DNA of 64,000 bases from an uncultured bacterium (lineage in GTDB: Bacteria > Patescibacteriota > Doudnabacteria > UBA920). The position numbers and the translations under genes are program-made. The notes under the pieces are model-generated. The model had not been told where the DNA came from, did no database searches, and saw nothing but the letters and a program-made list of their open reading frames with translations. How positions within the stretch are numbered: position 1 is the stretch's first letter; every line of letters starts with the position of its first letter. Where the stretch lies: NCBI GenBank assembly GCA_963749445.1, contig CAVVMJ010000005.1:34915-98914 (forward strand), written 5' to 3'. Positions 1-64,000 of this stretch are shown piece after piece.

Positions 1-173
1 GTGTAAATATTACTGTTGCCCGGGCTTCTTGGAGCAGACTTGTGGAAGTGGAAGCTTACTGATAACCAAAATCAAAAAATTTGTTTGGTATCCAACCCAA
101 TCTTCGGATAAATCAAAACGGCCTGCAGATGCAGGCCGTTTTGGGACTGGTGCACATCTTGGTTGGTAACCGC

Positions 174-812
174 TCAAACTTTCTTCCTCAAAAAGTAATG
201 GATGGCATTTAATATCCGCCCGGCATTTGCCGGGCTTTTAAGTCCCCGCATGGTCTTAAGGCGGGCATTAAGATGGCTGATGTAACCCTCTACGGCATTG
301 GTAGTTTTTGGGATGTTCCAAAGCTTTTGGTACTCCATGAAAGTAAAAGCCAAGGGCAAGGTTTTAATGAAGCCATTAATGGCATTAAGCTCCACATCTC
401 CGCCGCCGATCCACATGGTAAAGACGACCCGCTTAAAATGTTCCAACCTTAAAACTAATTGTTGTTCACTGCTAGAATTTAAAACTAACTTGGCGTATTT
501 TACCCAGTAATATTTTCGCAGTACTATCCTCGGCCTCTTGGCGTGCATCCTTAGGCCGGTCTTTAAGTCCCGCAAAAGATGGATATGGCACCTTTGGTGC
601 TTTCTAATGCCAAAATGCCTTAAAGCGCTGTAAATGCCCGTTCCGCCGTCACTTACGACCACCCTGATGGCATAACAGGCCTCCTTTAACTGTTTAAATA
701 TTTCCCTGTAGCCCCATGTGGATTCGCCGCCCTTACGGTGACATCTGCCGATTAAACGGACGGCAGTATCATAGGCCAAATATTCGCAGTAGTCTTCTCC
801 TCTGATCGGCAC
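174..812 (-). CDS. IS1-like transposase catalytic ORF (InsB-like, DDE)
   Basis: 212 aa. The C-terminal motif NAVEGYISHLNARLKTMRGLKS matches the IS1/IS256-style conserved E-region. It lies downstream of the zinc-finger ORF. Confidence 0.5.
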   Translation of the reverse strand: MPIRGEDYCEYLAYDTAVRLIGRCHRKGGESTWGYREIFKQLKEACYAIRVVVSDGGTGIYSALRHFGIRKHQRCHIHLLRDLKTGLRMHAKRPRIVLRKYYWVKYAKLVLNSSSEQQLVLRLEHFKRVVFTMWIGGGDVELNAINGFIKTLPLAFTFMEYQKLWNIPKTTNAVEGYISHLNARLKTMRGLKSPANAGRILNAIHYFLRKKV

Positions 813-850
813 ATGCTTGGCATCGATAATCAGAATACCGGAGGTCTTGA

Positions 851-1117
851 TTAAATTTTTTTTAGAAATTCTAAAGGTGTAGACACAGACCTTAACTCTT
901 TATGCAAACCTCGCATGACCGTTGTATGCAGACGGTGGGATTTAAATCCTATGCGCCGAAAAGTCGAGCGGTCAAGTAGATACATGCCTGTCTTTTTGGT
1001 CTTTTTTCTGCCTGCCATTTTAACCCTAAAAGTTTTATCGCAGGACCCACAATACCTGCGCCTGCCACCCCAGCGAACTAGTTGATTATTGCCACAATAT
1101 TTACATACTGATTTCAT
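851..1117 (-). CDS. InsA-like zinc-finger protein of an IS1-like element
   Basis: 88 aa with CKYCGNNQ...CGSCDK Cys4 zinc finger and a basic C-terminus. It sits immediately upstream of the transposase ORF in a different frame. Its 3' end contains CTAAAAAAAATTTAA, a candidate programmed -1 frameshift slippery run. Confidence 0.5.
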   Translation of the reverse strand: MKSVCKYCGNNQLVRWGGRRRYCGSCDKTFRVKMAGRKKTKKTGMYLLDRSTFRRIGFKSHRLHTTVMRGLHKELRSVSTPLEFLKKI

Positions 1118-1191
1118 AAATGAAATTGGTTAATTAAAAACAAACAAAAAAGCCTTTATTCAAGGCTTAATTGTATTATATCATCAACCAA

Positions 1192-1602
1192 TTAGTGCAC
1201 CAGTCTCGCCGTTTTGGCGTAGTGATTTTTTATTGCGGTATCTCCAGAGTCTGGCCGGGCTGGAGAACGAAAGGGGCTTTTAAGGTTGTTTAACGTGGCC
1301 AGCACGGTCCAGCTGATGTTGTATTTTTGGCTGATGTTGAACAGGGTATCTCCGGCCGTGACTTTATATTCAATCATTTGGGGGCTGGGGGCGGAAGTTT
1401 TAACGTCGCTGGCTCCTAACACTTGAGGTGCGGCCTGGTCGGAACCGCCGCTGGTAATTAGGTGGAAGGCGTAACCGGCGGCGCCTAAGGCGAGCAGCAG
1501 GCAAAGCACGGCGGTAATTTTGAAAATTTTGTTGTGTTGGCTGCGGCCAACGCCTAATTTCAAGCGGGGAGAAAGTTCAAACTTTTTGCGTGAAGCAGGC
1601 AT
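1192..1602 (-). CDS. LysM-domain protein with N-terminal transmembrane anchor
   Basis: The C-terminal segment YKVTAGDTLFNISQKYNISWTVLATLNNL is LysM-like. The N-terminus has a hydrophobic helix. Confidence 0.55.
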   Translation of the reverse strand: MPASRKKFELSPRLKLGVGRSQHNKIFKITAVLCLLLALGAAGYAFHLITSGGSDQAAPQVLGASDVKTSAPSPQMIEYKVTAGDTLFNISQKYNISWTVLATLNNLKSPFRSPARPDSGDTAIKNHYAKTARLVH

Positions 1603-1765
1603 TGTTATAAAAAGAGTTAAAATTTGCCGGTTTTTGGTATTTAAATGCGTTTCCGCTGTTTTTCAGAGGTTTTACCGCCTTTATTATATCACAATTTGTC
1701 CACAAGGGCTGTGGATAAACACCCGAATTATGGCGGCTGTCAAGGCGTTATAGTATAATAAGTTT

Positions 1766-4161
<2,396 letters not shown>

Positions 4162-4170
4162 ATGTTGTCA

Positions 4171-4255
4171 TTGTAAGAAGTCAGGGCTTTATCTGGCGAC
4201 GAAGCAATCTTATCCAGAAATAGATTGCCTCGCCCGTCGCCCGTTCGGCTTAGCT
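4171..4255. repeat. Palindromic repeat family 3 (core GGGCTTTATCTGGCGACGAAGCAATC with an inverted partner)
   Basis: Related copies lie at 24225..24300 (intergenic) and, in reverse complement, at 14360..14445 inside the tdh reading frame. Confidence 0.45.
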
Positions 4256-4407
4256 CAGGGCGCCTTGAGGCCATCTAAAGGCGGATGCTACTTTGGGTTC
4301 GCAATGACGAATATCTGAATTGTGGCTAAGCTGGGGATTAGTGTTTATCAAAAATAAAAACTCTCATATATAAGACATAAAAAATGCCTCTTTTTATTGG
4401 GCGATTG

Positions 4408-4437
4408 GCTTGACAATTATAGGGCAATCATTTAAAA
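4408..4437 (+). promoter_or_regulatory. Candidate sigma70-type promoter of the 23S-5S rRNA transcript
   Basis: TTGACA, a 17-nt spacer, then TAAAAT, about 600 nt upstream of the 23S 5' end. No 16S or tRNA lies between it and the 23S. Confidence 0.4.
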
Positions 4438-5659
4438 TATATAAACAATAAGTCATTCACACAGGCGATATGAGAAAAGCCCTATTAGCATTAAGCAATA
4501 AGCGGTTTATGTAAACGGCCCAATTTAAATTGTGCCTTCATAGCCGCGAAAGCGGTTTTTTTGTCGCTCATTATCAATAATCAAATCAAATATAGTGCGA
4601 CAATCCGTCGAAGCTTTAGCGAAGGCGGATTCACCCAAAAATTGTCACCAGATAAATACTGCTCTGCGGGTCTCAGCGTTCCGTAAAACCTAGGGAACAC
4701 AGGCTTGTAGAACCGTTTTCTAGAGCAGTAGTTATGTGGTGGTAATACATCAGCTGATAAGCCAGTAAGCTAGTAAGCAAATCAGGCTATTACAGACCAA
4801 GCACTTTAACAACAGAATAAAGATTATCGTTCTTACCAAGTAACGATAATCTTGGGTAGAAAACATTGTAAGTAAAACATTGTATCCAAGTAATTTGTTG
4901 ATGATCCGCTTTGCCGCGGATCGTCGTCACAAATTGCTAGTCAAATATTAAACACAGACTTTTCGGACAATAAACGGACTTTGGCGGACTCGTTCCGCTT
5001 TAGTCTGTTCCCAGTCCGCAACAGTCAGTGTACATAGATTAAAACAGACAAGGGTATACGGTGGATGCCTAGGTAATATGAGCCGATGAAGGACGCGACA
5101 GCCTGCGATAAGCCTCGGGGAGCTGGCAAATAAGCTTTGATCCGTGGATGTCCGAATGGGGAAACCCACGTACTGGAAGAGTACGTGCTGCTATGCCGTG
5201 GGGTATAGTATGCGGGAACCATGCGAAGTGAAACATCTCAGTAGCATGTGGAAAATAAATCAATTGCGTAGCAATACGCAAAGAGATTCCGTCAGTAGTG
5301 GCGAGCGAAAGCGGAAAGATATAGAAATTTATTCGTTGGGTGGGCTATAGTAGCGCCCGGCGAATAAATATCTATTAGCCCAAACCTAATTAGTGTTTTC
5401 AAAGTCGCAAGACAGAGAATTAAAGATTACAGTCGTTGCTAGTTAGGCGTTATAAGTGGAAGTCATTGCCCCTCTGTAAAGGGGCAGGGAATTATGTTTG
5501 TTGTTTAGCAGAACACGCCTGGAACGGCGGACCAAAGAGGGTGATAGTCCCGTATCGCGAAAAACCATGCAATTTCCTGACTTTTTCTTGAGTACGACCA
5601 GACACGAGAAATCTGGTCGGAAATCAGGTCGACTAAGATCTAAGGCTAAATACTCATAT

Positions 5660-5700
<41 letters not shown>

Positions 5701-6492
5701 CACCCCGGAAGGGGAATGAAATAGTTTCTGAAACCGTATACTTACAAGGAGTGGAAGGGCTTACAGTGCGAAGCACTGTAAACTGTTAACAATTAACAAT
5801 TAACGATTGACCGACTGCAAACTGCAGTTGTACCAGCGTTAATTGTTAATCGTAAATCGTTAATTGTTTGCAGCGCTTCGCGCTGTGCCTAACCGCGTGC
5901 CTATTGAAGAATGATCCAACGAGTTAATCTTTAGCAGCTTGATTAAGTTCTATCAAGAGACGAAATCGTAGTGAAAGCGAGGATGAATAGTCCGTAAAAA
6001 GAATAGTAGTTAGTAGTAGGTAGTTAGTAGCCAGTACAACTTGCGCATTCAAAATGCCGGTTGGTTTGCTACTATCTACTTACTACTTACTACTTACTCT
6101 TTTATGTTGCTAGAGTTAGACCCGAAACCCGGTGAGCTACGCATGGCCAGGATGAACGTGGTGTAACAACCACGGGAGGTCCGAACCCACTATTGCTGCA
6201 AAAATAGGGGATGAGCTGTGCGTAGGGGAGAAATTCCAATCGAACCGGGTGATAGCTGGTTCTCCTCGAAATAGCTTTAGGGCTAGCGTCAAGTGTTCCC
6301 AATAGAGGTAGAGCACTGAATAGAAACCTGCTGCGCAAGCGGTAGGCTCTAACCAAACTCCGAATTCTATTGGCCAAGAACTTGGCAGTCAGTCCGTGAG
6401 GTCTAAGCTTCACGCGACAAATGGAGAAGAATCCACACCACCGTCTAAGGCCCCCAAATCCGAGCTATAGTGCAAAGGATGTGGGGTTGCTC

Positions 6493-6529
<37 letters not shown>

Positions 6530-7261
6530 TAAAGAAAGCGTAACAGCTCACTGGTCAAGCGATCCTGCGCCGACAATATATAGGGGCTAAGCTTGGTGCC
6601 GAAGACGTGGATCAGTTTTGGAGATTAGAGGTTAGAAATTAGAGATTGGAGCTGCAGTTCCAATATCCAACTTCCAATTTCCAATCTCCAAAACTGGTGG
6701 TAGAGGAGTGTTGTACATGGGTTGAAGCGGTATGCGTAAGCGGCCGTGGACTTTGTACAAGCAAGAATGTTGGAATAAGTAATATATATAGAGGTGAGAA
6801 TCCTCTTCGCCGAATATCCAAGGGTTCCAGGGCAACGATCGTCGTCCCTGGGTTAGTCGATCCTAAGAGCGGGCCCCAAAGGGTCCGTCCGATGGAAAAT
6901 ACGGTTGATATTCCGTAACCACCTTAACATTATCCAAGGCGGAACGCATCATGGTAGCGTCAGCGTTATCTGACTATTAGCGTCGTTTCAGGCGTAGGAT
7001 GGAGTTGCAGGCAAATCCGCAGCTCCTCAATTTCCGATTACTACCTCGCAAGAGATGTGACCGGCAAATTGGAAGTCTGAATCTGAAAAGAAACCTGGCA
7101 ACGGGGATTAGCGCGAACCAAGGTGCCAAGAAAAGCGTCGTGGTCAGGTGTTAAGGTGCTCGTACCGTAAACCGACACAGGTGGATGGGGAGAGAATCCC
7201 AAGGCGTCCGGAACAATGTTCGTTAAGGAACTCGGCAAAAAAGCAGGTGTACCTTAGGTAT

Positions 7262-7730
7262 ATACCTTGCCCAAAGTTAGAGGTTGGGGGTTAGAGGTTA
7301 GAAGTTGGAATGTGATATAATCAAAATATGAAAGATTTTCACGATCTTGATTGCTATAAAAATTCCAAAAAACTCTACCCCGTTATAGTAAAGGTGACAA
7401 GAACTTATCCTCGAGAAGGATATCAATTAGGCGACCAAACACGTAGAGCAGCCAACGGCATTCACGCTTGTATAGCGGAAGGTTTTGGCAGATCGGTCGC
7501 CGAATTTAAAAATTATTTAACCAGATCGCTTGGTTCAAATAATGAAGTGATTAGTCACATAGAAGACGCGGAAGCAGTGGGCTATATCAAGCCCGAGACC
7601 GCTAAGGCGTTGATTGAAAAATATACTATAGTGGGAAAGCAAATTTATAGGCTGAGAGAAAAATGGAAGTAATCCAATTTCCAATTTCCAATCCCCAACA
7701 TCTAAATTTGGGCCGCAGCAAAAGACCTCT
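7262..7730 (+). other. 23S rRNA IVS carrying an ORF and bounded by low-complexity inverted repeats
   Basis: Left arm TTAGAGGTTGGGGGTTAGAGGTTAGAAGTTGGA and right arm TCCAATTTCCAATTTCCAATCCCCAACATCTAA are near-perfect reverse complements that enclose ORF 7328..7672. Confidence 0.6.
7328..7672 (+). CDS. Four-helix-bundle protein of the 23S rRNA IVS protein family
   Basis: 114 aa. Motifs DQTRRAANGIHACIAEGFGRS and GSNNEVISHIEDAEAVGYI match the family typically encoded inside 23S intervening sequences. The ORF lies wholly inside the rRNA insert. Confidence 0.7.
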   Translation: MKDFHDLDCYKNSKKLYPVIVKVTRTYPREGYQLGDQTRRAANGIHACIAEGFGRSVAEFKNYLTRSLGSNNEVISHIEDAEAVGYIKPETAKALIEKYTIVGKQIYRLREKWK

Positions 7731-7884
7731 CCCGACTGTTTACCAAAAACTTAGGTCCGTGCTAAAGCGCAAGCTGATGTATACGGGCTGATGCCTGGCC
7801 AGTGTCAGAAGGTTAAACCGGTTGGCGCAAGCCGATCGGCCAAGCCCTGATGAACGCCGGCAGTAACTATAACTGTCCTATGGT

Positions 7885-8627
7885 CAACCGGAATTTGCCT
7901 TATCTAAGCAAAATTTAGATAAGCATTGAGCTGCCATAGTAAAACTTGACTATTTGCTGGAATATCTGTGAATCTGAGTGTACTATGGTATAATATAACC
8001 ATAGAGAAATCTATGAAGTATTATGCCAAGTGAAAATCATTTCAGTGCAGACAATCAGCAGGAAAAGCTAGTATATTGGATAGTTGGCTTTGTTGATGGC
8101 GGAGGAACCTTTTCCGTTAGCTTCAACAAAAATTCAACTACGAGTGCTGGTTGGCAAATTTTTCCTGAGTTTGTGATTACTCAAGGCGCAAAAAGTTTAA
8201 CTGCTCTTGAAGAAATTCAAAAATTCTTTGAGTGCGGGAAACTTTATGTAAATCGCCGGAAAGATAACCATAAAGAAGATCTTTATCGCTTTTGCGTTAG
8301 ATCTTTTAAAGACTTAGAAGAAAAAATTGTCCCATTCTTTCAAAAGTATCCTTTACGGACTGCAAAGAAAGAAGACTTTAATAAATTTGTGCAAATCCTT
8401 TCTTTAATGAAGAAAGGAATTCATTTAACTCCAAAAGGAGCAATTGAAATTGCCAAAATTATTGAGACCATGAATCGTAAAAAACAATCCAGATATTTGC
8501 TCTCCTCAGAGACTACACGCCAAGCTCATCAATCTGATGGGAAGATATAGTCCGACCTGCATGGCGACATGCAGAGCGTCGCAGAAATGTAGACGCCGAT
8601 GATTATGAAATCATCAGTAACAAATCG
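7885..8627 (+). mobile_element. Group I intron in 23S rRNA (inserted after the CCTATGGT block, E. coli numbering about 1917) encoding a LAGLIDADG homing endonuclease
   Basis: The exon junction restores GTCCTATGGT|AGCGAAATTCCTTGTCG. The internal guide GCCATAG (about 7948) pairs with exon CTATGGT with a terminal U:G. The 5' exon ends in U and the intron ends in G. P7-like AGACTA and ATAGTCC elements are present. Confidence 0.7.
8023..8550 (+). CDS. LAGLIDADG homing endonuclease, intron-encoded
   Basis: 175 aa with the LAGLIDADG-type motif VGFVDGGGTF and a typical single-motif architecture. It is located inside the 23S intron. Confidence 0.8.
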   Translation: MPSENHFSADNQQEKLVYWIVGFVDGGGTFSVSFNKNSTTSAGWQIFPEFVITQGAKSLTALEEIQKFFECGKLYVNRRKDNHKEDLYRFCVRSFKDLEEKIVPFFQKYPLRTAKKEDFNKFVQILSLMKKGIHLTPKGAIEIAKIIETMNRKKQSRYLLSSETTRQAHQSDGKI

Positions 8628-9182
8628 AGCGAAATTCCTTGTCGCGTAAGTTGCGACCCGCACGAATGGCATAACGAGTAGAGGACTGTCTTAACGAACA
8701 CTCCGATGAATTTACAATGGCGGTAAAGATGCCGTCTACCCGCAGCAAGACGGAAAGACCCTATGAAGCTTTACTATAGCGTGTCATTGCAATTTTATTT
8801 TTATTGTTTAGCCTAGGTGGGAGCCTTTGAAACTCTGGCGCCAGCCGGAGCGGAGGCAACAGGTGAAATACCACCCTGTAGAGATGAAATTGCTAACCAA
8901 TGTTTAACCTGCATTGGGACAGTGGCTCGTGGGTAGTTTAACTGGGGCGGTTGCCTCCTAAATGGTAACGGAGGCGTTTATTAAGGTAGGCTAGGCATGG
9001 ATGGAAATCATGCCGGTAGTGCAAACGCATAAGCCTGCTTGACTGCAAGGGCGGCGACCCGCGCAGGCACGAAAGTGGAAGTTAGTGATCCGATGCGTTC
9101 GAGTGGAAGACGCAAAGCCCAACGGATAAAAGTTACTCTAGGGATAACAGGCTGATCCTCTCCAAGCGTCCACAGCGACGAG

Positions 9183-9225
<43 letters not shown>

Positions 9226-9226
9226 T

Positions 9227-9270
<44 letters not shown>

Positions 9271-9300
9271 CGAGCTGGGTTCAAAACGTCGTGAGACAGT

Positions 9301-9614
9301 AAAAGGAATAACCATGCTGTCTATAAATTTGGCTAAATCGGTGAAACTCTCGTGGTAGAAAACGCGAGACAATACCGAGGGAAGATTCATCTGTTAGATG
9401 AAAACCCGTAGAGACTACACGCCAGACTATGTAATTATCAACCCGATGATTTATCGGGAACCAGATGAACCGCTGGGATAATACACTTGAAGATATAGTC
9501 CGAACTGCATAGTGATATGTAGAGTGCATTAGAAATGATGCGCCACTTAGTTCAGCGTCTGATCAGCGTTCTAATCGGCGACTAATCAGCGGCGAACTAA
9601 GAAGTAACAAAGTG
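9301..9614 (+). ncRNA. Second, ORF-less group I intron in 23S rRNA (after GAGACAGT, E. coli about 2593 region)
   Basis: The junction restores CGTGAGACAGT|TTGGTCCTTATCTGC. The guide GCTGTCT pairs with exon AGACAGT with a terminal U:G. It ends in G. It shares AGACTACACGCCA and GAAGATATAGTCCGA core blocks with the first intron. Confidence 0.55.
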
Positions 9615-10039
9615 TTGGTCCTTATCTGCTGTGGGTGTACGAAACTTGAGTAGTCGCATCTCTAGTACGAGAGGACCGAGATGCATAGACCTCTGGTGTA
9701 CCCGTTGTCCTGTCAAGGGCATGGCGGGGTAGCTAGGTCTAGTTAGGATAAACGCTGAAGGCATATAAGCGTGAAGCCGTCTACAAAACTAGGTTTCGTT
9801 GTCTGGCGCAAGCCGGACGAAAGGTTCGGGGAAGACTACCCCGTATCACATTAGGTGGTAGTAAGTAGGGAAGTAGGGAGTAGCAGCAATGTTACTAACT
9901 ATCAACTGCAAGCTATTAACTAATTTATAGGCTGCAGGTGTAAGCTTAGTAATAAGTTCAGCCGAGCAGTACTAATCAACCAAAAGTTTTAATCTATTTT
10001 TTGACTAGCAATTTGTGAAAAGAGCGAAGCACCTTATTT

Positions 10040-10132
10040 TTCTCCCCCTTTGGCCGTTCGACTGTGCTCAGGCCACCTCGAGCGAAGTCGAGAGGTGGGG
10101 GAGATGTCCCGCGGAGCGGGACAGAGAGGGTG
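10040..10132. repeat. Palindromic repeat family 1 copy in the 23S-5S spacer
   Basis: CTCCCCCTTTGG...CCACCTCGAGCGAAGTCGAGAGGTGGGGGAGATGTCCCGCGGAGCGGGACAGAGAGGGTG. Related copies are at 13933..14013, 17178..17238 and 10807..10866. Confidence 0.5.
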
Positions 10133-10343
10133 TAACTAACATACAATGTTCAAATCTACCTGTAAGATTATTTTGGCGCTGCTTGCGGTTATTGGGGTAA
10201 TTGGGCTGTTCTTTGCCTTTTGTTCCCCGATTATCCATCAAGTTAAGGCTTTTTAGCAGATATTTGATTTTTAACATTTGACAAACAAGGGAGTGCGTCC
10301 TGAAAATTTGTTAATTAACAAATTTGTTAATTAACAAATTTTC

Positions 10344-10457
10344 AGGGTGGCATTTCCAGCGCGGTCCTACCTTACTCCATCCCGAACTAAGAAGTAAAAC
10401 GCGCTTGGGCCAATGATAGTCATACGCATGTATGCGCAAAAGTAGGTGGCTGCCCGC
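10344..10457 (+). rRNA. rrf: 5S ribosomal RNA
   Basis: CCGAACTAAGAAGTAAAACGC and the terminal helix GGGTGGC/GCTGCCC match 5S architecture. A 48-nt perfect palindrome at 10299..10346 precedes and overlaps the 5' end. Confidence 0.8.
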
Positions 10458-10461
10458 TAAT

Positions 10462-10495
10462 GATAAACCTCTCCTTTACCGGAGAGGTTTTTCTG
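10462..10495 (+). terminator. Rho-independent terminator after the 5S rRNA
   Basis: The hairpin AAACCTCTCC/GGAGAGGTTT is followed by TTTCTG. Confidence 0.5.
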
Positions 10496-10508
10496 TTATA
10501 ATGTTTAT

Positions 10509-11090
10509 ATGTTGCTTACGGTTTTTTTAATCGGCATGGGGTTGTTTGCCGTATTGATGCTTTTTGTAATCAGCAGTTCTTTTTTGGGGTTTCTGCTTAC
10601 GCGCGTCCCATTTGTGCCAACGTATAAAAGCGAGATTGAGTTTATTGTCAAAAAGCTCGGTATATCACCGGCCGACACCTTTTACGATCTCGGCAGCGGC
10701 GACGGCAAGGTGGTGTTTTTGGTCAATCGACTATCAGGCGCGCGGTGTGTGGGTTTTGAGCTCACTTGGTGGACGCACCTATTGGCAAAAATAAAAAAAT
10801 CAGGACTGCGGCTTTCTCCCCTCCTGAGGGGAGATGCCCGAGTGCAGCCGAGGGCAGAGAGGTTGCAATTCATCAACCGCAACTTTTTTAAGCAGACATG
10901 GTCAGAGGCAAATTATATCTATGGTTACCTCTACCCGCCCCTTATGGGCCGGGTGGAACAAAAGTTTCTGGCAGACTGCAAACCCGGCAGTATAGCTATT
11001 ATCCGCGACTTCCCCTTTCCCACTCTGAAACCCGCTGATATTTACCGAATGCCAAAAAAGCACGAGATTTATATTTATAAGAAATTGTAG
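10509..11090 (+). CDS. Class I SAM-dependent methyltransferase with N-terminal transmembrane helix. It carries an in-frame palindromic-repeat insertion
   Basis: The motif-I-like segment DLGSGDGKVV is present. A repeat copy at 10807..10866 is translated as ...SGLRLSPLLRGDARVQPRAERLQ... Confidence 0.55.
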   Translation: MLLTVFLIGMGLFAVLMLFVISSSFLGFLLTRVPFVPTYKSEIEFIVKKLGISPADTFYDLGSGDGKVVFLVNRLSGARCVGFELTWWTHLLAKIKKSGLRLSPLLRGDARVQPRAERLQFINRNFFKQTWSEANYIYGYLYPPLMGRVEQKFLADCKPGSIAIIRDFPFPTLKPADIYRMPKKHEIYIYKKL

Positions 11091-11208
11091 ACAAAAAGTT
11101 TATAAAATTTAATAAAATAGCTTATAAATATAAGCTATTTTTTATTTATCCACAAATGTGTAGAAAAAATCTTGACAGATAAACATTGAAGGTATATTAT
11201 CATCAAGT

Positions 11209-11961
11209 ATGGAAATTCAAGTAATCTTAAAGAATTTTGGCTTATCGGAGAAAGAGATAGCGGTTTATCTTGCTCTTATTGAATTGGGGCCTTCGTCGGT
11301 TAGGGAAATATCGGCCAAATCTAAGGTTAACCGCGGCACGACTTACGATATTTTAAAGTCGCTTATTGCTATCGGCATCGTCTCCTATTATAATAAGGAA
11401 TCTAAGCAGTATTTTATGGCCGAGGAACCGGAAAGGCTGCTTAGCGCGATTGACCAAAAAAAGGAAGACCTGGAAGAAGTCAGGGAAAGCGTGCGAGAGA
11501 ACCTTCCCCTAATAAAGACTTTGTTCGAAAAACAGGGCGGCAAGCCGGTGGTAAGGTTTTATGAGGGAGCCAAAGGCGTTAGGCAAATTTTTGAAGACGT
11601 TCTGGAAACAGTATCATTAGCGGCGGTTCGGTCGTATTACCTGTATTCCTCCGCCACTGCCGAAGACCGGAAAAATGTTTATGGCAGCATGCCGGACTTT
11701 AGCCAAAAACGGATTGCCAAAAAGATATCGGTAAAAATTATTTCCCTGGGCGAGGGCGGGCAGTTGGCGGGTTTGGATGAACGCAAACAAATGCCCATCG
11801 GCCAAAAAGATTTAAAGGCCACGCACGAAATAATTTACGCCGGCAAAGTCGCGCATATCGGTATTGATAACAATGAAGAGCCGGTCGGGGTGGTAATTCA
11901 GAACGACGAGATTTATAACATGCAGAAGGAAATATTTGAATATAATTGGAAAGAATTATAG
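11209..11961 (+). CDS. TrmB-family transcriptional regulator
   Basis: The N-terminal wHTH LSEKEIAVYLALIELGPSSVREISAKSKVNRGTTYDILKSL is TrmB-like, followed by a C-terminal effector domain. Confidence 0.6.
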   Translation: MEIQVILKNFGLSEKEIAVYLALIELGPSSVREISAKSKVNRGTTYDILKSLIAIGIVSYYNKESKQYFMAEEPERLLSAIDQKKEDLEEVRESVRENLPLIKTLFEKQGGKPVVRFYEGAKGVRQIFEDVLETVSLAAVRSYYLYSSATAEDRKNVYGSMPDFSQKRIAKKISVKIISLGEGGQLAGLDERKQMPIGQKDLKATHEIIYAGKVAHIGIDNNEEPVGVVIQNDEIYNMQKEIFEYNWKEL

Positions 11962-12033
11962 CGGCTAAGGGTTACGGGTATACAGATACTGCACAATCCG
12001 TATATTCGTAATAATCAGTAATCTCTAACCCAT

Positions 12034-13926
12034 ATGTGTGGCATAGTAGGTTATATCGGTAAAAAACAAGCTTTGCCAATCCTTTTGCAAGGATTGCGCG
12101 ATTTGGAATATCGCGGTTACGACAGTGCCGGGATAGCGGTTCTTGATGATGGAAAAATCGATAGAGTTCGCGAAGTCGGTAAAGTGGATATGTTGGTTAA
12201 AAAAATAAGTGAAATTGCGAGGAGTGCATCCGACGAAGCAATCCCGGCAAAGCACCCCGGGACTGCTTCGGCCGCACTCGCAGTTTCCATCCGCGGCACA
12301 ATCGGTATAGCCCACACGCGCTGGGCCACGCACGGCGGGGTGACCGAAGCAAACGCGCATCCGCACGTGGTCGGCAAGGGCAAGATGGCCTTGGTTCATA
12401 ACGGGATAATAGAAAATTACCGGGAAATAAAAAAACAGCTCAAAGACCAGAATTTAAAATCGGAAACCGACACCGAAGTTTTGGCGGAATTAATTTACGA
12501 AAACTATGACGGCGATTTAACGCAGGCCGTAAAAAAAGCGCTGCTAAAAGTCCGCGGCACGTACGGGATTTTGGTTTTGCACGCGGACCATCCCAACCAG
12601 CTGGTGGCCGCGCGCCTCGGGAGCCCTTTGTGCGTGGGAATCGGAGACGGGGAATTTTTTGTGGCCAGCGACGTTACGCCGCTGCTCCCCTACACCAAGC
12701 AGGTTACGTTTTTGGATGACGGCGAAATCGCCAACATTGGCAACGGCAACGGGTTAAAAATTACCAACCTAAAAGACGAAGTCATCATTAAAAATATTAC
12801 CCAAATAGACTGGGACAAGGCCAAGGCGCAAAAGGGCGGTTTTGAGCATTTTATGCTCAAGGAAATTTTTGACCAGCCCACAGTGTTTGAAGACGCCATC
12901 CGCGGCAGGCTGGATATGAACGAAGGCACGGCCAGGCTCGGCGGGTTGAATATGACGCCGGATCAGATGCGCGAAATAAAGAGGGTAATGATTATTGCCG
13001 AAGGCACGGCGCGGCATGCCGGGCTTATTGCCAAATACGCGTTTGAACGTTTGGCCAACCTGCCGACGGAAGTGGATTTTTCGTCCGAATTCCGTTATCG
13101 CGACCCGGTGGTCAATAAAAGCATGCTGGTATTCGTGATTTCTCAGTCCGGCGAAACCGCGGACACGTTAATGGCCGCGCGCGAGGCCAAACGCAAGGGC
13201 GCGGTTGTGCGCGGAATAATAAACGTGGTAGGTTCCACCATCGCGCGGGAAACCAAAGGCGGCACTTACATTCACGCCGGTCCCGAACTTGCCGTGGCCT
13301 CCACCAAGGCTTTTACCAATATGGTTGCGGTAATGATGTTGTATGCTTTGCAGTTCGGGCGGATTAAACACACTTCCGTGGCTACCGGCCAGCGGCTGCT
13401 CCAGGGGCTTTTGGAAATACCGGAAAAGATGAATTTAGTTCTAAAGCAGAACAACGGGATAAAAAAAATCGCCGACCAGTATCAGTCGTATAAAAATATT
13501 TTGTTTATGGGGCGAGGCATAAATTATCCGGTGGCTTTGGAAGGTGCATTGAAACTTAAGGAGATTTCTTATATTCATGCCGAAGGCTATGCCGGTGGGG
13601 AAATGAAGCACGGGCCATTGGCTTTGGTGAGTAAAGACGTGCCGGTGGTGGCGATTTTAAGCAAAGATCAGCTATACGAAAAAATGAAAAGTAGCATCCA
13701 GGAAGTCCGCGCCCGCGGCGCCCGCACTTTGATTATCGCTACAGCGGGAGATGATGAAGCCAAGGAAGTTGCGGACGAAATAATTTACGTTCCCGACACT
13801 ATGGAATTGCTTGAACCTTTGTTAAATACCATCCCCTTACAATTATTCGCCTACCACATCGCCGTCGTTTTAGGTAGAGACGTAGATCGCCCAAGAAATT
13901 TGGCCAAGAGCGTAACAGTTGAATAA
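12034..13926 (+). CDS. glmS: Glutamine--fructose-6-phosphate aminotransferase
   Basis: It starts MCGIVGY (N-terminal nucleophile Cys2) and has two SIS domains. The length is typical. Confidence 0.9.
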   Translation: MCGIVGYIGKKQALPILLQGLRDLEYRGYDSAGIAVLDDGKIDRVREVGKVDMLVKKISEIARSASDEAIPAKHPGTASAALAVSIRGTIGIAHTRWATHGGVTEANAHPHVVGKGKMALVHNGIIENYREIKKQLKDQNLKSETDTEVLAELIYENYDGDLTQAVKKALLKVRGTYGILVLHADHPNQLVAARLGSPLCVGIGDGEFFVASDVTPLLPYTKQVTFLDDGEIANIGNGNGLKITNLKDEVIIKNITQIDWDKAKAQKGGFEHFMLKEIFDQPTVFEDAIRGRLDMNEGTARLGGLNMTPDQMREIKRVMIIAEGTARHAGLIAKYAFERLANLPTEVDFSSEFRYRDPVVNKSMLVFVISQSGETADTLMAAREAKRKGAVVRGIINVVGSTIARETKGGTYIHAGPELAVASTKAFTNMVAVMMLYALQFGRIKHTSVATGQRLLQGLLEIPEKMNLVLKQNNGIKKIADQYQSYKNILFMGRGINYPVALEGALKLKEISYIHAEGYAGGEMKHGPLALVSKDVPVVAILSKDQLYEKMKSSIQEVRARGARTLIIATAGDDEAKEVADEIIYVPDTMELLEPLLNTIPLQLFAYHIAVVLGRDVDRPRNLAKSVTVE

Positions 13927-13932
13927 CCGCGG

Positions 13933-14075
13933 AGCTTTCTCCCCCTTCTTGTCCGCCGTAGCTTTAGCGAAGGAGGATGGGGGAGATGTCCCGAAGGGAC
14001 AGAGAGGGTGCAGTATGTAGTGCAGGCCCTCGGCCTGCCTGTAGCGCGCCGATCCCGTGTCAAGCACGGGACAAG
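13933..14075. repeat. Cluster of GC-rich palindromic elements (families 1 and 2 modules) between glmS and tdh
   Basis: TCTCCCCC...GGGGGAGATGTCCCGAAGGGACAGAGAGGGTG plus GTCCGCCGTAGCTTTAGCGAAGGAGG. The latter is the reverse complement of a block inside tdh at about 14985-15015. The cluster also spuriously extends the tdh ORF upstream. Confidence 0.5.
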
Positions 14076-14105
14076 TTTATCGGCCCCCCATTGATTAACT
14101 TTTTT

Positions 14106-15542
14106 ATGAAAGCATTAATATTTGATAAAAATAAAACCAACTGGGAAACCTCGCGCGGGTTTGAGTTGGTGGACGTGCCCGAGCCGGTTTTGGGTGTGGG
14201 AGATGAGGATAAAATTATTATCAAAGTCGCTTATGCCGGCGTGTGCGGTACGGATAAGGGGATTTGGAATAGGCAGGCGTTTAAGGACGCGGTGTTAAGT
14301 TCCATAGACGCGGAAGAAACGCGGAATTTAACGCGGAAAGATACGGAATCAAAAATTCCTGTCATTGCGAGTGCAGCCGAAGCAATCTTATCCAAGGAAA
14401 AGATTGCTTCGTCGGCTAGCCAAAGCCCTGGCCTCCTCGCAATGACACAGAAGAAAACCTACCGCATCATCGGCCACGAATTCTTCGGCGAAGTTAAGGA
14501 AGTTGGATCGTCAATAAAAAATATTAAGCCTGGAGACTTTGTGGCATGCGAGTCGCACGTGGTTTGCAATAAGTGCTACCAGTGTTTGCACGGGCAAAAG
14601 AATGTTTGCACTAATGAAAAAATACTTGGGATTTCGGTAGACGGCGGGTTTGCGGAATTTGCCAAAGTGCCGGCACAGGTTACGTGGAAAACCGATACTT
14701 CCAAAATCCGCCCCGAAGTGGCGGCCATGCAGGAACCTTTTGGCAACGCGGTGCACGCCGCAAGCAAAGTGGACGTAAAAGGAAAAACCGTCGCGATTTT
14801 TGGCCTGGGACCGATTGGAATGTTTTTAACTATCATTTTAAAAGGTCTGGGCGCGTCGTCAATAATCGGTATAGAGCCAAATCCCATTGCGGAAGATATG
14901 GCAAAGAAGTTGGGGATTGATTATGTAATTCCTTTGCGCACCACCCCGTCGGCTAACGCCGCCACCCCTCCCAAGCTCGGAGGGGAAGCTCCCGCCTTCG
15001 CTAAAGCTTCGGCGGACAAGCCGCGGTTATCCGCATCATCCGAAAAAGTGCGGAGCTTCTCCTCCTTGTTAAAGGAGGAGTACCCCGCGCAGCGGGGGGA
15101 GGTGGTTGGAGTTGATACAAAGCCTTACGCTCACAACCCCGCCGTCGCCGAAGAAATTAAAAAAATCACAGGCGGGTTGGGCGTTGACGTGGCGTTTGAA
15201 ATGGCCGGGTTTAATTCTTCGGTAAACAATGCCATCGCTTCCGTCAGGCGCGGCGGGGACGTAATTTTATTTGGTTTAAAGAACGGGGATTTTGTGTTTG
15301 AGGATTACAATCGTCTGGTTATGAAAGGTATTACTATGCACTGCGTAGCCGGTCGGCAGATTTGGCAGACCTGGGACATCACCAAATCGCTGATGGAAAA
15401 TGTTTCCAACGGCGTCCAGGAAAAACTTTTCAACGTTATTTTAGACCGCGGTCACGGGACAATCTTACCCATAGCCGATTATACAAAGGAAAAGTTTGAA
15501 GAGATGATGGTTAAACACCCTAAATTTTTATTACAATTTTAA
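14106..15542 (+). CDS. tdh: Zinc-dependent L-threonine 3-dehydrogenase-like alcohol dehydrogenase, with two in-frame repeat-element insertions
   Basis: The GHEFFGEV and Cys-rich structural zinc region (CESHVVCNKCYQCLHGQKNVC) are present, with the Rossmann GLGPIG. Insert 1 (14306..14445) and insert 2 (14938..15113) are palindromic elements translated in frame. The protein is about 480 aa versus the usual about 340. Confidence 0.7.
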   Translation: MKALIFDKNKTNWETSRGFELVDVPEPVLGVGDEDKIIIKVAYAGVCGTDKGIWNRQAFKDAVLSSIDAEETRNLTRKDTESKIPVIASAAEAILSKEKIASSASQSPGLLAMTQKKTYRIIGHEFFGEVKEVGSSIKNIKPGDFVACESHVVCNKCYQCLHGQKNVCTNEKILGISVDGGFAEFAKVPAQVTWKTDTSKIRPEVAAMQEPFGNAVHAASKVDVKGKTVAIFGLGPIGMFLTIILKGLGASSIIGIEPNPIAEDMAKKLGIDYVIPLRTTPSANAATPPKLGGEAPAFAKASADKPRLSASSEKVRSFSSLLKEEYPAQRGEVVGVDTKPYAHNPAVAEEIKKITGGLGVDVAFEMAGFNSSVNNAIASVRRGGDVILFGLKNGDFVFEDYNRLVMKGITMHCVAGRQIWQTWDITKSLMENVSNGVQEKLFNVILDRGHGTILPIADYTKEKFEEMMVKHPKFLLQF

Positions 15543-15550
15543 TTAATAAT

Positions 15551-15907
15551 ATGACAATAATTGGAAAAAGACCAGAAATTTTTGTTGTACCTGATCCAGA
15601 GTCAATAACGCCGAGGGCAATTTTAAAAATTAACCCAACGGCGGAGTCATTTTTAAGATCCCTGGGTGCCGAAATAACAGATAGTAAAATAATTTTAAAT
15701 CCGAAATCCGGAAACAATAGCTATCTTATTGCAAATATAGGATTTACTGACGCAGGCAAAGAAAGCGAGGTTGATCTTATTGAGGTAAAAATGAGGAATA
15801 AAAATTGTATTATAGTCTACAGACGTAATCGAGACACGAAAGGGATAATAGATGACAGGTATGAGTATGAACCAGAATCAGGATTATTTAAAAGAATAGA
15901 ATTTTAA
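15551..15907 (+). CDS. Hypothetical protein (AT-rich ORF inserted between tdh and kbl)
   Basis: 118 aa with no recognisable motif. Its local composition is much more AT-rich than the flanking genes. Confidence 0.3.
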   Translation: MTIIGKRPEIFVVPDPESITPRAILKINPTAESFLRSLGAEITDSKIILNPKSGNNSYLIANIGFTDAGKESEVDLIEVKMRNKNCIIVYRRNRDTKGIIDDRYEYEPESGLFKRIEF

Positions 15908-15918
15908 TTTTAATTTTT

Positions 15919-16479
15919 ATGTTTTTAAACTATAAAAAACAATTTGAAAATGAACTTAAAGAAATCCGTGACAGCGGAATGTGGAAAGATGTGGGGGTGC
16001 TGGAAGGAAAACAGGGGACGGAAGTCAAGATGGGCGGAAAGATTTTGCTGAATTTTTGCGCCAACAATTATCTTGGGCTCGCATCGTCAGACGAACTCGC
16101 GCAGGCGGCTATTGATGGCGTAAAAAAATATGGCTTCGGTGAGGCATCCGTTCGCTTTATAGTCGGTACGTCAACCATCCACAAAGATTTGGAAAGCGAG
16201 ATTTGCAAGTTTTTTGGCACGGAAGACGCGATTACTTATACTTCGTGCTTTGATGCGAATACGGGATTGTTTGAAACAATTTTAAAGGAAGGTGACGCGG
16301 TGTTTAGCGATGAGTTGAATCACGCATCAATAATCGACGGTATTAGGTTGTGCAAGGCGGAAAGGTTTAGGTATAAAAATTCGGAGATGGAAGATTTGGA
16401 GAGTAAACTCGTTGAGTTTACTTCGCGGAAAACGCGGAATCTGACGCGGGAGGACGCGGAAAGGAACCCCGGATGCTAA
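15919..16479 (+). CDS. kbl: 2-amino-3-ketobutyrate CoA ligase (glycine C-acetyltransferase), N-terminal part of a split gene
   Basis: The N-terminal AOS-family sequence is followed up to [12 protein letters not shown] repeat element (16424..16465, translated [14 protein letters not shown]) then leads to a stop. Confidence 0.65.
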
Positions 16480-17144
16480 TCGCGACTGACGGTGTGTTTT
16501 CTATGGATGGGATTACCGCTAAAGTAAAAGAAATTTGCGATTTGGCGGATAAATACGGGGCAATGGTTATGGTAGACGACAGCCACGCCAGCGGGGTGTT
16601 GGGAAAGCTCGGCCGGGGAAGCGTTGAAGGGTTAATGGACCGCGTGGATATTTTAACTTCAACTTTCGGCAAAGCCTTGGGTGGCGCCGGCGGCGGGTTT
16701 ACGGCCGGACGCAAGGAAATAATCCAGGTGCTTCACCAGCGCAGCCGCACGACTTTGTTCAGTAATTCTTTGCCGCCAATGATTGCCGCGGCCGCTTTGT
16801 TTGTTTTGCAGAATTTTGATAAGAAATTCATCAAGCTGACAAAACAATTACAGGAGAATACTGTTTATTTCAGGTCGAGGATGGAAAAATTGGGTTTCAA
16901 ACTCGGTGGAGACGGCAAACACGCGATTACGCCCGTGATGCTGATGGAAGAAAAATTGGCAACCGAAATGGCCGGCAAGTTATTTGCGGAAGGAATTTAC
17001 GTGCGTGGGTTCACTTATCCGGTAGTGCCCAAAGGAAAAGCGCGCATCCGCGTTCAGATATCGGCCGCGCACACTAAGGAACAAATGGACAAAGCCGCAG
17101 CCGCGTTTGCCGAAGTCGGGAAACAGATGGGGATTATTAAATAG
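16473..17144 (+). CDS. kbl: 2-amino-3-ketobutyrate CoA ligase, C-terminal part (PLP-lysine region), in a different frame
   Basis: It starts [13 protein letters not shown] and includes the [11 protein letters not shown]-binding lysine region. It overlaps the upstream part by 7 nt. AAAGGAA lies shortly upstream of its ATG. Confidence 0.65.
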
Positions 17145-17252
17145 TATGTAGTGTGCCGATCGATTGGTTTTAGTCTGCAGCCCTTCTCCCCCTTTGGGGG
17201 AGATGCCGAGTGCATCCGAGGCAGAGAAGGTGCAGTGTAGTCTGTTAATTTT

Positions 17253-19307
17253 ATGCAACTATCAGAATTCAAAAAATTATACCAAGCCTCCATTTCCGAC
17301 CCGGAAGGCTTTTGGGCGAAAACCGCATCGGAAGGAATCGAGTGGTCCAAAAAGTGGGACAAGGTTTTTGAATGGAATTACCCAAATTACCAATGGTTTT
17401 TGGGAGGCAAGTTAAACGTTACTTACAATTGTTTGGATAGGCATATTAAGGCGGGCTTGGGAGAAAAGATTGCCTATGTTTATACAAATGAAAATTATGA
17501 AAGAACAATTACCACGTATCGGGAATTACTTAGTCAGGTTAATAAGTTTGCAAACGGCTTGAAATCGCTCGGCGTAAAAAAGGGCGATAAGGTAGTTTTG
17601 TATATGCCGCTGGTAATTGAGCAGATTGTCGCCATGCTCGCCTGTGCGCGCATCGGCGCAATCCATAGCGTGGTGTTTGCGGGTTTTAGCGATAAAGCTT
17701 TGCGGGACAGAATTATCGATTTGCAGGCCAAAGTTATAGTTACTGCGACGTGGACATTGCGCCGCGGCGCGAAAAAAGAGTTAAAGTCCACGGTGGAAGA
17801 GGCGGTGAAGGGGTTGGGGTTTGTGGAGCGGGTAATTGTTTTGGATCGCGGTATAGAAAGTGTGAATTTTGCCATTCCGAGTGAGGCTTTAGCCGAGTCG
17901 AGGAATCTGCCAAATAAGGGAACGGATAGATCCCTCCACTCCTCCGCCTCCGCCAAGGCTATGGCGGACAAGTCGGATGCACTCGTCGGTCGGGAGGGTA
18001 CTAATAAAGAAATTGATTATCATCAGCTTATCGTAAACCAAAACGAAACCTGCGAACCGGAAATAATGGATAGCGAGGATGTTTTGTTTATCCTGTACAC
18101 TTCCGGCTCCACCGGCAAGCCCAAAGGCATTGTCCATACAACCGGCGGCTACAGCATTTACGCGCATTATACTACAAAAAAGGTATTTGATTTAAAATCA
18201 GCTGACATCTTTTGGTGCACTGCTGATCCCGGCTGGATAACCGGCCACAGCTATTTGGTTTACGGGCCGCTCTCCAACGGTTTGAGATCGGTCATCGCCG
18301 AAGGAGTGCCGGACTACCCAACACCGGACCATTGGTATAAAATTATAGAACAGGAAAAAGTCACTGTTTTTTATACTTCGCCGACGGCCATTAGAATGCT
18401 CCGCAAATACGGCGAGCGGCATCCCAAAAAACACAATCTAGCTTCCTTAAGGATTTTAGGCACGGTCGGTGAACCCATTAACCCTGAAGTCTGGCAATGG
18501 TATAATCAATATATCGGAAACGGCAAGTGCCCCATAGTTGACACCTGGTGGCAAACCGAAACCGGCGGGCAAATGATAACCACTTTTCCCGGTTTGCCGC
18601 AAAAACCCGGAATTGCGGGTTTACCGTTTTTTGGGATAGAAGCGGAAGTGGTAAACAAAGAAGGTAAAAGCGTGCCCGCGGGAGAAAAAGGATTTTTAAT
18701 TATCAAAAAACCCTGGCCCGGAGCTTTGCGGAATTGTTTGAATGACGCTGGTCGGTTTAATCAATATTGGAATGAAATCAAAGGCGTCTACCCCCACACC
18801 AATAAGTTGGGGTACGAAAGTCCGGCTGATAATTATCAATCAGAGACTAATCAAAAATTAAAGAGCATACAAAACGGTTATGGTGTGGGGGTGTATTTTA
18901 CCGGCGACTTTGCCATTAAGGACAAAGACGGCTATATCCAAATTTTGGGAAGATCGGACGACGTGATAAATATTTCCGGGCACCGGATAGGGACCGCGGA
19001 AGTTGAGAACGCGCTGGTATCGCATAAGGATGTTTCCGAGGCTGCGGTTATTGCCAAACCCGATGAGATTAAAGGCGAAAAGATCAAGGCGTTTATAGTG
19101 CTTAAAGCATCTGTTTTGGCCGATGAAGGGCTGATTAAAGACATTAAGCGGCATATGCGCCGCGAAATCGCGGCCATGGCCGTGCCAGACGAAATTGAAT
19201 TTGTGGATGCGCTGCCCAAAACCCGTAGCGGAAAAATAATGAGGAGAGTGCTTAAGGCAAAAGAATTGGGGTTAGGCACCGGAGATTTGTCGGTGCTAGA
19301 CAGGTAG
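17253..19307 (+). CDS. acs: Acetyl-CoA synthetase (AMP-forming), with an in-frame palindromic insertion
   Basis: YTSGSTGKPKG AMP-binding motif and C-terminal SGKIMRR. An insert at 17931..17998 is translated ...DRSLHSSASAKAMADKSDALVGREG... Confidence 0.85.
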   Translation: MQLSEFKKLYQASISDPEGFWAKTASEGIEWSKKWDKVFEWNYPNYQWFLGGKLNVTYNCLDRHIKAGLGEKIAYVYTNENYERTITTYRELLSQVNKFANGLKSLGVKKGDKVVLYMPLVIEQIVAMLACARIGAIHSVVFAGFSDKALRDRIIDLQAKVIVTATWTLRRGAKKELKSTVEEAVKGLGFVERVIVLDRGIESVNFAIPSEALAESRNLPNKGTDRSLHSSASAKAMADKSDALVGREGTNKEIDYHQLIVNQNETCEPEIMDSEDVLFILYTSGSTGKPKGIVHTTGGYSIYAHYTTKKVFDLKSADIFWCTADPGWITGHSYLVYGPLSNGLRSVIAEGVPDYPTPDHWYKIIEQEKVTVFYTSPTAIRMLRKYGERHPKKHNLASLRILGTVGEPINPEVWQWYNQYIGNGKCPIVDTWWQTETGGQMITTFPGLPQKPGIAGLPFFGIEAEVVNKEGKSVPAGEKGFLIIKKPWPGALRNCLNDAGRFNQYWNEIKGVYPHTNKLGYESPADNYQSETNQKLKSIQNGYGVGVYFTGDFAIKDKDGYIQILGRSDDVINISGHRIGTAEVENALVSHKDVSEAAVIAKPDEIKGEKIKAFIVLKASVLADEGLIKDIKRHMRREIAAMAVPDEIEFVDALPKTRSGKIMRRVLKAKELGLGTGDLSVLDR

Positions 19308-19426
19308 GGAATAAATTTTTGGGCATAGCGGCCAGTATAGTAGTAAGGCGATGGTAGTAAGGTACTTATAACTTATCACCTATAACTATACCGACGGCTA
19401 TAACTTATAACTAATAACCATCAATC

Positions 19427-20401
19427 ATGAAGAATATAATCATAATAGGCGGGGGGACAGGTACTTTTACTTTATTGTCCGGCTTGCGTAAATATCCATC
19501 CAATAATACGGTAATTGTTAGCAGCGCAGATGATGGCGGCAGTACCGGCATCTTGCGCAAAGAATTGGGCGTGTTTCCGCCCGGGGACATCCGCCAGTGC
19601 CTGGTGGGGCTGTCTTATACCCAGACGGAAATGCAAAAATTGTTTAATTTTCGGTTTGACAAGGGATCGCTCGCTGGGCATACCGCGGGCAATATCATTA
19701 TTGCGGCTCTGGAAAAAATTACCGGCAGCGTGGATTCGGCCATAGAAATCGCGTCCAAAATGCTTAACGTGCGCGGCCGGGTTTTACCGGTAACACTTAA
19801 GCCAGCGCTTTTGTCCGCGGAATTAATCAACGGCAAAAAAATAAGCGGCGAGCATAATATAGACGTAAGACAAAAGCGGCCAAAAATAAAAAGCATTTCC
19901 CTAAAGCCATCCGGGCCAGTTAACCCCAAAGTTTTAAAGGCTTTGGAGGCGGCTGACGCTTTGGTTTTAGGACCGGGGGATTTATATACCAGCATTTTGC
20001 CTAGCTTATTGGTAAGCGGAATTAAGCGTGCCATAGACAGTTCCAAGGCAAAAATAATAATGGTTACAAATATTGTAACCACTCCGGGACAAACCGAAAG
20101 TTTTGGTCCTGCGGATTTTGCGGAAGTGTTAAACAGCCACTTGGGACAAAAAAAATTGGATACTCTGGTGGTAAACACCAAAAAGCCCGCAGCTTTGGCT
20201 CTGGCGGCTTATAAAAAAGAGGGCGCAAAATTTGTTGTGCCGGACGCCGGCGCCGTACGGGGGACTAAAGTCATTTTAGGGGATTTACTGAGCGCCACGG
20301 TGCATAAAAAAGCAAAAGGTGATAAATTAAATACCAGGAGCTTTCTCCGCCACGACAACAACAAGCTGGCGAACGTTATTTGGAAAACGATTAATAATTG
20401 A
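19427..20401 (+). CDS. CofD/YvcK (UPF0052) family protein
   Basis: The N-terminal IIIGGGTGTFTLLSGL and overall architecture match the 2-phospho-L-lactate transferase / gluconeogenesis factor family. Confidence 0.65.
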   Translation: MKNIIIIGGGTGTFTLLSGLRKYPSNNTVIVSSADDGGSTGILRKELGVFPPGDIRQCLVGLSYTQTEMQKLFNFRFDKGSLAGHTAGNIIIAALEKITGSVDSAIEIASKMLNVRGRVLPVTLKPALLSAELINGKKISGEHNIDVRQKRPKIKSISLKPSGPVNPKVLKALEAADALVLGPGDLYTSILPSLLVSGIKRAIDSSKAKIIMVTNIVTTPGQTESFGPADFAEVLNSHLGQKKLDTLVVNTKKPAALALAAYKKEGAKFVVPDAGAVRGTKVILGDLLSATVHKKAKGDKLNTRSFLRHDNNKLANVIWKTINN

Positions 20402-20404
20402 CAT

Positions 20405-20431
20405 TAGTGTCAAGGGTGACCCTTGACACTA
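20405..20431. repeat. Second copy of the 27-bp perfect palindrome TAGTGTCAAGGGTGACCCTTGACACTA
   Basis: Identical half-sites to 4133..4161. It lies 4 nt after the stop of the preceding gene. Confidence 0.5.
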
Positions 20432-20493
20432 CTTAATGCGGATAGCGCTGCTCAGGCGAAGTCCGCGCCATCGCGTATCAGCGAGATAAACAT

Positions 20494-20826
20494 ATGGAAT
20501 TCAAACAAGAAACAATCAAGGAAACCGTTGCCGTTAAAATAACGGCGCACGATGGCGGCAAACAAATCGGCCGGCTGTATCTTTACATTTTAAAGAACGA
20601 TTTGCACAAGGAGCCGTTTGCGTTTTTGGAAGACGTGTTCGTGGAAGAGGAGTTCCGCAAGCACGGCATCGGCAGGCAGCTGGTGCAAAAAGCCATTGAG
20701 GAGGCAAAGATGCAGGGCTGTTACAAGCTAATCGGCAATAGTCGGACTTTTAAGACTGGGGTCCACGCGTTTTACGAAAAACTCGGGATTAAAAAGTGGG
20801 GCTTTGAGTTTAGGATGGATTTATAG
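20494..20826 (+). CDS. GNAT family N-acetyltransferase
   Basis: The acetyl-CoA binding motif RKHGIGRQLVQKAIEEAK lies in a 110-aa protein. Confidence 0.6.
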   Translation: MEFKQETIKETVAVKITAHDGGKQIGRLYLYILKNDLHKEPFAFLEDVFVEEEFRKHGIGRQLVQKAIEEAKMQGCYKLIGNSRTFKTGVHAFYEKLGIKKWGFEFRMDL

Positions 20827-20911
20827 ATCACAGATAGAACGCAAATAGCGCAAATATCGCAGTTCGCGATTAGCGCAATCGGCGATATCAGCGATTAATC
20901 AGCTATCTTAT

Positions 20912-21649
20912 ATGAGGAATCAATTTGTAATACTCGCGGCGGGCAAAGGCACAAGAATGGGGCAAAGCAATGTCCCGAAAGTTTTGGTAATGCTTAAAAA
21001 CAAGCCGTTGATTTTGTACGTCCTGCACGAGATAGAAAAAATCAACCAGCTTATAAAGCCCGTAGTCGTTATGGGATACCAATCGCACAAGGTCCAGGGA
21101 GTTTTGGGCGACGGCTATTTGTTTGCTTATCAGGATAAACAACTCGGCACCGCGCACGCGCTACTTGCGGCCAAGCCAAAGGTCAAGGCGGAAAATATTG
21201 TGGTGCTTAACGGCGATATGCCGTTTATAAAAGCCGAGAGCCTGCGGGAACTTATTAAGATGCATTTCCACAGCGGCAGCAAAATTTCCATGATGACATC
21301 CCAAGTGGAAAATTTCCGCGGCAAATTTGAATCGCTTAAATCTTACGGCCGGATTGTCCGGGATGTCCTGCATAATGTTATCGGCATTATGGAGTTTAAA
21401 GATGCCTCGGCCGCGCAGGCCAAAATTAAAGAAGTCAACCCCGGCATTTATATGTTCAATACCAAATGGCTGTGGGAGAATTTAAAAAAGGTAAATAACC
21501 AAAATGCCCAAAAGGAGTACTATCTTACCGATATTATAGATATAGCCGTTTCCCAGGGCGAACAAATCCGCTCGTTGTTAATCGCGCCTGAGGAAGTTGT
21601 TGGGGTTAACAGCAAGGAAGATTTGGTTGTTGCGGAGAAGTTGCTGTGA
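20912..21649 (+). CDS. Sugar-phosphate nucleotidyltransferase (GlmU N-terminal-like, no acetyltransferase domain)
   Basis: ILAAGKGTRM...PKVL signature and a length of 245 aa. Confidence 0.65.
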   Translation: MRNQFVILAAGKGTRMGQSNVPKVLVMLKNKPLILYVLHEIEKINQLIKPVVVMGYQSHKVQGVLGDGYLFAYQDKQLGTAHALLAAKPKVKAENIVVLNGDMPFIKAESLRELIKMHFHSGSKISMMTSQVENFRGKFESLKSYGRIVRDVLHNVIGIMEFKDASAAQAKIKEVNPGIYMFNTKWLWENLKKVNNQNAQKEYYLTDIIDIAVSQGEQIRSLLIAPEEVVGVNSKEDLVVAEKLL

Positions 21650-21660
21650 CGTTAACACGG

Positions 21661-21775
21661 ATTTACTGATTCATCACGGATCAACGGATGCCTACGGATT
21701 CTGAATATCGGCATCCGTAGGAATCGGTAGATCCGCATCTTGTCCGTAGATCCGTGTTAGACAGACCGGTGGATA
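21661..21775. repeat. MITE-like imperfect palindrome built from TAACACGGAT / ACGGAT / CCGTAG units
   Basis: TTAACACGGATTTAC...GTAGATCCGTGTTAG outer arms. A related element with TTAACACGGAT direct repeats lies at 30455..30560. Confidence 0.45.
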
Positions 21776-21814
21776 TCATACTTTAATTTGCCTTAAACAA
21801 GGCATTTTTTATTG

Positions 21815-21847
21815 CTTGACATAAAAAGTATGATAAAGTATGATAAT
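21815..21847 (+). promoter_or_regulatory. Consensus sigma70 promoter (TTGACA-17-TATGAT) embedded in the repeated AAAAAGTATGATAAAGTATGATA motif
   Basis: Exact -35 and -10 hexamers. The same 22-23-mer recurs at 24164..24186, and partially at 31641..31660 and 23611..23645, each upstream of a gene. Confidence 0.5.
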
Positions 21848-22154
21848 ATATGAAACGGGAGTTTGAGGTCTGCGTTATAAAAGGCAGGTGTGGGAGTCAA
21901 AAACAAAATATTTTCGACCCCGCCATCTGCCTTTTTACACCTTAGTGGCAAGTTGAGGGAGCAAAAAATTGCTGTCATTCCGGAACCCCCCTGTAGGGGG
22001 ATATCCGGAATCTAGATTACCACTTTCACGGAAACGATAAGCATTTTTACTTCCTCAAATTGCCGCTGGTTTGTCCCAGCAGCAAGAGTTCATTCCAAAC
22101 AAAGTAACGGGGGATGGATGTAGTAAAAAATACAACACAGGGAGAATCTAACAG

Positions 22155-23423
22155 GTGAACAGGCTAATCGCAGAGAGTATTGATTTGGGGTCGTTCTCGC
22201 TTATCGATGGTCTGCCCGAGTATGTCCTTAAGCGCGTGGTTGACGCTAAGGCCAAGGCCAGACGGGCAAACATCGACGTGGTCGATGTTGGGATGGGTAA
22301 TCCCGACGGCGCAACTCCGAAAGTCGTCGTGGACAAAATCGTCGAAGCGGCGCGCAACAAACGCAACCATCGTTATGGTGTCTCGCGCGGCCTCTTGAGG
22401 CTCCGCGAAGACATTGTCGTCAAGTATCAGCGAGACTACGGTGCTGAATTTGACGTCGATACCGAAACGGTAGTAACAGTCGGTGCCAAAGACGCAATCA
22501 ATAACACCCTTCGAGGGGTGTTGTCCCCCGGCAACCTCGTAGCTTCCCAGAATCCGGCTTACCCCATCCACCACCAAGCTGTCGTGTTTGCAGGTGGAGT
22601 ACCGGTCATGCTGGACACAAGCGACCCGAGCGAGTTTTTGAATCAGCTGGAGGACTTGTGCAACACTCGCAAGATCCGGTTGATTCTCATCTCGTTTCCG
22701 CACAACCCGACCACCGTTTGCGTCGACCTCGCTTTTTTCGAGGAGGTCGTGCAGATCGCCCGCAAGCACGGGATCATGGTCGTCCATGATTTCGCGTATG
22801 CCGACTTCGGTCTCGACGGCTACCGCCCGCCAAGCATCATGCAGGTGCTGGGTGCCAAAGACGTTGCCGTCGAAATCTTCTCTTTTTCCAAGAGCTATAA
22901 CATGGCGGGATGGAGAATCGGGTTTGCTGTCGGTAATAAACGCATGATGGACGCACTGATGAAGATCAAGTCTTATCTGGATTACGGAGTACCGCAGGCT
23001 ATCCAGATCGGAGCCATCATCGCGCTGCGCGAGTGCCGAGACTTTCCCAAGAAGATCTGCGGCGTCTACCAGTCCAGGCGGGACGTCCTGATCGACACGC
23101 TTAAACGCGCCGGCTGGGAAATCGAAAAACCTAAGGGTACCATGTTCGTCTGGGGCCCTATTCCCAAGCAGTACCTGAAGTTGGGGTCGGTGGGTTTCGG
23201 GGAGTTCCTCTTGGACAAGGCCTTGGTCGCGGTAGCGGCTGGTACGGGATTCGGCGAGAGCGAATACGCGGACCATCACGTCCGATTCGCTCTAATCGAA
23301 AATGAACGTCGCTTAAGGCAAGGCGGCCGAAATATCGGCCGGGCTTTCCGTGGGCTGCCCCCGTTGGGTATGCAGAAGCACTTCCGTAACCGCAACGGTG
23401 ACGAGATCGCAGTAGTCGCTTAG
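22155..23423 (+). CDS. PLP-dependent aminotransferase, class I/II fold type I, markedly GC-rich
   Basis: The SFSKSYNMAGWRIGF lysine motif is typical of aspartate/LL-DAP aminotransferases. The opposite strand has a long shadow ORF because of the high GC. Confidence 0.75.
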   Translation: MNRLIAESIDLGSFSLIDGLPEYVLKRVVDAKAKARRANIDVVDVGMGNPDGATPKVVVDKIVEAARNKRNHRYGVSRGLLRLREDIVVKYQRDYGAEFDVDTETVVTVGAKDAINNTLRGVLSPGNLVASQNPAYPIHHQAVVFAGGVPVMLDTSDPSEFLNQLEDLCNTRKIRLILISFPHNPTTVCVDLAFFEEVVQIARKHGIMVVHDFAYADFGLDGYRPPSIMQVLGAKDVAVEIFSFSKSYNMAGWRIGFAVGNKRMMDALMKIKSYLDYGVPQAIQIGAIIALRECRDFPKKICGVYQSRRDVLIDTLKRAGWEIEKPKGTMFVWGPIPKQYLKLGSVGFGEFLLDKALVAVAAGTGFGESEYADHHVRFALIENERRLRQGGRNIGRAFRGLPPLGMQKHFRNRNGDEIAVVA

Positions 23424-23754
23424 TTGGCCAACCTTTTTGACCCTGTATAGTAGTTGCATGGTGGCGGGGAAATTGCTGTTAGTCTGCAGACCAGCAACTC
23501 CCCGCCCGCCATCCTTAAAATAAAATTCCGGTCAGCGGTGGGGCCATAGTTTAATTACTAAGGCTCCGCCGTTGTTCGGAAAAAGAGTTTTTGATTTTTA
23601 AGCAACTTTGTGGTATGATATTGTCATACTTGGTGTGATAAGCGAATTGTTCCTTGCAAAATCAGCCGTAAAATTTTTAGGACTAATTTTGCAGGGTGGA
23701 AATCCCTGTGTGGCGGGGTCAAACCCGCCATGAACCTGTAATTGAGGTGTAAGA

Positions 23755-23976
23755 ATGAGTGCAACGACCCATGCAGGTGCAGCAGCCGCCGAACCTGGTG
23801 CGGCTATCGGGCCGCCCCAAGGGGCGGCGGCAAACAACGCGGCGGAAACGCCGCAAGACAAGGGGGGCTACAAAATCGCCGGGATTGACTTTGACATCCC
23901 GTGGGCCCAGTTTGGGGGGTTCCCCAACGAGGCCGCAAGGGCGATTTATTACGGAGGTGCGTTAGCGCCGAGTTAG
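23755..23976 (+). CDS. Small hypothetical protein (Ala/Gly-rich), GC-rich
   Basis: 73-aa ORF with GAGGTG 7 nt upstream of the ATG. It is preceded by a GTATGAT-containing motif. Confidence 0.3.
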   Translation: MSATTHAGAAAAEPGAAIGPPQGAAANNAAETPQDKGGYKIAGIDFDIPWAQFGGFPNEAARAIYYGGALAPS

Positions 23977-24341
23977 GAGCCGTGGTACGGTTCTCGCGAG
24001 GGCACCACGTCTCGCCTGACCGAAGGCGCTTGTAATGCGCCCCGATGTTGTGCTGAAGGCCGGTTTATCCGAGTTTAGTTCGCGGGCATTCCTCCACCCG
24101 CAGCTATTCGTTCCAAGGAGACTTCCGGCCTTCTCCTTTTTTATTTGTGTTTACCAAAATTAAAAAGTATGATAAAGTATGATAGGCGATACTGATTAGA
24201 TAGACTGTCAACAATAAGATGAATTTGCGAGGAGCCAGGGCTTTATCTGGCGACGAAGCAATCCCGTTAATTTAGGGGATTGCCACGCCCCTCTCTGCAT
24301 CGGGGCTCGCAATTTCCATCGGTTTTGAAGAGAAAATTTAA

Positions 24342-25190
24342 ATGAATCGTGAAAGGCTGACAATTACATTACGGTCGGATTTACTGGAAGCTTTGGATGC
24401 CAGCATTGACGGCGAGAGGTTAAGGAACCGCAGCCATGGCATTGAGTATTATTTGTCGCGCAGCTTGGGAGCCCGCGCGGTTAAGGTTTTAATTTTGGCC
24501 GGTGGCAAGCCGGTGTATTTTGATAGCGAAAAAAAGGTTTTGCCCAAAGCTATGGTCAAAATCGCGCACAAGCCTTTGCTTGAGCAGACTCTGCGCCGCC
24601 TTAAGGCTTCCAAATTCAGCGAAGTAATAATTTCCATTGGCGAAGGCGGGGAAATCATCCAAAATTATTTTGGCGACGGAAGCAGTCTGGGTCTAAAAAT
24701 AAGTTATTTGGAACAGAACGGCAGCAAATCGGGAAATGCCCAGCCTTTGCTCCAGGCAAAAAACAGTATGGGCAGCGGTCAGTTTTTGCTGCTTTACGGT
24801 GACGTGTTAAGCGATATAGATTATAACGATTTTGTGGAATTCCATCGTTTGCAAAAGCCTTCGGTCTGCACCATGGCGCTGACCAGCACCGAGGCGGTCA
24901 ATATGTGGGGCTTGGCCCGGCTGCAGGGCAACCGCGTGGTGGAGTTTGAGGAAAAACCCAAAAACCCCAAAACTTTTTCGCGGCTGATTAACGCCGGAAT
25001 TTATATGATGGAGCCGGAAATTTTTAAATTTATTACCCCAAGCGCCCATAAGTTGGAAAGCAATGTCTTTCCCCGCCTGGCCGAGGAAGGCAAACTGTTT
25101 GGCTATCCATACGAAGGTTTGTGGCTGGATATTTCCAACAGCGCGGCATATCGGCAAGCAGTCAAGGAAATTTCTAATGGTAAGTATTAA
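24342..25190 (+). CDS. Ribbon-helix-helix (CopG-like) domain fused to a sugar-1-phosphate nucleotidyltransferase
   Basis: The N-terminus MNRERLTITLRSDLLEALD is RHH-like, followed by a VLILAGGKPVY nucleotidyltransferase fold. Confidence 0.6.
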   Translation: MNRERLTITLRSDLLEALDASIDGERLRNRSHGIEYYLSRSLGARAVKVLILAGGKPVYFDSEKKVLPKAMVKIAHKPLLEQTLRRLKASKFSEVIISIGEGGEIIQNYFGDGSSLGLKISYLEQNGSKSGNAQPLLQAKNSMGSGQFLLLYGDVLSDIDYNDFVEFHRLQKPSVCTMALTSTEAVNMWGLARLQGNRVVEFEEKPKNPKTFSRLINAGIYMMEPEIFKFITPSAHKLESNVFPRLAEEGKLFGYPYEGLWLDISNSAAYRQAVKEISNGKY

Positions 25191-25284
25191 GAATCAAGAA
25201 TTTAGTATTAAGAATTTATTAAGCTCTTAATTCTTAATACATGCTTCTTAACACTTTGATTATAGATTATTAATATTTTAAACT

Positions 25285-26313
25285 ATGCCCAAACAACCAT
25301 CCAAAACCAAAATCGCCTTAAACGGCCTCGGAAGAATCGGCCGGATTTTTTTGCGGCAAGCTTGGAACAACCCGCATTTTGAAATTGCGGCTCTGCATTC
25401 CAGGAGCGGTTTGGAGATGTACGCGCACTTGCTCAAATACGATTCCATCTATGGCATTTGGGACAAAGATGTGAGCGTCAAAGGTAATAATCTGATCATC
25501 GAAGGGAAAAAATTTCCGTTTGTCTCGGACGAGGACGGCAAGTTGCCCTGGAAAAAACTTAAAATTGACGCCGTGGTGGATGCCACGGGCCGCTATACCA
25601 AAAAACAGGACGCCATGACGCATTTGGACCAAGGGGCGCGTTTTATGGTCTGCACCGCGCCCATGTCGGATCCGGACGAAACTTTTGTCTTTGCCGCCAA
25701 CCATAAAAAGTTTGACCCGGCTGTCCACAAAATTGTTTCCGCCGGCTCCTGTACCACGGTCTGCAGTACTTTGACCTTAAAAGTTTTGGAAGAAACTTTC
25801 GGCGTGGAGCAGGCGTTCATCAACACGGTGCACGCGTATACCGGCGACCAGATGCTGCTGGACGGTTCGCACAAGGATTTGCGCCGGGCCCGAGCGGCCA
25901 CGCAGTCTATCATCCCGACTTCCAGCGGCGTGTCCAAAACCATTGTGGGTTTGTACCCGCACTTAAAAGGCAAAATTGACGCGCTGGCTTTGCGCGTACC
26001 GATTCCCGATCCGTCCGTGGTGGTGCTGTCCGCGATCTTAAAAAAAACGGTGAGCATGGATAAATTAAAAACCGCCTTTACCAAGGCGGCCCAGGGCGAA
26101 CTCAAAAACCATTTAGCGGTTAGCAGCTTGCCTTTGGTTTCCATTGATTTTAAAGGCAACACCAATGGAGCCACGGTGGATTTGTATTCCAGTTCCGTGG
26201 TCAACAGCCACTTGGTTAACATTTTGTCGTGGTATGATAACGAATGGGGCTATGTGCGGCAAACGGTTTATTTGTTGGAATATTTGGCCAAAAAAATGGC
26301 CCAATCAAAATAG
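25285..26313 (+). CDS. gap: Glyceraldehyde-3-phosphate dehydrogenase family
   Basis: LNGLGRIGR NAD-binding start and the catalytic SAGSCTT cysteine region. Confidence 0.75.
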   Translation: MPKQPSKTKIALNGLGRIGRIFLRQAWNNPHFEIAALHSRSGLEMYAHLLKYDSIYGIWDKDVSVKGNNLIIEGKKFPFVSDEDGKLPWKKLKIDAVVDATGRYTKKQDAMTHLDQGARFMVCTAPMSDPDETFVFAANHKKFDPAVHKIVSAGSCTTVCSTLTLKVLEETFGVEQAFINTVHAYTGDQMLLDGSHKDLRRARAATQSIIPTSSGVSKTIVGLYPHLKGKIDALALRVPIPDPSVVVLSAILKKTVSMDKLKTAFTKAAQGELKNHLAVSSLPLVSIDFKGNTNGATVDLYSSSVVNSHLVNILSWYDNEWGYVRQTVYLLEYLAKKMAQSK

Positions 26314-26327
26314 TTTTAAAAAAGCCG

Positions 26328-27116
26328 TCAAATAATGATGGCTTTTTTAAATTCCTTAATCATTTGTCCGTGGATGCGGCCGTTGCTGGCTAGGAATGAT
26401 TTGGAATCTATGGTCAAACTTTTTCCATCCAGCTGCGTTACCCTCCCGCCCGCCTCTGCGACAATCAGCGCCGCAGCCGCGAAATCCCAGACGTTAATTT
26501 CGCTTTGGATGTGAAAATCAAATACGCCCATGGCGGTAAAGCACATTTCCAGCGTGGCCGAACCCAGCGTCCGGATTTTATGCAGCAGCGGCAGGAGCCT
26601 GGGGAAATTAACTTGCGCTTTGTGAATATTGCGGCCCCAGCCAAAGCCCCCGAAGGCCAGCTTTAAGGATTTTTTTGAAGAGACTTTCAGGCGCCGGCCG
26701 TTTAAAAAGGCACCCTGGCCTTTGGCGGCGCTAAACAGCTGCCCGAGCACCGGGTTATAGACTACCGCGGCCAGAGGGGTTTCACTTTGCCATAGAGCAA
26801 TGGAAACGCAGCACAAAGGCAACCCTTGTATGTAGTTGGTCGTGCCATCTATGGGGTCGATAATCCAGATTAGGTCGTTTTTAGAAATTTGCTGGCCGCC
26901 AAATTCCTCGCCGATTATTTTATGGTTTGGAAACCGCTTTAAAATAGTTTTTCTGATTTGGGTTTCTATTTGACGATCGATTTCGGTGACCAGGTTCCGC
27001 GGATCGTTGTTCTTGATTTGGACATCTTTGGGCTTGCCAAAAGACGCTTTAAAAATTTTTCCCGCCGTCTTGGCCGCAGAGAGCGCGACTTTTAGGTATT
27101 TTTGGTTGGAAGCCAT
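26328..27116 (-). CDS. Inositol monophosphatase / FBPase family (SuhB-like)
   Basis: WIIDPIDGTTNY metal-binding motif. Confidence 0.8.
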   Translation of the reverse strand: MASNQKYLKVALSAAKTAGKIFKASFGKPKDVQIKNNDPRNLVTEIDRQIETQIRKTILKRFPNHKIIGEEFGGQQISKNDLIWIIDPIDGTTNYIQGLPLCCVSIALWQSETPLAAVVYNPVLGQLFSAAKGQGAFLNGRRLKVSSKKSLKLAFGGFGWGRNIHKAQVNFPRLLPLLHKIRTLGSATLEMCFTAMGVFDFHIQSEINVWDFAAAALIVAEAGGRVTQLDGKSLTIDSKSFLASNGRIHGQMIKEFKKAIII

Positions 27117-27157
27117 ATCAGATATTATAGCTTAAATAGTGCTATAATACCATAGTT

Positions 27158-28594
27158 ATGAGAATTATCGCTGATTTACAAATCCATTCAAAGTATAGCA
27201 GGGCCTGCTCGCAGGATTTAAATCCTGCAAATATCGGGCTGTGGGCGGATAAAAAAGGCATTGGGATTGTGGGCACCGGGGATTTTACGCATCCTAAGTG
27301 GCTTTTGGAATTGAAGGAAAATTTGGAAGAGGCGAAACCGGGGCTGTATCGGCTGCGATCAAGCAACCTCTCCTCAACCCTCCCCTCAAAAGGGGAGGGG
27401 GTTCCGCGAGCGATGTTTATGCTTACCGCGGAGGTCTCCTCGATTTATAAACAGGGTGACAAGGTGCGGCGGGTGCATAATGTGATTTTCGCGCCGAACT
27501 TTGCGGCGGTTGACCGCATTATCAGCGGTTTGGAAAAGGCGGGCGCCAACCTAAAAGCCGACGGCCGGCCGATTATGGGCGTGCATTGCGACACTTTGGT
27601 TAAGATTGTGAAAGAAGCTTCATCAGAGGCAGAGGTTATCCCAGCTCACGCCTGGACGCCGCATTTTGGGCTGTTTGGCTCTTTATCAGGATTTGATTCC
27701 ATAGAGGAAGCTTTTGGCGACCAGTCAAAATATATATTTGCCATTGAGACCGGGCTGTCATCTGATCCAAAAATGAATTGGCAAATTTCTAAGCTGGACA
27801 ACATCACTTTGGTGTCCAATTCCGACGCGCACAGTTTGCGGAAAATCGGCAGGGAAGCCAATGTGTTTGAAGTTGACGAGAAAAAATTGTCTTATGCGGA
27901 AATTATCCGCATCATTAAAAATAAAGACCCGAAAGAGTTTTTGTTTACCATTGAATTTTTTCCCGAAGAAGGCAAGTACCATTTGGACGGCCACGCGGAC
28001 TGTAAGTTTAGCTGTCAGCCGAGCCAGACAAAGAAATTGAAAGGCATTTGTCCGGTCTGCGGCAAGAAACTGCTGGTCGGGGTGCTGTCGCGCGTTGATG
28101 ATTTGGCCGATCGCGAGTTTGGCTTTATTCCGCCGCGGGCCATTCCTTACAAGAGTGTGATTCCTTTGGAAGAAATTATTGCGGAAACTTTGGGGGTTGG
28201 GGTACAGAGCAAAAAGGTGATGGCGATGTATGAGCAAATGGTTAAACGTACCACCCCGTCTGCTATCGCAGACACCCCTCCTATTGTAGGAGGGGAGGCT
28301 CCGCAGTTATCCTTGGATGACACGCGGAGCTCTCCTCCTGGAACAGGAGGAGTACCCGCCGAAGGCGGGGGAGGTGGTAGACTTTATGGCGAATTTGCCA
28401 TTCTTTTGGAAATGCCTGAGGACCAAATCGCCCGAATATCATCAGCTGACATAGCAGCCTCCATCCTCCGCGTCCGCAGCGGCCAAGTCCGCGTGGAAGG
28501 CGGCTACGACGGGGTGTTTGGTAAAATTCACTTATTTGAAGAAGGTGAACGGGAAAAGATCCTTAAAAAGCCCAAGCAGGCTAGTTTGTTTTAA
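27158..28594 (+). CDS. PHP-domain endonuclease Q-like protein, with two in-frame palindromic insertions
   Basis: DLQIHSKYSRACS, GTGDFTHP, PAHAWTPHFG, SNSDAHS, GKYHLDGH and a CPVCGKK zinc ribbon match EndoQ architecture. Inserts lie at 27366..27410 and 28251..28379. Confidence 0.55.
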   Translation: MRIIADLQIHSKYSRACSQDLNPANIGLWADKKGIGIVGTGDFTHPKWLLELKENLEEAKPGLYRLRSSNLSSTLPSKGEGVPRAMFMLTAEVSSIYKQGDKVRRVHNVIFAPNFAAVDRIISGLEKAGANLKADGRPIMGVHCDTLVKIVKEASSEAEVIPAHAWTPHFGLFGSLSGFDSIEEAFGDQSKYIFAIETGLSSDPKMNWQISKLDNITLVSNSDAHSLRKIGREANVFEVDEKKLSYAEIIRIIKNKDPKEFLFTIEFFPEEGKYHLDGHADCKFSCQPSQTKKLKGICPVCGKKLLVGVLSRVDDLADREFGFIPPRAIPYKSVIPLEEIIAETLGVGVQSKKVMAMYEQMVKRTTPSAIADTPPIVGGEAPQLSLDDTRSSPPGTGGVPAEGGGGGRLYGEFAILLEMPEDQIARISSADIAASILRVRSGQVRVEGGYDGVFGKIHLFEEGEREKILKKPKQASLF

Positions 28595-28619
28595 GAGAAA
28601 AAACTGATATAATACCTCC

Positions 28620-30035
28620 ATGAAAAAGACTAAGATAGTATGCACATTGGGTCCCACATCACAATCCGTTAAAACTTTAACCGAGATGGTCAATGCGGGG
28701 ATGAATGTGGCGAGGTTGAATTTTTCCCACGGCGATCACGAGAACCACGCGCTACTCATCAAGAATATCCGCGCCGTGGCCAAAAAGCTGAACACCACCA
28801 TTACCATTATTCAGGATTTGCACGGGCCGAAAATCCGCGTTTTAGAAATGAAGGAACCGTTGAATGTAAAAGTCGGACAAACTGTCATAATCGGCCAGGA
28901 TTTTAAATTGGATTTGGACGTGATGAAATCCATCCGGCCGAAGCAGCGGATTTTAATTGAAGATGGTTTGATTGAGCTGGAAGTGCAAAAGATCATCCGC
29001 GGCCCCTCGACTTCGCTCGGGGCAGGAAAAATTTACTGCATCGCGCTGTCGCCCGGAAAAATCCAATCCCACAAAGGCGTGAATCTTCCGCGCACTAAAC
29101 TAAAAATTCCCATTTTGGGCCCTAAAGACATTGACGACTTAAAATTCGGGCTAAAGCAGGACGTTGATTACATTGCCTTGTCGTTTGTGCGGAGCCGCAA
29201 GGATGTGGCCAAGTTGCGCGAATTGATTGATAAATATAATCCCAAGAATTTCCAAAAACCGTTAATCATCGCCAAAATTGAAAAGCCCGAAGCGGTCAAG
29301 AATTTTGACGGCGTATTGCGGGAAACGGACGCGGTGATGGTGGCGCGCGGCGATCTTGGCGTGGAAATGCCGGAGAACCAGGTGCCGATTATCCAAAAGA
29401 CGATTATCCAAAAATGCCTGCGCGCGTGCAAGCCCGTAATCGTGGCCACGCAAATGTTGGACAGCATGATCCGCAACCCCAGGCCCACGCGGGCCGAAGT
29501 TTCCGACGTGGCCAATGCCGTTATTGACCAGACCGACTGCGTTATGCTTTCCGGCGAAACCGCGTTCGGCAAATATCCGGTTAGGGCCGTGAGTGAGATG
29601 GCACGGATTATTGAGACCACGGAAAAATCCGCCTTTTTGCCCGCACACAAGCACTTGGCCGACCGCGTGGCCAGCAAAACCGAAGCCGTGGCCGAGAGCG
29701 TGTTTGATTTGGCCATGCACACCCAGGCCAGGGTGATTGTCGGAGCCACCGAATATGGTTTTACGGCGCGCGAAGTGGCTCACGAGCGGCCGTATCACCA
29801 GCATTTGGTGATGCTGACCCCCAAAGCCAAAACTTTGCGGCAGATAAATATGATTTGGGGCGTGGAAGCTTTGCTCGTGCCGCAGGCAAAAACGTTTGAG
29901 GATTTGTCAGCGGAGATTATGTCTGCCATTAAAGCCAAAAAATTGGTCAAAAAAGGCGACAAGATAATTATGGTCACCGGCGAGCCGCTGGGGCAAAAAG
30001 AAAACCTTAACTTAGTTGAAGTCAAGACGGTTTGA
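28620..30035 (+). CDS. pyk: Pyruvate kinase
   Basis: N-terminus MKKTKIVCTLGP and the MVARGDLG motif. Length is 471 aa. Confidence 0.9.
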   Translation: MKKTKIVCTLGPTSQSVKTLTEMVNAGMNVARLNFSHGDHENHALLIKNIRAVAKKLNTTITIIQDLHGPKIRVLEMKEPLNVKVGQTVIIGQDFKLDLDVMKSIRPKQRILIEDGLIELEVQKIIRGPSTSLGAGKIYCIALSPGKIQSHKGVNLPRTKLKIPILGPKDIDDLKFGLKQDVDYIALSFVRSRKDVAKLRELIDKYNPKNFQKPLIIAKIEKPEAVKNFDGVLRETDAVMVARGDLGVEMPENQVPIIQKTIIQKCLRACKPVIVATQMLDSMIRNPRPTRAEVSDVANAVIDQTDCVMLSGETAFGKYPVRAVSEMARIIETTEKSAFLPAHKHLADRVASKTEAVAESVFDLAMHTQARVIVGATEYGFTAREVAHERPYHQHLVMLTPKAKTLRQINMIWGVEALLVPQAKTFEDLSAEIMSAIKAKKLVKKGDKIIMVTGEPLGQKENLNLVEVKTV

Positions 30036-30274
30036 CAATTTTTAGCAACTTGGCTATTCTAAAATCAGTTGTAAAATTAAAGCTTATGATTTTAAGCAAA
30101 GAAAGAACCAGAACACTTTCTGACATTAGTAAAGATATCGGCTTGGTGTTTTTTGCATCTTTGTTTATTGGGCCTTTTATTGCGGGAAGCAAAATCCAAT
30201 GGCCAGTAGTAATTTTGGGATTATTGCTGGCAGTAGTTAGTTGGTTATTAAGTTTGTTTTTAATCAAATCTTAA
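30032..30274 (+). CDS. Small membrane protein (2 TM helices), hypothetical
   Basis: 80-aa hydrophobic ORF overlapping the pyk stop by 4 nt. Confidence 0.3.
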   Translation: MTIFSNLAILKSVVKLKLMILSKERTRTLSDISKDIGLVFFASLFIGPFIAGSKIQWPVVILGLLLAVVSWLLSLFLIKS

Positions 30275-30550
30275 TTATGCCGGATTTTTATCAAGCCATG
30301 ACCAGCATTTATATTTTAGGAGCTTTAGTGGTAATCGCCATTGCCTTAGTTGCGATATTAGCAAAAAAGCAATAGAGCGGTTGAATTTGAAATGCTTTCA
30401 TTTTTGGAAGAGAGTTTGAATTTGGTGGAGGTGAAGACCGTGTAAAACAGATTAACACGGATTCTGCAAACAGATTCATCCCGTTAAATCCGGCGAAGCC
30501 GGTCCGCCTGCGGCGGAATTTAACGGGGTTAACACGGATCACGGATGTAG

Positions 30551-30590
30551 GGGCGGCCATCGGCCGCCCTATTTTGATGTTTTGAATTGC
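30551..30590 (+). terminator. Rho-independent terminator
   Basis: GGGCGGCC-ATC-GGCCGCCC hairpin followed by TATTTTGATGTTTT. Confidence 0.45.
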
Positions 30591-30745
30591 AATAAAGATC
30601 AGCTGGCCCATTTCCACCATTTGAGCCAATTGGGTTTTGTTTTTTAGAGTAATATAGGGATATTGCCATAAAGGATTTTTTGTGTTAAATTTCCGCTAGA
30701 GCTAGACCTAAAACTGGCTCAATTCACTTTGTGAGGTGACTTATT

Positions 30746-31519
30746 GTGAGAACAGGACGATGGTTGTTGATAGCTGTTGTTGTGCTGTCTGTCGCGCTTT
30801 GGACTGCCTGCCGGACTTCGTCCAACCGCCAATCCCAGAAGCTCGGCGGAGCGGCCAAGGTTACGGAGCAAGCTAAGCCTGCCAAGGCGGAAACCGTCAC
30901 CGGCACGATGGCCTGCTGCGAGTCGCTTTCCTTCGAGGAAGGCAATGCCGTTAAAGTCAATCGCACAGACAAAGACGGCAACGGCGAAATCCTGGTCTAC
31001 AGCGGACCGGCCGTTAAGGGCGTGACGCTGAAAGATCTCGTGGACGGCAACAAGGTCAAGGCGATTAAGCTTGACAAGGGTCCCGTCAGCGTTTATCTGG
31101 CTTCTATTACCTTTGATACGGAAGGGTCGGAGCTTGAGCACTACTACGGGATCGTCCGTAAGCCTGGCGTAATCAGTAACATCGGCTGCGTCAGGTGGCC
31201 CAAGGTCCTCATGTCCCCGGCTACGGAAAAAGGCGAGGAAGGCAAGCTTAACGTGTGCTACGGCCTCTATCCGCCGGACAGAAAACCGAAGGTGCTCCAG
31301 GCCGGCACCATCTCCCCCAAAGGAGGGGAAATCATTTTCGCCACGGCGGCTACGACGCAAACGGAATCTGGCCGAGGCGGAATACCTCCAAACATCTTTG
31401 ACACTCCAGTCGATCCGTGGAGACTGACTGCGATATGCGCGTTTGCTGGTTTACTGCTGTTCATTCTTTACCGTCGCGGCCCCTATTGGTGGCGAAGGCG
31501 ACGCCCCAAAGAGACGTGA
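30746..31519 (+). CDS. Secreted/membrane-anchored hypothetical protein (signal peptide plus C-terminal TM), GC-rich, GTG start
   Basis: GAGGTGA lies 7 nt before the GTG. There is an N-terminal hydrophobic signal and a C-terminal TM followed by RRRRPKET. The antisense ORF is a GC shadow. Confidence 0.45.
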   Translation: MRTGRWLLIAVVVLSVALWTACRTSSNRQSQKLGGAAKVTEQAKPAKAETVTGTMACCESLSFEEGNAVKVNRTDKDGNGEILVYSGPAVKGVTLKDLVDGNKVKAIKLDKGPVSVYLASITFDTEGSELEHYYGIVRKPGVISNIGCVRWPKVLMSPATEKGEEGKLNVCYGLYPPDRKPKVLQAGTISPKGGEIIFATAATTQTESGRGGIPPNIFDTPVDPWRLTAICAFAGLLLFILYRRGPYWWRRRRPKET

Positions 31520-31782
31520 GAACAGCAACTGCTTTCGGAAGCGCCGACCCGTAGATTTCATACGGGCAACGGCGCTTATTCTTTTTGTATAAAAAAGATG
31601 ACAAAACGCCTTTTGTCCGCTATAATGAATATAGAAATATCATATAAAGTATGATAATTCAGAGAATCGGAAAATCGGAAAAATCAGAATAATCGGAGTA
31701 TCCGATTTATCCGACTTCTGATTTTCCGACTTATCCGATTAGCCAAAATTTAGCAATAAAAAATAACTAACAAAACACAACT

Positions 31783-34266
31783 ATGACAGACAAAAGAGAA
31801 GGCAAATTCATACTTTGGTTTGACCAAATTAAAAAAGACGACGTGCCTTTGGTAGGCGGCAAGAACGCCAACTTGGGGGAGATGTACCAGAATCTGACTC
31901 AGGCGGAAAGCAAAATTTTTCCGGGCGAAAAAATTTCCGTGCCTTACGGGTTTGCCGTAACGGCTGCGGCTTATGCGCATTTTATCAAGGAAAATGTTTT
32001 AGACGCCAAAATCCGCGAAACTTTGGCCGATTTGGACACGCATAACATCAAACAGCTGGAAGACAAGGGCCAAAAGGTCAGGCAACTGATTTTGGAGGCC
32101 AGTTTTCCGGCGGATTTGGAAAAAGAAATTAAGACGGCTTTTGCCGAGCTGGGCAAGAAATTAAAACTAGCCCCAAATAATCTGGATGTGGCAGTCCGCT
32201 CCTGCGCCACTGCCGAAGACTTACCGGACGCCAGTTTTGCCGGCCAGCAGGAAAGCTATTTGAATATCCGCGGCGACCACGAGCTTATGGAAGCCATTAA
32301 AAAAGCCTTCGCTTCGCTGTTCACCAACCGGGCCATTTCCTATCGCGTGGACCAAAAATTTGACCACTTTGCGGTTAAGCTGTCCGTAGCCGTGCAAAAA
32401 ATGGCGCAGAAGCGACCGCGGCGTGAGCGGCGTGATGTTTACCATAGACACTGAGAGCGGCTTTAAAGATTTGGTTTTGATTAACGCGTCCTGGGGCTTG
32501 GGCGAATTCGTGGTCAAGGGCGTGGTCACGCCGGACGAATTTAAAGTTTTTAAGCCCACGCTGAAAAAGGGTTTTAAATCCATCATCAGCAAAACAATCG
32601 GCAGCAAGGAAAAAAAGTTGATCTACGCCAGCGAAGGCATCAGTCCGACCAAGGAGTTGCCCGTGGCCGGACGCCGACCGCCACAGTTTTACTTTAACGG
32701 ACGACCAAATTTTAAAATTGGCCAAATGGGCGATACCATCATTGAAGACCACTACAAACGCCCAATGGACATTGAGTGGGCGTTTGACGGCGTGCAAAAG
32801 GAATTGTTCATTGTCCAGGCGCGGCCGGAAACTGTGCAGGCCAGAAAAGACGTCAAGGTTTTGGAAGAGTATTGTGATGAAAGAAAAAGGCAACGTGATT
32901 TGCCAGGGCGCGGCCGTGGGCGCGAAAATCGGCCAGGGTAAAGCCCACTATATTAAGGACGCCACGCAGCTTTCGGAATTCAAAAAGGGCGAAGTTTTGG
33001 TTACGGAAATTACCGACCCGGACTGGGAGCCGATTATGAAAATTGCCTCAGCCATCGTGACCAACAGCGGCGGCAGGACAAGCCATGCGGCCATTGTGTC
33101 GCGCGAGCTGGGCATTCCGGCCATTGTGGGCACCGGCAATGCCACCGAGGTTTTAAAAACCGGCATGGAAATTACCGTGTCCTGCGCCGAAGGCGAAATC
33201 GGCAAAGTTTACGCCGGCTTTTTGAAGTATGAAGTGCATTAAGACCGATTTGACCGACTTTAAGCCGCCCAAAACCGACATCAAAATGATAGCCGCCGAC
33301 CCGGAACTGGCTTTTAGCCATTCCTTTTTGCCGCAGCGGGGCGTGGGGTTGGCCAGGAAGAATTTATAATTTCCAATTTTATAAAAATCCATCCCAACGC
33401 CTTATTGATTACGACAAGCTGGCGGACAAAAAAGTTAAAGAGCAGATTGACGAGCTCACGGTCGGGCTACCCGGACAAGGTACAATATTATTGTGGAAAA
33501 ATTTTCTTACGGCATTGCGCCAACTGGCCGCGGCGTTTTATCCTTTTGACGTGCTGTTGAGGTTTTCCGATTTTAAGACCAATGAATACGCCAACTTAAT
33601 CGGCGGCAAATTGTACGAGCCGGAAGAGGAAAACCCGATGATGGGCTGGCGCGGGGCGAGCCGTTATTATGACCCTAAATTTGAAAAAGCGTTTTCTTTG
33701 GAAGTGGCAGGCCGTTAAACTGGTGCGCGAAGAAATGGGCTTGTGGAATTTGAGCGTGATGATTCCGTTCTGCCGCACGCCGGAGGAAGGCCAAAAAGTC
33801 GTGGACACTCATGGTCAAATACGGGCTGACCAACCGCATTAAGCCGGCTGACCGCAAGAAAAAGAAGAACGGCGATTTGGTGGAGGCTTACGAGTGCTGG
33901 GTGATGGCGGAAATTCCCTCCAACATTTTGCAGGTGGACGAGTTCGCGGAAATATTTGACGGCTTTTCCATCGGCTCCAACGATTTGACGCAGTTAACCC
34001 TTGGGCTGGACCGTGATAATAAAACGATTGCCCCGATAGGAAACGAACGCAACAAATCCGTCCATAAACTTATCGGCATTCTGATTCCCGAGGCGCACAA
34101 GCGCGGCCTTAAAGTCGGTATCTGCGGCCAGGGCCCCTCTGACTTCCCGGACTTTGGCGAATTCCTGGTCGGCCTTGGCATAGATTCCATCTCCCTTAAC
34201 CCCGACACCGTAATGAAAGCCACGGTCAAGATTAAGGAAGTGGAAGAGAAGCTGGGGAAGAAGTAG
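31783..34266 (+). pseudogene. ppsA: Phosphoenolpyruvate synthase (pyruvate, water dikinase), disrupted by at least five frameshifts
   Basis: All PpsA domains are present but spread over five ORFs in three frames. They include ATP-grasp, [18 protein letters not shown] phosphohistidine, [13 protein letters not shown], and the PEP-utilising C-terminus. Frame changes are near 32405, 32880, 33235, 33395, 33705 and 33795. Confidence 0.75.
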
Positions 34267-34343
34267 ATAACGGTAATTGATAATAATAAGGGCCAACCGT
34301 ACGGCTGGCCCTTTAAAGTTGCCTTGAATTTTTAGCCCATTCG

Positions 34344-34658
34344 GTGTATGATATTTGTATGGATTCAAATATTCAACAAATTAAACAGTTATGCGAGCCG
34401 GTGTTTCGCCGTTTCCGGATTAAACGCGCCGGCGTTTTTGGCAGTTACGCCAGAGGAGAGCAACGCAAAGACAGCGATGTGGATCTTTTAGTGGAGATGG
34501 ATTTGTCTTATGATTTGCTTGACTTTATTAAATTTAAACGGGAGCTGGAAAATAGCTTGAGCAGAAAAGTCGATGTAGTTGAATATAGTGCTATCAAGCC
34601 TGTTATCCGGCAAAATATTTTAAATTCCGAAGTCGTAATTTATGAACCACAACTATAA
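34344..34658 (+). CDS. Minimal nucleotidyltransferase (MntA-like antitoxin)
   Basis: GSYARGEQRKDSDVDLLVE pol-beta-type NTase motif. Confidence 0.7.
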   Translation: MYDICMDSNIQQIKQLCEPVFRRFRIKRAGVFGSYARGEQRKDSDVDLLVEMDLSYDLLDFIKFKRELENSLSRKVDVVEYSAIKPVIRQNILNSEVVIYEPQL

Positions 34659-34992
34659 ATCCGCAGAACTTTATTTGCAGGATATTTTAGAGAGTATAGG
34701 CATTCTTGAGGATTATGTCGCTGGCAAGACTTGGGAAGATTTTAATTCCGATGTGGGCTTGCAGGACAAGGTTATCCGAAGAGTGGAAATTATCGGTGAA
34801 GCGGCAAAATACGTTACGGAAGAAATGCGGCAAAGCACGCCGGAGATTCCCTGGACGCTGATTACCGATATGCGCAACGTACTGATTCACGAGTATTTTG
34901 GCATAGACTTAAATCGCGTTTGGACAGTAATACAAGGGACGAAGTTAAAGGAATTAAAAGTCAGCGTGGAGAGGTTGTTGCAGGATTTATGA
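34642..34992 (+). CDS. HepT-like HEPN toxin (DUF86)
   Basis: RNVLIHEY Rx4-6H HEPN motif. It overlaps the MNT gene by 17 nt, the classic type VII TA arrangement. Confidence 0.7.
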   Translation: MNHNYKSAELYLQDILESIGILEDYVAGKTWEDFNSDVGLQDKVIRRVEIIGEAAKYVTEEMRQSTPEIPWTLITDMRNVLIHEYFGIDLNRVWTVIQGTKLKELKVSVERLLQDL

Positions 34993-35024
34993 TTCAAGCT
35001 GATAATAAGTTTTAAATATAGTAT

Positions 35025-36014
35025 ATGCCAGAAAATTTAACATACTTGGAGATAGCCTATAAAATTTTGAGTGAGGAGCCGAAGCTCAAGGAGATACACT
35101 ATCGCGATTTAGCAAATAAAGCTTTTGATTTAGGGTTAATAGAAAGCGATGATTTAATTATTGCAGGAAATATTGCTTCCGCGATTAATGCCGATATAAG
35201 GAAGTCAAAATCACAAGGGACCGAGTCAAAATTTATTTCTTTTGGGAATGGTTTATATGGGTTATCAGAATACGAGCCAAAAGGAATCTTTGCAGACATA
35301 AGAAATAAAAATCAGGCGGTAAAAAAGCAGTTATTAGAAGCATTGCATGCGATGCATCCTTCTAAATTTGAAGAATTGGTAGGAGAAGTTTTAAGGAATC
35401 TTGGGTTTGAAAAGGTTCAAATTACTGGTAAAACAGGGGATGGTGGAATTGACGTAACTGGTGAGTTGATTGTTGCGGGTATAATAAGAAATAACGTTTC
35501 CGTTCAAGTTAAGAGATGGAGAAATAATGTTCAGAGGGCTAGTATTTCCGAGTTAAGAGGGAGTTTAAGGCCGCATCAGACTGGTTTATTTATTACCACT
35601 TCTAATTTTTCAAAACAATCAGTTGAGGAAGCGGAAGATCCTTATAAAGCCCCAATTTCGTTAATGAACGGAAATGAACTTGTTGATTTACTTTGCGAAT
35701 TCGGTGTTGGCATAATTCTTGAAAAAGTTACCATTTATGATATTAATAAGAATGAAATAAATTTTGATTTTCCAGAATCGATCGCAACTGATGAAAAAGG
35801 AATTGAAATTTTTGCTAACTATAAAAATCATAAACATTTTGCAATCTATTTTTCCCCGACGAAAATTGTTTACGAAAATGAAGTTTATAATTCTCCTTCT
35901 GGCGCTGGAATGAAGGTGCAGAATGGATTGCCCGTGAATGGCTGGAAATTTTGGAAATTTACTGACGCAAAGACAGATAAAATTTATCCAATAGAAAGAC
36001 TTCGTAAAAAATAA
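35025..36014 (+). CDS. Mrr-like restriction endonuclease (N-terminal HARE-HTH/Mrr_N plus Mrr_cat) with an extra C-terminal domain
   Basis: FEELVGEVLRNLGFEKVQITGKTGDGGIDVTG ... VQVKRW match the Mrr catalytic core. The gene is AT-rich. Confidence 0.7.
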   Translation: MPENLTYLEIAYKILSEEPKLKEIHYRDLANKAFDLGLIESDDLIIAGNIASAINADIRKSKSQGTESKFISFGNGLYGLSEYEPKGIFADIRNKNQAVKKQLLEALHAMHPSKFEELVGEVLRNLGFEKVQITGKTGDGGIDVTGELIVAGIIRNNVSVQVKRWRNNVQRASISELRGSLRPHQTGLFITTSNFSKQSVEEAEDPYKAPISLMNGNELVDLLCEFGVGIILEKVTIYDINKNEINFDFPESIATDEKGIEIFANYKNHKHFAIYFSPTKIVYENEVYNSPSGAGMKVQNGLPVNGWKFWKFTDAKTDKIYPIERLRKK

Positions 36015-36018
36015 AATT

Positions 36019-36186
36019 ATGACAAAACAATATATAAAGAAAATTATAAAAAAAGAATTCCAAGAAATTGGCAGAGAGTATAAAGATTGCAATTGGAAAG
36101 AATACGGTATAGATGAGGATCAGGCAGAGGTATATAACCGAGGCTGGCATGATGCATATCGGAGTATATTATCAATGTTAGAGTAG
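36019..36186 (+). CDS. Small hypothetical protein (55 aa) immediately downstream of the Mrr-like gene
   Basis: ORF MTKQYIKKIIKKEFQEIGREYKDC..., 4 nt after the Mrr stop. It is below the ORF-track size cut-off and was found by reading. Confidence 0.25.
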   Translation: MTKQYIKKIIKKEFQEIGREYKDCNWKEYGIDEDQAEVYNRGWHDAYRSILSMLE

Positions 36187-36244
36187 TATCGAGAAGTGTG
36201 TACGGGTTTTGAGACTTCCTGGTTATTCAGAAAAAGCGAAATAC

Positions 36245-36273
36245 AAAAGCCCTGACATTAAGTCGGGGCTTTT
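36245..36273 (-). terminator. Rho-independent terminator downstream of tRNA-Ser
   Basis: The minus-strand hairpin AAAGCCCCGAC/GTCAGGGCTTT is followed by TTGTATTT. Confidence 0.45.
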
Positions 36274-36274
36274 G

Positions 36275-36364
36275 TGGCGGAAGCGGAGGGATTCGAACCC
36301 TCGAAGCCTTTGACAGCTTGCGCGCTTTCCAAGCGCGTGCACTAGACCACTATGCGACGCTTCC
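36275..36364 (-). tRNA. tRNA-Ser (anticodon GGA)
   Basis: Cloverleaf GGAAGCG/CGCTTCC acceptor, anticodon stem CGCGC/GCGCG with loop TTGGAAA, long variable arm, T-arm GAGGGTTCGAATCCCTC, and CCA encoded. Confidence 0.8.
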
Positions 36365-36500
36365 TTATGGTCAAAACTTTCATCATTTTAACATAAAATC
36401 AACGGTTCTGTCGAGGTTGCGGTAAACATCAGATGCGGCTAAAATAGAGGTATACATTGATTTATCACCCCTCCCTAACCCTCCCCATCAAGGGGAGGGA

Positions 36501-38276
36501 ATGAAAAATATGGCGTATAACGACCCGACATTACAGGAGATTAAAGATCGGCTGAATATCGCGGATGTGATTTCCTCTTATATCCAAATTAAAAAAGCGG
36601 GCAGCAGTTTTAAGGCGCTGTGCCCGTTTCATAGTGAAAAGACGCCGTCTTTGCAAATTTCCCCGCAAAAACAGATTTGGCACTGTTTTGGCTGCGGCGA
36701 AGGCGGGGATATTTTTGGGTTTGTGATGCGTTATGAGAACGTGGATTTTAAGGAAGCGTTGAAAATTTTGGCTGACAAGGCAGGCGTGCAGTTGCCACAA
36801 TACCGGCCGGCTGACCCAAGAGAACAAAGCGAAAAAGAATTATTATTGCGCATCAATGATTTTGCCTCGCGTTTTTATCACAAGATTTTGCTTGAGGACA
36901 AGGCAGGCGGCCCGGCTTTGGAGTATTTAAAAAATCGCGGATTGACCGAAGGCACTATCAAACAGTGGCAAATCGGTTATGCGCCAGATGATTTTTACGC
37001 GCTGGAGCAGGCGCTCACCAAAAAGAAAGTTTCTCCTGAGGATATGGTCAAAGCCGGAGTTTCGGCCAAGAATGAGCGGGGACAAATTTATGACAGATTC
37101 CGCGGCCGCGTAACTTTCCCGATTTTTTCCTACATGGGCGACGTGGTCGGTTTTTCCGCCAGAATTTTGCATGATGATGGGAAATCAGCGAAATACATTA
37201 ATTCCCCCGAGACGTTAATATATAATAAGAGCCAGACTTTGTTTGGCCTGAATTTTGCCAAGGACGAAATCCGCAGAAAGGACGAGATGGTCATCGTAGA
37301 AGGGCAAATGGATTGCATTAGCCTGCAACAGGCGGGGTTTAAAAACGTTATTGCTTCCAGCGGTATTGCTTACAATGAGCAGGCCGTGGCCTTTACCCTG
37401 GCTCATCGGTTGAGCAAAAATATCAAATTGTGTTTTGACGCGGATTCCGCCGGACAAATGGCTGTAAAAAAAGCCGGGGAAATGTTAGTTAGATTGGGTT
37501 TTCGGGTAAAGGTGGTAGTTTTGGAACAGGTCAAAGACCCCGACGAACTGGTACGCAAAAGCCCGGGGTTGTGGGAAAAAGCCGTGGCCGAGGCGGTGTG
37601 GTTTTTGGATTTGCAAATGGATATTGCCGAAAAAAAGTTTGCCCAAGACCCAGTTGCGCAAAAACATTACTTGAGCGAGGAAGTAATACCTCTGCTGGGC
37701 GCCGTTACCGATCCTTTGGAGCAGGACCATTATGTGCGCAAGCTCATGGAAAAATTTAATATTTCCGAGCGGGTCATAAGGGACCAAATCAACAAATTCG
37801 GTTCCGGCAAGCCGAACAATCAAGCCAAAAAAATAGAAACCGCCGATGTCTTGTTCCGGCCGAATGTTTTGGAGAAGGAAATCTTAGGCGGATTGTTGGT
37901 TTATCCGGAATTTAAGGCAATGGTCTTAAGCCAAATTGCCGAGGATGAATTTGAAGATCCGGTTATCAAGGATTTTATCAGGAAGCTCTTAGCCAAAGAT
38001 GAAGCAGCCGCGGCGCGGGAGACAGTAGCCAAAGAAGCGGTGTTTATGGTAGAATCACAACGAGACGTATTGGAAGGCGGTGCCGGGCAGCAACTCCGTG
38101 AATTGAAAAAATCTTTCGCTTTGTTTAAGGTTAACGCGCTCAAGCGCAAACAGCAGCGGCTGAATTTGGACATTCGGCAGGCAGAGGCCACCGGAGAAAA
38201 GCAGGCCTTGGAAAAGTTAAACAGGGAATTCGCCTGGCTTTCCGAAGAGCGGATGAGGTTTGAAAAATTAACATAG
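36501..38276 (+). CDS. dnaG: DNA primase
   Basis: Zinc-binding CPFHSEKTPS...CFGCG and a TOPRIM domain. Confidence 0.9.
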   Translation: MKNMAYNDPTLQEIKDRLNIADVISSYIQIKKAGSSFKALCPFHSEKTPSLQISPQKQIWHCFGCGEGGDIFGFVMRYENVDFKEALKILADKAGVQLPQYRPADPREQSEKELLLRINDFASRFYHKILLEDKAGGPALEYLKNRGLTEGTIKQWQIGYAPDDFYALEQALTKKKVSPEDMVKAGVSAKNERGQIYDRFRGRVTFPIFSYMGDVVGFSARILHDDGKSAKYINSPETLIYNKSQTLFGLNFAKDEIRRKDEMVIVEGQMDCISLQQAGFKNVIASSGIAYNEQAVAFTLAHRLSKNIKLCFDADSAGQMAVKKAGEMLVRLGFRVKVVVLEQVKDPDELVRKSPGLWEKAVAEAVWFLDLQMDIAEKKFAQDPVAQKHYLSEEVIPLLGAVTDPLEQDHYVRKLMEKFNISERVIRDQINKFGSGKPNNQAKKIETADVLFRPNVLEKEILGGLLVYPEFKAMVLSQIAEDEFEDPVIKDFIRKLLAKDEAAAARETVAKEAVFMVESQRDVLEGGAGQQLRELKKSFALFKVNALKRKQQRLNLDIRQAEATGEKQALEKLNREFAWLSEERMRFEKLT

Positions 38277-38400
38277 TAATCGCAAATGTACAAATCAACA
38301 CAAATATACAAATTGCCGCACAGTAGGTTGAAGTTTTGTTTAGGCGTCTACGTTTGATTTGTATATTTGTTAATATTTGTATATTTGCGAACACTACAAT

Positions 38401-39675
38401 ATGAAGAAGAAACCTGCAAAATTCAAGAAAAAGCGCGGCAATAAACCAAAACCGCGGCGCGTTAAGTTGGCGCGCAGAAAATCTGTAAAAATCAAACAAA
38501 AACCGACCGCCAAGGCGGCGGAAACGGTGCCTTTTGTCGTGGACGAAAAGACTTTGCGCAAGCTTATGGACAAGGCCAGCGAGCGCGGGTTTGTCACCGA
38601 AGCCGAGCTGCTCCACACTATGCCTCAGTTTGAAGACGACATTGGGGCGCTGGAGAAAGTTATGGACGATTTGGAAAAACGCGGCATTGAAATTGTTGAC
38701 CAGGAAGTCGCCTCGGTTTGGGAGCAGAATAAAAAGCCGGAAACCCCGGCGGAAACCAAACCGGGCAAGGGCAAAAAATCCCGCGGAGCGGGATCCGCCT
38801 CTGGCGGAAAGAAAGAAGACATGGTGGACGCTTTTGACCTTGGCGACATTTATGACGACTCCATCCAAATGTATTTGCGCGAAATCGGCAAGGTGCCGCT
38901 ACTCACCGGCGCAGAAGAAATAGATTTGGCCAAGCGCATCGGCAAAGGGGATGTGGCGGCCAAAAAAAAATTGACCGAAGCCAACTTGCGTTTGGTGGTA
39001 TCTATCGCAAAAAAATATATGGGCCGGAATTTGGGGCTTTTGGACTTAATCCAGGAGGGGAATTTGGGGCTGTTTAGGGCTGTGGAAAAATTTGACTGGA
39101 CCAAGGGCTACAAGTTTTCCACTTACGCCACCTGGTGGATCCGCCAGGCCATTACCCGCGCCTTGGCGGATCAATCGCGCACGATTAGAATCCCTGTCCA
39201 CATGGTGGAGACGTTGAACAAATATGCCCAGGCCGAACGATCGCTCGTCCAGGATTTGGGGCGCGAGCCTTTGCCCGAAGAAATCGCGGCGGAAATGGGC
39301 ATAGAGGTGGAAAAAGTTTACCATCTTAAAAAAATCTCCCAGGAAACCGTGTCCATTGACGCGCCCGTGGGCGAGGACGACGGCGAGGATTCATATCTCG
39401 GCGATTTTATTGTCGACGAAGACACCACCAAACCCAACGAAGTGGCCGGCCGGCAGATTTTAAAGGAATACGTGGGTAACGTGCTGAAAGATTTGGACCC
39501 GCGCGAACAGAAAATTTTAAAAATGCGTTTTGGCCTGGAAGACGGCGTGACCCACACCCTGGAAGAAGTCGGCGAGGAGTTCGGCGTCACCCGCGAGAGA
39601 ATACGCCAGATTGAATCAAAGGCTTTGGAGCGCATCCGAGAGCACATTGATATAAACAAGCTTAGGGATTACTAG
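38401..39675 (+). CDS. rpoD: RNA polymerase sigma factor RpoD (sigma-70)
   Basis: Regions 2-4 including [13 protein letters not shown] and the -35 recognition helix, with a basic low-complexity N-terminus. The ORF track start 38377 is probably upstream of the true start. Confidence 0.9.
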
Positions 39676-39734
39676 AAAAGATATTTGTTGATATTGGGAT
39701 ATTAAGATAATGATTGTCGCCGATGTCAAATTTA

Positions 39735-39838
39735 GATTGATGGGCATCTTCGTGGTTCCACAATCGTTAACTGATAATCATCCGATGACGCTTGGTTGAG
39801 GCCTGGGGTTGTATTGGCACGAAGATGCCCATCAACTT
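39735..39838. repeat. Long inverted repeat (20-bp perfect arms GATTGATGGGCATCTTCGTG / CACGAAGATGCCCATCAA) around a 60-nt loop
   Basis: Direct reading. It sits just downstream of rpoD. Confidence 0.4.
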
Positions 39839-39863
39839 GAATCCGCATCGGTAAAATAATTTT

Positions 39864-40266
39864 AAATCCGCCTTAAAAAAAGGCGGATTTATGTTTTTGC
39901 TTTTTATAAAAGGTAGTTTCGCCGTTTAGTGGATAACTTTCTTGACCCTGATTTTTTACGGGGGTAAAATTAAGGCAGAAAGGAAGACAATAGATGCTAA
40001 AAGGTGTACCAGCAGGGTAGCTTTCCCAAGTCCTTGCGAATAAGCCTTATGGCCGGCTAGGCCAGCATGCATCAAGCATTAAAAAAGAACATCGCTATGG
40101 GGAAAGCTAACCCTTTATAAACCCAGCTCCAATTTCCTTTAATAAGGTGCGAGCTGGGTTTATGTTTGTCTTCAAAATTACGAAACACGATTTTATTTTA
40201 TCAAAAATTGGGGCTGGGTAAACTCCCTCACTCCATATTAGGATGAGGGAGTTTATGTTTGTCCTT
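39864..40266 (+). terminator. Three tandem hairpins, each followed by the conserved tail TTTATGTTT(T/G)(G/T)C (39864-39900, 40118-40172, 40219-40266)
   Basis: AAATCCGCC..GGCGGATTT, AAACCCAGCTC..GAGCTGGGTTT and TAAACTCCCTCA..GAGGGAGTTTA, each followed by ATGTTTTTGC or ATGTTTGTC. Confidence 0.4.
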
Positions 40267-40331
40267 AAACTCACAGTTGTGATTTTTATTTCATCTGAAA
40301 TTTGGGTTGAGTTTATTGTCCATGTTTGTGC

Positions 40332-41228
40332 TCAGTAGAATTTGTAGCCGATAAGTTTATAAACCAGTTTGGCAACCGTAAAATCCGGTGCGTGGAGGCC
40401 TTCTATCGGAGCTAGCTCTACCACGTCCGCGGCAATGACATTTTTGGATTTGTAAACGGCTTTGAGGATGTCAATCACCGGCCACCAAAGCAGACCGCCG
40501 GGTTCCGGCGTGCCGGTGGACGGCATTATGGACGGGTCAAAAACGTCTACGTCAAAACTGATGAACACATCGCGTGTGGAAATCGCACGGACAACATCGG
40601 CCGGCGTAAATTTGTCCCACGCCCAAAAGGTTGTTATCTGATTGCGGTTTTTTTTGCGAAAATTCCATTCGCCGTCCTGGTCAGAGAAACTGCGAACGCC
40701 GACCTGGACCAGTTTTTTTACCGGATACTTCATCAGCACCTGGCTCATGACCGCGCCGTGGTTGTATTTTCCGCCAATATAATAATTCAGGCGCGTGTCC
40801 GAGTGCGCGTCAAAATGCAGAATCGTAAAATTTTTATACTGCGCACACAGGCCCTTGACCGTGCCTTGGGTCAAGGAATGTTCGCCGCCCAAAATTACCG
40901 GAAATTTATTATCGGCAACCACGCGGCTGACCATCCCCGCCAAAAGATTTATGGCGGTTTTTTGATCTTTGGGGATGGCCGGCTGTTTAAGCGTGGCAAT
41001 GCCGCAACGGCTGAAGGGTTTTAACATTTGTTCATCCAATATTTCCATATAATGGCTGGCGGCGATTATGGCCGCGGGCCCGTTTTTGGTCCCGTGGCCG
41101 TAAGAAACCGTATTTTCCAAACCAAAAGGAATTACCGCGGCTTTGGCTTTTTGGTAGGCAACTTCAAAAATACCCCCTTGGTTAACGCCTAAAAAGCCAT
41201 TTTTCATTATTTTGATATCGGCATTCAT
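40332..41228 (-). CDS. Agmatinase / ureohydrolase family
   Basis: GGEHS, DAHSD and SFDVDVFDPS manganese-binding motifs. Confidence 0.7.
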   Translation of the reverse strand: MNADIKIMKNGFLGVNQGGIFEVAYQKAKAAVIPFGLENTVSYGHGTKNGPAAIIAASHYMEILDEQMLKPFSRCGIATLKQPAIPKDQKTAINLLAGMVSRVVADNKFPVILGGEHSLTQGTVKGLCAQYKNFTILHFDAHSDTRLNYYIGGKYNHGAVMSQVLMKYPVKKLVQVGVRSFSDQDGEWNFRKKNRNQITTFWAWDKFTPADVVRAISTRDVFISFDVDVFDPSIMPSTGTPEPGGLLWWPVIDILKAVYKSKNVIAADVVELAPIEGLHAPDFTVAKLVYKLIGYKFY

Positions 41229-41275
41229 AATACTATTTTACCTTATTTTTAAGGGGAAATCAACGCGTTTTTTTT

Positions 41276-42455
41276 ATGTCTAAAAAATGTTATAATCATT
41301 TCATGAGCATTAGTGAAATTAGAGATAATATAATTGGCTTTTTGTATCGTAACATACTTAAGCCGATTTTCTTTTTGATGGACGCGGAAAAAATTCACGA
41401 CCGGATGATTTTGGCGGGTAAAATTTTAGGCGGCAACCCGGTCACCAGGGGACTAACCGGACTGCTGTTCGGTTATCAGAATCCTAAGCTTACGCAAAAC
41501 ATCGCGGGGCTGCATTTTGAAAATCCCATTGGTTTGACCGCGGGATTTGACAAGGAAGCTTTTTTGCCGGGGCTTTTGCCCAGCGTGGGTTTTGGCTTTG
41601 AAGAGGCCGGGTCAATTACCGCTTTGCCGTTTGCGGGCAACGAGCGGCCGTGGATGTGGCGCCTGCCAGAGCAGCGGGCCTTGCGGGTTAACTACGGCCT
41701 TAAGAATTCCGGCGCGGTAAATATCCATAACCGTCTGTTTGGGAAAAAGTTTGGTTTTGTGCTGGGCATCAGCCTGGCCAAGACCAATTCCGAACAAACC
41801 TCGCACGTCCAAAGCGGCATAGCGGATTATTTTGAAAGTTATAGGATTTTTCAGGATGTCGGTGATTATTTTACCATCAATATCAGCTGTCCCAATACCA
41901 GCGAGCAAAGTCCGATTTTTGCCCAGCCGGAAAATTTGGATTTGCTTTTGGCCAGACTTTTCTCCATCCCCAAAACCAAGCCGGTATTCATTAAGCTGTC
42001 GCCCGATTTGCCACAAAGTCAGTTGGAAGTGGATTTTGGCGGTGGGACAAAAATATCCGGTTGATGGTTTTGTCTGCACCAATTTAACCAAAGTCAACGC
42101 GTCCAGCCATGCGGGCAAGGGCGGGTTTTCCGGCAAGGCGGTGGAAGAATTATCCAATCAGATGATAGCTAAAGTCTATAAATTTTATCACGGCCCATTC
42201 GACAGGGCTCAGGGCCGCCTCGAGCGTAGTCGAGATGGCGGCCAAAAAATCGTTATCGGCTGCGGCGGCGTGTTTTGTGCCGAGGATGCCTATAAAAAAA
42301 TCCGCCTGGGCGCGTCTTTAATCCAGCTGTTTACCGGTATGATTTTTCAGGGGCCGCAGCTGATTGGCGAAATTAACCGTGGGCTGATCCAGTTTTTACG
42401 GCGCGATAATTTTAACAACATTGCCGAGGCGGTGGGCGCGGATAACAAACCTTAA
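41276..42455 (+). pseudogene. pyrD: Dihydroorotate dehydrogenase (class 2) with a single +1 frameshift near 42030
   Basis: N-terminal ORF 41276..42064 and C-terminal ORF 41832..42455 together cover PyrD. Removing one G in GAAGTGGATTTT restores ...SQLEVILAVGQKYPVDGFVCTNLT... Confidence 0.65.
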
Positions 42456-42502
42456 TTTTAAATGATCGCGATATAAGGATTCCATAACTAAATAGATTTT
42501 CC

Positions 42503-42595
42503 ATCCCGACCGACGACGAGTGCATCCGACCCATTCGGCTTACGCTCAGGGTCGCCCCGAGTGAAATCGAGGGGCGAGGAGGAGCGGAGGGGTCT
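42503..42595. repeat. Intergenic palindromic element containing CGACGAGTGCATCCGA (the reverse complement of the acs insertion core)
   Basis: CGACCGACGACGAGTGCATCCGAC here versus TCGGATGCACTCGTCGGTCGG inside acs at about 17965. Confidence 0.45.
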
Positions 42596-42690
42596 GTTAA
42601 AGTAATAGATTCCTCGACTCCCCAGCACTTTCTGATTTGCCGATGATGCCCTGAAAGTGCCGGGTCGCTCGGAATGGAACTTAGAAATAA

Positions 42691-43527
42691 ATGGACCACA
42701 ACTGGCTGAATTTTTTGGATAAAGAAATTACCCTGCCGAAACGCAAACCGGTTAAAATTATGGCCAAACCTCCGGGCTGTTTGCGCGTGGCGACGTTTAA
42801 TGTGCATTTTGGCAAAAAAGTTTTGGCTATAGCGGAAGCCTTAAGATACAATCCGAATTTGGCCCAGGCGGATATTATCTTATTTCAGGAGATAGAACAT
42901 CATGCTAAAGAAATAGTTTCGCGCGCTGCTAAAATCGCGCGGGTTTTGGGAATGGAACATAGCTATGTGCCGGCCCGCAAATTGCAATTAAAAAATGGCA
43001 CTCACGGAATAGCAATCTTAAGTCGCCAGCCTTTAAGGGGCGCTCAGACTATCAGTTTGCCTTACTATATTAATTTTCCCTTGCGCCACAAGCCGCGCAT
43101 TGCTTTAAGGGTGGAAATAAATTTTGTTGGCAAGGCTGTAAGCATTTACAATATCCATTTAGACACGACTTTGAATTCGCGCGAGCGTCTTGCCCAGCTG
43201 CAGACGGTAATGAATGATATTTATCTACAGGCGGGCAAGAGCGCAATAATATTGGGCGGGGATTTTAACACGGCGCCTTTATTTTTTTTGGGCCGGATGA
43301 TCCCAGTTTTTTATTCCAACCAGAAGAAGAAGCTCCGTACCTATTTAAAAAGTGTAGGGTTTGACACTCGTTGCCAGACGGTTGGGCGCACTATGCGCCA
43401 GGGCGGTATGTATTTCCAACTCGATGGTATTTATACAAAAACCGCGCCGGTTGTCCAGTTCGCGGTGGAAAAGTCGGTCAGGGTCTCCGACCACTTCCCG
43501 CTTTGGGCGGACATAAAAATTCCATGA
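42691..43527 (+). CDS. Endonuclease/exonuclease/phosphatase (EEP) family protein
   Basis: The C-terminal SDHFPLWADI motif is typical of EEP fold nucleases/phosphatases. Confidence 0.65.
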   Translation: MDHNWLNFLDKEITLPKRKPVKIMAKPPGCLRVATFNVHFGKKVLAIAEALRYNPNLAQADIILFQEIEHHAKEIVSRAAKIARVLGMEHSYVPARKLQLKNGTHGIAILSRQPLRGAQTISLPYYINFPLRHKPRIALRVEINFVGKAVSIYNIHLDTTLNSRERLAQLQTVMNDIYLQAGKSAIILGGDFNTAPLFFLGRMIPVFYSNQKKKLRTYLKSVGFDTRCQTVGRTMRQGGMYFQLDGIYTKTAPVVQFAVEKSVRVSDHFPLWADIKIP

Positions 43528-43585
43528 CTTTGACATCACCCGTAAGCAGGTTATAATTAAATCATCATTAAACGAAAGGAATTTT

Positions 43586-43813
43586 ATGTGGCACAATTAT
43601 CCGGTGTTCAGTTTAACTCCGGGACAAAAGCTGGGCTTGGTTTTGTTGATTATTTGGAGCCTGATTTGGAAAGCCGCCGCGCTTTGGAAAGCCGCCCGCA
43701 ATAGTCATAAGGCCTGGTACGTGGTAATGCTCATAGTCAACACCGTCGGCATTTTGGAGATTATTTACATTTACGGTTTCAGCAAAAAATCCGCCCCGCT
43801 GCAAATTTCTTAG
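43586..43813 (+). CDS. Small 2-TM membrane protein, hypothetical
   Basis: 75 aa with two hydrophobic helices. Confidence 0.35.
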   Translation: MWHNYPVFSLTPGQKLGLVLLIIWSLIWKAAALWKAARNSHKAWYVVMLIVNTVGILEIIYIYGFSKKSAPLQIS

Positions 43814-43814
43814 G

Positions 43815-43848
43815 CTAAAAAACGCGCCACGATGTGGCGCGTTTTTTT
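43815..43848. terminator. Bidirectional rho-independent terminator
   Basis: AAAAACGCGCCACGATGTGGCGCGTTTTTTT perfect hairpin flanked by A and T runs, lying between convergent genes. Confidence 0.6.
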
Positions 43849-44948
43849 CATTGATACTGGATATATACTGGAATTGGGGTAAGCTTTAACAAATCGTCCG
43901 GCTGGAGCATTGGCCCTCTGGCCGCGTCGTTATTATAAAAGAGTTTAAAGCCGGTGAATTGCACGGGTTCTTTATAAATATATTGCTTGTAGGTATTGAG
44001 CTTGTTGGCCTGGCCGCCAAAGCCGTCCATGTTCATTACAATCTGCACCTCGGGCAGCGGGGTGATTTTCTTATAATTGGTCACCATTTTTTCGGTAAAG
44101 CGATGGACAACCAAAATTTTTGGCGGTAAATTGTTTTGTTGCACGATTTGCGATAAACACCCCGCGGCGAAATTTATATCATCAGCGTCTAAAGTCCCAA
44201 TGACCGTGCCCGGCGTTTGACCGTCTTTCATCGCGAACTCCGGATCTATCCCCAAATGCACGTTAGGCAATTTTAGATATTTTTCAAGTAGTGGAATTTC
44301 GGTTTGCACATTGCTTTGGCCGAGTTGGACATCAAGGAAAACTATTCCGTGAATTTTATCAGCCATGGCCAAAACTTTGTCAATTTCCGAATCCGGCATG
44401 CGCGCGCGAAACTTGCTGTCTTTGCCCGGGCCGCCCTGCGCCACCACGGCAATGTAGTGAAGCGCGGGAATTACCGGCGTGCTTGGGTCTGCGGTTTGCC
44501 ATTTATTTACTTCCGCCGTTAACTTATCGAGCATTATATTTTCCGGATACTCGCCCAACACCCCCATGCCGGTTGAATACAGATTGCCGTAATACGCGAC
44601 AATGCGGTTAAACGGCAGCAGCGCGCCAAAGTTTGGATAAACGGTTTTTATCGGCCATAAAGCCGGCTTGGTAGACGAAGCTGTTGTTGTGGCAACGACC
44701 GGCAGATTTGCGATTTCCATCAGTTTTTTATCATAAGCGACAAAATCCAGCTGCGGCGGCGGGGGAGGCGGGACTTCGGCGGATTTAATTTGCGTCCCGC
44801 GATTTTTATCAGAAATTTGGTTTGCCCGATGGTTTTGTATCCTGAAATAAAAAAACAGTTCAAAACCCAAAACTACCAAAACCAAAACCAGCCAAAAAAA
44901 TGGATTTCTGAGCAAATCGTTTGGATTTTTATTTGAGTCTTTTCCCAT
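43848..44948 (-). CDS. Membrane-anchored extracytoplasmic hypothetical protein
   Basis: N-terminal TM, a proline run (PPPPPP) and a large C-terminal domain without diagnostic motifs. Confidence 0.45.
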   Translation of the reverse strand: MGKDSNKNPNDLLRNPFFWLVLVLVVLGFELFFYFRIQNHRANQISDKNRGTQIKSAEVPPPPPPQLDFVAYDKKLMEIANLPVVATTTASSTKPALWPIKTVYPNFGALLPFNRIVAYYGNLYSTGMGVLGEYPENIMLDKLTAEVNKWQTADPSTPVIPALHYIAVVAQGGPGKDSKFRARMPDSEIDKVLAMADKIHGIVFLDVQLGQSNVQTEIPLLEKYLKLPNVHLGIDPEFAMKDGQTPGTVIGTLDADDINFAAGCLSQIVQQNNLPPKILVVHRFTEKMVTNYKKITPLPEVQIVMNMDGFGGQANKLNTYKQYIYKEPVQFTGFKLFYNNDAARGPMLQPDDLLKLTPIPVYIQYQ

Positions 44949-45020
44949 ATTTACCTAAGTATACGCCCAAACCGGTAATATCAAAAGCGCCGCCCGGGCT
45001 TGATGAGATTACTCGTCCAC

Positions 45021-45172
45021 AAAAAAAGCGCACCAACCTGATGCGCTTTTTTTGGCTCGGCCTGCTGAACGACGTTCGTACCTGTCTACAAATTGCTACA
45101 GTGTACCCCGATGCTTCTCGCGGTATTCCCGGAGAGATTCACGGGGTTCACTAATTCATTACTCATCCAAAC
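45021..45172 (-). ncRNA. Candidate small-RNA / 3'-UTR module, copy 1. It has the core ATGAATTAGTGAACCCCGTGAATCTC ... GGCCGAGCC followed by a rho-independent terminator
   Basis: The minus-strand sequence ends in AAAAAAAGCGCATCAGGTTGGTGCGCTTTTTTT. A homologous module lies at 46297..46445 and a partial core at 59126..59165. Confidence 0.35.
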
Positions 45173-45303
45173 CCACTACAATTAAATAACGAACTTGGAT
45201 GATGGGGTGATTGTGAGCCAAAAGGAGTCCTTAGTTCCTTTTGCTTACTCACAATCGCCCCAGATGTTGTTCTGACCAATGTCGGATGCTGGTCCGGCGC
45301 CTT

Positions 45304-45684
45304 TCACACCTGCTCGGTAGACGGCGGTATCGCAGCGAACGCTTTCTGCATCAGGCTGGCCATCAGGTTAAACTGCTGGATGCCGGTCAGAAAAACGGGC
45401 GGGAGAGACGAGTCGTCTGGCACAGTTGTAGCGTCAGCGATCGCTTTCCAATCATCTGCCGCCTTAGCGTCTTTATTAAGGAAAGCGATATCGGTTGCGA
45501 CAGCGGCCAGGCAACTGTATTGCGCGGTGAGGTGAGTAAGCTTCACGTGATCCTCCCTCATGTCGAGTTCTTTTGCTATCGCATTCAGTTGCTCGATACT
45601 CTCCTTCAAGGCAACCAGCACAATAGCCAAAGCTGGATTCACCATTTTTGGAAGTTCCTCCTTCCTTCTAAATTCTTCGGTCAA
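45304..45684 (-). CDS. Hypothetical protein, GC-rich. The true start is probably the internal Met preceded by AAGGAGG at about 45645
   Basis: Protein-like composition on the minus strand, whereas the overlapping plus ORF 45241..45738 is R/C/W-rich shadow. A strong SD sits before MVNPALAIV. Confidence 0.4.
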   Translation of the reverse strand: MTEEFRRKEELPKMVNPALAIVLVALKESIEQLNAIAKELDMREDHVKLTHLTAQYSCLAAVATDIAFLNKDAKAADDWKAIADATTVPDDSSLPPVFLTGIQQFNLMASLMQKAFAAIPPSTEQV

Positions 45685-45750
45685 ACACGGCCGAGAGTGC
45701 TGCTCGTGGCTGAGTGTAACATCCGTTTCTCTAACTAATAGTGATGCTCT

Positions 45751-46149
45751 TCACTTCTTCTTGCTGATCTTTCTGTGAACCGGTTTGGGCGACCCTTCGA
45801 CCGAAGTGTGTCGAAGCTTTTCCGCGCACAATTCGATTGCCTGCCGCGCGTCCTCAGGAAACTGGATGTTTACGTCGCGTAGTGTGTCGCGGGCCAGGGA
45901 CTCGACGCCTACAGCCTCGTCAAAAGTCTTTGCCGAGCAGGCCCGCTCTTGGCCTAATTTGACGAGGGTATTGACCGTCGCCTGCAGTTGCACTTCAACC
46001 TTTGCCGCCTTCTGGTGAGCCGGCTGAGCAACGGCCAAAAAAACAACTGCCGCCCCGACTACCACACCCAGCAGAAGCAGACCCAAGATCCGAAAAAGAC
46101 CAATCTTCGTGGGTTGCGGCTGGTTAGGCGTTCCCATTAAAGTTTCCAC
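45751..46149 (-). CDS. Hypothetical membrane-anchored protein, GC-rich
   Basis: 132 aa with one TM helix (GLFRILGLLLLGVVVGAAVVFLAV). Confidence 0.4.
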   Translation of the reverse strand: METLMGTPNQPQPTKIGLFRILGLLLLGVVVGAAVVFLAVAQPAHQKAAKVEVQLQATVNTLVKLGQERACSAKTFDEAVGVESLARDTLRDVNIQFPEDARQAIELCAEKLRHTSVEGSPKPVHRKISKKK

Positions 46150-46296
46150 AACTCCTCCTATAAGGACCAGTTCTACCTATCACGCGCAATCACTACACGG
46201 TGAAAATCAGCCGTACTGGCAAGGCTGACTGATCATTGTAACAAAAAACCCTTGAATAATCAAGGGCTTTTTTGCGGAGGTTCGATTGTCTCAAGT

Positions 46297-46445
46297 CCTG
46301 TAACAAAAACACCCCAGATTATGGGGTGGAATTTGTGGCTCGGCCTCCTGAACAACGTTCGTACCTGTTTAGAAGTTGCTCTTGTTTAACCCCCACCCCG
46401 ACTCACGGTACCTCCGGGGAGGTTCACGGGGTTCACTGATTCATC
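46297..46445 (-). ncRNA. Candidate small-RNA / 3'-UTR module, copy 2 (TAG ATGAATCAGTGAACCCCGTGAACCTCC ... GGCCGAGCC plus terminator)
   Basis: It begins exactly at the stop codon of ORF 46445..46657 and ends in CCACCCCATAATCTGGGGTGTTTTTGTT. Confidence 0.35.
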
Positions 46446-46657
46446 TATGGCTTTCTCCATTTGTCCCGGCCACCGACTTTCGTATCCCGCACTCGTTCAA
46501 TATGCGGACCAACACCTGGAAATAATTTTTGTGCTTTCTTAATTGCTTTCCCTTGGGTTGGGGCTATTGCGGAAGCCCTTTTAGCGCCTGCCTCTCGCAC
46601 AGCGTAATCTTTTTGTGGTCGCTGTTCCACATACACTTTCTTGTTTGGTTTATTCAT
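46445..46657 (-). CDS. Small basic hypothetical protein (70 aa)
   Basis: Lys/Arg-rich ORF immediately downstream of the 368-aa unknown gene. Confidence 0.4.
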   Translation of the reverse strand: MNKPNKKVYVEQRPQKDYAVREAGAKRASAIAPTQGKAIKKAQKLFPGVGPHIERVRDTKVGGRDKWRKP

Positions 46658-46667
46658 GTGTTTAATG

Positions 46668-47774
46668 TTAATGATTAAAAAATTTATGGTGAAAATAGTT
46701 TCCGTAAGCCTTTACATTTTCATTTAGCAGTCCATCCATGCTATGGGTTGTGCGGATCACCTTAAGCCCATCTCCGGTAAATCTGTCTTTTTTATGAAAT
46801 ACGGCGTCAAGCGCCGGGGCTTTCATAGCTATGCGAATCTGTGAGTTATAATCTACTAAATCAGGCAAAAAATCCCGCGGTGGCCCCTCCAGTAATAAAT
46901 TGAGTTTGCTCCCTACAGAATTTAGCATGTATTTAATGCCGGCCTGGATTATGCGATAGTCTGCCCGGCCATACCGCTGGCAATTTATGGATGCCATTTG
47001 TACGAGTGGGTTGTCCTGTAGCCATTTGACCCACCTGTGAAGTTGCGGCGTGTTTGACCAGTAAACGTGAGGAACAATCGGCAGACCGGCCGCCTCAAAC
47101 AACTCAAAGGATTTTAGGCTCTTTTTTAGGTTGAGTTGTTGCCCGACTACGCATTCGTAGAAGAACACGGAAAAATTTATGGCCGTTACCAAAGCAAAAC
47201 CCATTTTTACCAATCGCTCCGCCAGGCTTAGGCCTTCCTTTTCTTCCCAGGCTTTTTCGATTAGCGTGTCCGCACCCGTCATAAACAGTAGAACTTTTTT
47301 GCCTTCAAAGAACGGTTGTTTTAGTATGTCTTCCCGAAGTTTAATTTTGGGGAGGTGCATCCCTCCAGCGTATACGGACGGCGGCGAAGTGATAATGTCC
47401 TTAAGGGAAACCCCGACGAACTCCGTGTCAACAAGGTCAGAGTTAAACTTAAAGAAATCGCGAGAGACTATTGGAATGTAATTAGGGATATCAATTTCGA
47501 TCTTGTTTTTTGCAATCACGGAATTAAAGCCTAAACCATCAATTTTGTCTATTGTCGACTGAAGGCCAGGGTTTTGGCAGGTTATGATGTTCGTGGCGAT
47601 TGAGCCGCACGAGCCGCTAACCTGTTCCGCTTCACGGGCAAGTACATAGGGCTCAAATTCCCCTTTGGAAGCACGACAGTTTTTTGGGTACAGCGGTAAC
47701 TCAGATTGTGCGGCGGAAGTCACCATAGGCATCCTTTCCTTTCCTACGGACAGCACCCTGATAGCGTACCCCAC
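46668..47774 (-). CDS. Hypothetical protein (368 aa) with no recognisable family, divergent from the XRE/ImmA pair
   Basis: Protein-like ORF. The 460-bp upstream region is shared with the divergently transcribed XRE gene. Confidence 0.45.
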   Translation of the reverse strand: MGYAIRVLSVGKERMPMVTSAAQSELPLYPKNCRASKGEFEPYVLAREAEQVSGSCGSIATNIITCQNPGLQSTIDKIDGLGFNSVIAKNKIEIDIPNYIPIVSRDFFKFNSDLVDTEFVGVSLKDIITSPPSVYAGGMHLPKIKLREDILKQPFFEGKKVLLFMTGADTLIEKAWEEKEGLSLAERLVKMGFALVTAINFSVFFYECVVGQQLNLKKSLKSFELFEAAGLPIVPHVYWSNTPQLHRWVKWLQDNPLVQMASINCQRYGRADYRIIQAGIKYMLNSVGSKLNLLLEGPPRDFLPDLVDYNSQIRIAMKAPALDAVFHKKDRFTGDGLKVIRTTHSMDGLLNENVKAYGNYFHHKFFNH

Positions 47775-48242
47775 CTTTTATACAGAGTAAAATCAGGGGA
47801 GCTTGGCGAGACGTCAGGATTGCGATCTTGGCGACGCCAGCGTATATTTCAATTTTGTCTTTTACGATTACGAGTGTCAATTTTGTCCCCGCCGGTAACG
47901 CCGGGCGTTCCGGAAGCTTTGCGACAAATGATACTGGGCAGACACTCGGATTAAAGTTTTGTTTTTGTGAAGACACGCTTCCTGCCACCCCTTGACTCTT
48001 CGTTGGGGTTGTAGCCGCATGGACGCTCGGTGCGCCCACATCCGACGGCTTCCTTTTCCCTGAACCTGAACCCATAAATTTCCTTTCGACGGATTGGCTT
48101 GACCATCCGCGTAAATAATGTTAATTTGTATACAGGAGGTAAACCAAATATACAATCTTAATCTGTATGATAACATATCCTTTTGTATAGTCAAGGGCTT
48201 TTCCAAGACAAATACTAAGGATTTTATAATTCAACCTTAAAT

Positions 48243-48563
48243 ATGCAGGAAATTAGCAAATATATTGGCAAGAAAATACGCGATATAAGGGAAGAAAAAG
48301 GTGTTACTCAAAAAGAACTAGGGGAATTATTAAGCTATTCCCCCATGGGAATATCCCATTTTGAAAATGGCATACGCGATCTTAGACTTTCGGACATAAA
48401 GAAACTGGCCGAATATTTTAAGGTCGATTTGTCTTACTTTTTACCTGAGGGGAGCAACCCAGTACCAGAACCCACTTTTTTTAGGGCAGACGCGTCTAAC
48501 GATCCCCATGTAGAAAAATCGCTTGATGATTTTGATGCTTACTTGAATAAACTACAAAAATAA
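48243..48563 (+). CDS. XRE-family helix-turn-helix transcriptional regulator
   Basis: IRDIREEKGVTQKELGELLSYSPMGISHFENG Cro/C1-type HTH. Confidence 0.75.
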   Translation: MQEISKYIGKKIRDIREEKGVTQKELGELLSYSPMGISHFENGIRDLRLSDIKKLAEYFKVDLSYFLPEGSNPVPEPTFFRADASNDPHVEKSLDDFDAYLNKLQK

Positions 48564-49040
48564 ATGAACAATCACAGGTCATACATAGAAGAATTGGCAA
48601 ATAAAGCTTTGGAGAGTGGCGGCTGCACAAAGCCGCCCGTACCAGTAGAGGACATCGCCAAAAAAATTGGTTTGACGGTGGTTATGTTTGATTTCCCCCA
48701 GACAATTTCTGGCGTGTTAAAAAAAGAAAAAAAAGCTATTGGAGTAAATCAAAACCACCACCCGTTGAGAAGAAGGTTCACAGTTTCTCATGAGTTGGGC
48801 CACTTCCTTCTTGGTCATGAAGGATACAAGGACGAAGAATTTATTGATGACAGGTTTGATCGGCCCATCCCTCTGGAGAGGGAGGCTAACCTTTTTGCTT
48901 CTTTTTTGTTAATGCCTAAAAAGTGGGTCGAGGAGAGTATTAAAAAAAATGGTATGGAAATTCCAAGGCTGGCCAAGGAATTCCAGGTTAGTGAGCAGGC
49001 CATGACTATAAGATTATTAGAACTAAACTTGATAAAATAA
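48564..49040 (+). CDS. ImmA/IrrE-family metallopeptidase (DUF955)
   Basis: HELGHFLLGH HEXXH motif. It is adjacent to and co-oriented with the XRE gene, the classic XRE-ImmA module. Confidence 0.75.
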   Translation: MNNHRSYIEELANKALESGGCTKPPVPVEDIAKKIGLTVVMFDFPQTISGVLKKEKKAIGVNQNHHPLRRRFTVSHELGHFLLGHEGYKDEEFIDDRFDRPIPLEREANLFASFLLMPKKWVEESIKKNGMEIPRLAKEFQVSEQAMTIRLLELNLIK

Positions 49041-49087
49041 AACAGCCGCCCTGTAGGGGCGGTTGTTTATAAACCTTTAAAATTAAT

Positions 49088-51505
49088 TTACTTTGGTATA
49101 GGCGTGGCATTTATCTCAAGCACCTTCATCACTTCATCTCCATAATGGTTAATTACCTTTACAGCTATCTTGCCAGTTTTAGGTTTTGGGAATGGACGGG
49201 ATACTGTGGAATATAACTCGTCCCAGGATTCTTCGCTAATATCAGCCTTTAGGGCTTTCTTAAGTTTTTCGTAAGGCTTGTCTGCACCAAGAAAGTAAGC
49301 GTGAGTAATAAAAAACGCTTCGCTGTTATAGTTGGTATCTATGAACCATGCCGCTATTTCGTGTTCTGTATCCCCAGAGCCACTGGAACGAATTTCGCTT
49401 TTGACTGGATCGTAAATATCTACGCCCATTACCTCCACCACCACACCGTCTTTGGTCTCTTTGACTTTTACGTCCGGTTCACCGAAGGCGAGGAATAAGT
49501 TACCTGAACCGGTCTTCTTGAGCAAATCACCCATGGACAAATCCGGATTGATTTTCACTTTCATTATTTGTAATCCATTTGATTGTGTACCTTCTGAAAA
49601 CGCAGAAGCTTCAAATGACGTGGCGGCAACAACTAAAAGATCGGCAAATTTTTTGGCAACTGTAGCGGCGTCACGGATGAAATCGTCATCTACACTACCG
49701 AATTCAGGGCCGATAGAAACCGCCACTTTTTTGAGTCCGTTATTCGTTTTATATTCTCCAACAGCTTGCACTTCTGGACCGCTTGGTAAAATATCCAAAT
49801 TTACAAACTCTACTCGCGCGCCTTTTTCACCAGTTTGTACGCCGGATTTTAAAAGATTACTGACAACAGTTTCCGCAAATCTTTCGGAAGACAACATCTC
49901 CTGTGCGTCAGAAACGCGATGCGGAGAAAGTGATTCAACGGTAAAAGGTCCAGTTACACGAACAACATTTTTATTTTCAGTAGGTTGATCATATAGAATC
50001 TCCTGCTCCGCCGCTTCATCATTGGCAAGCGATTTTAAGGTTATATGAGGCACATTTTTATATTCAAACCCAGCCGAAACAATGTGTTCGTCTATGAGTT
50101 TGTAATATGGAAATTTGGCAGTCATTAAACGAGTCCTTGCGAGGGCCAATGAAACACGCGAAGTATCAATTGTAATCCAGCGTCTGCCCCACTGCTCGGC
50201 TACAAAAGCAGTTGTGCCGGAACCGCAAGTTGGGTCGAGTACAATATCTCCCGGGTCTGTGGTCATTAATAAACATCTTTCCACTACAAAATTTGAGGTT
50301 TCAACAATGTAACTCCTTTGACTTGGTCCATTTGTGTCATACCAAAAATTAGTAATTTTTTGATAAGGAAAATCGGAACTAAACATTGCATAAGAGAGGC
50401 TTTGACCCTCTGACTTTATACGGTCCAATTTTATTAATTTCTCTAATTTATCTTTTTCAACAATCCAACTAAACCCGCGTGGAAAAGAGTACTCCTTACC
50501 TTTAAAACTAATGGAATAATCATTCCCAGAAGAATATCCTGGAGCTCTTAATGAAACTAATCTGTACCAATCACCGCGCTCATCTTTGTTCCACCTTGAT
50601 TTATTATCCGGGATATACTCTTGATAAAGTTGTCTATATTTTAACCTTTCTTTATCTTTTCCATACCAAATGATAAAATCATTCATTGTATCTAAATATT
50701 TAGCACCTAATGGCATTGTTTTTTTTCTAAATGGAATTAGCGAGACAAAATTATCTGGACCAAAAACTTCATCTATTACATTTCTAACAAGATGAACATT
50801 TTCCTCGTTGATTTGAACAAAACAACTTCCGCTCTCAGTTAACAGCTCGCGCACCACTAATAGACGATCTCGTAAATAAGAAAGGTAGGAATGGATTCCA
50901 AGTTCCCATGTATCACGAAAAGCCTTAACCTGCTCGGGTTGACGGATAAAATCCTCCAATTTATTGTCTTTCACATCTCGGTTACGTGTGGATACCTGCC
51001 AATTGGAACCAAACTTAATACCATACGGTGGATCAATATAAATTGTTTGCACCCTACCGCGCATTCCCTCTTTTTCCAACAAACTATTCATCACAAGTAG
51101 TGAATCACCCAGAACCATCCGATTCTGCCAATTGTCCTCGTGCTTGTAAAAATCTACGGCTTTGCTAAATTGCGCTTCGGCCGTTTCACCAAAAAGCATC
51201 TGCTGTGAATTATCACTGGTACCTGCTTTGAGACGAGCAATAATTGCCTCGGGTGCTATTTTTTCCTGTACATAAATAGGTACCGTTGGCACGGCAAACT
51301 CGGTTCCTTGTTCTTGTTTTCCAGCCCAAACAAGCTGGGGGTCAAGCGACGGATCGTAAGCATAATGCGTTTTTACTGGCTGTTTATCACGGGCAGAAAG
51401 TTTAACGGATTCTTCTTGCGTAGGAATACGTACGCGTTTGGCGTCATGCGTGTATGATTTTACGGGTGCGGCGGTAGTTGGTTGTGATATTTTTTTCTTT
51501 GGCAT
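49088..51505 (-). CDS. mod: Type III restriction-modification N6-adenine DNA methyltransferase (Mod-like, beta class) with an extended C-terminal region
   Basis: YIDPPYGIKF (motif IV) precedes DPTCGSGTT (motif I), the permuted beta arrangement. There are about 370 aa after motif I. Confidence 0.8.
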   Translation of the reverse strand: MPKKKISQPTTAAPVKSYTHDAKRVRIPTQEESVKLSARDKQPVKTHYAYDPSLDPQLVWAGKQEQGTEFAVPTVPIYVQEKIAPEAIIARLKAGTSDNSQQMLFGETAEAQFSKAVDFYKHEDNWQNRMVLGDSLLVMNSLLEKEGMRGRVQTIYIDPPYGIKFGSNWQVSTRNRDVKDNKLEDFIRQPEQVKAFRDTWELGIHSYLSYLRDRLLVVRELLTESGSCFVQINEENVHLVRNVIDEVFGPDNFVSLIPFRKKTMPLGAKYLDTMNDFIIWYGKDKERLKYRQLYQEYIPDNKSRWNKDERGDWYRLVSLRAPGYSSGNDYSISFKGKEYSFPRGFSWIVEKDKLEKLIKLDRIKSEGQSLSYAMFSSDFPYQKITNFWYDTNGPSQRSYIVETSNFVVERCLLMTTDPGDIVLDPTCGSGTTAFVAEQWGRRWITIDTSRVSLALARTRLMTAKFPYYKLIDEHIVSAGFEYKNVPHITLKSLANDEAAEQEILYDQPTENKNVVRVTGPFTVESLSPHRVSDAQEMLSSERFAETVVSNLLKSGVQTGEKGARVEFVNLDILPSGPEVQAVGEYKTNNGLKKVAVSIGPEFGSVDDDFIRDAATVAKKFADLLVVAATSFEASAFSEGTQSNGLQIMKVKINPDLSMGDLLKKTGSGNLFLAFGEPDVKVKETKDGVVVEVMGVDIYDPVKSEIRSSGSGDTEHEIAAWFIDTNYNSEAFFITHAYFLGADKPYEKLKKALKADISEESWDELYSTVSRPFPKPKTGKIAVKVINHYGDEVMKVLEINATPIPK

Positions 51506-51507
51506 AA

Positions 51508-54500
51508 TTATTCCTTAGTAAATAAATTATCCGGTATGAGGTTATCAAAACCTCTTGCCATACCGGCGCGAATAATATTTTGCGTCTCGTGTATATCCTG
51601 CACTTCAAGGATCGCCCACTTGCCGTATTTACCGATATTATTAATTGCTGGCACCCAAAGATCTTGCGTGGTTTTTATTTTCATCTTTTTTTTATCATCT
51701 TTCTTGCCAGTTACTTCTATAAGCAAATTTAATTTTGATTTATCTGGCATTTCCAGAACAGCTATAAAATCGGGCACATAATGATGAGATATGCCTTGAT
51801 GTTCGTAGGGAATAGTAAAGCCAAGACTTTGATTTTTAACATAAGCAAGAATCTCTGGCATTTGTTCCAATTTTTTAGCAACTCCTTGTTCCCATTCTTC
51901 AGTATCGGCCACCACGTAATTTATGTGGCTCTTAACTGTTTCGCGGACTGGTTTGGTTGTCAAAAAATCTACATATTGAGTGGAGCCCAGAGTATCGTAT
52001 GGTGCGAGAATTGGTAACAGCCTTTTGTCTTTTTGGTCTTCTAGATTTTCAGCAATAATGGCTTGTTGGATTTTAGTTAGAGCACCAGAGAAATATTCGC
52101 CAATGGAGAGGTAGCCTATGACCATTCGATCCTTTAAAACTACATACTTTTTGACATATTCCTCGGCAATTTTGCGCAATTGCGGGGTGAGCCAATATTT
52201 TTCGTTGCCTTCGGCATCGGTATAGTATCGTTTAAGAAGCGCCTGCGTGAGGCGGATGATTACTTCACCATCGCGACGTTCTCTAATCTTTTCTAAATTT
52301 TCTTTGACTTCCTCGCCGATTACGCCGCTACTTGTAACCTCAGTCGGTTCATTTTCAATAATAGTTTTTGATTCTTCAGAAAAACGGGCGATAAGTTTGG
52401 TCTCGTTGAGTTCGTAACGATAACCGTCGACACGCGGGTAGGTAATTTCGTATTGTTCACGGTCAGGGAGCGCATGGACACGATGAATGACTTTAGGCGG
52501 TTGTGGTGGCGTATTACCCTCGGCTTTTAGGAAGCTAAACGGTACGCCATAGACTTCGGCATATTCCGGCGTAAATTTTTCTATACCGTCTTCGGGATCA
52601 ATGGTAGTTGAATAATCTACCCGGCGCAGAGCGCGACCGACGACTTGCTCGCAAAGAAGTTGAGTAGAAAATGCGCGTACACCAAGAACATGAGTCACTG
52701 TGTTCACGTCCCAACCTTCCGTAAGCATAGAAACGGAAACAACGCATTTGATATCTTCTCCAAGCTTTCCAGGTTTGCCCACTGTGTTCATTATCTCACG
52801 TAGAAGCTCCTCGTCTGTCGGTTCGTCCCGCCCAGGGAAACGCTTGCGGTAATCTTTATGAAAGTCCTCAATTTCTTTAGTAAAAATTTGTTTAAAATCA
52901 TCGTTAACTTTTTCTCCACTTTCAATCTGAGCACTGTCAATAATGAGGGTGTTTGGACGATCGTAAAACCGCACACCATCTTCATTGCGAAATATATCCA
53001 AATTTCCCTTTTCAATCTTAAATTGACCACTGGCAGTTTCCCGTTCATAGCCAGCAATCCAACGATAAACCAATTCCGATACAGCGGTGTTGTTGCATAC
53101 GACTATCATAACCGGAGGCATGACATTTCGATCGTCTTTTTTATGTTTTAGGTACGGTTGATAGTATTTCTTATCGTAATTTCCGTATAGAGATTCCAAG
53201 GCCTCTTGCAATTTAGTTGGCAAAGTATTTGACGATAAATAATCCTTCCCGCCAGTCTTTAGTCCCTTTTTGGGCAAATCATCCCGGACATGAAGCCACA
53301 AATTTCTGAATTCCGGTTCATCATCTTTTGAGACGGTATCTGATTCAATCGGAAGTCGAGGAATTTTTACAATACCGCATTCTAAAGCGTCCAAAAGTGA
53401 AAAATCATAAATTGCCCACGGGAACATAGTGCCTTCCTGATAGCCGGAACCACGCAAAAAATAAGGCGTCGCCGAAAGATCAATTACCGCATTAACATTA
53501 ATTTTCTTTGCCAATGCTTCAATACCACTAATCCATACGCGGGCCGCTTTATTGTTTTCGTCTGCTTCTTTCCTCTCTTCTCCGGACAATTTTTCCTCGC
53601 TTGGCTTTTCGCGATAACAGTGATGAGCTTCATCATTGATTACCAAAACTCGTGGTTTACCTAAAACACTTTTGAATGCACGATTAACCATCGCGTTTGG
53701 AGTTTCTTTGATAGCTTCTTCTTTTAATAATCCTGTCGCTTTCATAACCGCGCCGACTTGGAATCGTGGGTTTTGTCTTAGTTCAAGCTGATGAAAGTTT
53801 GTAATAAAAACAGTGGCTTGTTGCAGCAAATCAAAATCTTGATATGAAACTATATCGCGTTCACGATAATAATTTTTTGGGTCGTTTGGCAAAAGAACAT
53901 TTAAGCGGTCGCGAATAGTAATGCCCGGTGTGATTATCACAAATGCGTCAGTAAATCGAGTATCTTGAGGATAACGAATTTTGTTAAGTGTATGATAGGC
54001 AATAATCATTGCCATGACGACCGTCTTCCCGGAGCCAGTTGCCATTTTAAAAGCCAAACGGTACAGACCGGGATTTGCATCTGTGTTGGCTTTTTTTAAT
54101 TCATTGATAATCCAATTTTCACCAGATTTTTCTGCCACCTCATTAATGTATATCAAAGTCTCCAGCGCTTCTATTTGGCAGAAAAAAAGTTTGTTTTCCC
54201 TAGTTTCATCACGCCAATAAGAAAGTAGATCGCGGGATGTTTTAGTAATACCTGAATATTCCGACCCTCGCCATTCTTTTATTTTTGCTCTGACTTTATT
54301 TATAAACTCGTTTTCTTTTTGAAGTTCAGTACCGAAAGCGCCGTCGGCAATATTTAAGTCGAGCTGTTTTTGTTTGGTTTTAGCCCTGGGAACGGGAATA
54401 TAAAAGCTGCTCGGGCGACGAGTATCTAATATTTCATCAGTGATCCCGCGGTCATCTGCCTTGAAATGGCGACTGGGTTCAATATATGGCGAGTTTAAAA

Positions 54501-54552
54501 TTGGATTTTTCATGAGGGGTGTGACAATGTAAAACTGACTTAATTTTAGCAC
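51508..54552 (-). CDS. res: Type III restriction enzyme Res subunit (SF2 DEAH helicase plus C-terminal PD-(D/E)XK nuclease)
   Basis: ATGSGKT Walker A, VINDEAHH DEAH box, MLTEGWDVNTVTHVLG motif VI, and C-terminal YVPDFIAV...EVTGKK nuclease motif. It lies upstream of mod, which is an unusual order. Confidence 0.8.
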   Translation of the reverse strand: MLKLSQFYIVTPLMKNPILNSPYIEPSRHFKADDRGITDEILDTRRPSSFYIPVPRAKTKQKQLDLNIADGAFGTELQKENEFINKVRAKIKEWRGSEYSGITKTSRDLLSYWRDETRENKLFFCQIEALETLIYINEVAEKSGENWIINELKKANTDANPGLYRLAFKMATGSGKTVVMAMIIAYHTLNKIRYPQDTRFTDAFVIITPGITIRDRLNVLLPNDPKNYYRERDIVSYQDFDLLQQATVFITNFHQLELRQNPRFQVGAVMKATGLLKEEAIKETPNAMVNRAFKSVLGKPRVLVINDEAHHCYREKPSEEKLSGEERKEADENNKAARVWISGIEALAKKINVNAVIDLSATPYFLRGSGYQEGTMFPWAIYDFSLLDALECGIVKIPRLPIESDTVSKDDEPEFRNLWLHVRDDLPKKGLKTGGKDYLSSNTLPTKLQEALESLYGNYDKKYYQPYLKHKKDDRNVMPPVMIVVCNNTAVSELVYRWIAGYERETASGQFKIEKGNLDIFRNEDGVRFYDRPNTLIIDSAQIESGEKVNDDFKQIFTKEIEDFHKDYRKRFPGRDEPTDEELLREIMNTVGKPGKLGEDIKCVVSVSMLTEGWDVNTVTHVLGVRAFSTQLLCEQVVGRALRRVDYSTTIDPEDGIEKFTPEYAEVYGVPFSFLKAEGNTPPQPPKVIHRVHALPDREQYEITYPRVDGYRYELNETKLIARFSEESKTIIENEPTEVTSSGVIGEEVKENLEKIRERRDGEVIIRLTQALLKRYYTDAEGNEKYWLTPQLRKIAEEYVKKYVVLKDRMVIGYLSIGEYFSGALTKIQQAIIAENLEDQKDKRLLPILAPYDTLGSTQYVDFLTTKPVRETVKSHINYVVADTEEWEQGVAKKLEQMPEILAYVKNQSLGFTIPYEHQGISHHYVPDFIAVLEMPDKSKLNLLIEVTGKKDDKKKMKIKTTQDLWVPAINNIGKYGKWAILEVQDIHETQNIIRAGMARGFDNLIPDNLFTKE

Positions 54553-54559
54553 TTTTTGA

Positions 54560-54648
54560 GAAAATAATCACTTCACAGAGATGGCCTTTGAATGTTATAC
54601 TTTAGGTACAATTTATGCCTAAACTTTGGGGAAACCCGGGGCATGGCG
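54560..54648. repeat. 89-bp inverted repeat, left copy (IR-L). Its partner lies at 61893..61981
   Basis: GAAAATAATCACTTCACAGAGATGGCCTTTGAATGTTATACTTTAGGTACAATTTATGCCTAAACTTTGGGGAAACCCGGGGCATGGCG versus the reverse complement of 61893..61981. There are a handful of mismatches. Confidence 0.6.
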
Positions 54649-54788
54649 CAGAAAAACGAGAAAAACATAAAGACGGTCATCTGTCTTGCTTTACGTTTTT
54701 CTCGTTACCAGCCGAAAGGTTGGTAGACCCGCAAGGGTCGGGCAAGCGGGTGGCCCTTTTTGTTTGCCCGCGGAAAGACCAATCAGCC

Positions 54789-55817
54789 ATGAAAAAAATA
54801 ATTGTGTTAAGTTTTCTTGTTACGTTACTGGCTGCGGCTTGCAACAAGGCTGTCACTAAAAATGGCGAGGCGTCTCAGCCCCAAAAGCCAACGCAAACTC
54901 AAGCGGCAACTTCCACAACCCAAACCGCGACGACCACTTCAGGTTCTGACAACTTTGCCCCCGAGCCTTACACAATAGACTCAGTCAACAAATTGGCTGC
55001 CAAATTGGCTGCCAAGAACGGAGGCAACGCCGCAACCCCAACTAAAGCAACGCCTGCTCCAGTAACCGAACAAGACTTTCGTAGTCAACTTACAGCCTTG
55101 TATCAAGAAAAGATAGGCTTTTTGGATGATAAAATAAAAACTTGGAAACTTACAAAATTTGCGATCGGCTTAGGCATCGACCAAAGCAATAAAGATATTT
55201 CTTTCTACAATCAAAATTGTACTGATACGGGCTATTGCGACCCATATGCCGTTAAAATGTCCCAGTTAGAGCTTGACGAGGATACAAAGTTTTCTGGAAT
55301 TTGGCAAAGCCGCATTGACCAAGGGAGTCAAATTGAACAAAAGTTGAATGACGAATTGACTGCGCTAAACGCAGACAACTCCACGGTACCGCAAGCCGAG
55401 TACGCTCTCCGGCAGAACGAGCTAAACACTCTAGTTAATGAATCCGACATTGAGCAGGCCGACGCTTCCATTAACCAAGCAACTTACTTCACAGCAGACA
55501 AAAAGGCTGAAATTGATAATACAATTTTGTCTCATGCACAAACCGCCAAGGCATGGGCAGACCAACAGCTTGCGACAATCAACGCCGAAGCTCAAACGGC
55601 CGCGCAAAACATTCCGCCAATAGTTACGGCGCCAATAACCACGGTCCCGATTCAGCCGACATCAATCCATTGCAACACCACTGCGGACACACAGATGGGG
55701 TTCCCTAAGAGTGAGACGGAGTGCACGGAGTTTCCGACAATGAAGACGATGGTCTGTAACACTTCCACTTCTGGGTACGGGAGCCTGCAAAAGGATTGTT
55801 ACTTTATAAATCAGTAA
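54789..55817 (+). CDS. Lipoprotein (signal peptide plus LAAAC lipobox), low-complexity Thr/Gln/Ala-rich
   Basis: MKKIIVLSFLVTLLAAAC. The start is chosen at the internal Met. The ORF-track start 54615 lies inside IR-L. Confidence 0.45.
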   Translation: MKKIIVLSFLVTLLAAACNKAVTKNGEASQPQKPTQTQAATSTTQTATTTSGSDNFAPEPYTIDSVNKLAAKLAAKNGGNAATPTKATPAPVTEQDFRSQLTALYQEKIGFLDDKIKTWKLTKFAIGLGIDQSNKDISFYNQNCTDTGYCDPYAVKMSQLELDEDTKFSGIWQSRIDQGSQIEQKLNDELTALNADNSTVPQAEYALRQNELNTLVNESDIEQADASINQATYFTADKKAEIDNTILSHAQTAKAWADQQLATINAEAQTAAQNIPPIVTAPITTVPIQPTSIHCNTTADTQMGFPKSETECTEFPTMKTMVCNTSTSGYGSLQKDCYFINQ

Positions 55818-55834
55818 GATTTTAAGAAAAGCCT

Positions 55835-56008
55835 ATGAAAAAATTATTAGCGATGATGAAGTCCAAACCCGGGGAAACGCCGGAGCGATTTGCACAGCGA
55901 GTTCAACAGAGCTTGAAAGAACGCGGATTGCTGGACGAACAGGGTAAACTAAAAGATTCCCAAAAAGAATACGAGGAATGGCTTCGGCGCGTATTTGGTC
56001 TTAAATAA
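55835..56008 (+). CDS. Small hypothetical protein (57 aa)
   Basis: ORF MKKLLAMMKSKPGETPERFAQRVQQSLKERGLLDEQGKLKDSQKEYEEWLRRVFGLK between two lipoprotein genes. Confidence 0.25.
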   Translation: MKKLLAMMKSKPGETPERFAQRVQQSLKERGLLDEQGKLKDSQKEYEEWLRRVFGLK

Positions 56009-56050
56009 AGCCAGCGGGTAGCTCTTTGCCCGCAGAAAGTTGAATTAAAA

Positions 56051-56524
56051 ATGAAAAAAATATTATTTGCTTTGCCCTTAATAGTTTTATTAGCCGCTGG
56101 ATGCAACTCAAACTCTGACCAAGTCAGTCAGCTTCAACAACAAAACCAGAAACTCCAAAATCAAATTAACGACATGAACCTCGACGCACAAAGCAAATGC
56201 GCTGACCAGGCGGCCAAAGTTTTTAAGCAGGAAGACTCAACCCCGCAAGTATTTGATAACTACACTGACCACTGGAACAAGAGCATAAATAAGTGTTTTA
56301 TCTTGATGACTTTTAACCAAAACGGCGGCCAGATGACTGACGAAGAATTGATGGATGCTTTTGGGGGCCAGACCTACGGGTCGTATTGGTCTTCTATTAG
56401 CTCGGATTTAAGCAAGAAGAGCCTGGGTTGCAACGTCTACCCGGACGGCACAAATACCAATAGCCAAACATGTACTTCCCAAGAACAATTTGATAGTTTG
56501 GTTAAGCCTTTTATGACTAATTAA
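56051..56524 (+). CDS. Lipoprotein (LLAAGC lipobox), Gln-rich
   Basis: MKKILFALPLIVLLAAGC signal/lipobox. Confidence 0.45.
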   Translation: MKKILFALPLIVLLAAGCNSNSDQVSQLQQQNQKLQNQINDMNLDAQSKCADQAAKVFKQEDSTPQVFDNYTDHWNKSINKCFILMTFNQNGGQMTDEELMDAFGGQTYGSYWSSISSDLSKKSLGCNVYPDGTNTNSQTCTSQEQFDSLVKPFMTN

Positions 56525-56660
56525 AGAAATGCCCTTCCCTTGGCCTTTTGGGTTTTAAACTTGTTTATATAGCAATTGGCTGTTTCTGGGGGCTTCCGTG
56601 GGCAAAGGAAAACACTGAGGAATATGCCCCGTGTTTTTTGACGACAAAAAGTGGTAGAAT

Positions 56661-57284
56661 ATGGTTATGGAAATTAGCAAGAATCATTTGCGTAGTTTAG
56701 ATAGCTTTATTTTGCGGGGAAAATACATATTAACTGCTTGGCCCTCGGAAAGGGACGAGCGATTTAACAAGTGGCTAGGTGAATTACGAGTATTCATACA
56801 TGATTTAGGGGAAGGTTATTATAAGATGTTTACTGATGTAGAGAAAGAAGCCGCTAGTACTTCCAGAGGCGTGGCTGAACTTAAAGTCCCTATAATACTT
56901 AATTTTTTACGCCCTTTAAGAGAGTCCTTGTTGCACAAGTCTAATACAACAAAAGTACCGACTAATTTAAACTCCAAAACCGAAATTAGCATTGGTAAAC
57001 TAACCTCGCATACGGACGGATCCATACGATATGATGGGAATTTCATACGTATGCCTAATCAGCAAAAAGATTTGTGCCGTCTTTTTATGAATAAACCTGA
57101 AAAACTAGTTACCATAGATAGGATTAGAGATGAATTGATACGGGCTGACCGCAGGAAGGAAACAACATTTGCCACAATATCTAAATATGTCAGTAAACTT
57201 CGCAATGTCTTGAAAAATTATTACAAAACGAATGTGCTAATCAACCAGCAAGAAGAAGGCTGGTACTTCCGCCCTCCAAAATAA
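56661..57284 (+). CDS. Putative DNA-binding protein with C-terminal OmpR/PhoB-type winged helix
   Basis: C-terminus QQKDLCRLFMNKPEKLVTIDRIRDELI...ISKYVSKLRNVL...GWYF. Confidence 0.4.
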   Translation: MVMEISKNHLRSLDSFILRGKYILTAWPSERDERFNKWLGELRVFIHDLGEGYYKMFTDVEKEAASTSRGVAELKVPIILNFLRPLRESLLHKSNTTKVPTNLNSKTEISIGKLTSHTDGSIRYDGNFIRMPNQQKDLCRLFMNKPEKLVTIDRIRDELIRADRRKETTFATISKYVSKLRNVLKNYYKTNVLINQQEEGWYFRPPK

Positions 57285-57550
57285 CTTATTCATATGTGAA
57301 AAGTGAATGAATTGACCCCTCTACAATAGAGAGGTCTTTTTAATTATGGAAGTTATTTATGCAGTTGAGCCAGAGCGACCTCGAGGAGTTCAAACAAATA
57401 TATAAGGCCGAAACCGGCCTAGAAATTACGGATGCCGAAGCCGTCGAGCTTGGCAATCGGCTTTTAGGATTGGTTAAATTTGTCCTCTCCGATGACAGGC
57501 CTCCATAATTTAACTTAGCTTTAAGTTTCATTTAACATTAATTTTATTTT

Positions 57551-57766
57551 ATGAACAAAAACTTAACGATGAGAGAAGTTATAAGACAACAAACTGACGC
57601 GTTTATGAAAAAAGTTTGGGATAACCATAAGGCACTTCAGGAGGAAATCCCGTGCGAAGTCAAATTAACCTTCCAATTTGTGGATTCTAAACAAGCCCTC
57701 ACACAATATAAAATCTTGAAATATGACGGCGCAGATGATGAGGATGACGATTACGATTTTATTTAG
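57551..57766 (+). CDS. Small hypothetical protein with acidic tail
   Basis: 71 aa ending DGADDEDDDYDFI. Confidence 0.3.
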   Translation: MNKNLTMREVIRQQTDAFMKKVWDNHKALQEEIPCEVKLTFQFVDSKQALTQYKILKYDGADDEDDDYDFI

Positions 57767-57796
57767 ACTAACATAAATATTATTAACTAAAAAATT

Positions 57797-59125
57797 ATGC
57801 CAGACTCTCAACCAGCAAAACGACAATACACCAAACGCAAAACGGAGGAAAAGGACAAATCTGTAATGGCGGTATCACTTGTAACGCCGGATCATCTTAT
57901 TGAAACCATTTATGACCCCCAGCTCGATATGACTAGCTATGCGGTTTTTGTCCGTCAAACCGGCAAGTGCGAACGCCACGATCAGTTCATTTATAAATCC
58001 ACGACCTACGTTCCACCCGACCGAAACAACCCTCTGGTTAAAAAAGGCTTCGTCCTTCTGGCGTCCCGGCCCAGGCCTTTAATGGAAACGGCTACGCTCT
58101 TAGAGGAAATACGCAAGTTCGTTTCTGATTACCTGACTGTCAGCCCGGAGTTTGAGGAAATCATTCCGTACTTCGTCCTGCTGACCTGGATTTACGACCG
58201 CTTTGACACCGTGCCGTACCTTAGGGCTTTGGGCGACATGGGCAGAGGCAAATCCCGCCTCCTGTTCGTCATGACCGCCTTAAGTTACAAAGCGTTTTTG
58301 GCCAATGGTGCCGCAACAGTCTCCCCGATATTTCGCATACTGGACTCCTGGCACCCGACCTTGATTTTGGACGAAGCCGACTTTAACCGAGCAGATGAGA
58401 AGAGCGAAATTATGAAGATATTCAACAGCGGCTTCGCAAAAAACACCCCGGTCTTACGGAGTGAAGATGACGGCAAGGGCGGATTTACTGTGCGGGCATT
58501 TGACGTCTACGGCCCCAAGATATTCGCTTCCCGCCATCAGTTTGGCGACGACGCTTTGGAAAGCCGTTGCTTTACCCACGACATGGACATGATTGAAAGA
58601 ACATCAAACGTACCGATAAACCTCGACGACAATTTCCGCCAGCGTGGCCTAGAGCTACGCAATAAACTGCTGACTTGGCGATTCCACAACTTTGGCAAAA
58701 TAGAGATCAATCCAAAGCTGACCGACCCGCGCGTAACTGACCGGCTCAACCAAATTTCTTTACCCCTAAAAAGCATCGCTCTGGCAGAGGAAGCCCGCAA
58801 AAAGATTGAAGGTGTAATTTACAGCCTGCACTTGGACATGATTGATTCCCGTGGACTCTCGTGGGACGCAGGGGTATTGCACGCAATTATTACACAAATT
58901 ACCGGCTTAATTGACCCCGAGGAAATAACCGTCAAGATGATTGCCGAGGAATATAACAAAGAGGCGGATGACAAAGACAAACTAACCAACAATAAAGTTG
59001 GCTGGATTTTACGGAAGAAGCTCAAAATAAAAACCGTCCGCCGGGGAGCGGGTTTTACATTGGTTTATGACGACGCTACAAAGCAACGTCTTGAACAACT
59101 AAAGCTAAAATACGGACTGACATAA
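57797..59125 (+). CDS. P-loop NTPase resembling phage/plasmid primase-helicase C-terminal (P4/D5-like) replication proteins
   Basis: Walker A-like GDMGRGKS and Walker B-like LILDEADF. Confidence 0.45.
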   Translation: MPDSQPAKRQYTKRKTEEKDKSVMAVSLVTPDHLIETIYDPQLDMTSYAVFVRQTGKCERHDQFIYKSTTYVPPDRNNPLVKKGFVLLASRPRPLMETATLLEEIRKFVSDYLTVSPEFEEIIPYFVLLTWIYDRFDTVPYLRALGDMGRGKSRLLFVMTALSYKAFLANGAATVSPIFRILDSWHPTLILDEADFNRADEKSEIMKIFNSGFAKNTPVLRSEDDGKGGFTVRAFDVYGPKIFASRHQFGDDALESRCFTHDMDMIERTSNVPINLDDNFRQRGLELRNKLLTWRFHNFGKIEINPKLTDPRVTDRLNQISLPLKSIALAEEARKKIEGVIYSLHLDMIDSRGLSWDAGVLHAIITQITGLIDPEEITVKMIAEEYNKEADDKDKLTNNKVGWILRKKLKIKTVRRGAGFTLVYDDATKQRLEQLKLKYGLT

Positions 59126-59438
59126 CCCCACCAGTGAATCAGTGAATCTCGTGAACCTCCCTTGGAGGATATATACTTGTAAGCCTATATGTCTCCGTGT
59201 TTTAATTTATTTGGGAGTTTTTGAAATATTAAACAAAGAAAAATAATATGACGAGCGTCCAAAAAAATAAGTTAATTAAAGTAGCTAAAAAGTTGCTTTG
59301 GGGGTTGAGTGAAGAAATTGCGGCTAAGGTCGATGCCGCAATGCCGACGGCCACGGAAAAGGAAAGGGAGACGGCTGATGAGTTCGTTTGGCAGGAATTA
59401 TTTAGGCAAGCAAAGCTAAAATAATTAACTTCTATGGA

Positions 59439-59903
59439 ATGACTATGGAACAAAAAACACCACAAGCCAACCAATTTACCGGCGATCCCCGGCAGGACAA
59501 GATGTGGGAATATTACATCCAGGGCATCATGCGCGGCCAAAAAAATGCCTTTCAAGCGGCAATACTGGCCGGGTACAGCAAAAGCTATGCCAACGTTATT
59601 ACCATGTTGGGTTGGTTTAAGGACAGGGAGGTTAAATTGAGGCGAGCTGGTTTTTTAAGCAGAGCCGAAGAAGTTTTGGACGAAGCGCTAGAATTGGAAA
59701 CGCACAGACCTGACGGCACGCGCGACATTAACAGCTTAAGGATAAAGGCAGATGTGGCCAAATACGTTACTTCCACGCTGGGCAAGGAATTTTACAGCAA
59801 GCGCACGGAGCTGACGGGCAAGAATGGAGAGCCTGTAATTCCCATTTTAGGGGATTTGAAGGTTCCTGACGGTTCAAGCAATGTTATAAAAGACCAAAGT
59901 TAA
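59439..59903 (+). CDS. Phage terminase small subunit-like protein
   Basis: QAAILAGYSKSYANVITMLGW matches the TerS (Terminase_2/P27-like) HTH signature. Confidence 0.5.
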   Translation: MTMEQKTPQANQFTGDPRQDKMWEYYIQGIMRGQKNAFQAAILAGYSKSYANVITMLGWFKDREVKLRRAGFLSRAEEVLDEALELETHRPDGTRDINSLRIKADVAKYVTSTLGKEFYSKRTELTGKNGEPVIPILGDLKVPDGSSNVIKDQS

Positions 59904-59907
59904 GAAT

Positions 59908-61545
59908 ATGTTAAATCAAACTAAAAAATATTTCATCTATTCCCGAAAGTCTACGGAATCGGAAGAACGTCAAATCCTTTCGATTGATTCCCAAATTAAG
60001 GAGTTGCAGGAGTTGGCCGTCCGGCGTGGCTTTCGGATTGTTAAAATATTCCGGGAGTCTCAATCCGCGAAAGAGCCTGGCCGTCCCGTGTTTGCAAAGA
60101 TGATGGAGGGCATTGCTAACGGCGACGCCAGCGGCATTCTTTGTTGGAAGCTTGACCGCTTGGCTCGTAATTCTGTGGACGCTGGCGCCATAATTTGGGC
60201 GCTCAAAGATAAAGGCATTGAAATAAACACGCCTACACAGAGTTACAGCCATGCCGATGAGAATAGCATTTTGATGTATTTGGAATTTGGGATGAGCCAG
60301 AAGTACATCGACGACTTGTCTAAAAACGTAAAGCGCGGTTTAAAGACAAAAGTCGGGCAGGGTTGGATGCCCGCTTTTGCCCCGATTGGCTACATAAACA
60401 CTCGGCTGGCTGACAGAGGGGTCAACACTATCGTTCCCGACCCCGAACGTTTTCCTTTGGTGCGGCAGGCTTGGGATTTTATGCTTACGGGGCTTTACAC
60501 ACCCCAACAAATTGTTGACAAATTAAACAAGGAGCTTGGTTACCGATCAAGACCGACAAAGAATTGCCCAAGCAGGCCGCTCGGCGACACCACGATTTAT
60601 AGAACTTTCAACAATCCGTTTTATTTTGGAATGTTCCGTTATAATGACCAGCTCTGCGAAGGGCATCACGAACCAATGGTTTCCAAAGCGGAATTTGATC
60701 GCGTCCAAGTGCTTTTGCACAAACGCGAGAACCCTCGCCCCATAAAGTACAGTTTCACCTATGGCGGGTTAATTCGGTGCGCCTGTGGCTTAAGTATAAC
60801 CGCGGAGAAGCGCGTTAAGCACCAGCAAAACGGGAACACGCACGAATACACTTATTACCACTGCACAAAGTCAAAAGTGCCACGCTGTGCCGAGCAATCC
60901 ATTTCAGAGGAGGAGTTGGAGGCCGAAATCGACAGGGTAGTGTCGGAGTTGGAAATCTCGCCGAAATTTCGGGACTGGGCTTTTTCCAAACTTCAAAAAA
61001 TGAATGAGCAAGAATCGGCCGGGCGGCGGGAGTTGTTAGCCCGTCAACGCAAGGCTTACGATGAATGTTTAAAAAAGATTGACGGGCTGATAGAAATGCG
61101 CGCGGCTAAGGAGATTGGCGCGGAGCAATTTAAAAGCAGGAATGACGCCTTACTTGCTGAAAAGGGGCGGCTGAACGAGGCATTAAACGGCACGGACGAG
61201 TTGGTTTCCGACTGGGTAAAAAAAGCCGAAGCCGCTTTTGATTTTGCTACTCTGGCTAGGAAACGTTTTGTTAAGGCAAGTCCGGAAAAGCGTCGTGAGT
61301 TTGTTGCGGCTATGTCCGAACCTTCGAACCTCATTTTAAATAACAAAACACTCGATTTTATAAAGAGTAGTCCGCTGTTTGTGATTAAAAAAGCCGTAAA
61401 GGGCCACAAGGAAGTTAAGCCAACCTTCGAACCTCTTTTTAATACGGCGGACAAACGTAAAGGCCACCCTTTAGGGGTGGCCAATTCACGATGGCTCGGG
61501 AGGTGGGATTCGAACCCACGACCCATCGGTTACACCTACCCTTAA
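59908..61545 (+). CDS. Large serine recombinase (resolvase catalytic domain, recombinase domain, zinc ribbon)
   Basis: YSRKSTESEERQILSIDSQ catalytic serine region, DRLARN, and a C-terminal Cys cluster CACG...HC...C. Its 3' end runs into the tRNA 3' exon. Confidence 0.8.
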   Translation: MLNQTKKYFIYSRKSTESEERQILSIDSQIKELQELAVRRGFRIVKIFRESQSAKEPGRPVFAKMMEGIANGDASGILCWKLDRLARNSVDAGAIIWALKDKGIEINTPTQSYSHADENSILMYLEFGMSQKYIDDLSKNVKRGLKTKVGQGWMPAFAPIGYINTRLADRGVNTIVPDPERFPLVRQAWDFMLTGLYTPQQIVDKLNKELGYRSRPTKNCPSRPLGDTTIYRTFNNPFYFGMFRYNDQLCEGHHEPMVSKAEFDRVQVLLHKRENPRPIKYSFTYGGLIRCACGLSITAEKRVKHQQNGNTHEYTYYHCTKSKVPRCAEQSISEEELEAEIDRVVSELEISPKFRDWAFSKLQKMNEQESAGRRELLARQRKAYDECLKKIDGLIEMRAAKEIGAEQFKSRNDALLAEKGRLNEALNGTDELVSDWVKKAEAAFDFATLARKRFVKASPEKRREFVAAMSEPSNLILNNKTLDFIKSSPLFVIKKAVKGHKEVKPTFEPLFNTADKRKGHPLGVANSRWLGRWDSNPRPIGYTYP

Positions 61546-61821
61546 ATTTCTTTAAGGAGTGGACTATATCATCATCCTGTCTGGCTCGTCATGTGGGATT
61601 CGAACCTAAAGGATGCGAGGCGCTTCCCATCCGCCTATGGCGGAAAGTACTCCCGTAAAGGGATAGTCTCTGAACCTTCCCCAAAAGTTGGGGCTTGGCT
61701 GCTGATTGCCATTTTAAAGGCTTCCAGCAATTCACCTCGTGTTTCCATTCTCAATTACTTGAGAAGGCTGCAACTTATGTATTACAGCCGATTGCTCTAC
61801 CGCTGAGCTACTCCCGAACGA
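61497..61821 (-). tRNA. tRNA-Asn (anticodon GUU) interrupted by an approximately 250-nt group I intron in the anticodon loop
   Basis: 5' exon TCGGGAGTAGCTCAGCGGTAGAGCAATCGGCTGT (61821..61788). 3' exon TAACCGATGGGTCGTGGGTTCGAATCCCACCTCCCGAGCCA (61537..61497). The acceptor strands TCGGGAG/CTCCCGA pair. The intron guide GCAGCC pairs with exon GGCTGT with a terminal U:G. The intron ends in G and has P7-like AGACTA / ATAGTCC. Confidence 0.6.
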
Positions 61822-61892
61822 TTCACTTTCTATGATATCTTAACAGTTTATGCGGTTTTTATCAACCCTTCGCGATTTACTGTACCCAGTTC

Positions 61893-61981
61893 CGCCATGC
61901 CCTGGGTTTCCCCGAGGTTTAGGCATAAATCGTACCTAAAATATAACATTTAAAGGCCATTTTTGTGAAGTGATTATTTTC
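61893..61981. repeat. 89-bp inverted repeat, right copy (IR-R), immediately upstream of the intron-containing tRNA
   Basis: Reverse complement of IR-L. Confidence 0.6.
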
Positions 61982-62037
61982 CAAATTAGTGATATAATCT
62001 TGATAGACTTTCGTACAGATAAACTAATAATAAACAT

Positions 62038-62706
62038 ATGGATTCATTCAAGGAAATTGCTTATAAAGTTTTAAAAAGGGCGCACAGACCGCTTCACAGT
62101 AATAAGATAACCGAAATCGCTTTAGATCGTGGCTGGCTGAAAACTGCCGGTAAAACACCAGCGGCAACCATGAACGCGCAGCTTGTTACGGACATCGGGG
62201 ATAATGGTAATAAGTCAAAATTTATTCAAACGGGAAAATCAACTTTTTATTTACGCAAATATATGAAAAAGCACAAGCATAAGCACCCAAACGGCAACCG
62301 TGGCGTATTGATTAAGGGAATGTCTAAACTTTTGCCTAGCGATATATTAACCGATCCGGTGTTTAAGGAAAGTCTGGAAAAGCTGATGCGGGGCTATGGC
62401 GGCATCTATGCCTTGTATAAAGGTGAAAAACTTTTTTATGTGGGGTTAGCCACAAGTTTGCATGGCAGAGTTAAATGGCACCTTAGAGACAGATTAAAAG
62501 GCAAATGGAATAATTTTAGAATTTTCAGAATTCGCAGAGTAAGATTCCTTAAAGACCTTGAAACTTTAATTTTGAATATCATTATGCCTAAAGGCAATCG
62601 TGCAAAAGGCCATTTAGCCAAGGATGGCGATTTAAATCTTATCTTACGGAAAGTTTTAAGGGAATATGAAACAAGAATAAAACCCATAAGAAAGGCTTTG
62701 AGATAG
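62038..62706 (+). CDS. HARE-HTH (Mrr_N-like winged helix) fused to a GIY-YIG nuclease domain
   Basis: The N-terminus EIAYKVLKRAHRPLHSNKITEIAL is HARE-HTH-like. GIYALYKGEKLFYVGLATSLHGRVKWH is GIY-YIG. The gene is AT-rich. Confidence 0.55.
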   Translation: MDSFKEIAYKVLKRAHRPLHSNKITEIALDRGWLKTAGKTPAATMNAQLVTDIGDNGNKSKFIQTGKSTFYLRKYMKKHKHKHPNGNRGVLIKGMSKLLPSDILTDPVFKESLEKLMRGYGGIYALYKGEKLFYVGLATSLHGRVKWHLRDRLKGKWNNFRIFRIRRVRFLKDLETLILNIIMPKGNRAKGHLAKDGDLNLILRKVLREYETRIKPIRKALR

Positions 62707-62721
62707 AAATTTTATATAACT

Positions 62722-63909
62722 ATGATAGATGAAATAGGCCAATATTTCGACAAAATTGATTTAGATATTAGAAAAAAACCTCAGGGTTATTCTAGATTCA
62801 TGGATCAAAAAGTAACCCCCGATGTTTTGTCTTTTATCAGTGATTGTATTCTCCAATATACCAAAGAAGATAAAAACAGAGAGTTTACGATTAGTGAGAT
62901 ATTTAAGTCGTCCTATTTTGTTCAGGTTGTGACAGAGATTTTTGGCAAACCATCTCCCCTAGACAAAACGACTAAAGCTGAATACGACAAGTTTGCCGGT
63001 CAACCTATTAAGATGTTAGCTTTTTCCAAAGTTCTCTCTGAAAAAGAGAATAGCAAGGCAAATACATATAAGGTAAACGATTTAGAGGTTTTAAAATATA
63101 TCGCATTAAGAGAATTTAACGCTTTCAGATTTATTTACGCATATTTAACTAAAGCCTTAACTGATAGCGGTTTTATTGAACGACTGCAAAAATATAAAGA
63201 AAAGTATGAGCAAGGAAGCTTGATGAAAGAAGACTTTAATGAACTTAAAGATAAATTTTTAAAATTTATCAGGTCTTATACTAATATCAAAAAGGACTAT
63301 GAACCAAAAAGAATATTTATTAAAGTTCTTAATCCTTTTGCTGCAGAAAATCGCATACCCGGAACGGTTGCGGGTAGAATGTCCAAGTTTCCATTTACTT
63401 ATAGTGACTTAATTTATAACAGGATTAATTTCAGAGATACAAAAAAATCCAAAAATGAATCAAGGTCTAAAGCGAATTTTGTTAATCCAAAAGGGACCAC
63501 TTCAGAATACAGAATTGCAAAAGCAAAAAAGATAATCGCTGAGAGATATAATAAATCTAGCGAAGTGAAAGACCAATGGTCTAGGGGTGTTGCAACTCAT
63601 GTCCACCATATATTTCCAAAAGGTGAATTTGCTGAATTAGCAGATTTAACCGAAAATTTAATACTCTTGACCCCAGAGCAACATTTTTCTAAAGCTCATC
63701 CGAATTCACATACTGATAAAATTGATCGGGATTATCAACTTGTCTGCCTTTTAGCAAAGCTAGATAATATCGAAAATTCTATAAAAAATAACGAGAGTAT
63801 ATACTCAAAAGACCAGTTGATAAATGTTATCAATACTGGTCTTAAAACAAGCCTATCGCTTGATACTCCTTTTGGTGAAATAAGAGAAACTATAAAGAAA
63901 GCTTACTAA
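62722..63909 (+). CDS. HNH-motif endonuclease with a large uncharacterised N-terminal domain
   Basis: THVHHIFPKGE...LTPEQHFSKAH HNH signature near the C-terminus. The gene is AT-rich and co-oriented with the GIY-YIG gene. Confidence 0.55.
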   Translation: MIDEIGQYFDKIDLDIRKKPQGYSRFMDQKVTPDVLSFISDCILQYTKEDKNREFTISEIFKSSYFVQVVTEIFGKPSPLDKTTKAEYDKFAGQPIKMLAFSKVLSEKENSKANTYKVNDLEVLKYIALREFNAFRFIYAYLTKALTDSGFIERLQKYKEKYEQGSLMKEDFNELKDKFLKFIRSYTNIKKDYEPKRIFIKVLNPFAAENRIPGTVAGRMSKFPFTYSDLIYNRINFRDTKKSKNESRSKANFVNPKGTTSEYRIAKAKKIIAERYNKSSEVKDQWSRGVATHVHHIFPKGEFAELADLTENLILLTPEQHFSKAHPNSHTDKIDRDYQLVCLLAKLDNIENSIKNNESIYSKDQLINVINTGLKTSLSLDTPFGEIRETIKKAY

Positions 63910-64000
63910 ACCTTTTCCGGAATTCCCCAAAAGAATACTGAATTTGTATCTATGTTTAAAGATCTTGTGCCATAGTTTCTGGCGATTCTATAAAATTGGG

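Follow-up and report, generated by a model that had tools for sequence, protein, structure and literature searches.

Inverted copies of a LOOT RNA promoter and first stem flank part of a serine recombinase element at tRNA-Asn in a Patescibacteria genome

A 64-kb stretch of DNA from an uncultured bacterium (hereafter, the window) carries two 106-nt inverted arms, each a copy of the "head" of a LOOT RNA gene (RF03000), that is, about 70 nt of promoter region with a sigma-70-like promoter, followed by stem-loop P1. The left arm (IR-L) heads an intact gene, and the right arm (IR-R) is truncated. In the explanation that we favor, with a probability of roughly 0.58, the repeat is a duplicated LOOT head flanking part of a larger large-serine-recombinase (LSR) element inserted in tRNA-Asn, and does not represent the ends of that element. 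The features of the arms are as follows.

54543..54648, + strand: IR-L, LOOT promoter region and P1 (core 54560-54648); repeat search, reassembled in contig L262
54572..54601, + strand: sigma-70-like promoter in IR-L, TTCACA-18-TATACT (TG-extended); consensus match only
54616..54741, + strand: intact LOOT RNA gene; Rfam score 73.8 bits versus a gathering score of 46.4, model positions 1-121
54742..54788, + strand: hairpin 3' of LOOT with T-run, leading into the lipoprotein 1 ribosome-binding region; fold
61893..61998, - strand: IR-R, second LOOT promoter and P1, with P2-P4 missing (truncated LOOT); repeat search and covariance model R1

A preliminary description of this DNA had proposed a long inverted repeat, and the repeat is real. 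In a repeat search of the window, the arms were identical at 92 of 106 positions (87%), and an 89-nt core (54560-54648 and 61893-61981) at 81 of 89, with a longest unbroken identity of 18 nt. Because the next inverted repeats by length in the entire window are local hairpins of 37-42 nt, the pair is not attributable to chance. In an independent assembly, made by Logan from run ERR10755942, contig L262 matches window positions 47263-56921 with 99.8% identity and crosses IR-L intact, with the neighbors on either side as in the window. It is extremely improbable that misassembly created one arm: in addition to this contig, the 14 differing positions imply that the arms are not collapsed copies, and what follows each arm is unique and makes sense, being the LOOT body in one case and the tRNA promoter in the other. 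On the other side, a Logan contig that is 100% identical to the window begins within IR-R at position 61950 and extends outward, and the inner IR-R junction (61892/61893) is not covered in the second assemblies retrieved (Logan contigs).

Alongside the Rfam model, we built our own LOOT covariance model (R1), with which the intact gene scores 80.6 bits; across seven LOOT RNAs, 20 of 28 base pairs exhibit covariation. IR-L covers positions 1-33 of the Rfam model and about 70 nt 5' of the gene. The "ATG-containing stretch" that had been assigned to a lipoprotein gene is thus the 5' end of LOOT RNA (A/UGCCUAAAC) and no start codon; the lipoprotein begins at 54789. The hairpin and T-run at 54742..54788 resemble, in placement and T-run, the short hairpin and T-run that follow LOOT at other loci. 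Part of this sequence is also repeated ahead of lipoprotein 2 (direct repeat D1).

With R1, IR-R scores 25.5 bits, with P1 alone matched and P2 and P3 deleted, and an Rfam search of IR-R gave no LOOT match at E<=1. Predicted folding energies of P1 are -14.9 kcal/mol in IR-R versus -14.1 kcal/mol on the intact side, so the hairpin is retained, and the truncation point is no more than about 3 nt from where P1 ends on its 3' side. As previously suggested, both arms carry a promoter-like site, which in IR-R reads TTCACA-18-TATATT (consensus match only), and both sites may function as promoters. Since the promoters of other LOOT genes have only about 35 nt in common with IR-L and IR-R, the two arms are nearer to each other than to the LOOT genes of other elements.

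IR-R is located past the 5' end of an intron-containing tRNA-Asn(GUU) gene, 76 nt upstream, consistent with the placement in the preliminary description. This locus is organized as follows.

61462..61482, - strand: terminator-like hairpin right after the tRNA CCA, within the LSR coding sequence; fold
61492..61532, - strand: tRNA-Asn(GUU) 3' exon; the exons spliced in silico form a 75-nt tRNA-Asn(gtt) that ARAGORN accepts
61533..61783, - strand: group I intron in the anticodon loop (after U35); Rfam RF00028, 109.3 bits
61784..61817, - strand: tRNA-Asn(GUU) 5' exon; sequence reading and in-silico splicing
61837..61865, - strand: promoter-like site close to the tRNA, TTGATA-17-TAAGAT, within the 76 nt of unique sequence that separate tRNA and IR-R; consensus
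62038..63909, + strand: right flank, divergent from IR-R, encoding a HARE-HTH/GIY-YIG protein (222 aa) and a type II restriction enzyme (395 aa); Pfam, and PADLOC REase_II at 2e-102 for the enzyme

ARAGORN did not detect the unspliced gene. The intron borders are a U ending the 5' exon and a G ending the intron, and the insertion point is identical in the tRNA-Asn of a related locus (L127). If the IR-R promoter fires, the tRNA-Asn precursor would gain a 108-nt leader containing P1. IR-R might be a selected, functional copy of the LOOT head, recruited to raise or control expression of this tRNA at the level of transcription, with P1 proposed as a 5' stabilizer or protein-binding handle. We consider this reading doubtful. 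Truncation left exactly a promoter and P1, the promoter hexamers are retained, P1 is equally stable despite three substitutions, and inspection of sites and folds revealed no terminator between IR-R and the tRNA. Elsewhere, locus L209 has an independent P1-only copy with a -10-like box ahead of a helicase-nuclease gene. However, the tRNA has its own proximal promoter-like site, in a layout equivalent to that at the tRNA-Asn of locus L001, and the feature is absent from the other tRNA-Asn loci compared. Moreover, substitutions (3 of 33 positions in P1 versus 11 of 73 upstream) give no sign of stronger constraint on P1, and the conserved internal loop of P1 has moved by one nucleotide in IR-R.

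The extent of the element can be judged from its genes, which are listed here together with those left of IR-L.

46668..49040: genes for proteins of 368 aa (- strand) and 124 aa (- strand), an HTH_3 repressor-like protein (+ strand) and a Peptidase_M78/ImmA-like protein (+ strand); Pfam
49088..54513, - strand: type III restriction-modification cargo, Mod (805 aa) and Res (~1001 aa), divergent from LOOT; PADLOC MTase_III (1e-199) and REase_III, and Pfam
54789..55817, + strand: lipoprotein 1, 342 aa, signal peptide with lipobox LAAC; translation
56051..56524, + strand: lipoprotein 2, 157 aa, lipobox LAAGC; translation, weak LPAM_1 match
56661..57284, + strand: 207-aa protein whose C-terminus weakly resembles an OmpR-type winged helix; sub-threshold Pfam match to Trans_reg_C (E=1.4e-4)
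57359..57508, + strand: 49-aa protein, conserved directly 5' of the replication gene in five of five related elements tested
57797..59125, + strand: 442-aa P-loop replication-type protein; homologue search
59439..59903, + strand: small-terminase-like (TerS-like) DNA-binding protein, 154 aa; PHROG 51 E=5.5e-5
59908..61545, + strand: LSR; Pfam Resolvase, Recombinase and Zn_ribbon_recom, PHROG 95 integrase at 4e-70

The gene list given earlier (two lipoproteins, a winged-helix protein, P-loop and TerS-like proteins, an LSR and the intron-containing tRNA) is largely right, the winged-helix match being below cutoff and the TerS match at profile level. Lipoprotein 1 matched no family in a Pfam search. 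Family searches with the 49-aa protein were likewise negative; it is 29-53% identical to its counterparts in five elements (L122, L124, L125, L128 and L129). The P-loop protein has 788 homologues, of which those with names are mostly from Patescibacteria and some are fused to Prim-Pol (PF09250) or PriCT_1 (PF08708) domains; it is 27% identical to the equivalent gene products in L122 and L125. Assignment of the 154-aa protein as TerS is weak: the family profile matches TerS structures 2cmp, 4zc3 and 3zqp (3e-4 to 1.5e-3), and 11 of 50 family members match Pfam Terminase_2, whereas a single-sequence AF2 model was unusable (pLDDT 43). Pfam and PHROG searches of the element genes detected no homologues of capsid, tail or lysis proteins.

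The final ~18 codons of the LSR are antisense to the tRNA-Asn 3' exon. In L001, 20 nt from the 3' end of tRNA-Asn recur exactly as a direct repeat whose copies, 10.9 kb apart, bound a 10.9-kb element, and this arrangement, together with the overlap of the LSR reading frame and the 3' exon, places the right end of the window element at the tRNA 3' end. Relatives of the LSR with 52-60% identity (L001, L122, L124 and L125) all have LOOT 2.5-3 kb from the LSR, and a tRNA overlaps the LSR 3' end wherever the contig extends; such abutment occurs in 10 of 12 GTDB Patescibacteria-type loci. On the left, the products of the 368-aa, 124-aa, HTH_3 and M78 genes are 34%, 33%, 57% and 73% identical, respectively, to those of genes inside the repeat-bounded L001 element, so the window element spans at least 46.7-61.5 kb. 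IR-L is therefore internal to the element and IR-R is outside it. A search of the 61 kb leftward turned up neither a distal att site nor a partial copy of tRNA-Asn, so the left end is placed only as somewhere left of 46.7 kb. The element may still be mobile.

These data contradict the suggestion that the repeats are element termini. Under that proposal, a 7.3-kb integrative or transposon-like element would have the arms as its duplicated ends, and they do enclose recombinase, replication-type and TerS-like genes. Yet this is very improbable, given that homologues of L001-element genes lie 5.5-8 kb left of IR-L, that the recombinase-side end falls within the bracket, and that the tRNA 5' exon, intron and proximal promoter appear host-like. 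In addition, no relative examined has such repeats, and no target-site duplication was seen beside the arms. What stands of the earlier proposal is an LSR-driven, satellite-like integrative element associated with a tRNA.

The preliminary description also raised the possibility of an invertible segment, in which homologous or LSR-catalyzed exchange between the arms would flip the 7.2-kb interior and swap the LOOT body with its lipoprotein operon, and tRNA-Asn, between two heads. The arms are inverted and long, a serine recombinase is encoded between them, and both lose homology at one structural boundary, the 3' edge of P1. Also, tRNA-Asn lies 3' of rpoD in the same direction in L127 and L213, whereas the dnaG-rpoD genes of the window are 22 kb from tRNA-Asn and in the opposite orientation to it, such that a past inversion around this tRNA is possible. 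Nevertheless, little speaks for a switch, and we regard it as unlikely. Frequent exchange would keep the arms nearly identical, but they have diverged by 13%; each arm carries the same promoter and P1, so a flip would leave promoter-gene connections as they are; what consistently accompanies this LSR clade is a tRNA 3' end rather than LOOT; and the sole reassembled junction, at IR-L, has the window orientation. No convincing inverted LOOT pair was found among ~135 other LOOT loci.

In Rfam, LOOT is classified only as "Gene; sRNA", from metagenomes (PMC7779021). We found no described function or genomic association of LOOT in the searchable literature; its placement here is within LSR integrative elements, where backbone and cargo meet. 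All 121 LOOT loci that we selected by pattern are genuine, and an LSR is nearby in 32 (23 divergent, 5 in a window-like arrangement), suggesting that LOOT is probably an RNA carried by mobile elements. An LSR is present at all four loci with at least 5 kb on either side of LOOT, and a tRNA is within 300 nt of the LSR 3' end (the end of the tblastn match) in 10 of the 32, on the opposite strand in 9. Near-identical element backbones also diverge just past LOOT, as in L148 and L202, which are 99.9% identical to +142.

LOOT-headed cassettes could conceivably be exchanged by site-specific recombination at or next to LOOT, with P1-only copies as by-products, although this seems quite unlikely. Among elements, the LOOT module is placed in three ways that differ in position and orientation, and homology between near-identical backbones stops just past LOOT; however, homology ending there in blastn might merely reflect LOOT as the best-conserved local sequence. 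The L209 copy (45 nt at 98%, with one substitution) has unrelated flanks and, like IR-R, a sharp border, but these borders are ~8 nt apart, and the usual breakpoint is the LOOT 3' end (+130 to +160), not the edge of P1. In one 3537-bp contig (L205), which lacks a recombinase gene, the two ends overlap by 85 nt within LOOT, but two direct copies of LOOT might have been assembled in this way. No candidate LOOT-specific recombinase was identified.

Returning to the duplicated LOOT head, we propose the following course of events. The LSR would have inserted an element of at least 15 kb (~46.7-61.5 kb), containing the intact LOOT gene, at the 3' end of the interrupted tRNA-Asn(GUU) gene of the host, with the replacement tRNA 3' end and terminator coming from the antisense strand of the LSR C-terminal coding region. 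The element carries an ImmR/ImmA-like regulator pair, the type III restriction-modification system, LOOT and lipoprotein cargo, and the winged-helix, conserved 49-aa, primase-associated P-loop, TerS-like and LSR proteins. The left head is part of the intact LOOT gene, after which come the hairpin and T-run and the two-lipoprotein operon. IR-R, a P1-only LOOT outside the element and back-to-back with the type II restriction cassette, most likely stayed behind, or arose as a local duplicate, when LOOT-headed cargo modules turned over at this tRNA hot spot. In this explanation the repeats are neither element termini, nor recombinase sites, nor a switch. Against it, truncation at the P1 edge and the L209 copy hint at a function or specific mechanism rather than random decay.

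Compared with LOOT as defined by Weinberg, Breaker and colleagues from metagenomes, the gene begun by IR-L is a full-length, above-threshold member with the family helices, whereas IR-R holds just the first 33 nt. Tycheposons of Prochlorococcus combine tRNA targeting, a site-specific recombinase, primase/helicase-type replication genes and cargo, include PICI-like variants with terS, and build tRNA islands by repeated integration that leaves degenerate remnants (bioRxiv 10.1101/2020.12.28.424599). The window element is similar by description in its tRNA targeting, recombinase, replication genes, cargo and TerS-like gene, and it too lies in what is probably an island formed by serial integration at a tRNA, with degenerate remnants. 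However, tycheposons occur in cyanobacteria and have tyrosine recombinases (910 of 937 elements in that study), as opposed to the LSRs of this Patescibacteria clade, and no LOOT-like RNA is described for them. Shared with SaPI/PICI satellites are a size of ~11-15 kb, an integrase at one end beside the att site, an HTH_3 and M78 pair of repressor/antirepressor type, a replication protein and a TerS-like gene. The window element differs in that its integrase is an LSR, its TerS assignment is weak, and much of it is restriction-modification and lipoprotein cargo. Its LSR has the three-domain architecture of phiC31/Bxb1-type, SCCmec Ccr and XisF enzymes, and in NCBIfam it matches XisF and CcrA/B/C best, with every score falling far short of its cutoff. 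Enzymes of these groups usually act at sites in protein-coding genes or between genes, whereas the window clade consistently abuts tRNA 3' ends, with its own reading frame entering the tRNA. Finally, Hin/Gin/Cin systems and shufflons also have inverted repeats around a segment encoding a serine recombinase, but they use small invertases and short (~26-30 bp), near-identical sites, and a flip changes promoter-gene linkage; the window repeats are 106 nt, 13% diverged and promoter-symmetric, and the enzyme is a tRNA-linked LSR.

The inverted repeat reported in the preliminary description is real. Its arms, at 54543-54648 and 61893-61998, are 106 nt long and 87% identical (92 of 106 positions, in agreement among a repeat search, a pairwise alignment and a direct count), and the 89-nt core on which the original claim was based matches at 81 of 89 positions, with 18 nt as the longest identical run. 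The other inverted repeats of the 64-kb window are local hairpins of 37-42 nt, and the arm pair is the longest by a wide margin. The arms and their surroundings are laid out as follows.

Features of the window around the inverted repeat (window coordinates; strand where assigned)
36501-39675, + strand: dnaG and rpoD
46668-49040: homologues of four genes of a related element (L001)
Left of LOOT, cargo: type III restriction-modification system
54543-54648, + strand: left arm of the inverted repeat (IR-L)
54616-54739: full-length LOOT RNA (Rfam RF03000)
54789: start of the first lipoprotein gene
57359-57508: ORF for a 49-aa protein
59908-61545: large serine recombinase (LSR) gene
61492-61817, - strand: intron-containing tRNA-Asn(GUU)
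61540-61793, - strand: group I intron of the tRNA
61893-61998, - strand: right arm of the inverted repeat (IR-R)
Right flank, beyond IR-R: HARE-HTH/GIY-YIG protein and type II restriction enzyme

The left arm is the head of a structured RNA gene. The LOOT RNA at 54616-54739 scores 73.8 bits in Rfam, where the gathering score is 46.4, and aligns to model positions 1-121, so that the left arm and the sequence downstream of it together hold a full member of the family. By this placement, the left arm consists of about 70 nt of upstream sequence followed by LOOT positions 1-33, that is, stem-loop P1. We also built our own covariance model from seven LOOT RNAs, in which 20 of 28 base pairs exhibit double-sided changes. 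It assigns 80.6 bits to the left copy and 25.5 bits to the right arm, where P1 alone is aligned and P2 and P3 are deleted. Rfam gives no LOOT match in the right arm at E<=1; the right arm is a fragment of LOOT, not a member of the family. The predicted P1 folds of the two arms are equally stable (left, -14.1 kcal/mol; right, -14.9 kcal/mol), and both arms carry a consensus-like promoter sequence, TTCACA-18-TATAyT with a TG extension. LOOT promoters of other elements match these arms over the proximal ~35 nt only, which indicates that the two arms are closer to each other than to LOOTs elsewhere.

The "ATG-containing stretch" formerly described in the left arm as lying upstream of a lipoprotein gene is instead the 5' start of LOOT (A|UGCCUAAAC), and the first lipoprotein gene, which encodes a signal peptide and lipobox, begins at 54789. 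Both lipoprotein genes are preceded by a 38-nt segment (54763-54800 and 56025-56062; 79% identical) of the form TTTGCCCGCrGAAAG...ATGAAAAAAATA, and a similar TTTGCCAGCAGAAAGG lies ahead of the post-LOOT gene of L001. A simple two-break inversion would have left the missing LOOT body elsewhere in the window; this possibility was rejected when a search for a second body (P2-P4) across the window with our own model returned no further match at E<=10. As a truncated duplicate of the head of an RNA gene, the inverted repeat is in itself only modestly curious.

The recombinase has a more informative context. The ORF at 59908-61545 is an LSR: the three domains of such proteins (N-terminal resolvase PF00239, 7e-23; recombinase PF07508, 3e-10; zinc ribbon PF13408, 7e-6) all score above the Pfam cutoffs in a protein of ~500 aa, and a YSRKST motif is seen near the N-terminus of the translation. 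Its last codons are antisense to the 3' exon of the tRNA, its stop codon, at 61545, is located past that exon, 13 nt into the intron, and the terminator-like hairpin 3' of the tRNA falls within its coding sequence. At this end of the element, therefore, a recombinase gene adjoins a tRNA. The terminator tail of the tRNA is TTTACGTTTGTCC at 61449-61461. In the 650-nt gap after rpoD (39850-40270), three consecutive hairpins are each followed by TTTATGTTTKT, which resembles this tail.

The same arrangement recurs among relatives. The nearest LSRs are 52-60% identical, and LOOT lies 2.5-3 kb from the LSR in L001, L122/L123, L124 and L125. An opposite-strand tRNA overlaps the 3' end of the LSR gene in L001 (tRNA-Asn) and L122 (tRNA-Trp), and contigs L124 and L125 stop exactly at that end. 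Among Patescibacteria-type loci from GTDB with more distant LSRs (27-43% identity), a tRNA occupies this position in 10 of 12. When closer LSR relatives were sought in GTDB genomes, viral contigs and JGI metagenomes, the best was 60% identical (the GTDB representatives scanned do not include the source genome), and the scan of viral contigs returned no LSR relatives. An exact-protein look-up gave no identical record for the LSR or for a 395-aa protein, and matched a 222-aa protein of the right flank to a 1-kb contig only; the latter protein had no relatives in a homologue scan. Serine integrases with an ORF that extends into the 3' end of a tRNA, and with the tRNA terminator supplied from their own coding strand, form a broad clade. 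It describes how genomic islands arise in the very small genomes of Patescibacteria, and its enzymes may also be of interest because tRNAs are their natural targets.

The target tRNA of the window is not called by ARAGORN in its unspliced form. Rfam detects the group I intron at 109 bits, and the exons (61817-61784 and 61532-61492), when joined in silico, yield a 75-nt tRNA-Asn(GUU) that ARAGORN accepts and that closely resembles the intron-less tRNA-Asn of L001. Group I splicing requires a 5' exon ending in U and an intron ending in G, and both nucleotides are in place. In another locus, L127, the tRNA-Asn(GUU) (3590-4195, - strand) is interrupted at this same site of the anticodon loop by an intron with an ORF for an HNH-type endonuclease, and its 3' exon is likewise adjoined by an LSR; this tRNA is detected neither by ARAGORN nor by Rfam at the gathering threshold. 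In the window, 76 unique nucleotides separate the tRNA from IR-R and contain a promoter-like site of their own (TTGATA-17-TAAGAT), in the same layout as in L001. A 25-mer inside the window intron (61582-61606, - strand) matches the tRNA's own 3' end at 22 of 25 positions. It comprises the T-loop, the 3' strands of the T-stem and acceptor, and CCA, with three acceptor bases different; it sits where the Rfam model places a poorly aligning intron hairpin, and has no counterpart in the intron of L127. It may represent a pseudo-attachment site, or what is left of another tRNA. A second group I intron (9272-9522) lies in the 23S rRNA gene (5037-9996), which spans 4960 nt as compared with 2925 model positions and carries ~2 kb of insertions that also include internal ORFs. 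Ribosomal RNA genes with such insertions are typical of the candidate phyla radiation. A 16S gene was detected nowhere in the window.

The limits of the integrative element do not coincide with the repeat. The last 20 nt of the L001 tRNA-Asn (11582-11601) have a second, exact copy 10.9 kb to the left (641-660), which defines the L001 element; it contains an HTH_3/Peptidase_M78 gene pair and genes for 133-aa and 399-aa proteins. Homologues of these four genes occur in the window at 46668-49040 (57%, 73%, 33% and 34% identity, respectively), 5.5-8 kb to the left of IR-L. Together with the LSR/tRNA end, they imply that the window element covers at least 46.7-61.5 kb. The gene comparison thus places IR-L inside the element, and IR-R outside it, beyond the 5' end of the tRNA. 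The proposal that the repeats form the ends of the element does not survive this result, and a transposon with terminal inverted repeats was rejected because element homology extends beyond IR-L and no target-site duplication flanks the arms: reading of the sequence around 54543 and 61998 gave no match for a short direct repeat. On the left side of the window, no distal direct repeat of the tRNA-Asn 3' end was found, even with 8 mismatches allowed in 25, and the sole second copy in the window (22/25) is on the wrong side, inside the intron. No partial tRNA-Asn that would define the left end of the element lies on that side. Viewed as a tRNA island, the window element lacks the distal repeat that is present in L001.

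The inverted geometry of the arms, and the fact that homology of both ends at the same boundary, the edge of P1, might suggest that the segment between them inverts, or did so recently, by recombination at the repeat. However, invertible segments have short, near-identical border sites, and these arms are 106 nt long, 13% diverged, and identical over at most 18 consecutive nucleotides. Both arms share promoter and P1, so that a flip would join each inner end to an equivalent head. The LSR clade associates with tRNAs rather than with LOOT, and other LOOT loci have no convincing inverted LOOT pair. Assembly data bear on orientation as well. Contig L262, from an independent Logan assembly of run ERR10755942, matches window positions 47263-56921 at 99.8% and spans IR-L with identical neighbors on either side, so two assemblies agree on the orientation of IR-L, and this reassembled junction is seen in one orientation only. 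Support for IR-R covers its outward side: Logan contig L140 starts at 61950, within IR-R, and extends outward with 100% identity, and the inner junction (61892/61893) is in no second assembly that we retrieved. On the other side of the question, L127 and L213 carry tRNA-Asn, with an LSR element, directly after rpoD and co-oriented with it (dnaG precedes rpoD in L127), whereas in the window dnaG-rpoD (36.5-39.7 kb) is 22 kb from a minus-strand tRNA-Asn. This difference makes some past rearrangement around the tRNA plausible. Active or recent inversion through the repeat nevertheless appears quite unlikely to us. The rpoD/tRNA-Asn arrangement is a hint that the island as a whole was rearranged long ago. 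Separately, the 17 positions at which L262 differs from the window all fall within a 1.2-kb stretch (52766-53953) of the gene for type III Res, an indication that strains vary mainly in this restriction gene; L262 also has a 1-nt indel at 54638, in the G/C run of P1 of IR-L.

Features common to the window element and L001 are the LSR, LOOT, the tRNA target and the HTH/M78 block. The genes between LOOT and the LSR, for 207-aa (winged-helix-like), 442-aa (P-loop, replication-type) and 154-aa (TerS-like) proteins, were initially taken as conserved with L001 on the basis of matching gene sizes, and BLASTP revealed no similarity. The P-loop protein is distantly related to the equivalent gene products of L122 and L125 and has at least 788 homologues, some of them fused to Prim-Pol and PriCT_1 domains. 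Directly upstream of the replication-type gene, the 49-aa ORF is conserved in all five relatives tested (L122, L124, L125, L128 and L129), with the consensus of a ~45-aa helical protein (MQLSxxxLEEFKxIYxAETGxEIxDAxA...RLLxL); it was undetected in L001 and matches no family. This protein is a candidate directionality factor or regulator. The 154-aa protein had no relatives in a word-index search, and a full HMMER scan found a family of 382 members. The family profile finds structures of small terminases (3e-4 to 1.5e-3), and Terminase_2 of Pfam is matched by 11 of 50 members, so that the name "TerS-like" is reasonable, if weak. A single-sequence AlphaFold model of the protein (pLDDT 43) was too poor for a fold search. 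No matches to phage structural genes were found in the element.

To survey LOOT more broadly, a loose P1 pattern, whose matches on viral contigs were mostly due to chance, was replaced by a stricter two-gap pattern, which identified 120 metagenome and two viral loci. A genuine LOOT (43-94 bits) is present in each of the 121 newly retrieved loci. Most of these contigs are short, and an LSR homologue is nearby in 32 loci; where at least 5 kb is available on both sides of LOOT, an LSR lies within about 4 kb in four of four. The LSR is upstream and divergent in 23 of the 32, downstream and co-oriented, as in the window, in five, immediately upstream in three, and convergent in one. For 10 of the 32, a tRNA (Gly, Tyr, Ser, Asn, His, Thr or Lys) lies no farther than 300 nt from where the tblastn match ends on its 3' side, on the opposite strand in nine. 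In one LSR sub-clade (L160, L024, L159 and L187; 62-71% identical to the L024 LSR), LOOT follows the tblastn match by 36-76 nt and is co-oriented. In L160 (3107-5488), the order is LSR, LOOT, a 185-aa gene and the target tRNA-Ser, and the LOOT module can therefore lie between integrase and attachment site.

Type III Mod/Res genes are often found downstream of LOOT, and comparison of related loci suggests that what follows LOOT is exchangeable. L148 and L202 are 99.9% identical over 857 nt upstream of LOOT and unrelated from +143, and the backbones of L174 and L175 are 91.7% identical; such pairs lose similarity at LOOT +142 to +152, directly after the short hairpin and T-run of LOOT (motif GCTGRCGGSGAGCTTTT). 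From these alignments, cargo downstream of LOOT appears to be swapped between close relatives, and the position at which homology is lost places LOOT at the junction of backbone and cargo.

Truncated copies are rare. Among about 135 LOOT loci, one other, L209, has a P1-only copy, of 45 nt (a -10-like box, P1 and a few linker bases; 98% identical, with one substitution). It lies in direct orientation 1.5 kb downstream of the full LOOT, between unrelated flanks: the full LOOT (2507-2624) is divergent from a reverse-transcriptase gene and is followed by a NucS-like gene, the P1-only copy (4082-4180 region) and a gene for a 1538-aa helicase-nuclease. In L205 (1-3622, Ga0180007_10037273), the termini of a 3537-bp unit overlap exactly over 85 nt within LOOT, so that the unit is a small circle or else a cassette flanked by LOOT copies in direct orientation. 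It encodes proteins of 57, 360 (receiver-like) and 608 aa, and no recombinase or replication gene. The 360-aa gene and the 361-aa gene that follows LOOT in L209 were considered as the same cassette and proved unrelated.

The right arm, L209 and L205 suggest that the head of LOOT is copied as a module. There is no support for precise recombination at P1, because the two truncation points differ by ~8 nt and breaks commonly fall at the 3' end of LOOT instead of the P1 edge. A bolder reading, to which we give roughly one chance in eight, is that LOOT is the hallmark RNA of a large, undescribed family of tRNA-targeting LSR elements of Patescibacteria with a cargo-exchange slot, in which a specific recombination at or next to LOOT swaps cassettes. 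If so, the P1-only copies and the L205 "circle" would be footprints of swapping, and the swapped LOOT-headed cassettes would include restriction systems, nucleases and lipoproteins.

For the window we propose the following course of events. An LSR element would have entered the host tRNA-Asn at its 3' end, bringing a tRNA-like end and terminator in the antisense strand of its LSR gene. The layout and the L001 repeat show this mode of integration; in the window, which lacks the distal site, it is inferred. LOOT, which heads the cargo region, would be transcribed from a promoter of its own, and the right arm would be a decayed or copied LOOT head left beside the tRNA and the type II restriction cassette; it probably arose by turnover of LOOT-headed cargo at a tRNA hot spot. 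If still active, it would provide a P1-bearing leader on the tRNA precursor, to be removed by RNase P.

The structure of LOOT is well supported, and no function is reported for this RNA in the searchable literature, which mentions it only as a metagenomic RNA (PMC7779021, PMC7657543); the supplement of the original motif paper is outside this scope. LOOT now gains a genomic context, in mobile elements of Patescibacteria, beside a tRNA-targeting LSR and where conserved backbone gives way to variable defense or surface cargo, which raises the question of whether it is an element-encoded regulator of cargo, replication or excision.

Among known systems, tycheposons and PICI-like satellites target tRNAs and combine a site-specific recombinase, primase/helicase-type replication genes, cargo and sometimes terS, and tycheposons sit in islands with degenerate remnants (bioRxiv 10.1101/2020.12.28.424599). 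The window element is functionally similar to these, with candidate PICI-like features that include an integrase, HTH_3/M78, a P-loop protein with Prim-Pol-fused relatives and, at a weak profile level, a TerS-like protein. It resembles neither a transposon with terminal inverted repeats nor a classical invertible segment, and a LOOT cassette system, if one exists, would be analogous but unrelated to integrons. The window element differs from tycheposons and PICI-like satellites in its LSR, its Patescibacteria host and its LOOT RNA.

Follow-up and report, generated by a model that had tools for sequence, protein, structure and literature searches.

The group I introns of bacterial tRNA-Ile, tRNA-Arg and tRNA-Leu genes belong to subgroup IC3, which in the Michel-Westhof classes is compact and has no helices between P7 and P3'. 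Archaeal tRNA introns are normally of the protein-spliced bulge-helix-bulge type. Classical genomic islands at tRNA ends are the work of tyrosine integrases, and their insertion is marked by direct repeats of the tRNA 3' end. The group I introns described in the anticodon loops of bacterial tRNAs include those of Azoarcus tRNA-Ile(CAU), Agrobacterium tRNA-Arg(CCU), and cyanobacterial and plastid tRNA-Leu(UAA) (PMC3984707), and a cyanobacterial tRNA-fMet gene carries a group I intron with an encoded endonuclease (Biniszkiewicz 1994; Bonocora and Shub 2001; as cited in PMC8450103 and PMC3984707). In archaea, all 39 group I introns of the set of Nawrocki, Jones and Eddy (2018) are located in rRNA genes (PMC6125680), and one general remark mentions the occurrence of group I introns in tRNAs of Patescibacteria (PMC8172020).

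The locus analysed here lies in a 64-kb stretch of DNA, referred to below as the window (Table 1), from a Patescibacteria genome; its LigA shares 79% identity with a protein named Candidatus Doudnabacteria. We consider it very probable that it combines a split tRNA-Asn gene, an intron from a mobile family that lacks an endonuclease gene of its own, and a separately acquired island at the tRNA. Like the tRNA-Ile, tRNA-Arg and tRNA-Leu introns, the intron is compact and ORF-less, interrupts the anticodon loop, forms P1 with the anticodon stem-loop through a U.G wobble and ends with a terminal G; the tRNA arms could fold in the precursor, and guanosine-dependent self-splicing would be expected. 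It differs from them in its host gene, tRNA-Asn(GUU), and insertion site (35/36), which are not listed in the reviews and papers searched, as well as in having a P8 insert that resembles a tRNA and, between P7 and P3', two additional hairpins. In common with the tRNA-fMet intron, the family to which it belongs is sporadically distributed and includes some members with a homing endonuclease gene, implying lateral transfer, although the tRNA is a different one, the endonuclease ORFs are of the HNH and LAGLIDADG types, and the range extends past cyanobacteria to include archaea. [quoted passage not shown]

Table 1. Features of the split tRNA-Asn gene, its intron and the adjacent element (window positions)
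Feature	Positions	Strand	Description	Basis
Promoter-like site	61837-61865	-	TTGATA, 17 nt, TAAGAT; predicted	Consensus scan, 9/12 matches
tRNA-Asn 5' exon	61784-61817	-	34 nt, ends CTGT	ARAGORN intron mode, in-silico splicing, alignment to L001 intronless tRNA-Asn
Group I intron	61533-61783	-	251 nt, no ORF	Rfam RF00028, MFE fold, family covariation
P1 guide strand	61766-61774	-		
P2	61748-61765	-		
P3	61733-61739 with 61616-61622	-	CGAGGUG/CGCCUCG	
P7	61664-61669 with 61562-61566	-	AGACTA with TAGTC	Rfam alignment
P8 hairpin	61573-61615	-	Loop holds 25-nt tRNA 3'-end copy, 61582-61606: GGTTCGAATCCCAC ATGACGA GCCA	
P9	61539-61559	-		
tRNA-Asn 3' exon	61492-61532	-	41 nt, CCA encoded	ARAGORN intron mode, in-silico splicing
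Terminator-like hairpin	61462-61482	-	GGCCACCC CTAAA GGGTGGCC, then T-rich tail	Terminator scan
Large serine recombinase gene	59908-61545	+	545 aa, intact	Pfam, translation
Probable island cargo	46668-59903		Extent tentative	BLASTP against homologous recombinase loci, Pfam, Rfam
LOOT RNA	54616-54739			Rfam
Type III restriction-modification genes	49088-54552			Pfam
Two-gene module	46668-48075		Common to L001 and window	BLASTP

The only tRNA-Asn gene of the window is the split one. Neither ARAGORN in default mode nor the Rfam tRNA model called a tRNA at this locus; when introns were allowed, ARAGORN returned a tRNA-Asn(gtt) of 75 nt with a 251-nt intron ("gctgt-Intron-taacc"), and joining the exons by hand yielded the identical tRNA-Asn(GUU). 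The preliminary description had obtained a cloverleaf only by joining exons of 34 and 41 nt separated by about 250 nt, with complementary acceptor strands, loop CUGUUAA and anticodon GUU, all of which these results bear out; its span (61497-61821) identified the right feature with each end off by 4-5 nt, the observed span being 61492-61817. The 5' exon comprises the acceptor 5' strand, the D arm, the 5' strand of the anticodon stem and C32 U33 G34 U35, and the 3' exon comprises U36 A37 A38, the 3' strand of the anticodon stem, the variable loop, the T arm, the acceptor 3' strand, G73 and CCA. All four stems of the joined molecule are perfectly paired according to ARAGORN, the acceptor stem with 7 of 7 Watson-Crick pairs, and the gene has U1-A72 and the discriminator G73, which are bacterial Asn features, as in E. 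coli tRNA-Asn. It is collinear with the intronless tRNA-Asn genes of L001, L161 and L165, 3 loci with homologous recombinases, and near-identical to that of L001, which encodes the closest recombinase homologue. The promoter-like site ends 20 nt upstream of the 5' exon, a layout similar to that upstream of the L001 gene, and the terminator-like hairpin lies 9 nt past CCA, within the recombinase ORF, with a hairpin at the matching place in L001. An ARAGORN scan of all nearby exon-end combinations showed that other splice junctions, giving Tyr, Thr and more, are arithmetically possible. Junctions other than U35/U36 were ruled out, as none of them combines the P1 U.G wobble with a terminal G, and so were other identities, since G73, the short variable loop and the intronless orthologues all agree with Asn alone. 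Judged by its sequence, the interrupted gene is a tRNA-Asn(GUU) split between U35 and U36.

An Rfam search for Intron_gpI (RF00028), which the preliminary description had suggested, matched 61540-61793 on the minus strand with 109.3 bits (gathering score, 50 bits; E 1.7e-27) over model positions 1-253, untruncated. P3, P4-P6, P7 and P8 all align to the model, and the core is matched with high posterior probability. As proposed earlier, the exon end GGCUGU is complementary to the intron guide GCAGCC; in the resulting P1, GGCUGUAAU/GUUGCAGCC hold U35 (61784) opposite G61771 as a wobble, placing the cut after U35. The intron ends in a terminal G (61533) and is followed at once by the TAA of the 3' exon, and the predicted spliced junction reads GGCUGU/UAACCGAU. 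The P7 blocks recur, again as previously noticed, in both 23S introns of the window (8510/8547 and 9412/9495). Folded alone, the intron has an MFE z-score of -4.4, and in the MFE fold of the precursor the acceptor, D and T arms form alongside P1, P2, P3, P4-P6, P8 and P9; the P10 pairing is weak by inspection. With respect to subgroup IC3, short family members (192-222 nt) look compact like the Azoarcus intron, and many relatives share the presence of P7-P3' hairpins with the window copy. On this predicted structure, what interrupts the gene is a genuine group I intron, with its 5' splice site after U35.

We infer that the tRNA-Asn precursor is spliced by the following route. Transcription from its own promoter would produce a precursor of approximately 326 nt, in which the acceptor, D and T arms would fold and GGCUGU, on the 5' side of the anticodon stem-loop, would pair with the guide GCAGCC to form P1 with the U35.G wobble. 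An external guanosine would attack after U35, and the 3'-OH of U35, once free, would attack after the terminal G; this second attack would join the exons, closing the CUGUUAA loop, and release the intron. It is highly improbable that the ribozyme is instead a dead relic that no longer splices, the cell using another tRNA-Asn gene beyond the window. The view spans 64 kb of the genome, and a second, intronless tRNA-Asn may exist elsewhere; moreover, the odd P8 insert could upset folding. However, P8 is a peripheral helix that varies widely within the intron family, the core elements are all intact, and at 109 bits the intron outscores every one of the 15 scored family members (63-102 bits; 15 of the 18 family loci tested). 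The acceptor, D, anticodon and T stems are perfect in both exons, the promoter-like site and terminator-like hairpin are in place, and the pair U28-A42 of the window corresponds to C28-G42 in L004, the locus of the closest intron relative among the family members listed, a compensatory change across the intron.

The P8 insert falls outside what the account of splicing and island integration covers. The internal T-arm copy reported in the preliminary description extends over 25 nt, with 22 of the 25 positions identical to 61492-61516, including an exact 14-mer, GGTTCGAATCCCAC (repeat family D2). Allowing up to 2 mismatches, this 14-mer occurs 3 times in the window compared to 0.34 expected, a count reached in 0 of 100 shuffles. 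At the corresponding position L004 has an ordinary hairpin; the copy is absent from the 97 family members listed and, among the sequences searched, was found in the window only. Its exact 23-mer had no matches in metagenome and viral contigs (collections that do not include this genome), a looser pattern, GTTCGAATCCNNNATGACGAG, had 40 matches in the metagenome and viral collections with no tRNA among them, and no donor was identified in the same collections; a donor tRNA may lie elsewhere in this genome. A 90-nt tandem duplication was considered as the origin of the copy and rejected, because inspection revealed no similarity beyond the 25-mer. The form of the segment (T loop, T stem, 7 nt and GCCA), along with its resemblance to a real tRNA 3' end, is what might be expected if the internal GGTTCGAATCCCACATGACGAGCCA were the true tRNA 3' half, in which case the exon assignment would be wrong or a second, overlapping split tRNA would be present. 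This reading, anticipated by the preliminary description, is extremely unlikely. Joining the 5' exon to the segment at 35 junctions gave 0 ARAGORN tRNAs; just 4 of the 7 positions in the acceptor-like strand can pair with the 5' exon; the 5' strand of the T stem is missing (TTAGG versus the CCCAC strand); and the complementary TCGTCAT was not found upstream. Furthermore, the Rfam E-value search placed no tRNA model at the segment, public metagenomes yielded no tRNA with a matching acceptor strand, and the segment lies within the P8 helix of a full-length intron match. The exon assignment thus stands. The copy may have a function, either as a T-loop module or as a pseudo-attachment site that the adjacent recombinase could use, but this is less likely than the cross-domain intron lineage considered below.

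The same tRNA-Asn site is occupied by a large family of horizontally mobile introns, of which the window intron is a member. A scan of species genomes revealed at least 97 tRNA-Asn genes split at U35/U36, among at least 119 loci, in many bacterial phyla, including Patescibacteria, Cyanobacteria, Nitrospirota, Bdellovibrionota, Planctomycetota, Omnitrophota and Chloroflexota, and also in DPANN archaea. The CTGT/...G/TAA junctions are present in 97 of 97 family members listed, and both P7 strands in 95 of these 97. In a MAFFT alignment of 45 members, the RNAalifold consensus has 49 pairs, 40 of which show compensatory changes: P3, P4, P6, P8 and P9 covary, the CUGU/GCAG pairing of P1, including the U.G wobble, is invariant (45/45), and P7 is also invariant and hence carries no covariation information. 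HNH or LAGLIDADG_2 endonuclease ORFs are retained in some members, and the window copy has none. No published tRNA-Asn group I intron was found in the full-text literature searched, including the main review. The family enlarges the small set of group I introns known from bacterial tRNAs by one host gene and one insertion site, and it is big enough for covariation analysis. We lean slightly towards the broader view that it represents a cross-domain mobile lineage, unreported as far as we could find, that targets U35/U36 of tRNA-Asn(GUU) in many phyla and in DPANN. If so, no group I intron would have been reported from an archaeal tRNA gene before these DPANN members, and standard annotation would systematically miss tRNA-Asn in carrier genomes. 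Occupation of this site in DPANN tRNA-Asn genes as well suggests that introns pass between ultrasmall bacteria and archaea that live side by side, and it is relevant to the proposal that archaeal tRNA genes had their group I introns displaced. As tRNAscan-type tools miss the split gene, Patescibacteria and DPANN genomes seemingly devoid of tRNA-Asn may carry a split copy, which affects completeness checks and claims about translation capacity. Split tRNA-Asn genes are also found in cultured cyanobacteria (Microseira wollei NIES-4236, Floridaenema and Argonema), making splicing directly testable.

On the opposite strand, the 3' exon is overlapped by the end of a large serine recombinase ORF, as noted in the preliminary description. 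The protein contains the domains Resolvase (PF00239, 7e-23), Recombinase (PF07508, 3e-10) and Zn_ribbon_recom (PF13408, 7e-6), and R13-K14-S15 of the resolvase domain, invariant among 14 homologues, is taken as the putative catalytic serine motif. The stop codon, whose position inside the tRNA the preliminary description had marked for checking, is located in the intron (61543-61545), 11 nt beyond the 3' splice site, so the ORF spans the whole 3' exon in antisense. Because the ORF continues across the tRNA terminator and 3' exon, which lie on the other strand, its tail is antisense tRNA and intron: the last 18 codons, from W (61492), correspond to the complement of the 3' exon plus 13 intron nt. 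The tail is clearly non-functional read-through. The tails WLRGxDSNPxP, seen in many aligned homologues, are likewise the antisense translation of a tRNA acceptor strand and T arm. Among 6 homologous recombinase loci, 5 overrun an identifiable tRNA 3' end, 4 of tRNA-Asn and 1 of tRNA-Trp, and in the sixth the recombinase runs into T-arm-like sequence at the contig end. The neighbouring tRNA was identified by ARAGORN as Asn in L001 (60% recombinase identity), L161 and L165 and by its CTGTTAA loop as Asn in L163, where it is cut by the contig end; in L164 it is Trp. This recombinase family thus resides habitually at tRNA 3' ends, mainly those of tRNA-Asn, so the island most likely integrated at this 3' end; tRNA-targeting serine integrases may be obtainable from this family.

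A genomic island of at least approximately 15 kb, with the recombinase gene at its edge, is probably present downstream of the tRNA; its cargo also includes a Peptidase_M78 gene and ORFs without annotation. Like islands and prophages at tRNA 3' ends, it has an integrase gene at the edge that abuts an intact tRNA 3' end and carries restriction-modification genes. Unlike the classical ones, it encodes a large serine recombinase, and neither direct-repeat att sites nor a second tRNA-end repeat nor a left boundary was found within the 64-kb window. The earlier view of the overlap as the usual signature of an element integrated at a tRNA therefore holds with regard to integration, in line with the 5 of 6 homologous loci, whereas that signature is a property of tyrosine integrases. 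Integration at the tRNA is well supported by the recurrent arrangement rather than by mapped att sites, and we infer that the recombinase is active and that its att site lies at the tRNA. The missing repeats and second boundary, together with the non-functional ORF tail, might suggest chance neighbours, namely a convergent gene pair in which the ORF call runs too far, without any integration at the tRNA. This is very unlikely, given that all 6 homologous loci, which come from different organisms and differ in the genes past the tRNA, show the arrangement again, and that the cargo is of a kind common in mobile elements, with type III restriction-modification and Peptidase_M78 genes in the window and Rep_O and primase genes in the homologous loci. 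Intron and island are independent acquisitions, because L004 has the intron and no recombinase.

Another reading, possible although on balance doubtful, refines the account of integration at the tRNA rather than replacing it: the crossover would fall within the tRNA gene itself, perhaps in its T arm or acceptor strand, and the element would supply the 3' end and terminator of a hybrid tRNA. The distance between a conserved [F/L]EP motif of the recombinase and CCA is constant, approximately 20 codons without indels, across homologues abutting tRNA-Asn, and the hairpins of the window and L001 occupy matching places despite differing sequences, which suggests that the tRNA-proximal DNA moves with the element; in addition, contigs break within the tRNA in L162 and L163. 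On the other hand, the acceptor 3' strands are identical in the window and the recombinase-less L004, and the similarity ends exactly after CCA, a pattern that would suit a junction placed at the tRNA end, or slightly past it, equally well, L004 being from too distant a genome to serve as the empty site. Serine recombinases need merely a 2-bp core, and the crossover therefore cannot be placed from sequence. The [F/L]EP motif itself (DNA GGTTCGAA) was considered as a relic T loop or att core and set aside, since homologues with LEP (GGTTCTAA) indicate a protein motif.

The serine recombinase gene at the island edge abuts a tRNA-Asn(GUU) gene interrupted in the anticodon loop by a group I intron. 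Default ARAGORN, run on the entire window, reported a tRNA-Ser as the sole tRNA and missed the split gene, and the Rfam tRNA model had no match at this locus. When introns were allowed, ARAGORN recovered, unaided, a 75-nt tRNA-Asn with a 251-nt intron ('gctgt-Intron-taacc'), the same tRNA-Asn(gtt) as that obtained from the joined exons, and the Rfam group I intron model (gathering score 50) matched 61540-61793 on the reverse strand over model positions 1-253 with 109.3 bits (E 1.7e-27). Both results agree with the preliminary description, the span of which (61497-61821) was 4-5 nt off at either end, all other elements being present as described. A 7-nt anticodon loop is arithmetically possible with several junction pairs (ARAGORN on exon-end combinations), but one pair alone satisfies the group I rules: U35 (61784), the end of the 5' exon, forms a wobble pair with G61771 within P1 (GGCUGUAAU/GUUGCAGCC), and the last intron nucleotide is G61533, resulting in the loop CUGUUAA. 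The wobble and the terminal G thus bear out the initial placement of the splice site by guide pairing. The tRNA obtained by joining the exons carries U1-A72 and G73, which, going by E. coli tRNA-Asn, we take to be Asn features, and its short variable loop excludes a bacterial tRNA-Tyr identity. The Asn identity is most directly supported by L001, the locus of the closest recombinase homologue, where an uninterrupted tRNA-Asn(GTT) beside the recombinase gene is collinear with the joined exons. The earlier finding is correct as both observation and interpretation.

Features of the split tRNA-Asn locus, the putative island and related loci (positions without a locus name refer to the window)
Feature	Position	Strand	Remarks
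Promoter-like site, TTGATA-17-TAAGAT	61865-61837	-	upstream of tRNA-Asn gene
5' exon	61817-61784	-	34 nt, TCGGGAG TA GCTC AGCGGTA GAGC A ATCGG CTGT
Intron	61783-61533	-	251 nt
P1 guide strand	61774-61766	-	
P2	61765-61748	-	7-bp stem, GUAA loop
P3	61739-61733 with 61622-61616	-	
P4-P6		-	present in intron
P7	61669-61664 with 61566-61562	-	AGACUA with UAGUC
Two extra hairpins		-	between P7 and P3'
P8	61615-61573	-	
P9	61559-61539	-	
3' exon	61532-61492	-	41 nt, TAA CCGAT GGGTC GTGGG TTCGAAT CCCAC CTCCCGA G CCA
Terminator-like hairpin	61482-61462	-	after CCA
Serine recombinase ORF	59908-61545	+	Resolvase, Recombinase, Zn_ribbon_recom domains
Peptidase_M78 (IrrE-like) gene	48564-49040		island cargo
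Type III restriction-modification methylase	49088-51505	-	island cargo
Res-type helicase/endonuclease	51508-54552	-	island cargo
LOOT RNA (Rfam RF03000)	54616-54739	+	73.8 bits, inside putative island
LOOT RNA	L001:2886-3001	-	83 bits, near homologous recombinase
23S rRNA gene	5037-9996		~2 kb longer than model, two group I introns
23S group I intron	9272-9522		62 bits
23S group I intron with LAGLIDADG ORF	ORF 8023-8550; 3' part 8393-8574		3' part, 37 bits
Recombinase-tRNA overlaps	L001, L161, L165		tRNA-Asn(GTT)
Recombinase-tRNA overlap	L163		runs into tRNA with CTGTTAA loop, contig end
Recombinase homologue, 58% identity	L164		abuts/overlaps tRNA-Trp(CCA) 4593-4664
Recombinase homologue	L162		ends in T arm, contig end
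Archaeal split tRNA-Asn	L018, L042, L062, L097; also L002, L037, L080, L104		
HNH-type ORFs	L084:199-721, L018:2455-2956, L066:1-300, L104, L002		long family members
LAGLIDADG_2 ORFs	L043, L093		cyanobacteria

Intron helices were assigned from the Rfam alignment and folds. The unconstrained minimum free energy fold of the 326-nt precursor recovered the acceptor, D and T arms of the tRNA together with P1, P2, P3, P4-P6, P8 and P9, and the isolated intron folds with z = -4.4 versus shuffles. The intron contains neither an ORF nor an endonuclease gene. The AGACTA/ATAGTCC blocks, previously noted as shared with the 23S introns, were found in both of the latter. Directly upstream of the 23S gene lies ligA (2052-4136), not 16S; the LigA protein is 79% identical to one named Candidatus Doudnabacteria, and the remaining named matches among the best 120 are mostly from Patescibacteria.

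Scanning one genome per GTDB species with the 5'-exon/junction pattern TAGCTCAG-N1-3-GGTAGAGC-N6-CTGTAAB yielded at least 119 loci, and in at least 97 (97/119 among the matches listed, by script) a matching 3' exon was located 192-898 nt downstream, made up of G|TAA, a T arm and segments complementary to the anticodon stem and the acceptor strand of the same gene. Among the matches listed, the interruption ends in G in all 97 loci and contains both P7 strands in 95. Fifteen of 18 loci tested scored 63-102 bits with the Rfam group I intron model, the 3 misses being loci with long insertions. Going by record titles, carriers among the matches listed include many Patescibacteria (Saccharibacteria, Kaiser-, Collier-, Doudna- and Magasanikbacteria, Paceibacteria), cyanobacteria (cultured Microseira wollei NIES-4236, Floridaenema, Argonema, Aerosakkonema), Nitrospira/Nitrospirales, Bdellovibrionales, Syntrophales and other deltaproteobacteria, Planctomycetia, Omnitrophota, Chloroflexota, Binatia, Marinimicrobia and DPANN archaea. 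In an alignment of 45 compact members, including that of the window (MAFFT/RNAalifold), 40 of the 49 consensus pairs display compensatory double changes, located in the anticodon stem, P2, P3, P4, P6, P8 and P9, and the P1 CUGU/GCAG pairing with its U.G wobble is invariant (45/45). Long members encode an HNH protein in one Patescibacteria member (Pfam 22.7 bits, cut-off 21.4), HNH-like CxxC...HH...CANCH ORFs in archaea and a Doudnabacteria MAG (L066), and a 215-aa LAGLIDADG_2 protein in cyanobacteria (1.6e-25). Collectively, covariation and endonuclease ORFs indicate that selection acts on the structure of these introns and that the family is mobile, at least in part.

The archaeal members, from MAGs of Pacearchaeota, Nanoarchaeota and Woesearchaeota, are archaeal-type tRNA-Asn genes with G1-C72, in which CCA is not encoded; they are likewise interrupted between U35 and U36, and Rfam Intron_gpI gives the interruptions 72-82 bits. 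Whereas these relatives reside in tRNA-Asn genes, archaeal group I introns in a 2018 survey (PMC6125680) were all in rRNA genes. The HNH-type proteins are very similar between bacterial and archaeal members. In L062, which lies on a 565-kb archaeal contig, a gene for a KRR1-type KH protein directly adjoins the split tRNA, and an intein-containing MCM gene lies within the same 8-kb stretch.

Group I introns in the anticodon loop of bacterial tRNAs have been known since 1990, in tRNA-Leu(UAA), fMet, Ile(CAU) and Arg(CCU). The present intron is predicted to work in the same way, by the ordinary group I mechanism, but its host, tRNA-Asn(GUU) with a 35/36 site, is not among these cases. We found no report of tRNA-Asn as a host gene: this combination is absent from a 2014 review (PMC3984707) and from the main text of the 2025 intron database paper, and did not appear in full-text literature searches; the tRNAscan-SE 2.0 paper mentions group I tRNA introns in fMet and Ile2 only. 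The nearest published statement is that tRNAs of complete Patescibacteria genomes 'had Group I introns' (PMC8172020). Introns in tRNA-Asn may already be familiar to specialists or present in database tables; the family-level and archaeal observations weigh more if proven unreported. The window adds two features, an island with a serine recombinase next to the tRNA and, within P8, a tRNA-like insert that lacks an explanation.

The recombinase retains the N-terminal R-K-S motif that is invariant in aligned homologues. As proposed initially, its end overlaps the 3' exon: the frame runs through the terminator-like hairpin and the whole exon, and from the W codon at 61492 (TGG, antisense of CCA) reads WLGRWDSNPRPIGYTYP followed by a stop. 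In this tail, the acceptor strand, T arm, variable loop and anticodon stem are translated in antisense together with 13 nt of intron, so that the stop codon (61543-61545) sits in the intron rather than inside the tRNA, as had been considered. Among 14 aligned family members, conservation reaches an [F/L]EP motif (E508 invariant), followed by ~20 variable residues and, in many, by a ...WLRGxDSNPxP tail, with which many database homologues (P0002-P0060) also end. The tail thus represents antisense translation of a tRNA, an annotation artefact rather than a protein motif. A 21-nt direct repeat (AACCTTCGAACCTC[A/T]TTTTAA; 61319-61339 and 61422-61442, 95% identical, 103 nt apart) lies within the 3' part of the ORF; both copies contain the T-loop-like palindrome TTCGAA, and the second encodes the FEP motif.

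The recurrence of this arrangement at six homologous loci is good evidence that tRNA 3' ends, chiefly of tRNA-Asn, are the integration sites of the family, and the tRNA-Trp(CCA) at L164 indicates that it has switched target at least once. The integration of an element at the tRNA of the window, as claimed initially, is thereby likely. Contigs L162 and L163 break within the tRNA, as expected for an element present in only part of a population. Genes beyond the tRNA vary (SprT, rpoD-dnaG, a 23S_rRNA_IVP-family (PF05635) protein), and the recombinase side carries Rep_O, primase and HTH genes typical of mobile elements or, in the window, Peptidase_M78, a type III restriction-modification system and a LOOT RNA; a two-gene module on this side is also present in L001. 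LOOT RNA may be linked to the element family. The tRNA end is not repeated elsewhere in the 64 kb, in keeping with the action of a serine recombinase, and no empty site was found in a close relative. Crossover may have occurred just beyond CCA or inside the tRNA; if inside, the present 3' end would have come with the element.

The closest intron relative among the matches listed, L004, has the same acceptor stem, a near-identical intron core and C28-G42 in place of U28-A42, a compensatory change across the intron. No recombinase adjoins its tRNA, similarity to the window ending immediately after CCA, and the tRNA-Asn of L001 lacks an intron; thus, intron and island are independent. Small ORFs that by eye resemble GIY-YIG nucleases lie on either side of the L004 gene (6276-6545 and 7078-7335), and a window gene divergent from the tRNA (62038-62706) encodes a HARE-HTH domain with a weak GIY-YIG_2 match (E 1e-4). 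All of these may be free-standing nucleases linked to the locus.

The T-arm copy noted inside the intron was confirmed at 61582-61606 (GGTTCGAATCCCAC ATGACGA GCCA), resembling the tRNA's own 3' end (61492-61516) in 14/14 positions of T loop and T stem, 4/7 of the acceptor strand and 4/4 of GCCA. Allowing up to 2 mismatches, the 14-mer has 3 matches in the window versus 0.34 expected, a number reached in no shuffle. The alternative that the copy is the 3' half of a different tRNA failed, ARAGORN forming no tRNA from it and the 5' exon, and the metagenome collections searched yielded no genuine tRNA whose acceptor strand is ATGACGA-G. In P8, the copy makes up the loop, with a predicted GGUUCG/CGAGCC pairing that lengthens the helix; the corresponding hairpin of L004 is an ordinary one. 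GGTTCGAATCC was found inside the intron in 0/97 family members among the matches listed, and the 23-mer of the copy had no match in metagenome and viral collections. Of all sequences searched, this genome alone contains the copy. Its candidate origins are a short segment copied ectopically into a peripheral loop that tolerates insertion, a relic of a recombinase attachment arm, and a functional T-loop or pseudo-attB. A recent self-copy that has simply decayed would not fit comfortably either, since the three differences fall within 4 nt (chance that all three lie in the 7-nt acceptor part of the 25-mer, C(7,3)/C(25,3) ~0.015).

Further candidate elements were observed. A sub-threshold LOOT-like match (61854-61925, reverse strand; 21.5 bits, E 0.1) lies just upstream of the tRNA-Asn promoter-like site. 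Close to what may be the left part of the island, a non-coding segment of ~110 nt occurs in two copies (45049-45159 and 46332-46444; 82-84% identical, 1283 nt apart), which could be regulatory or boundary-related.
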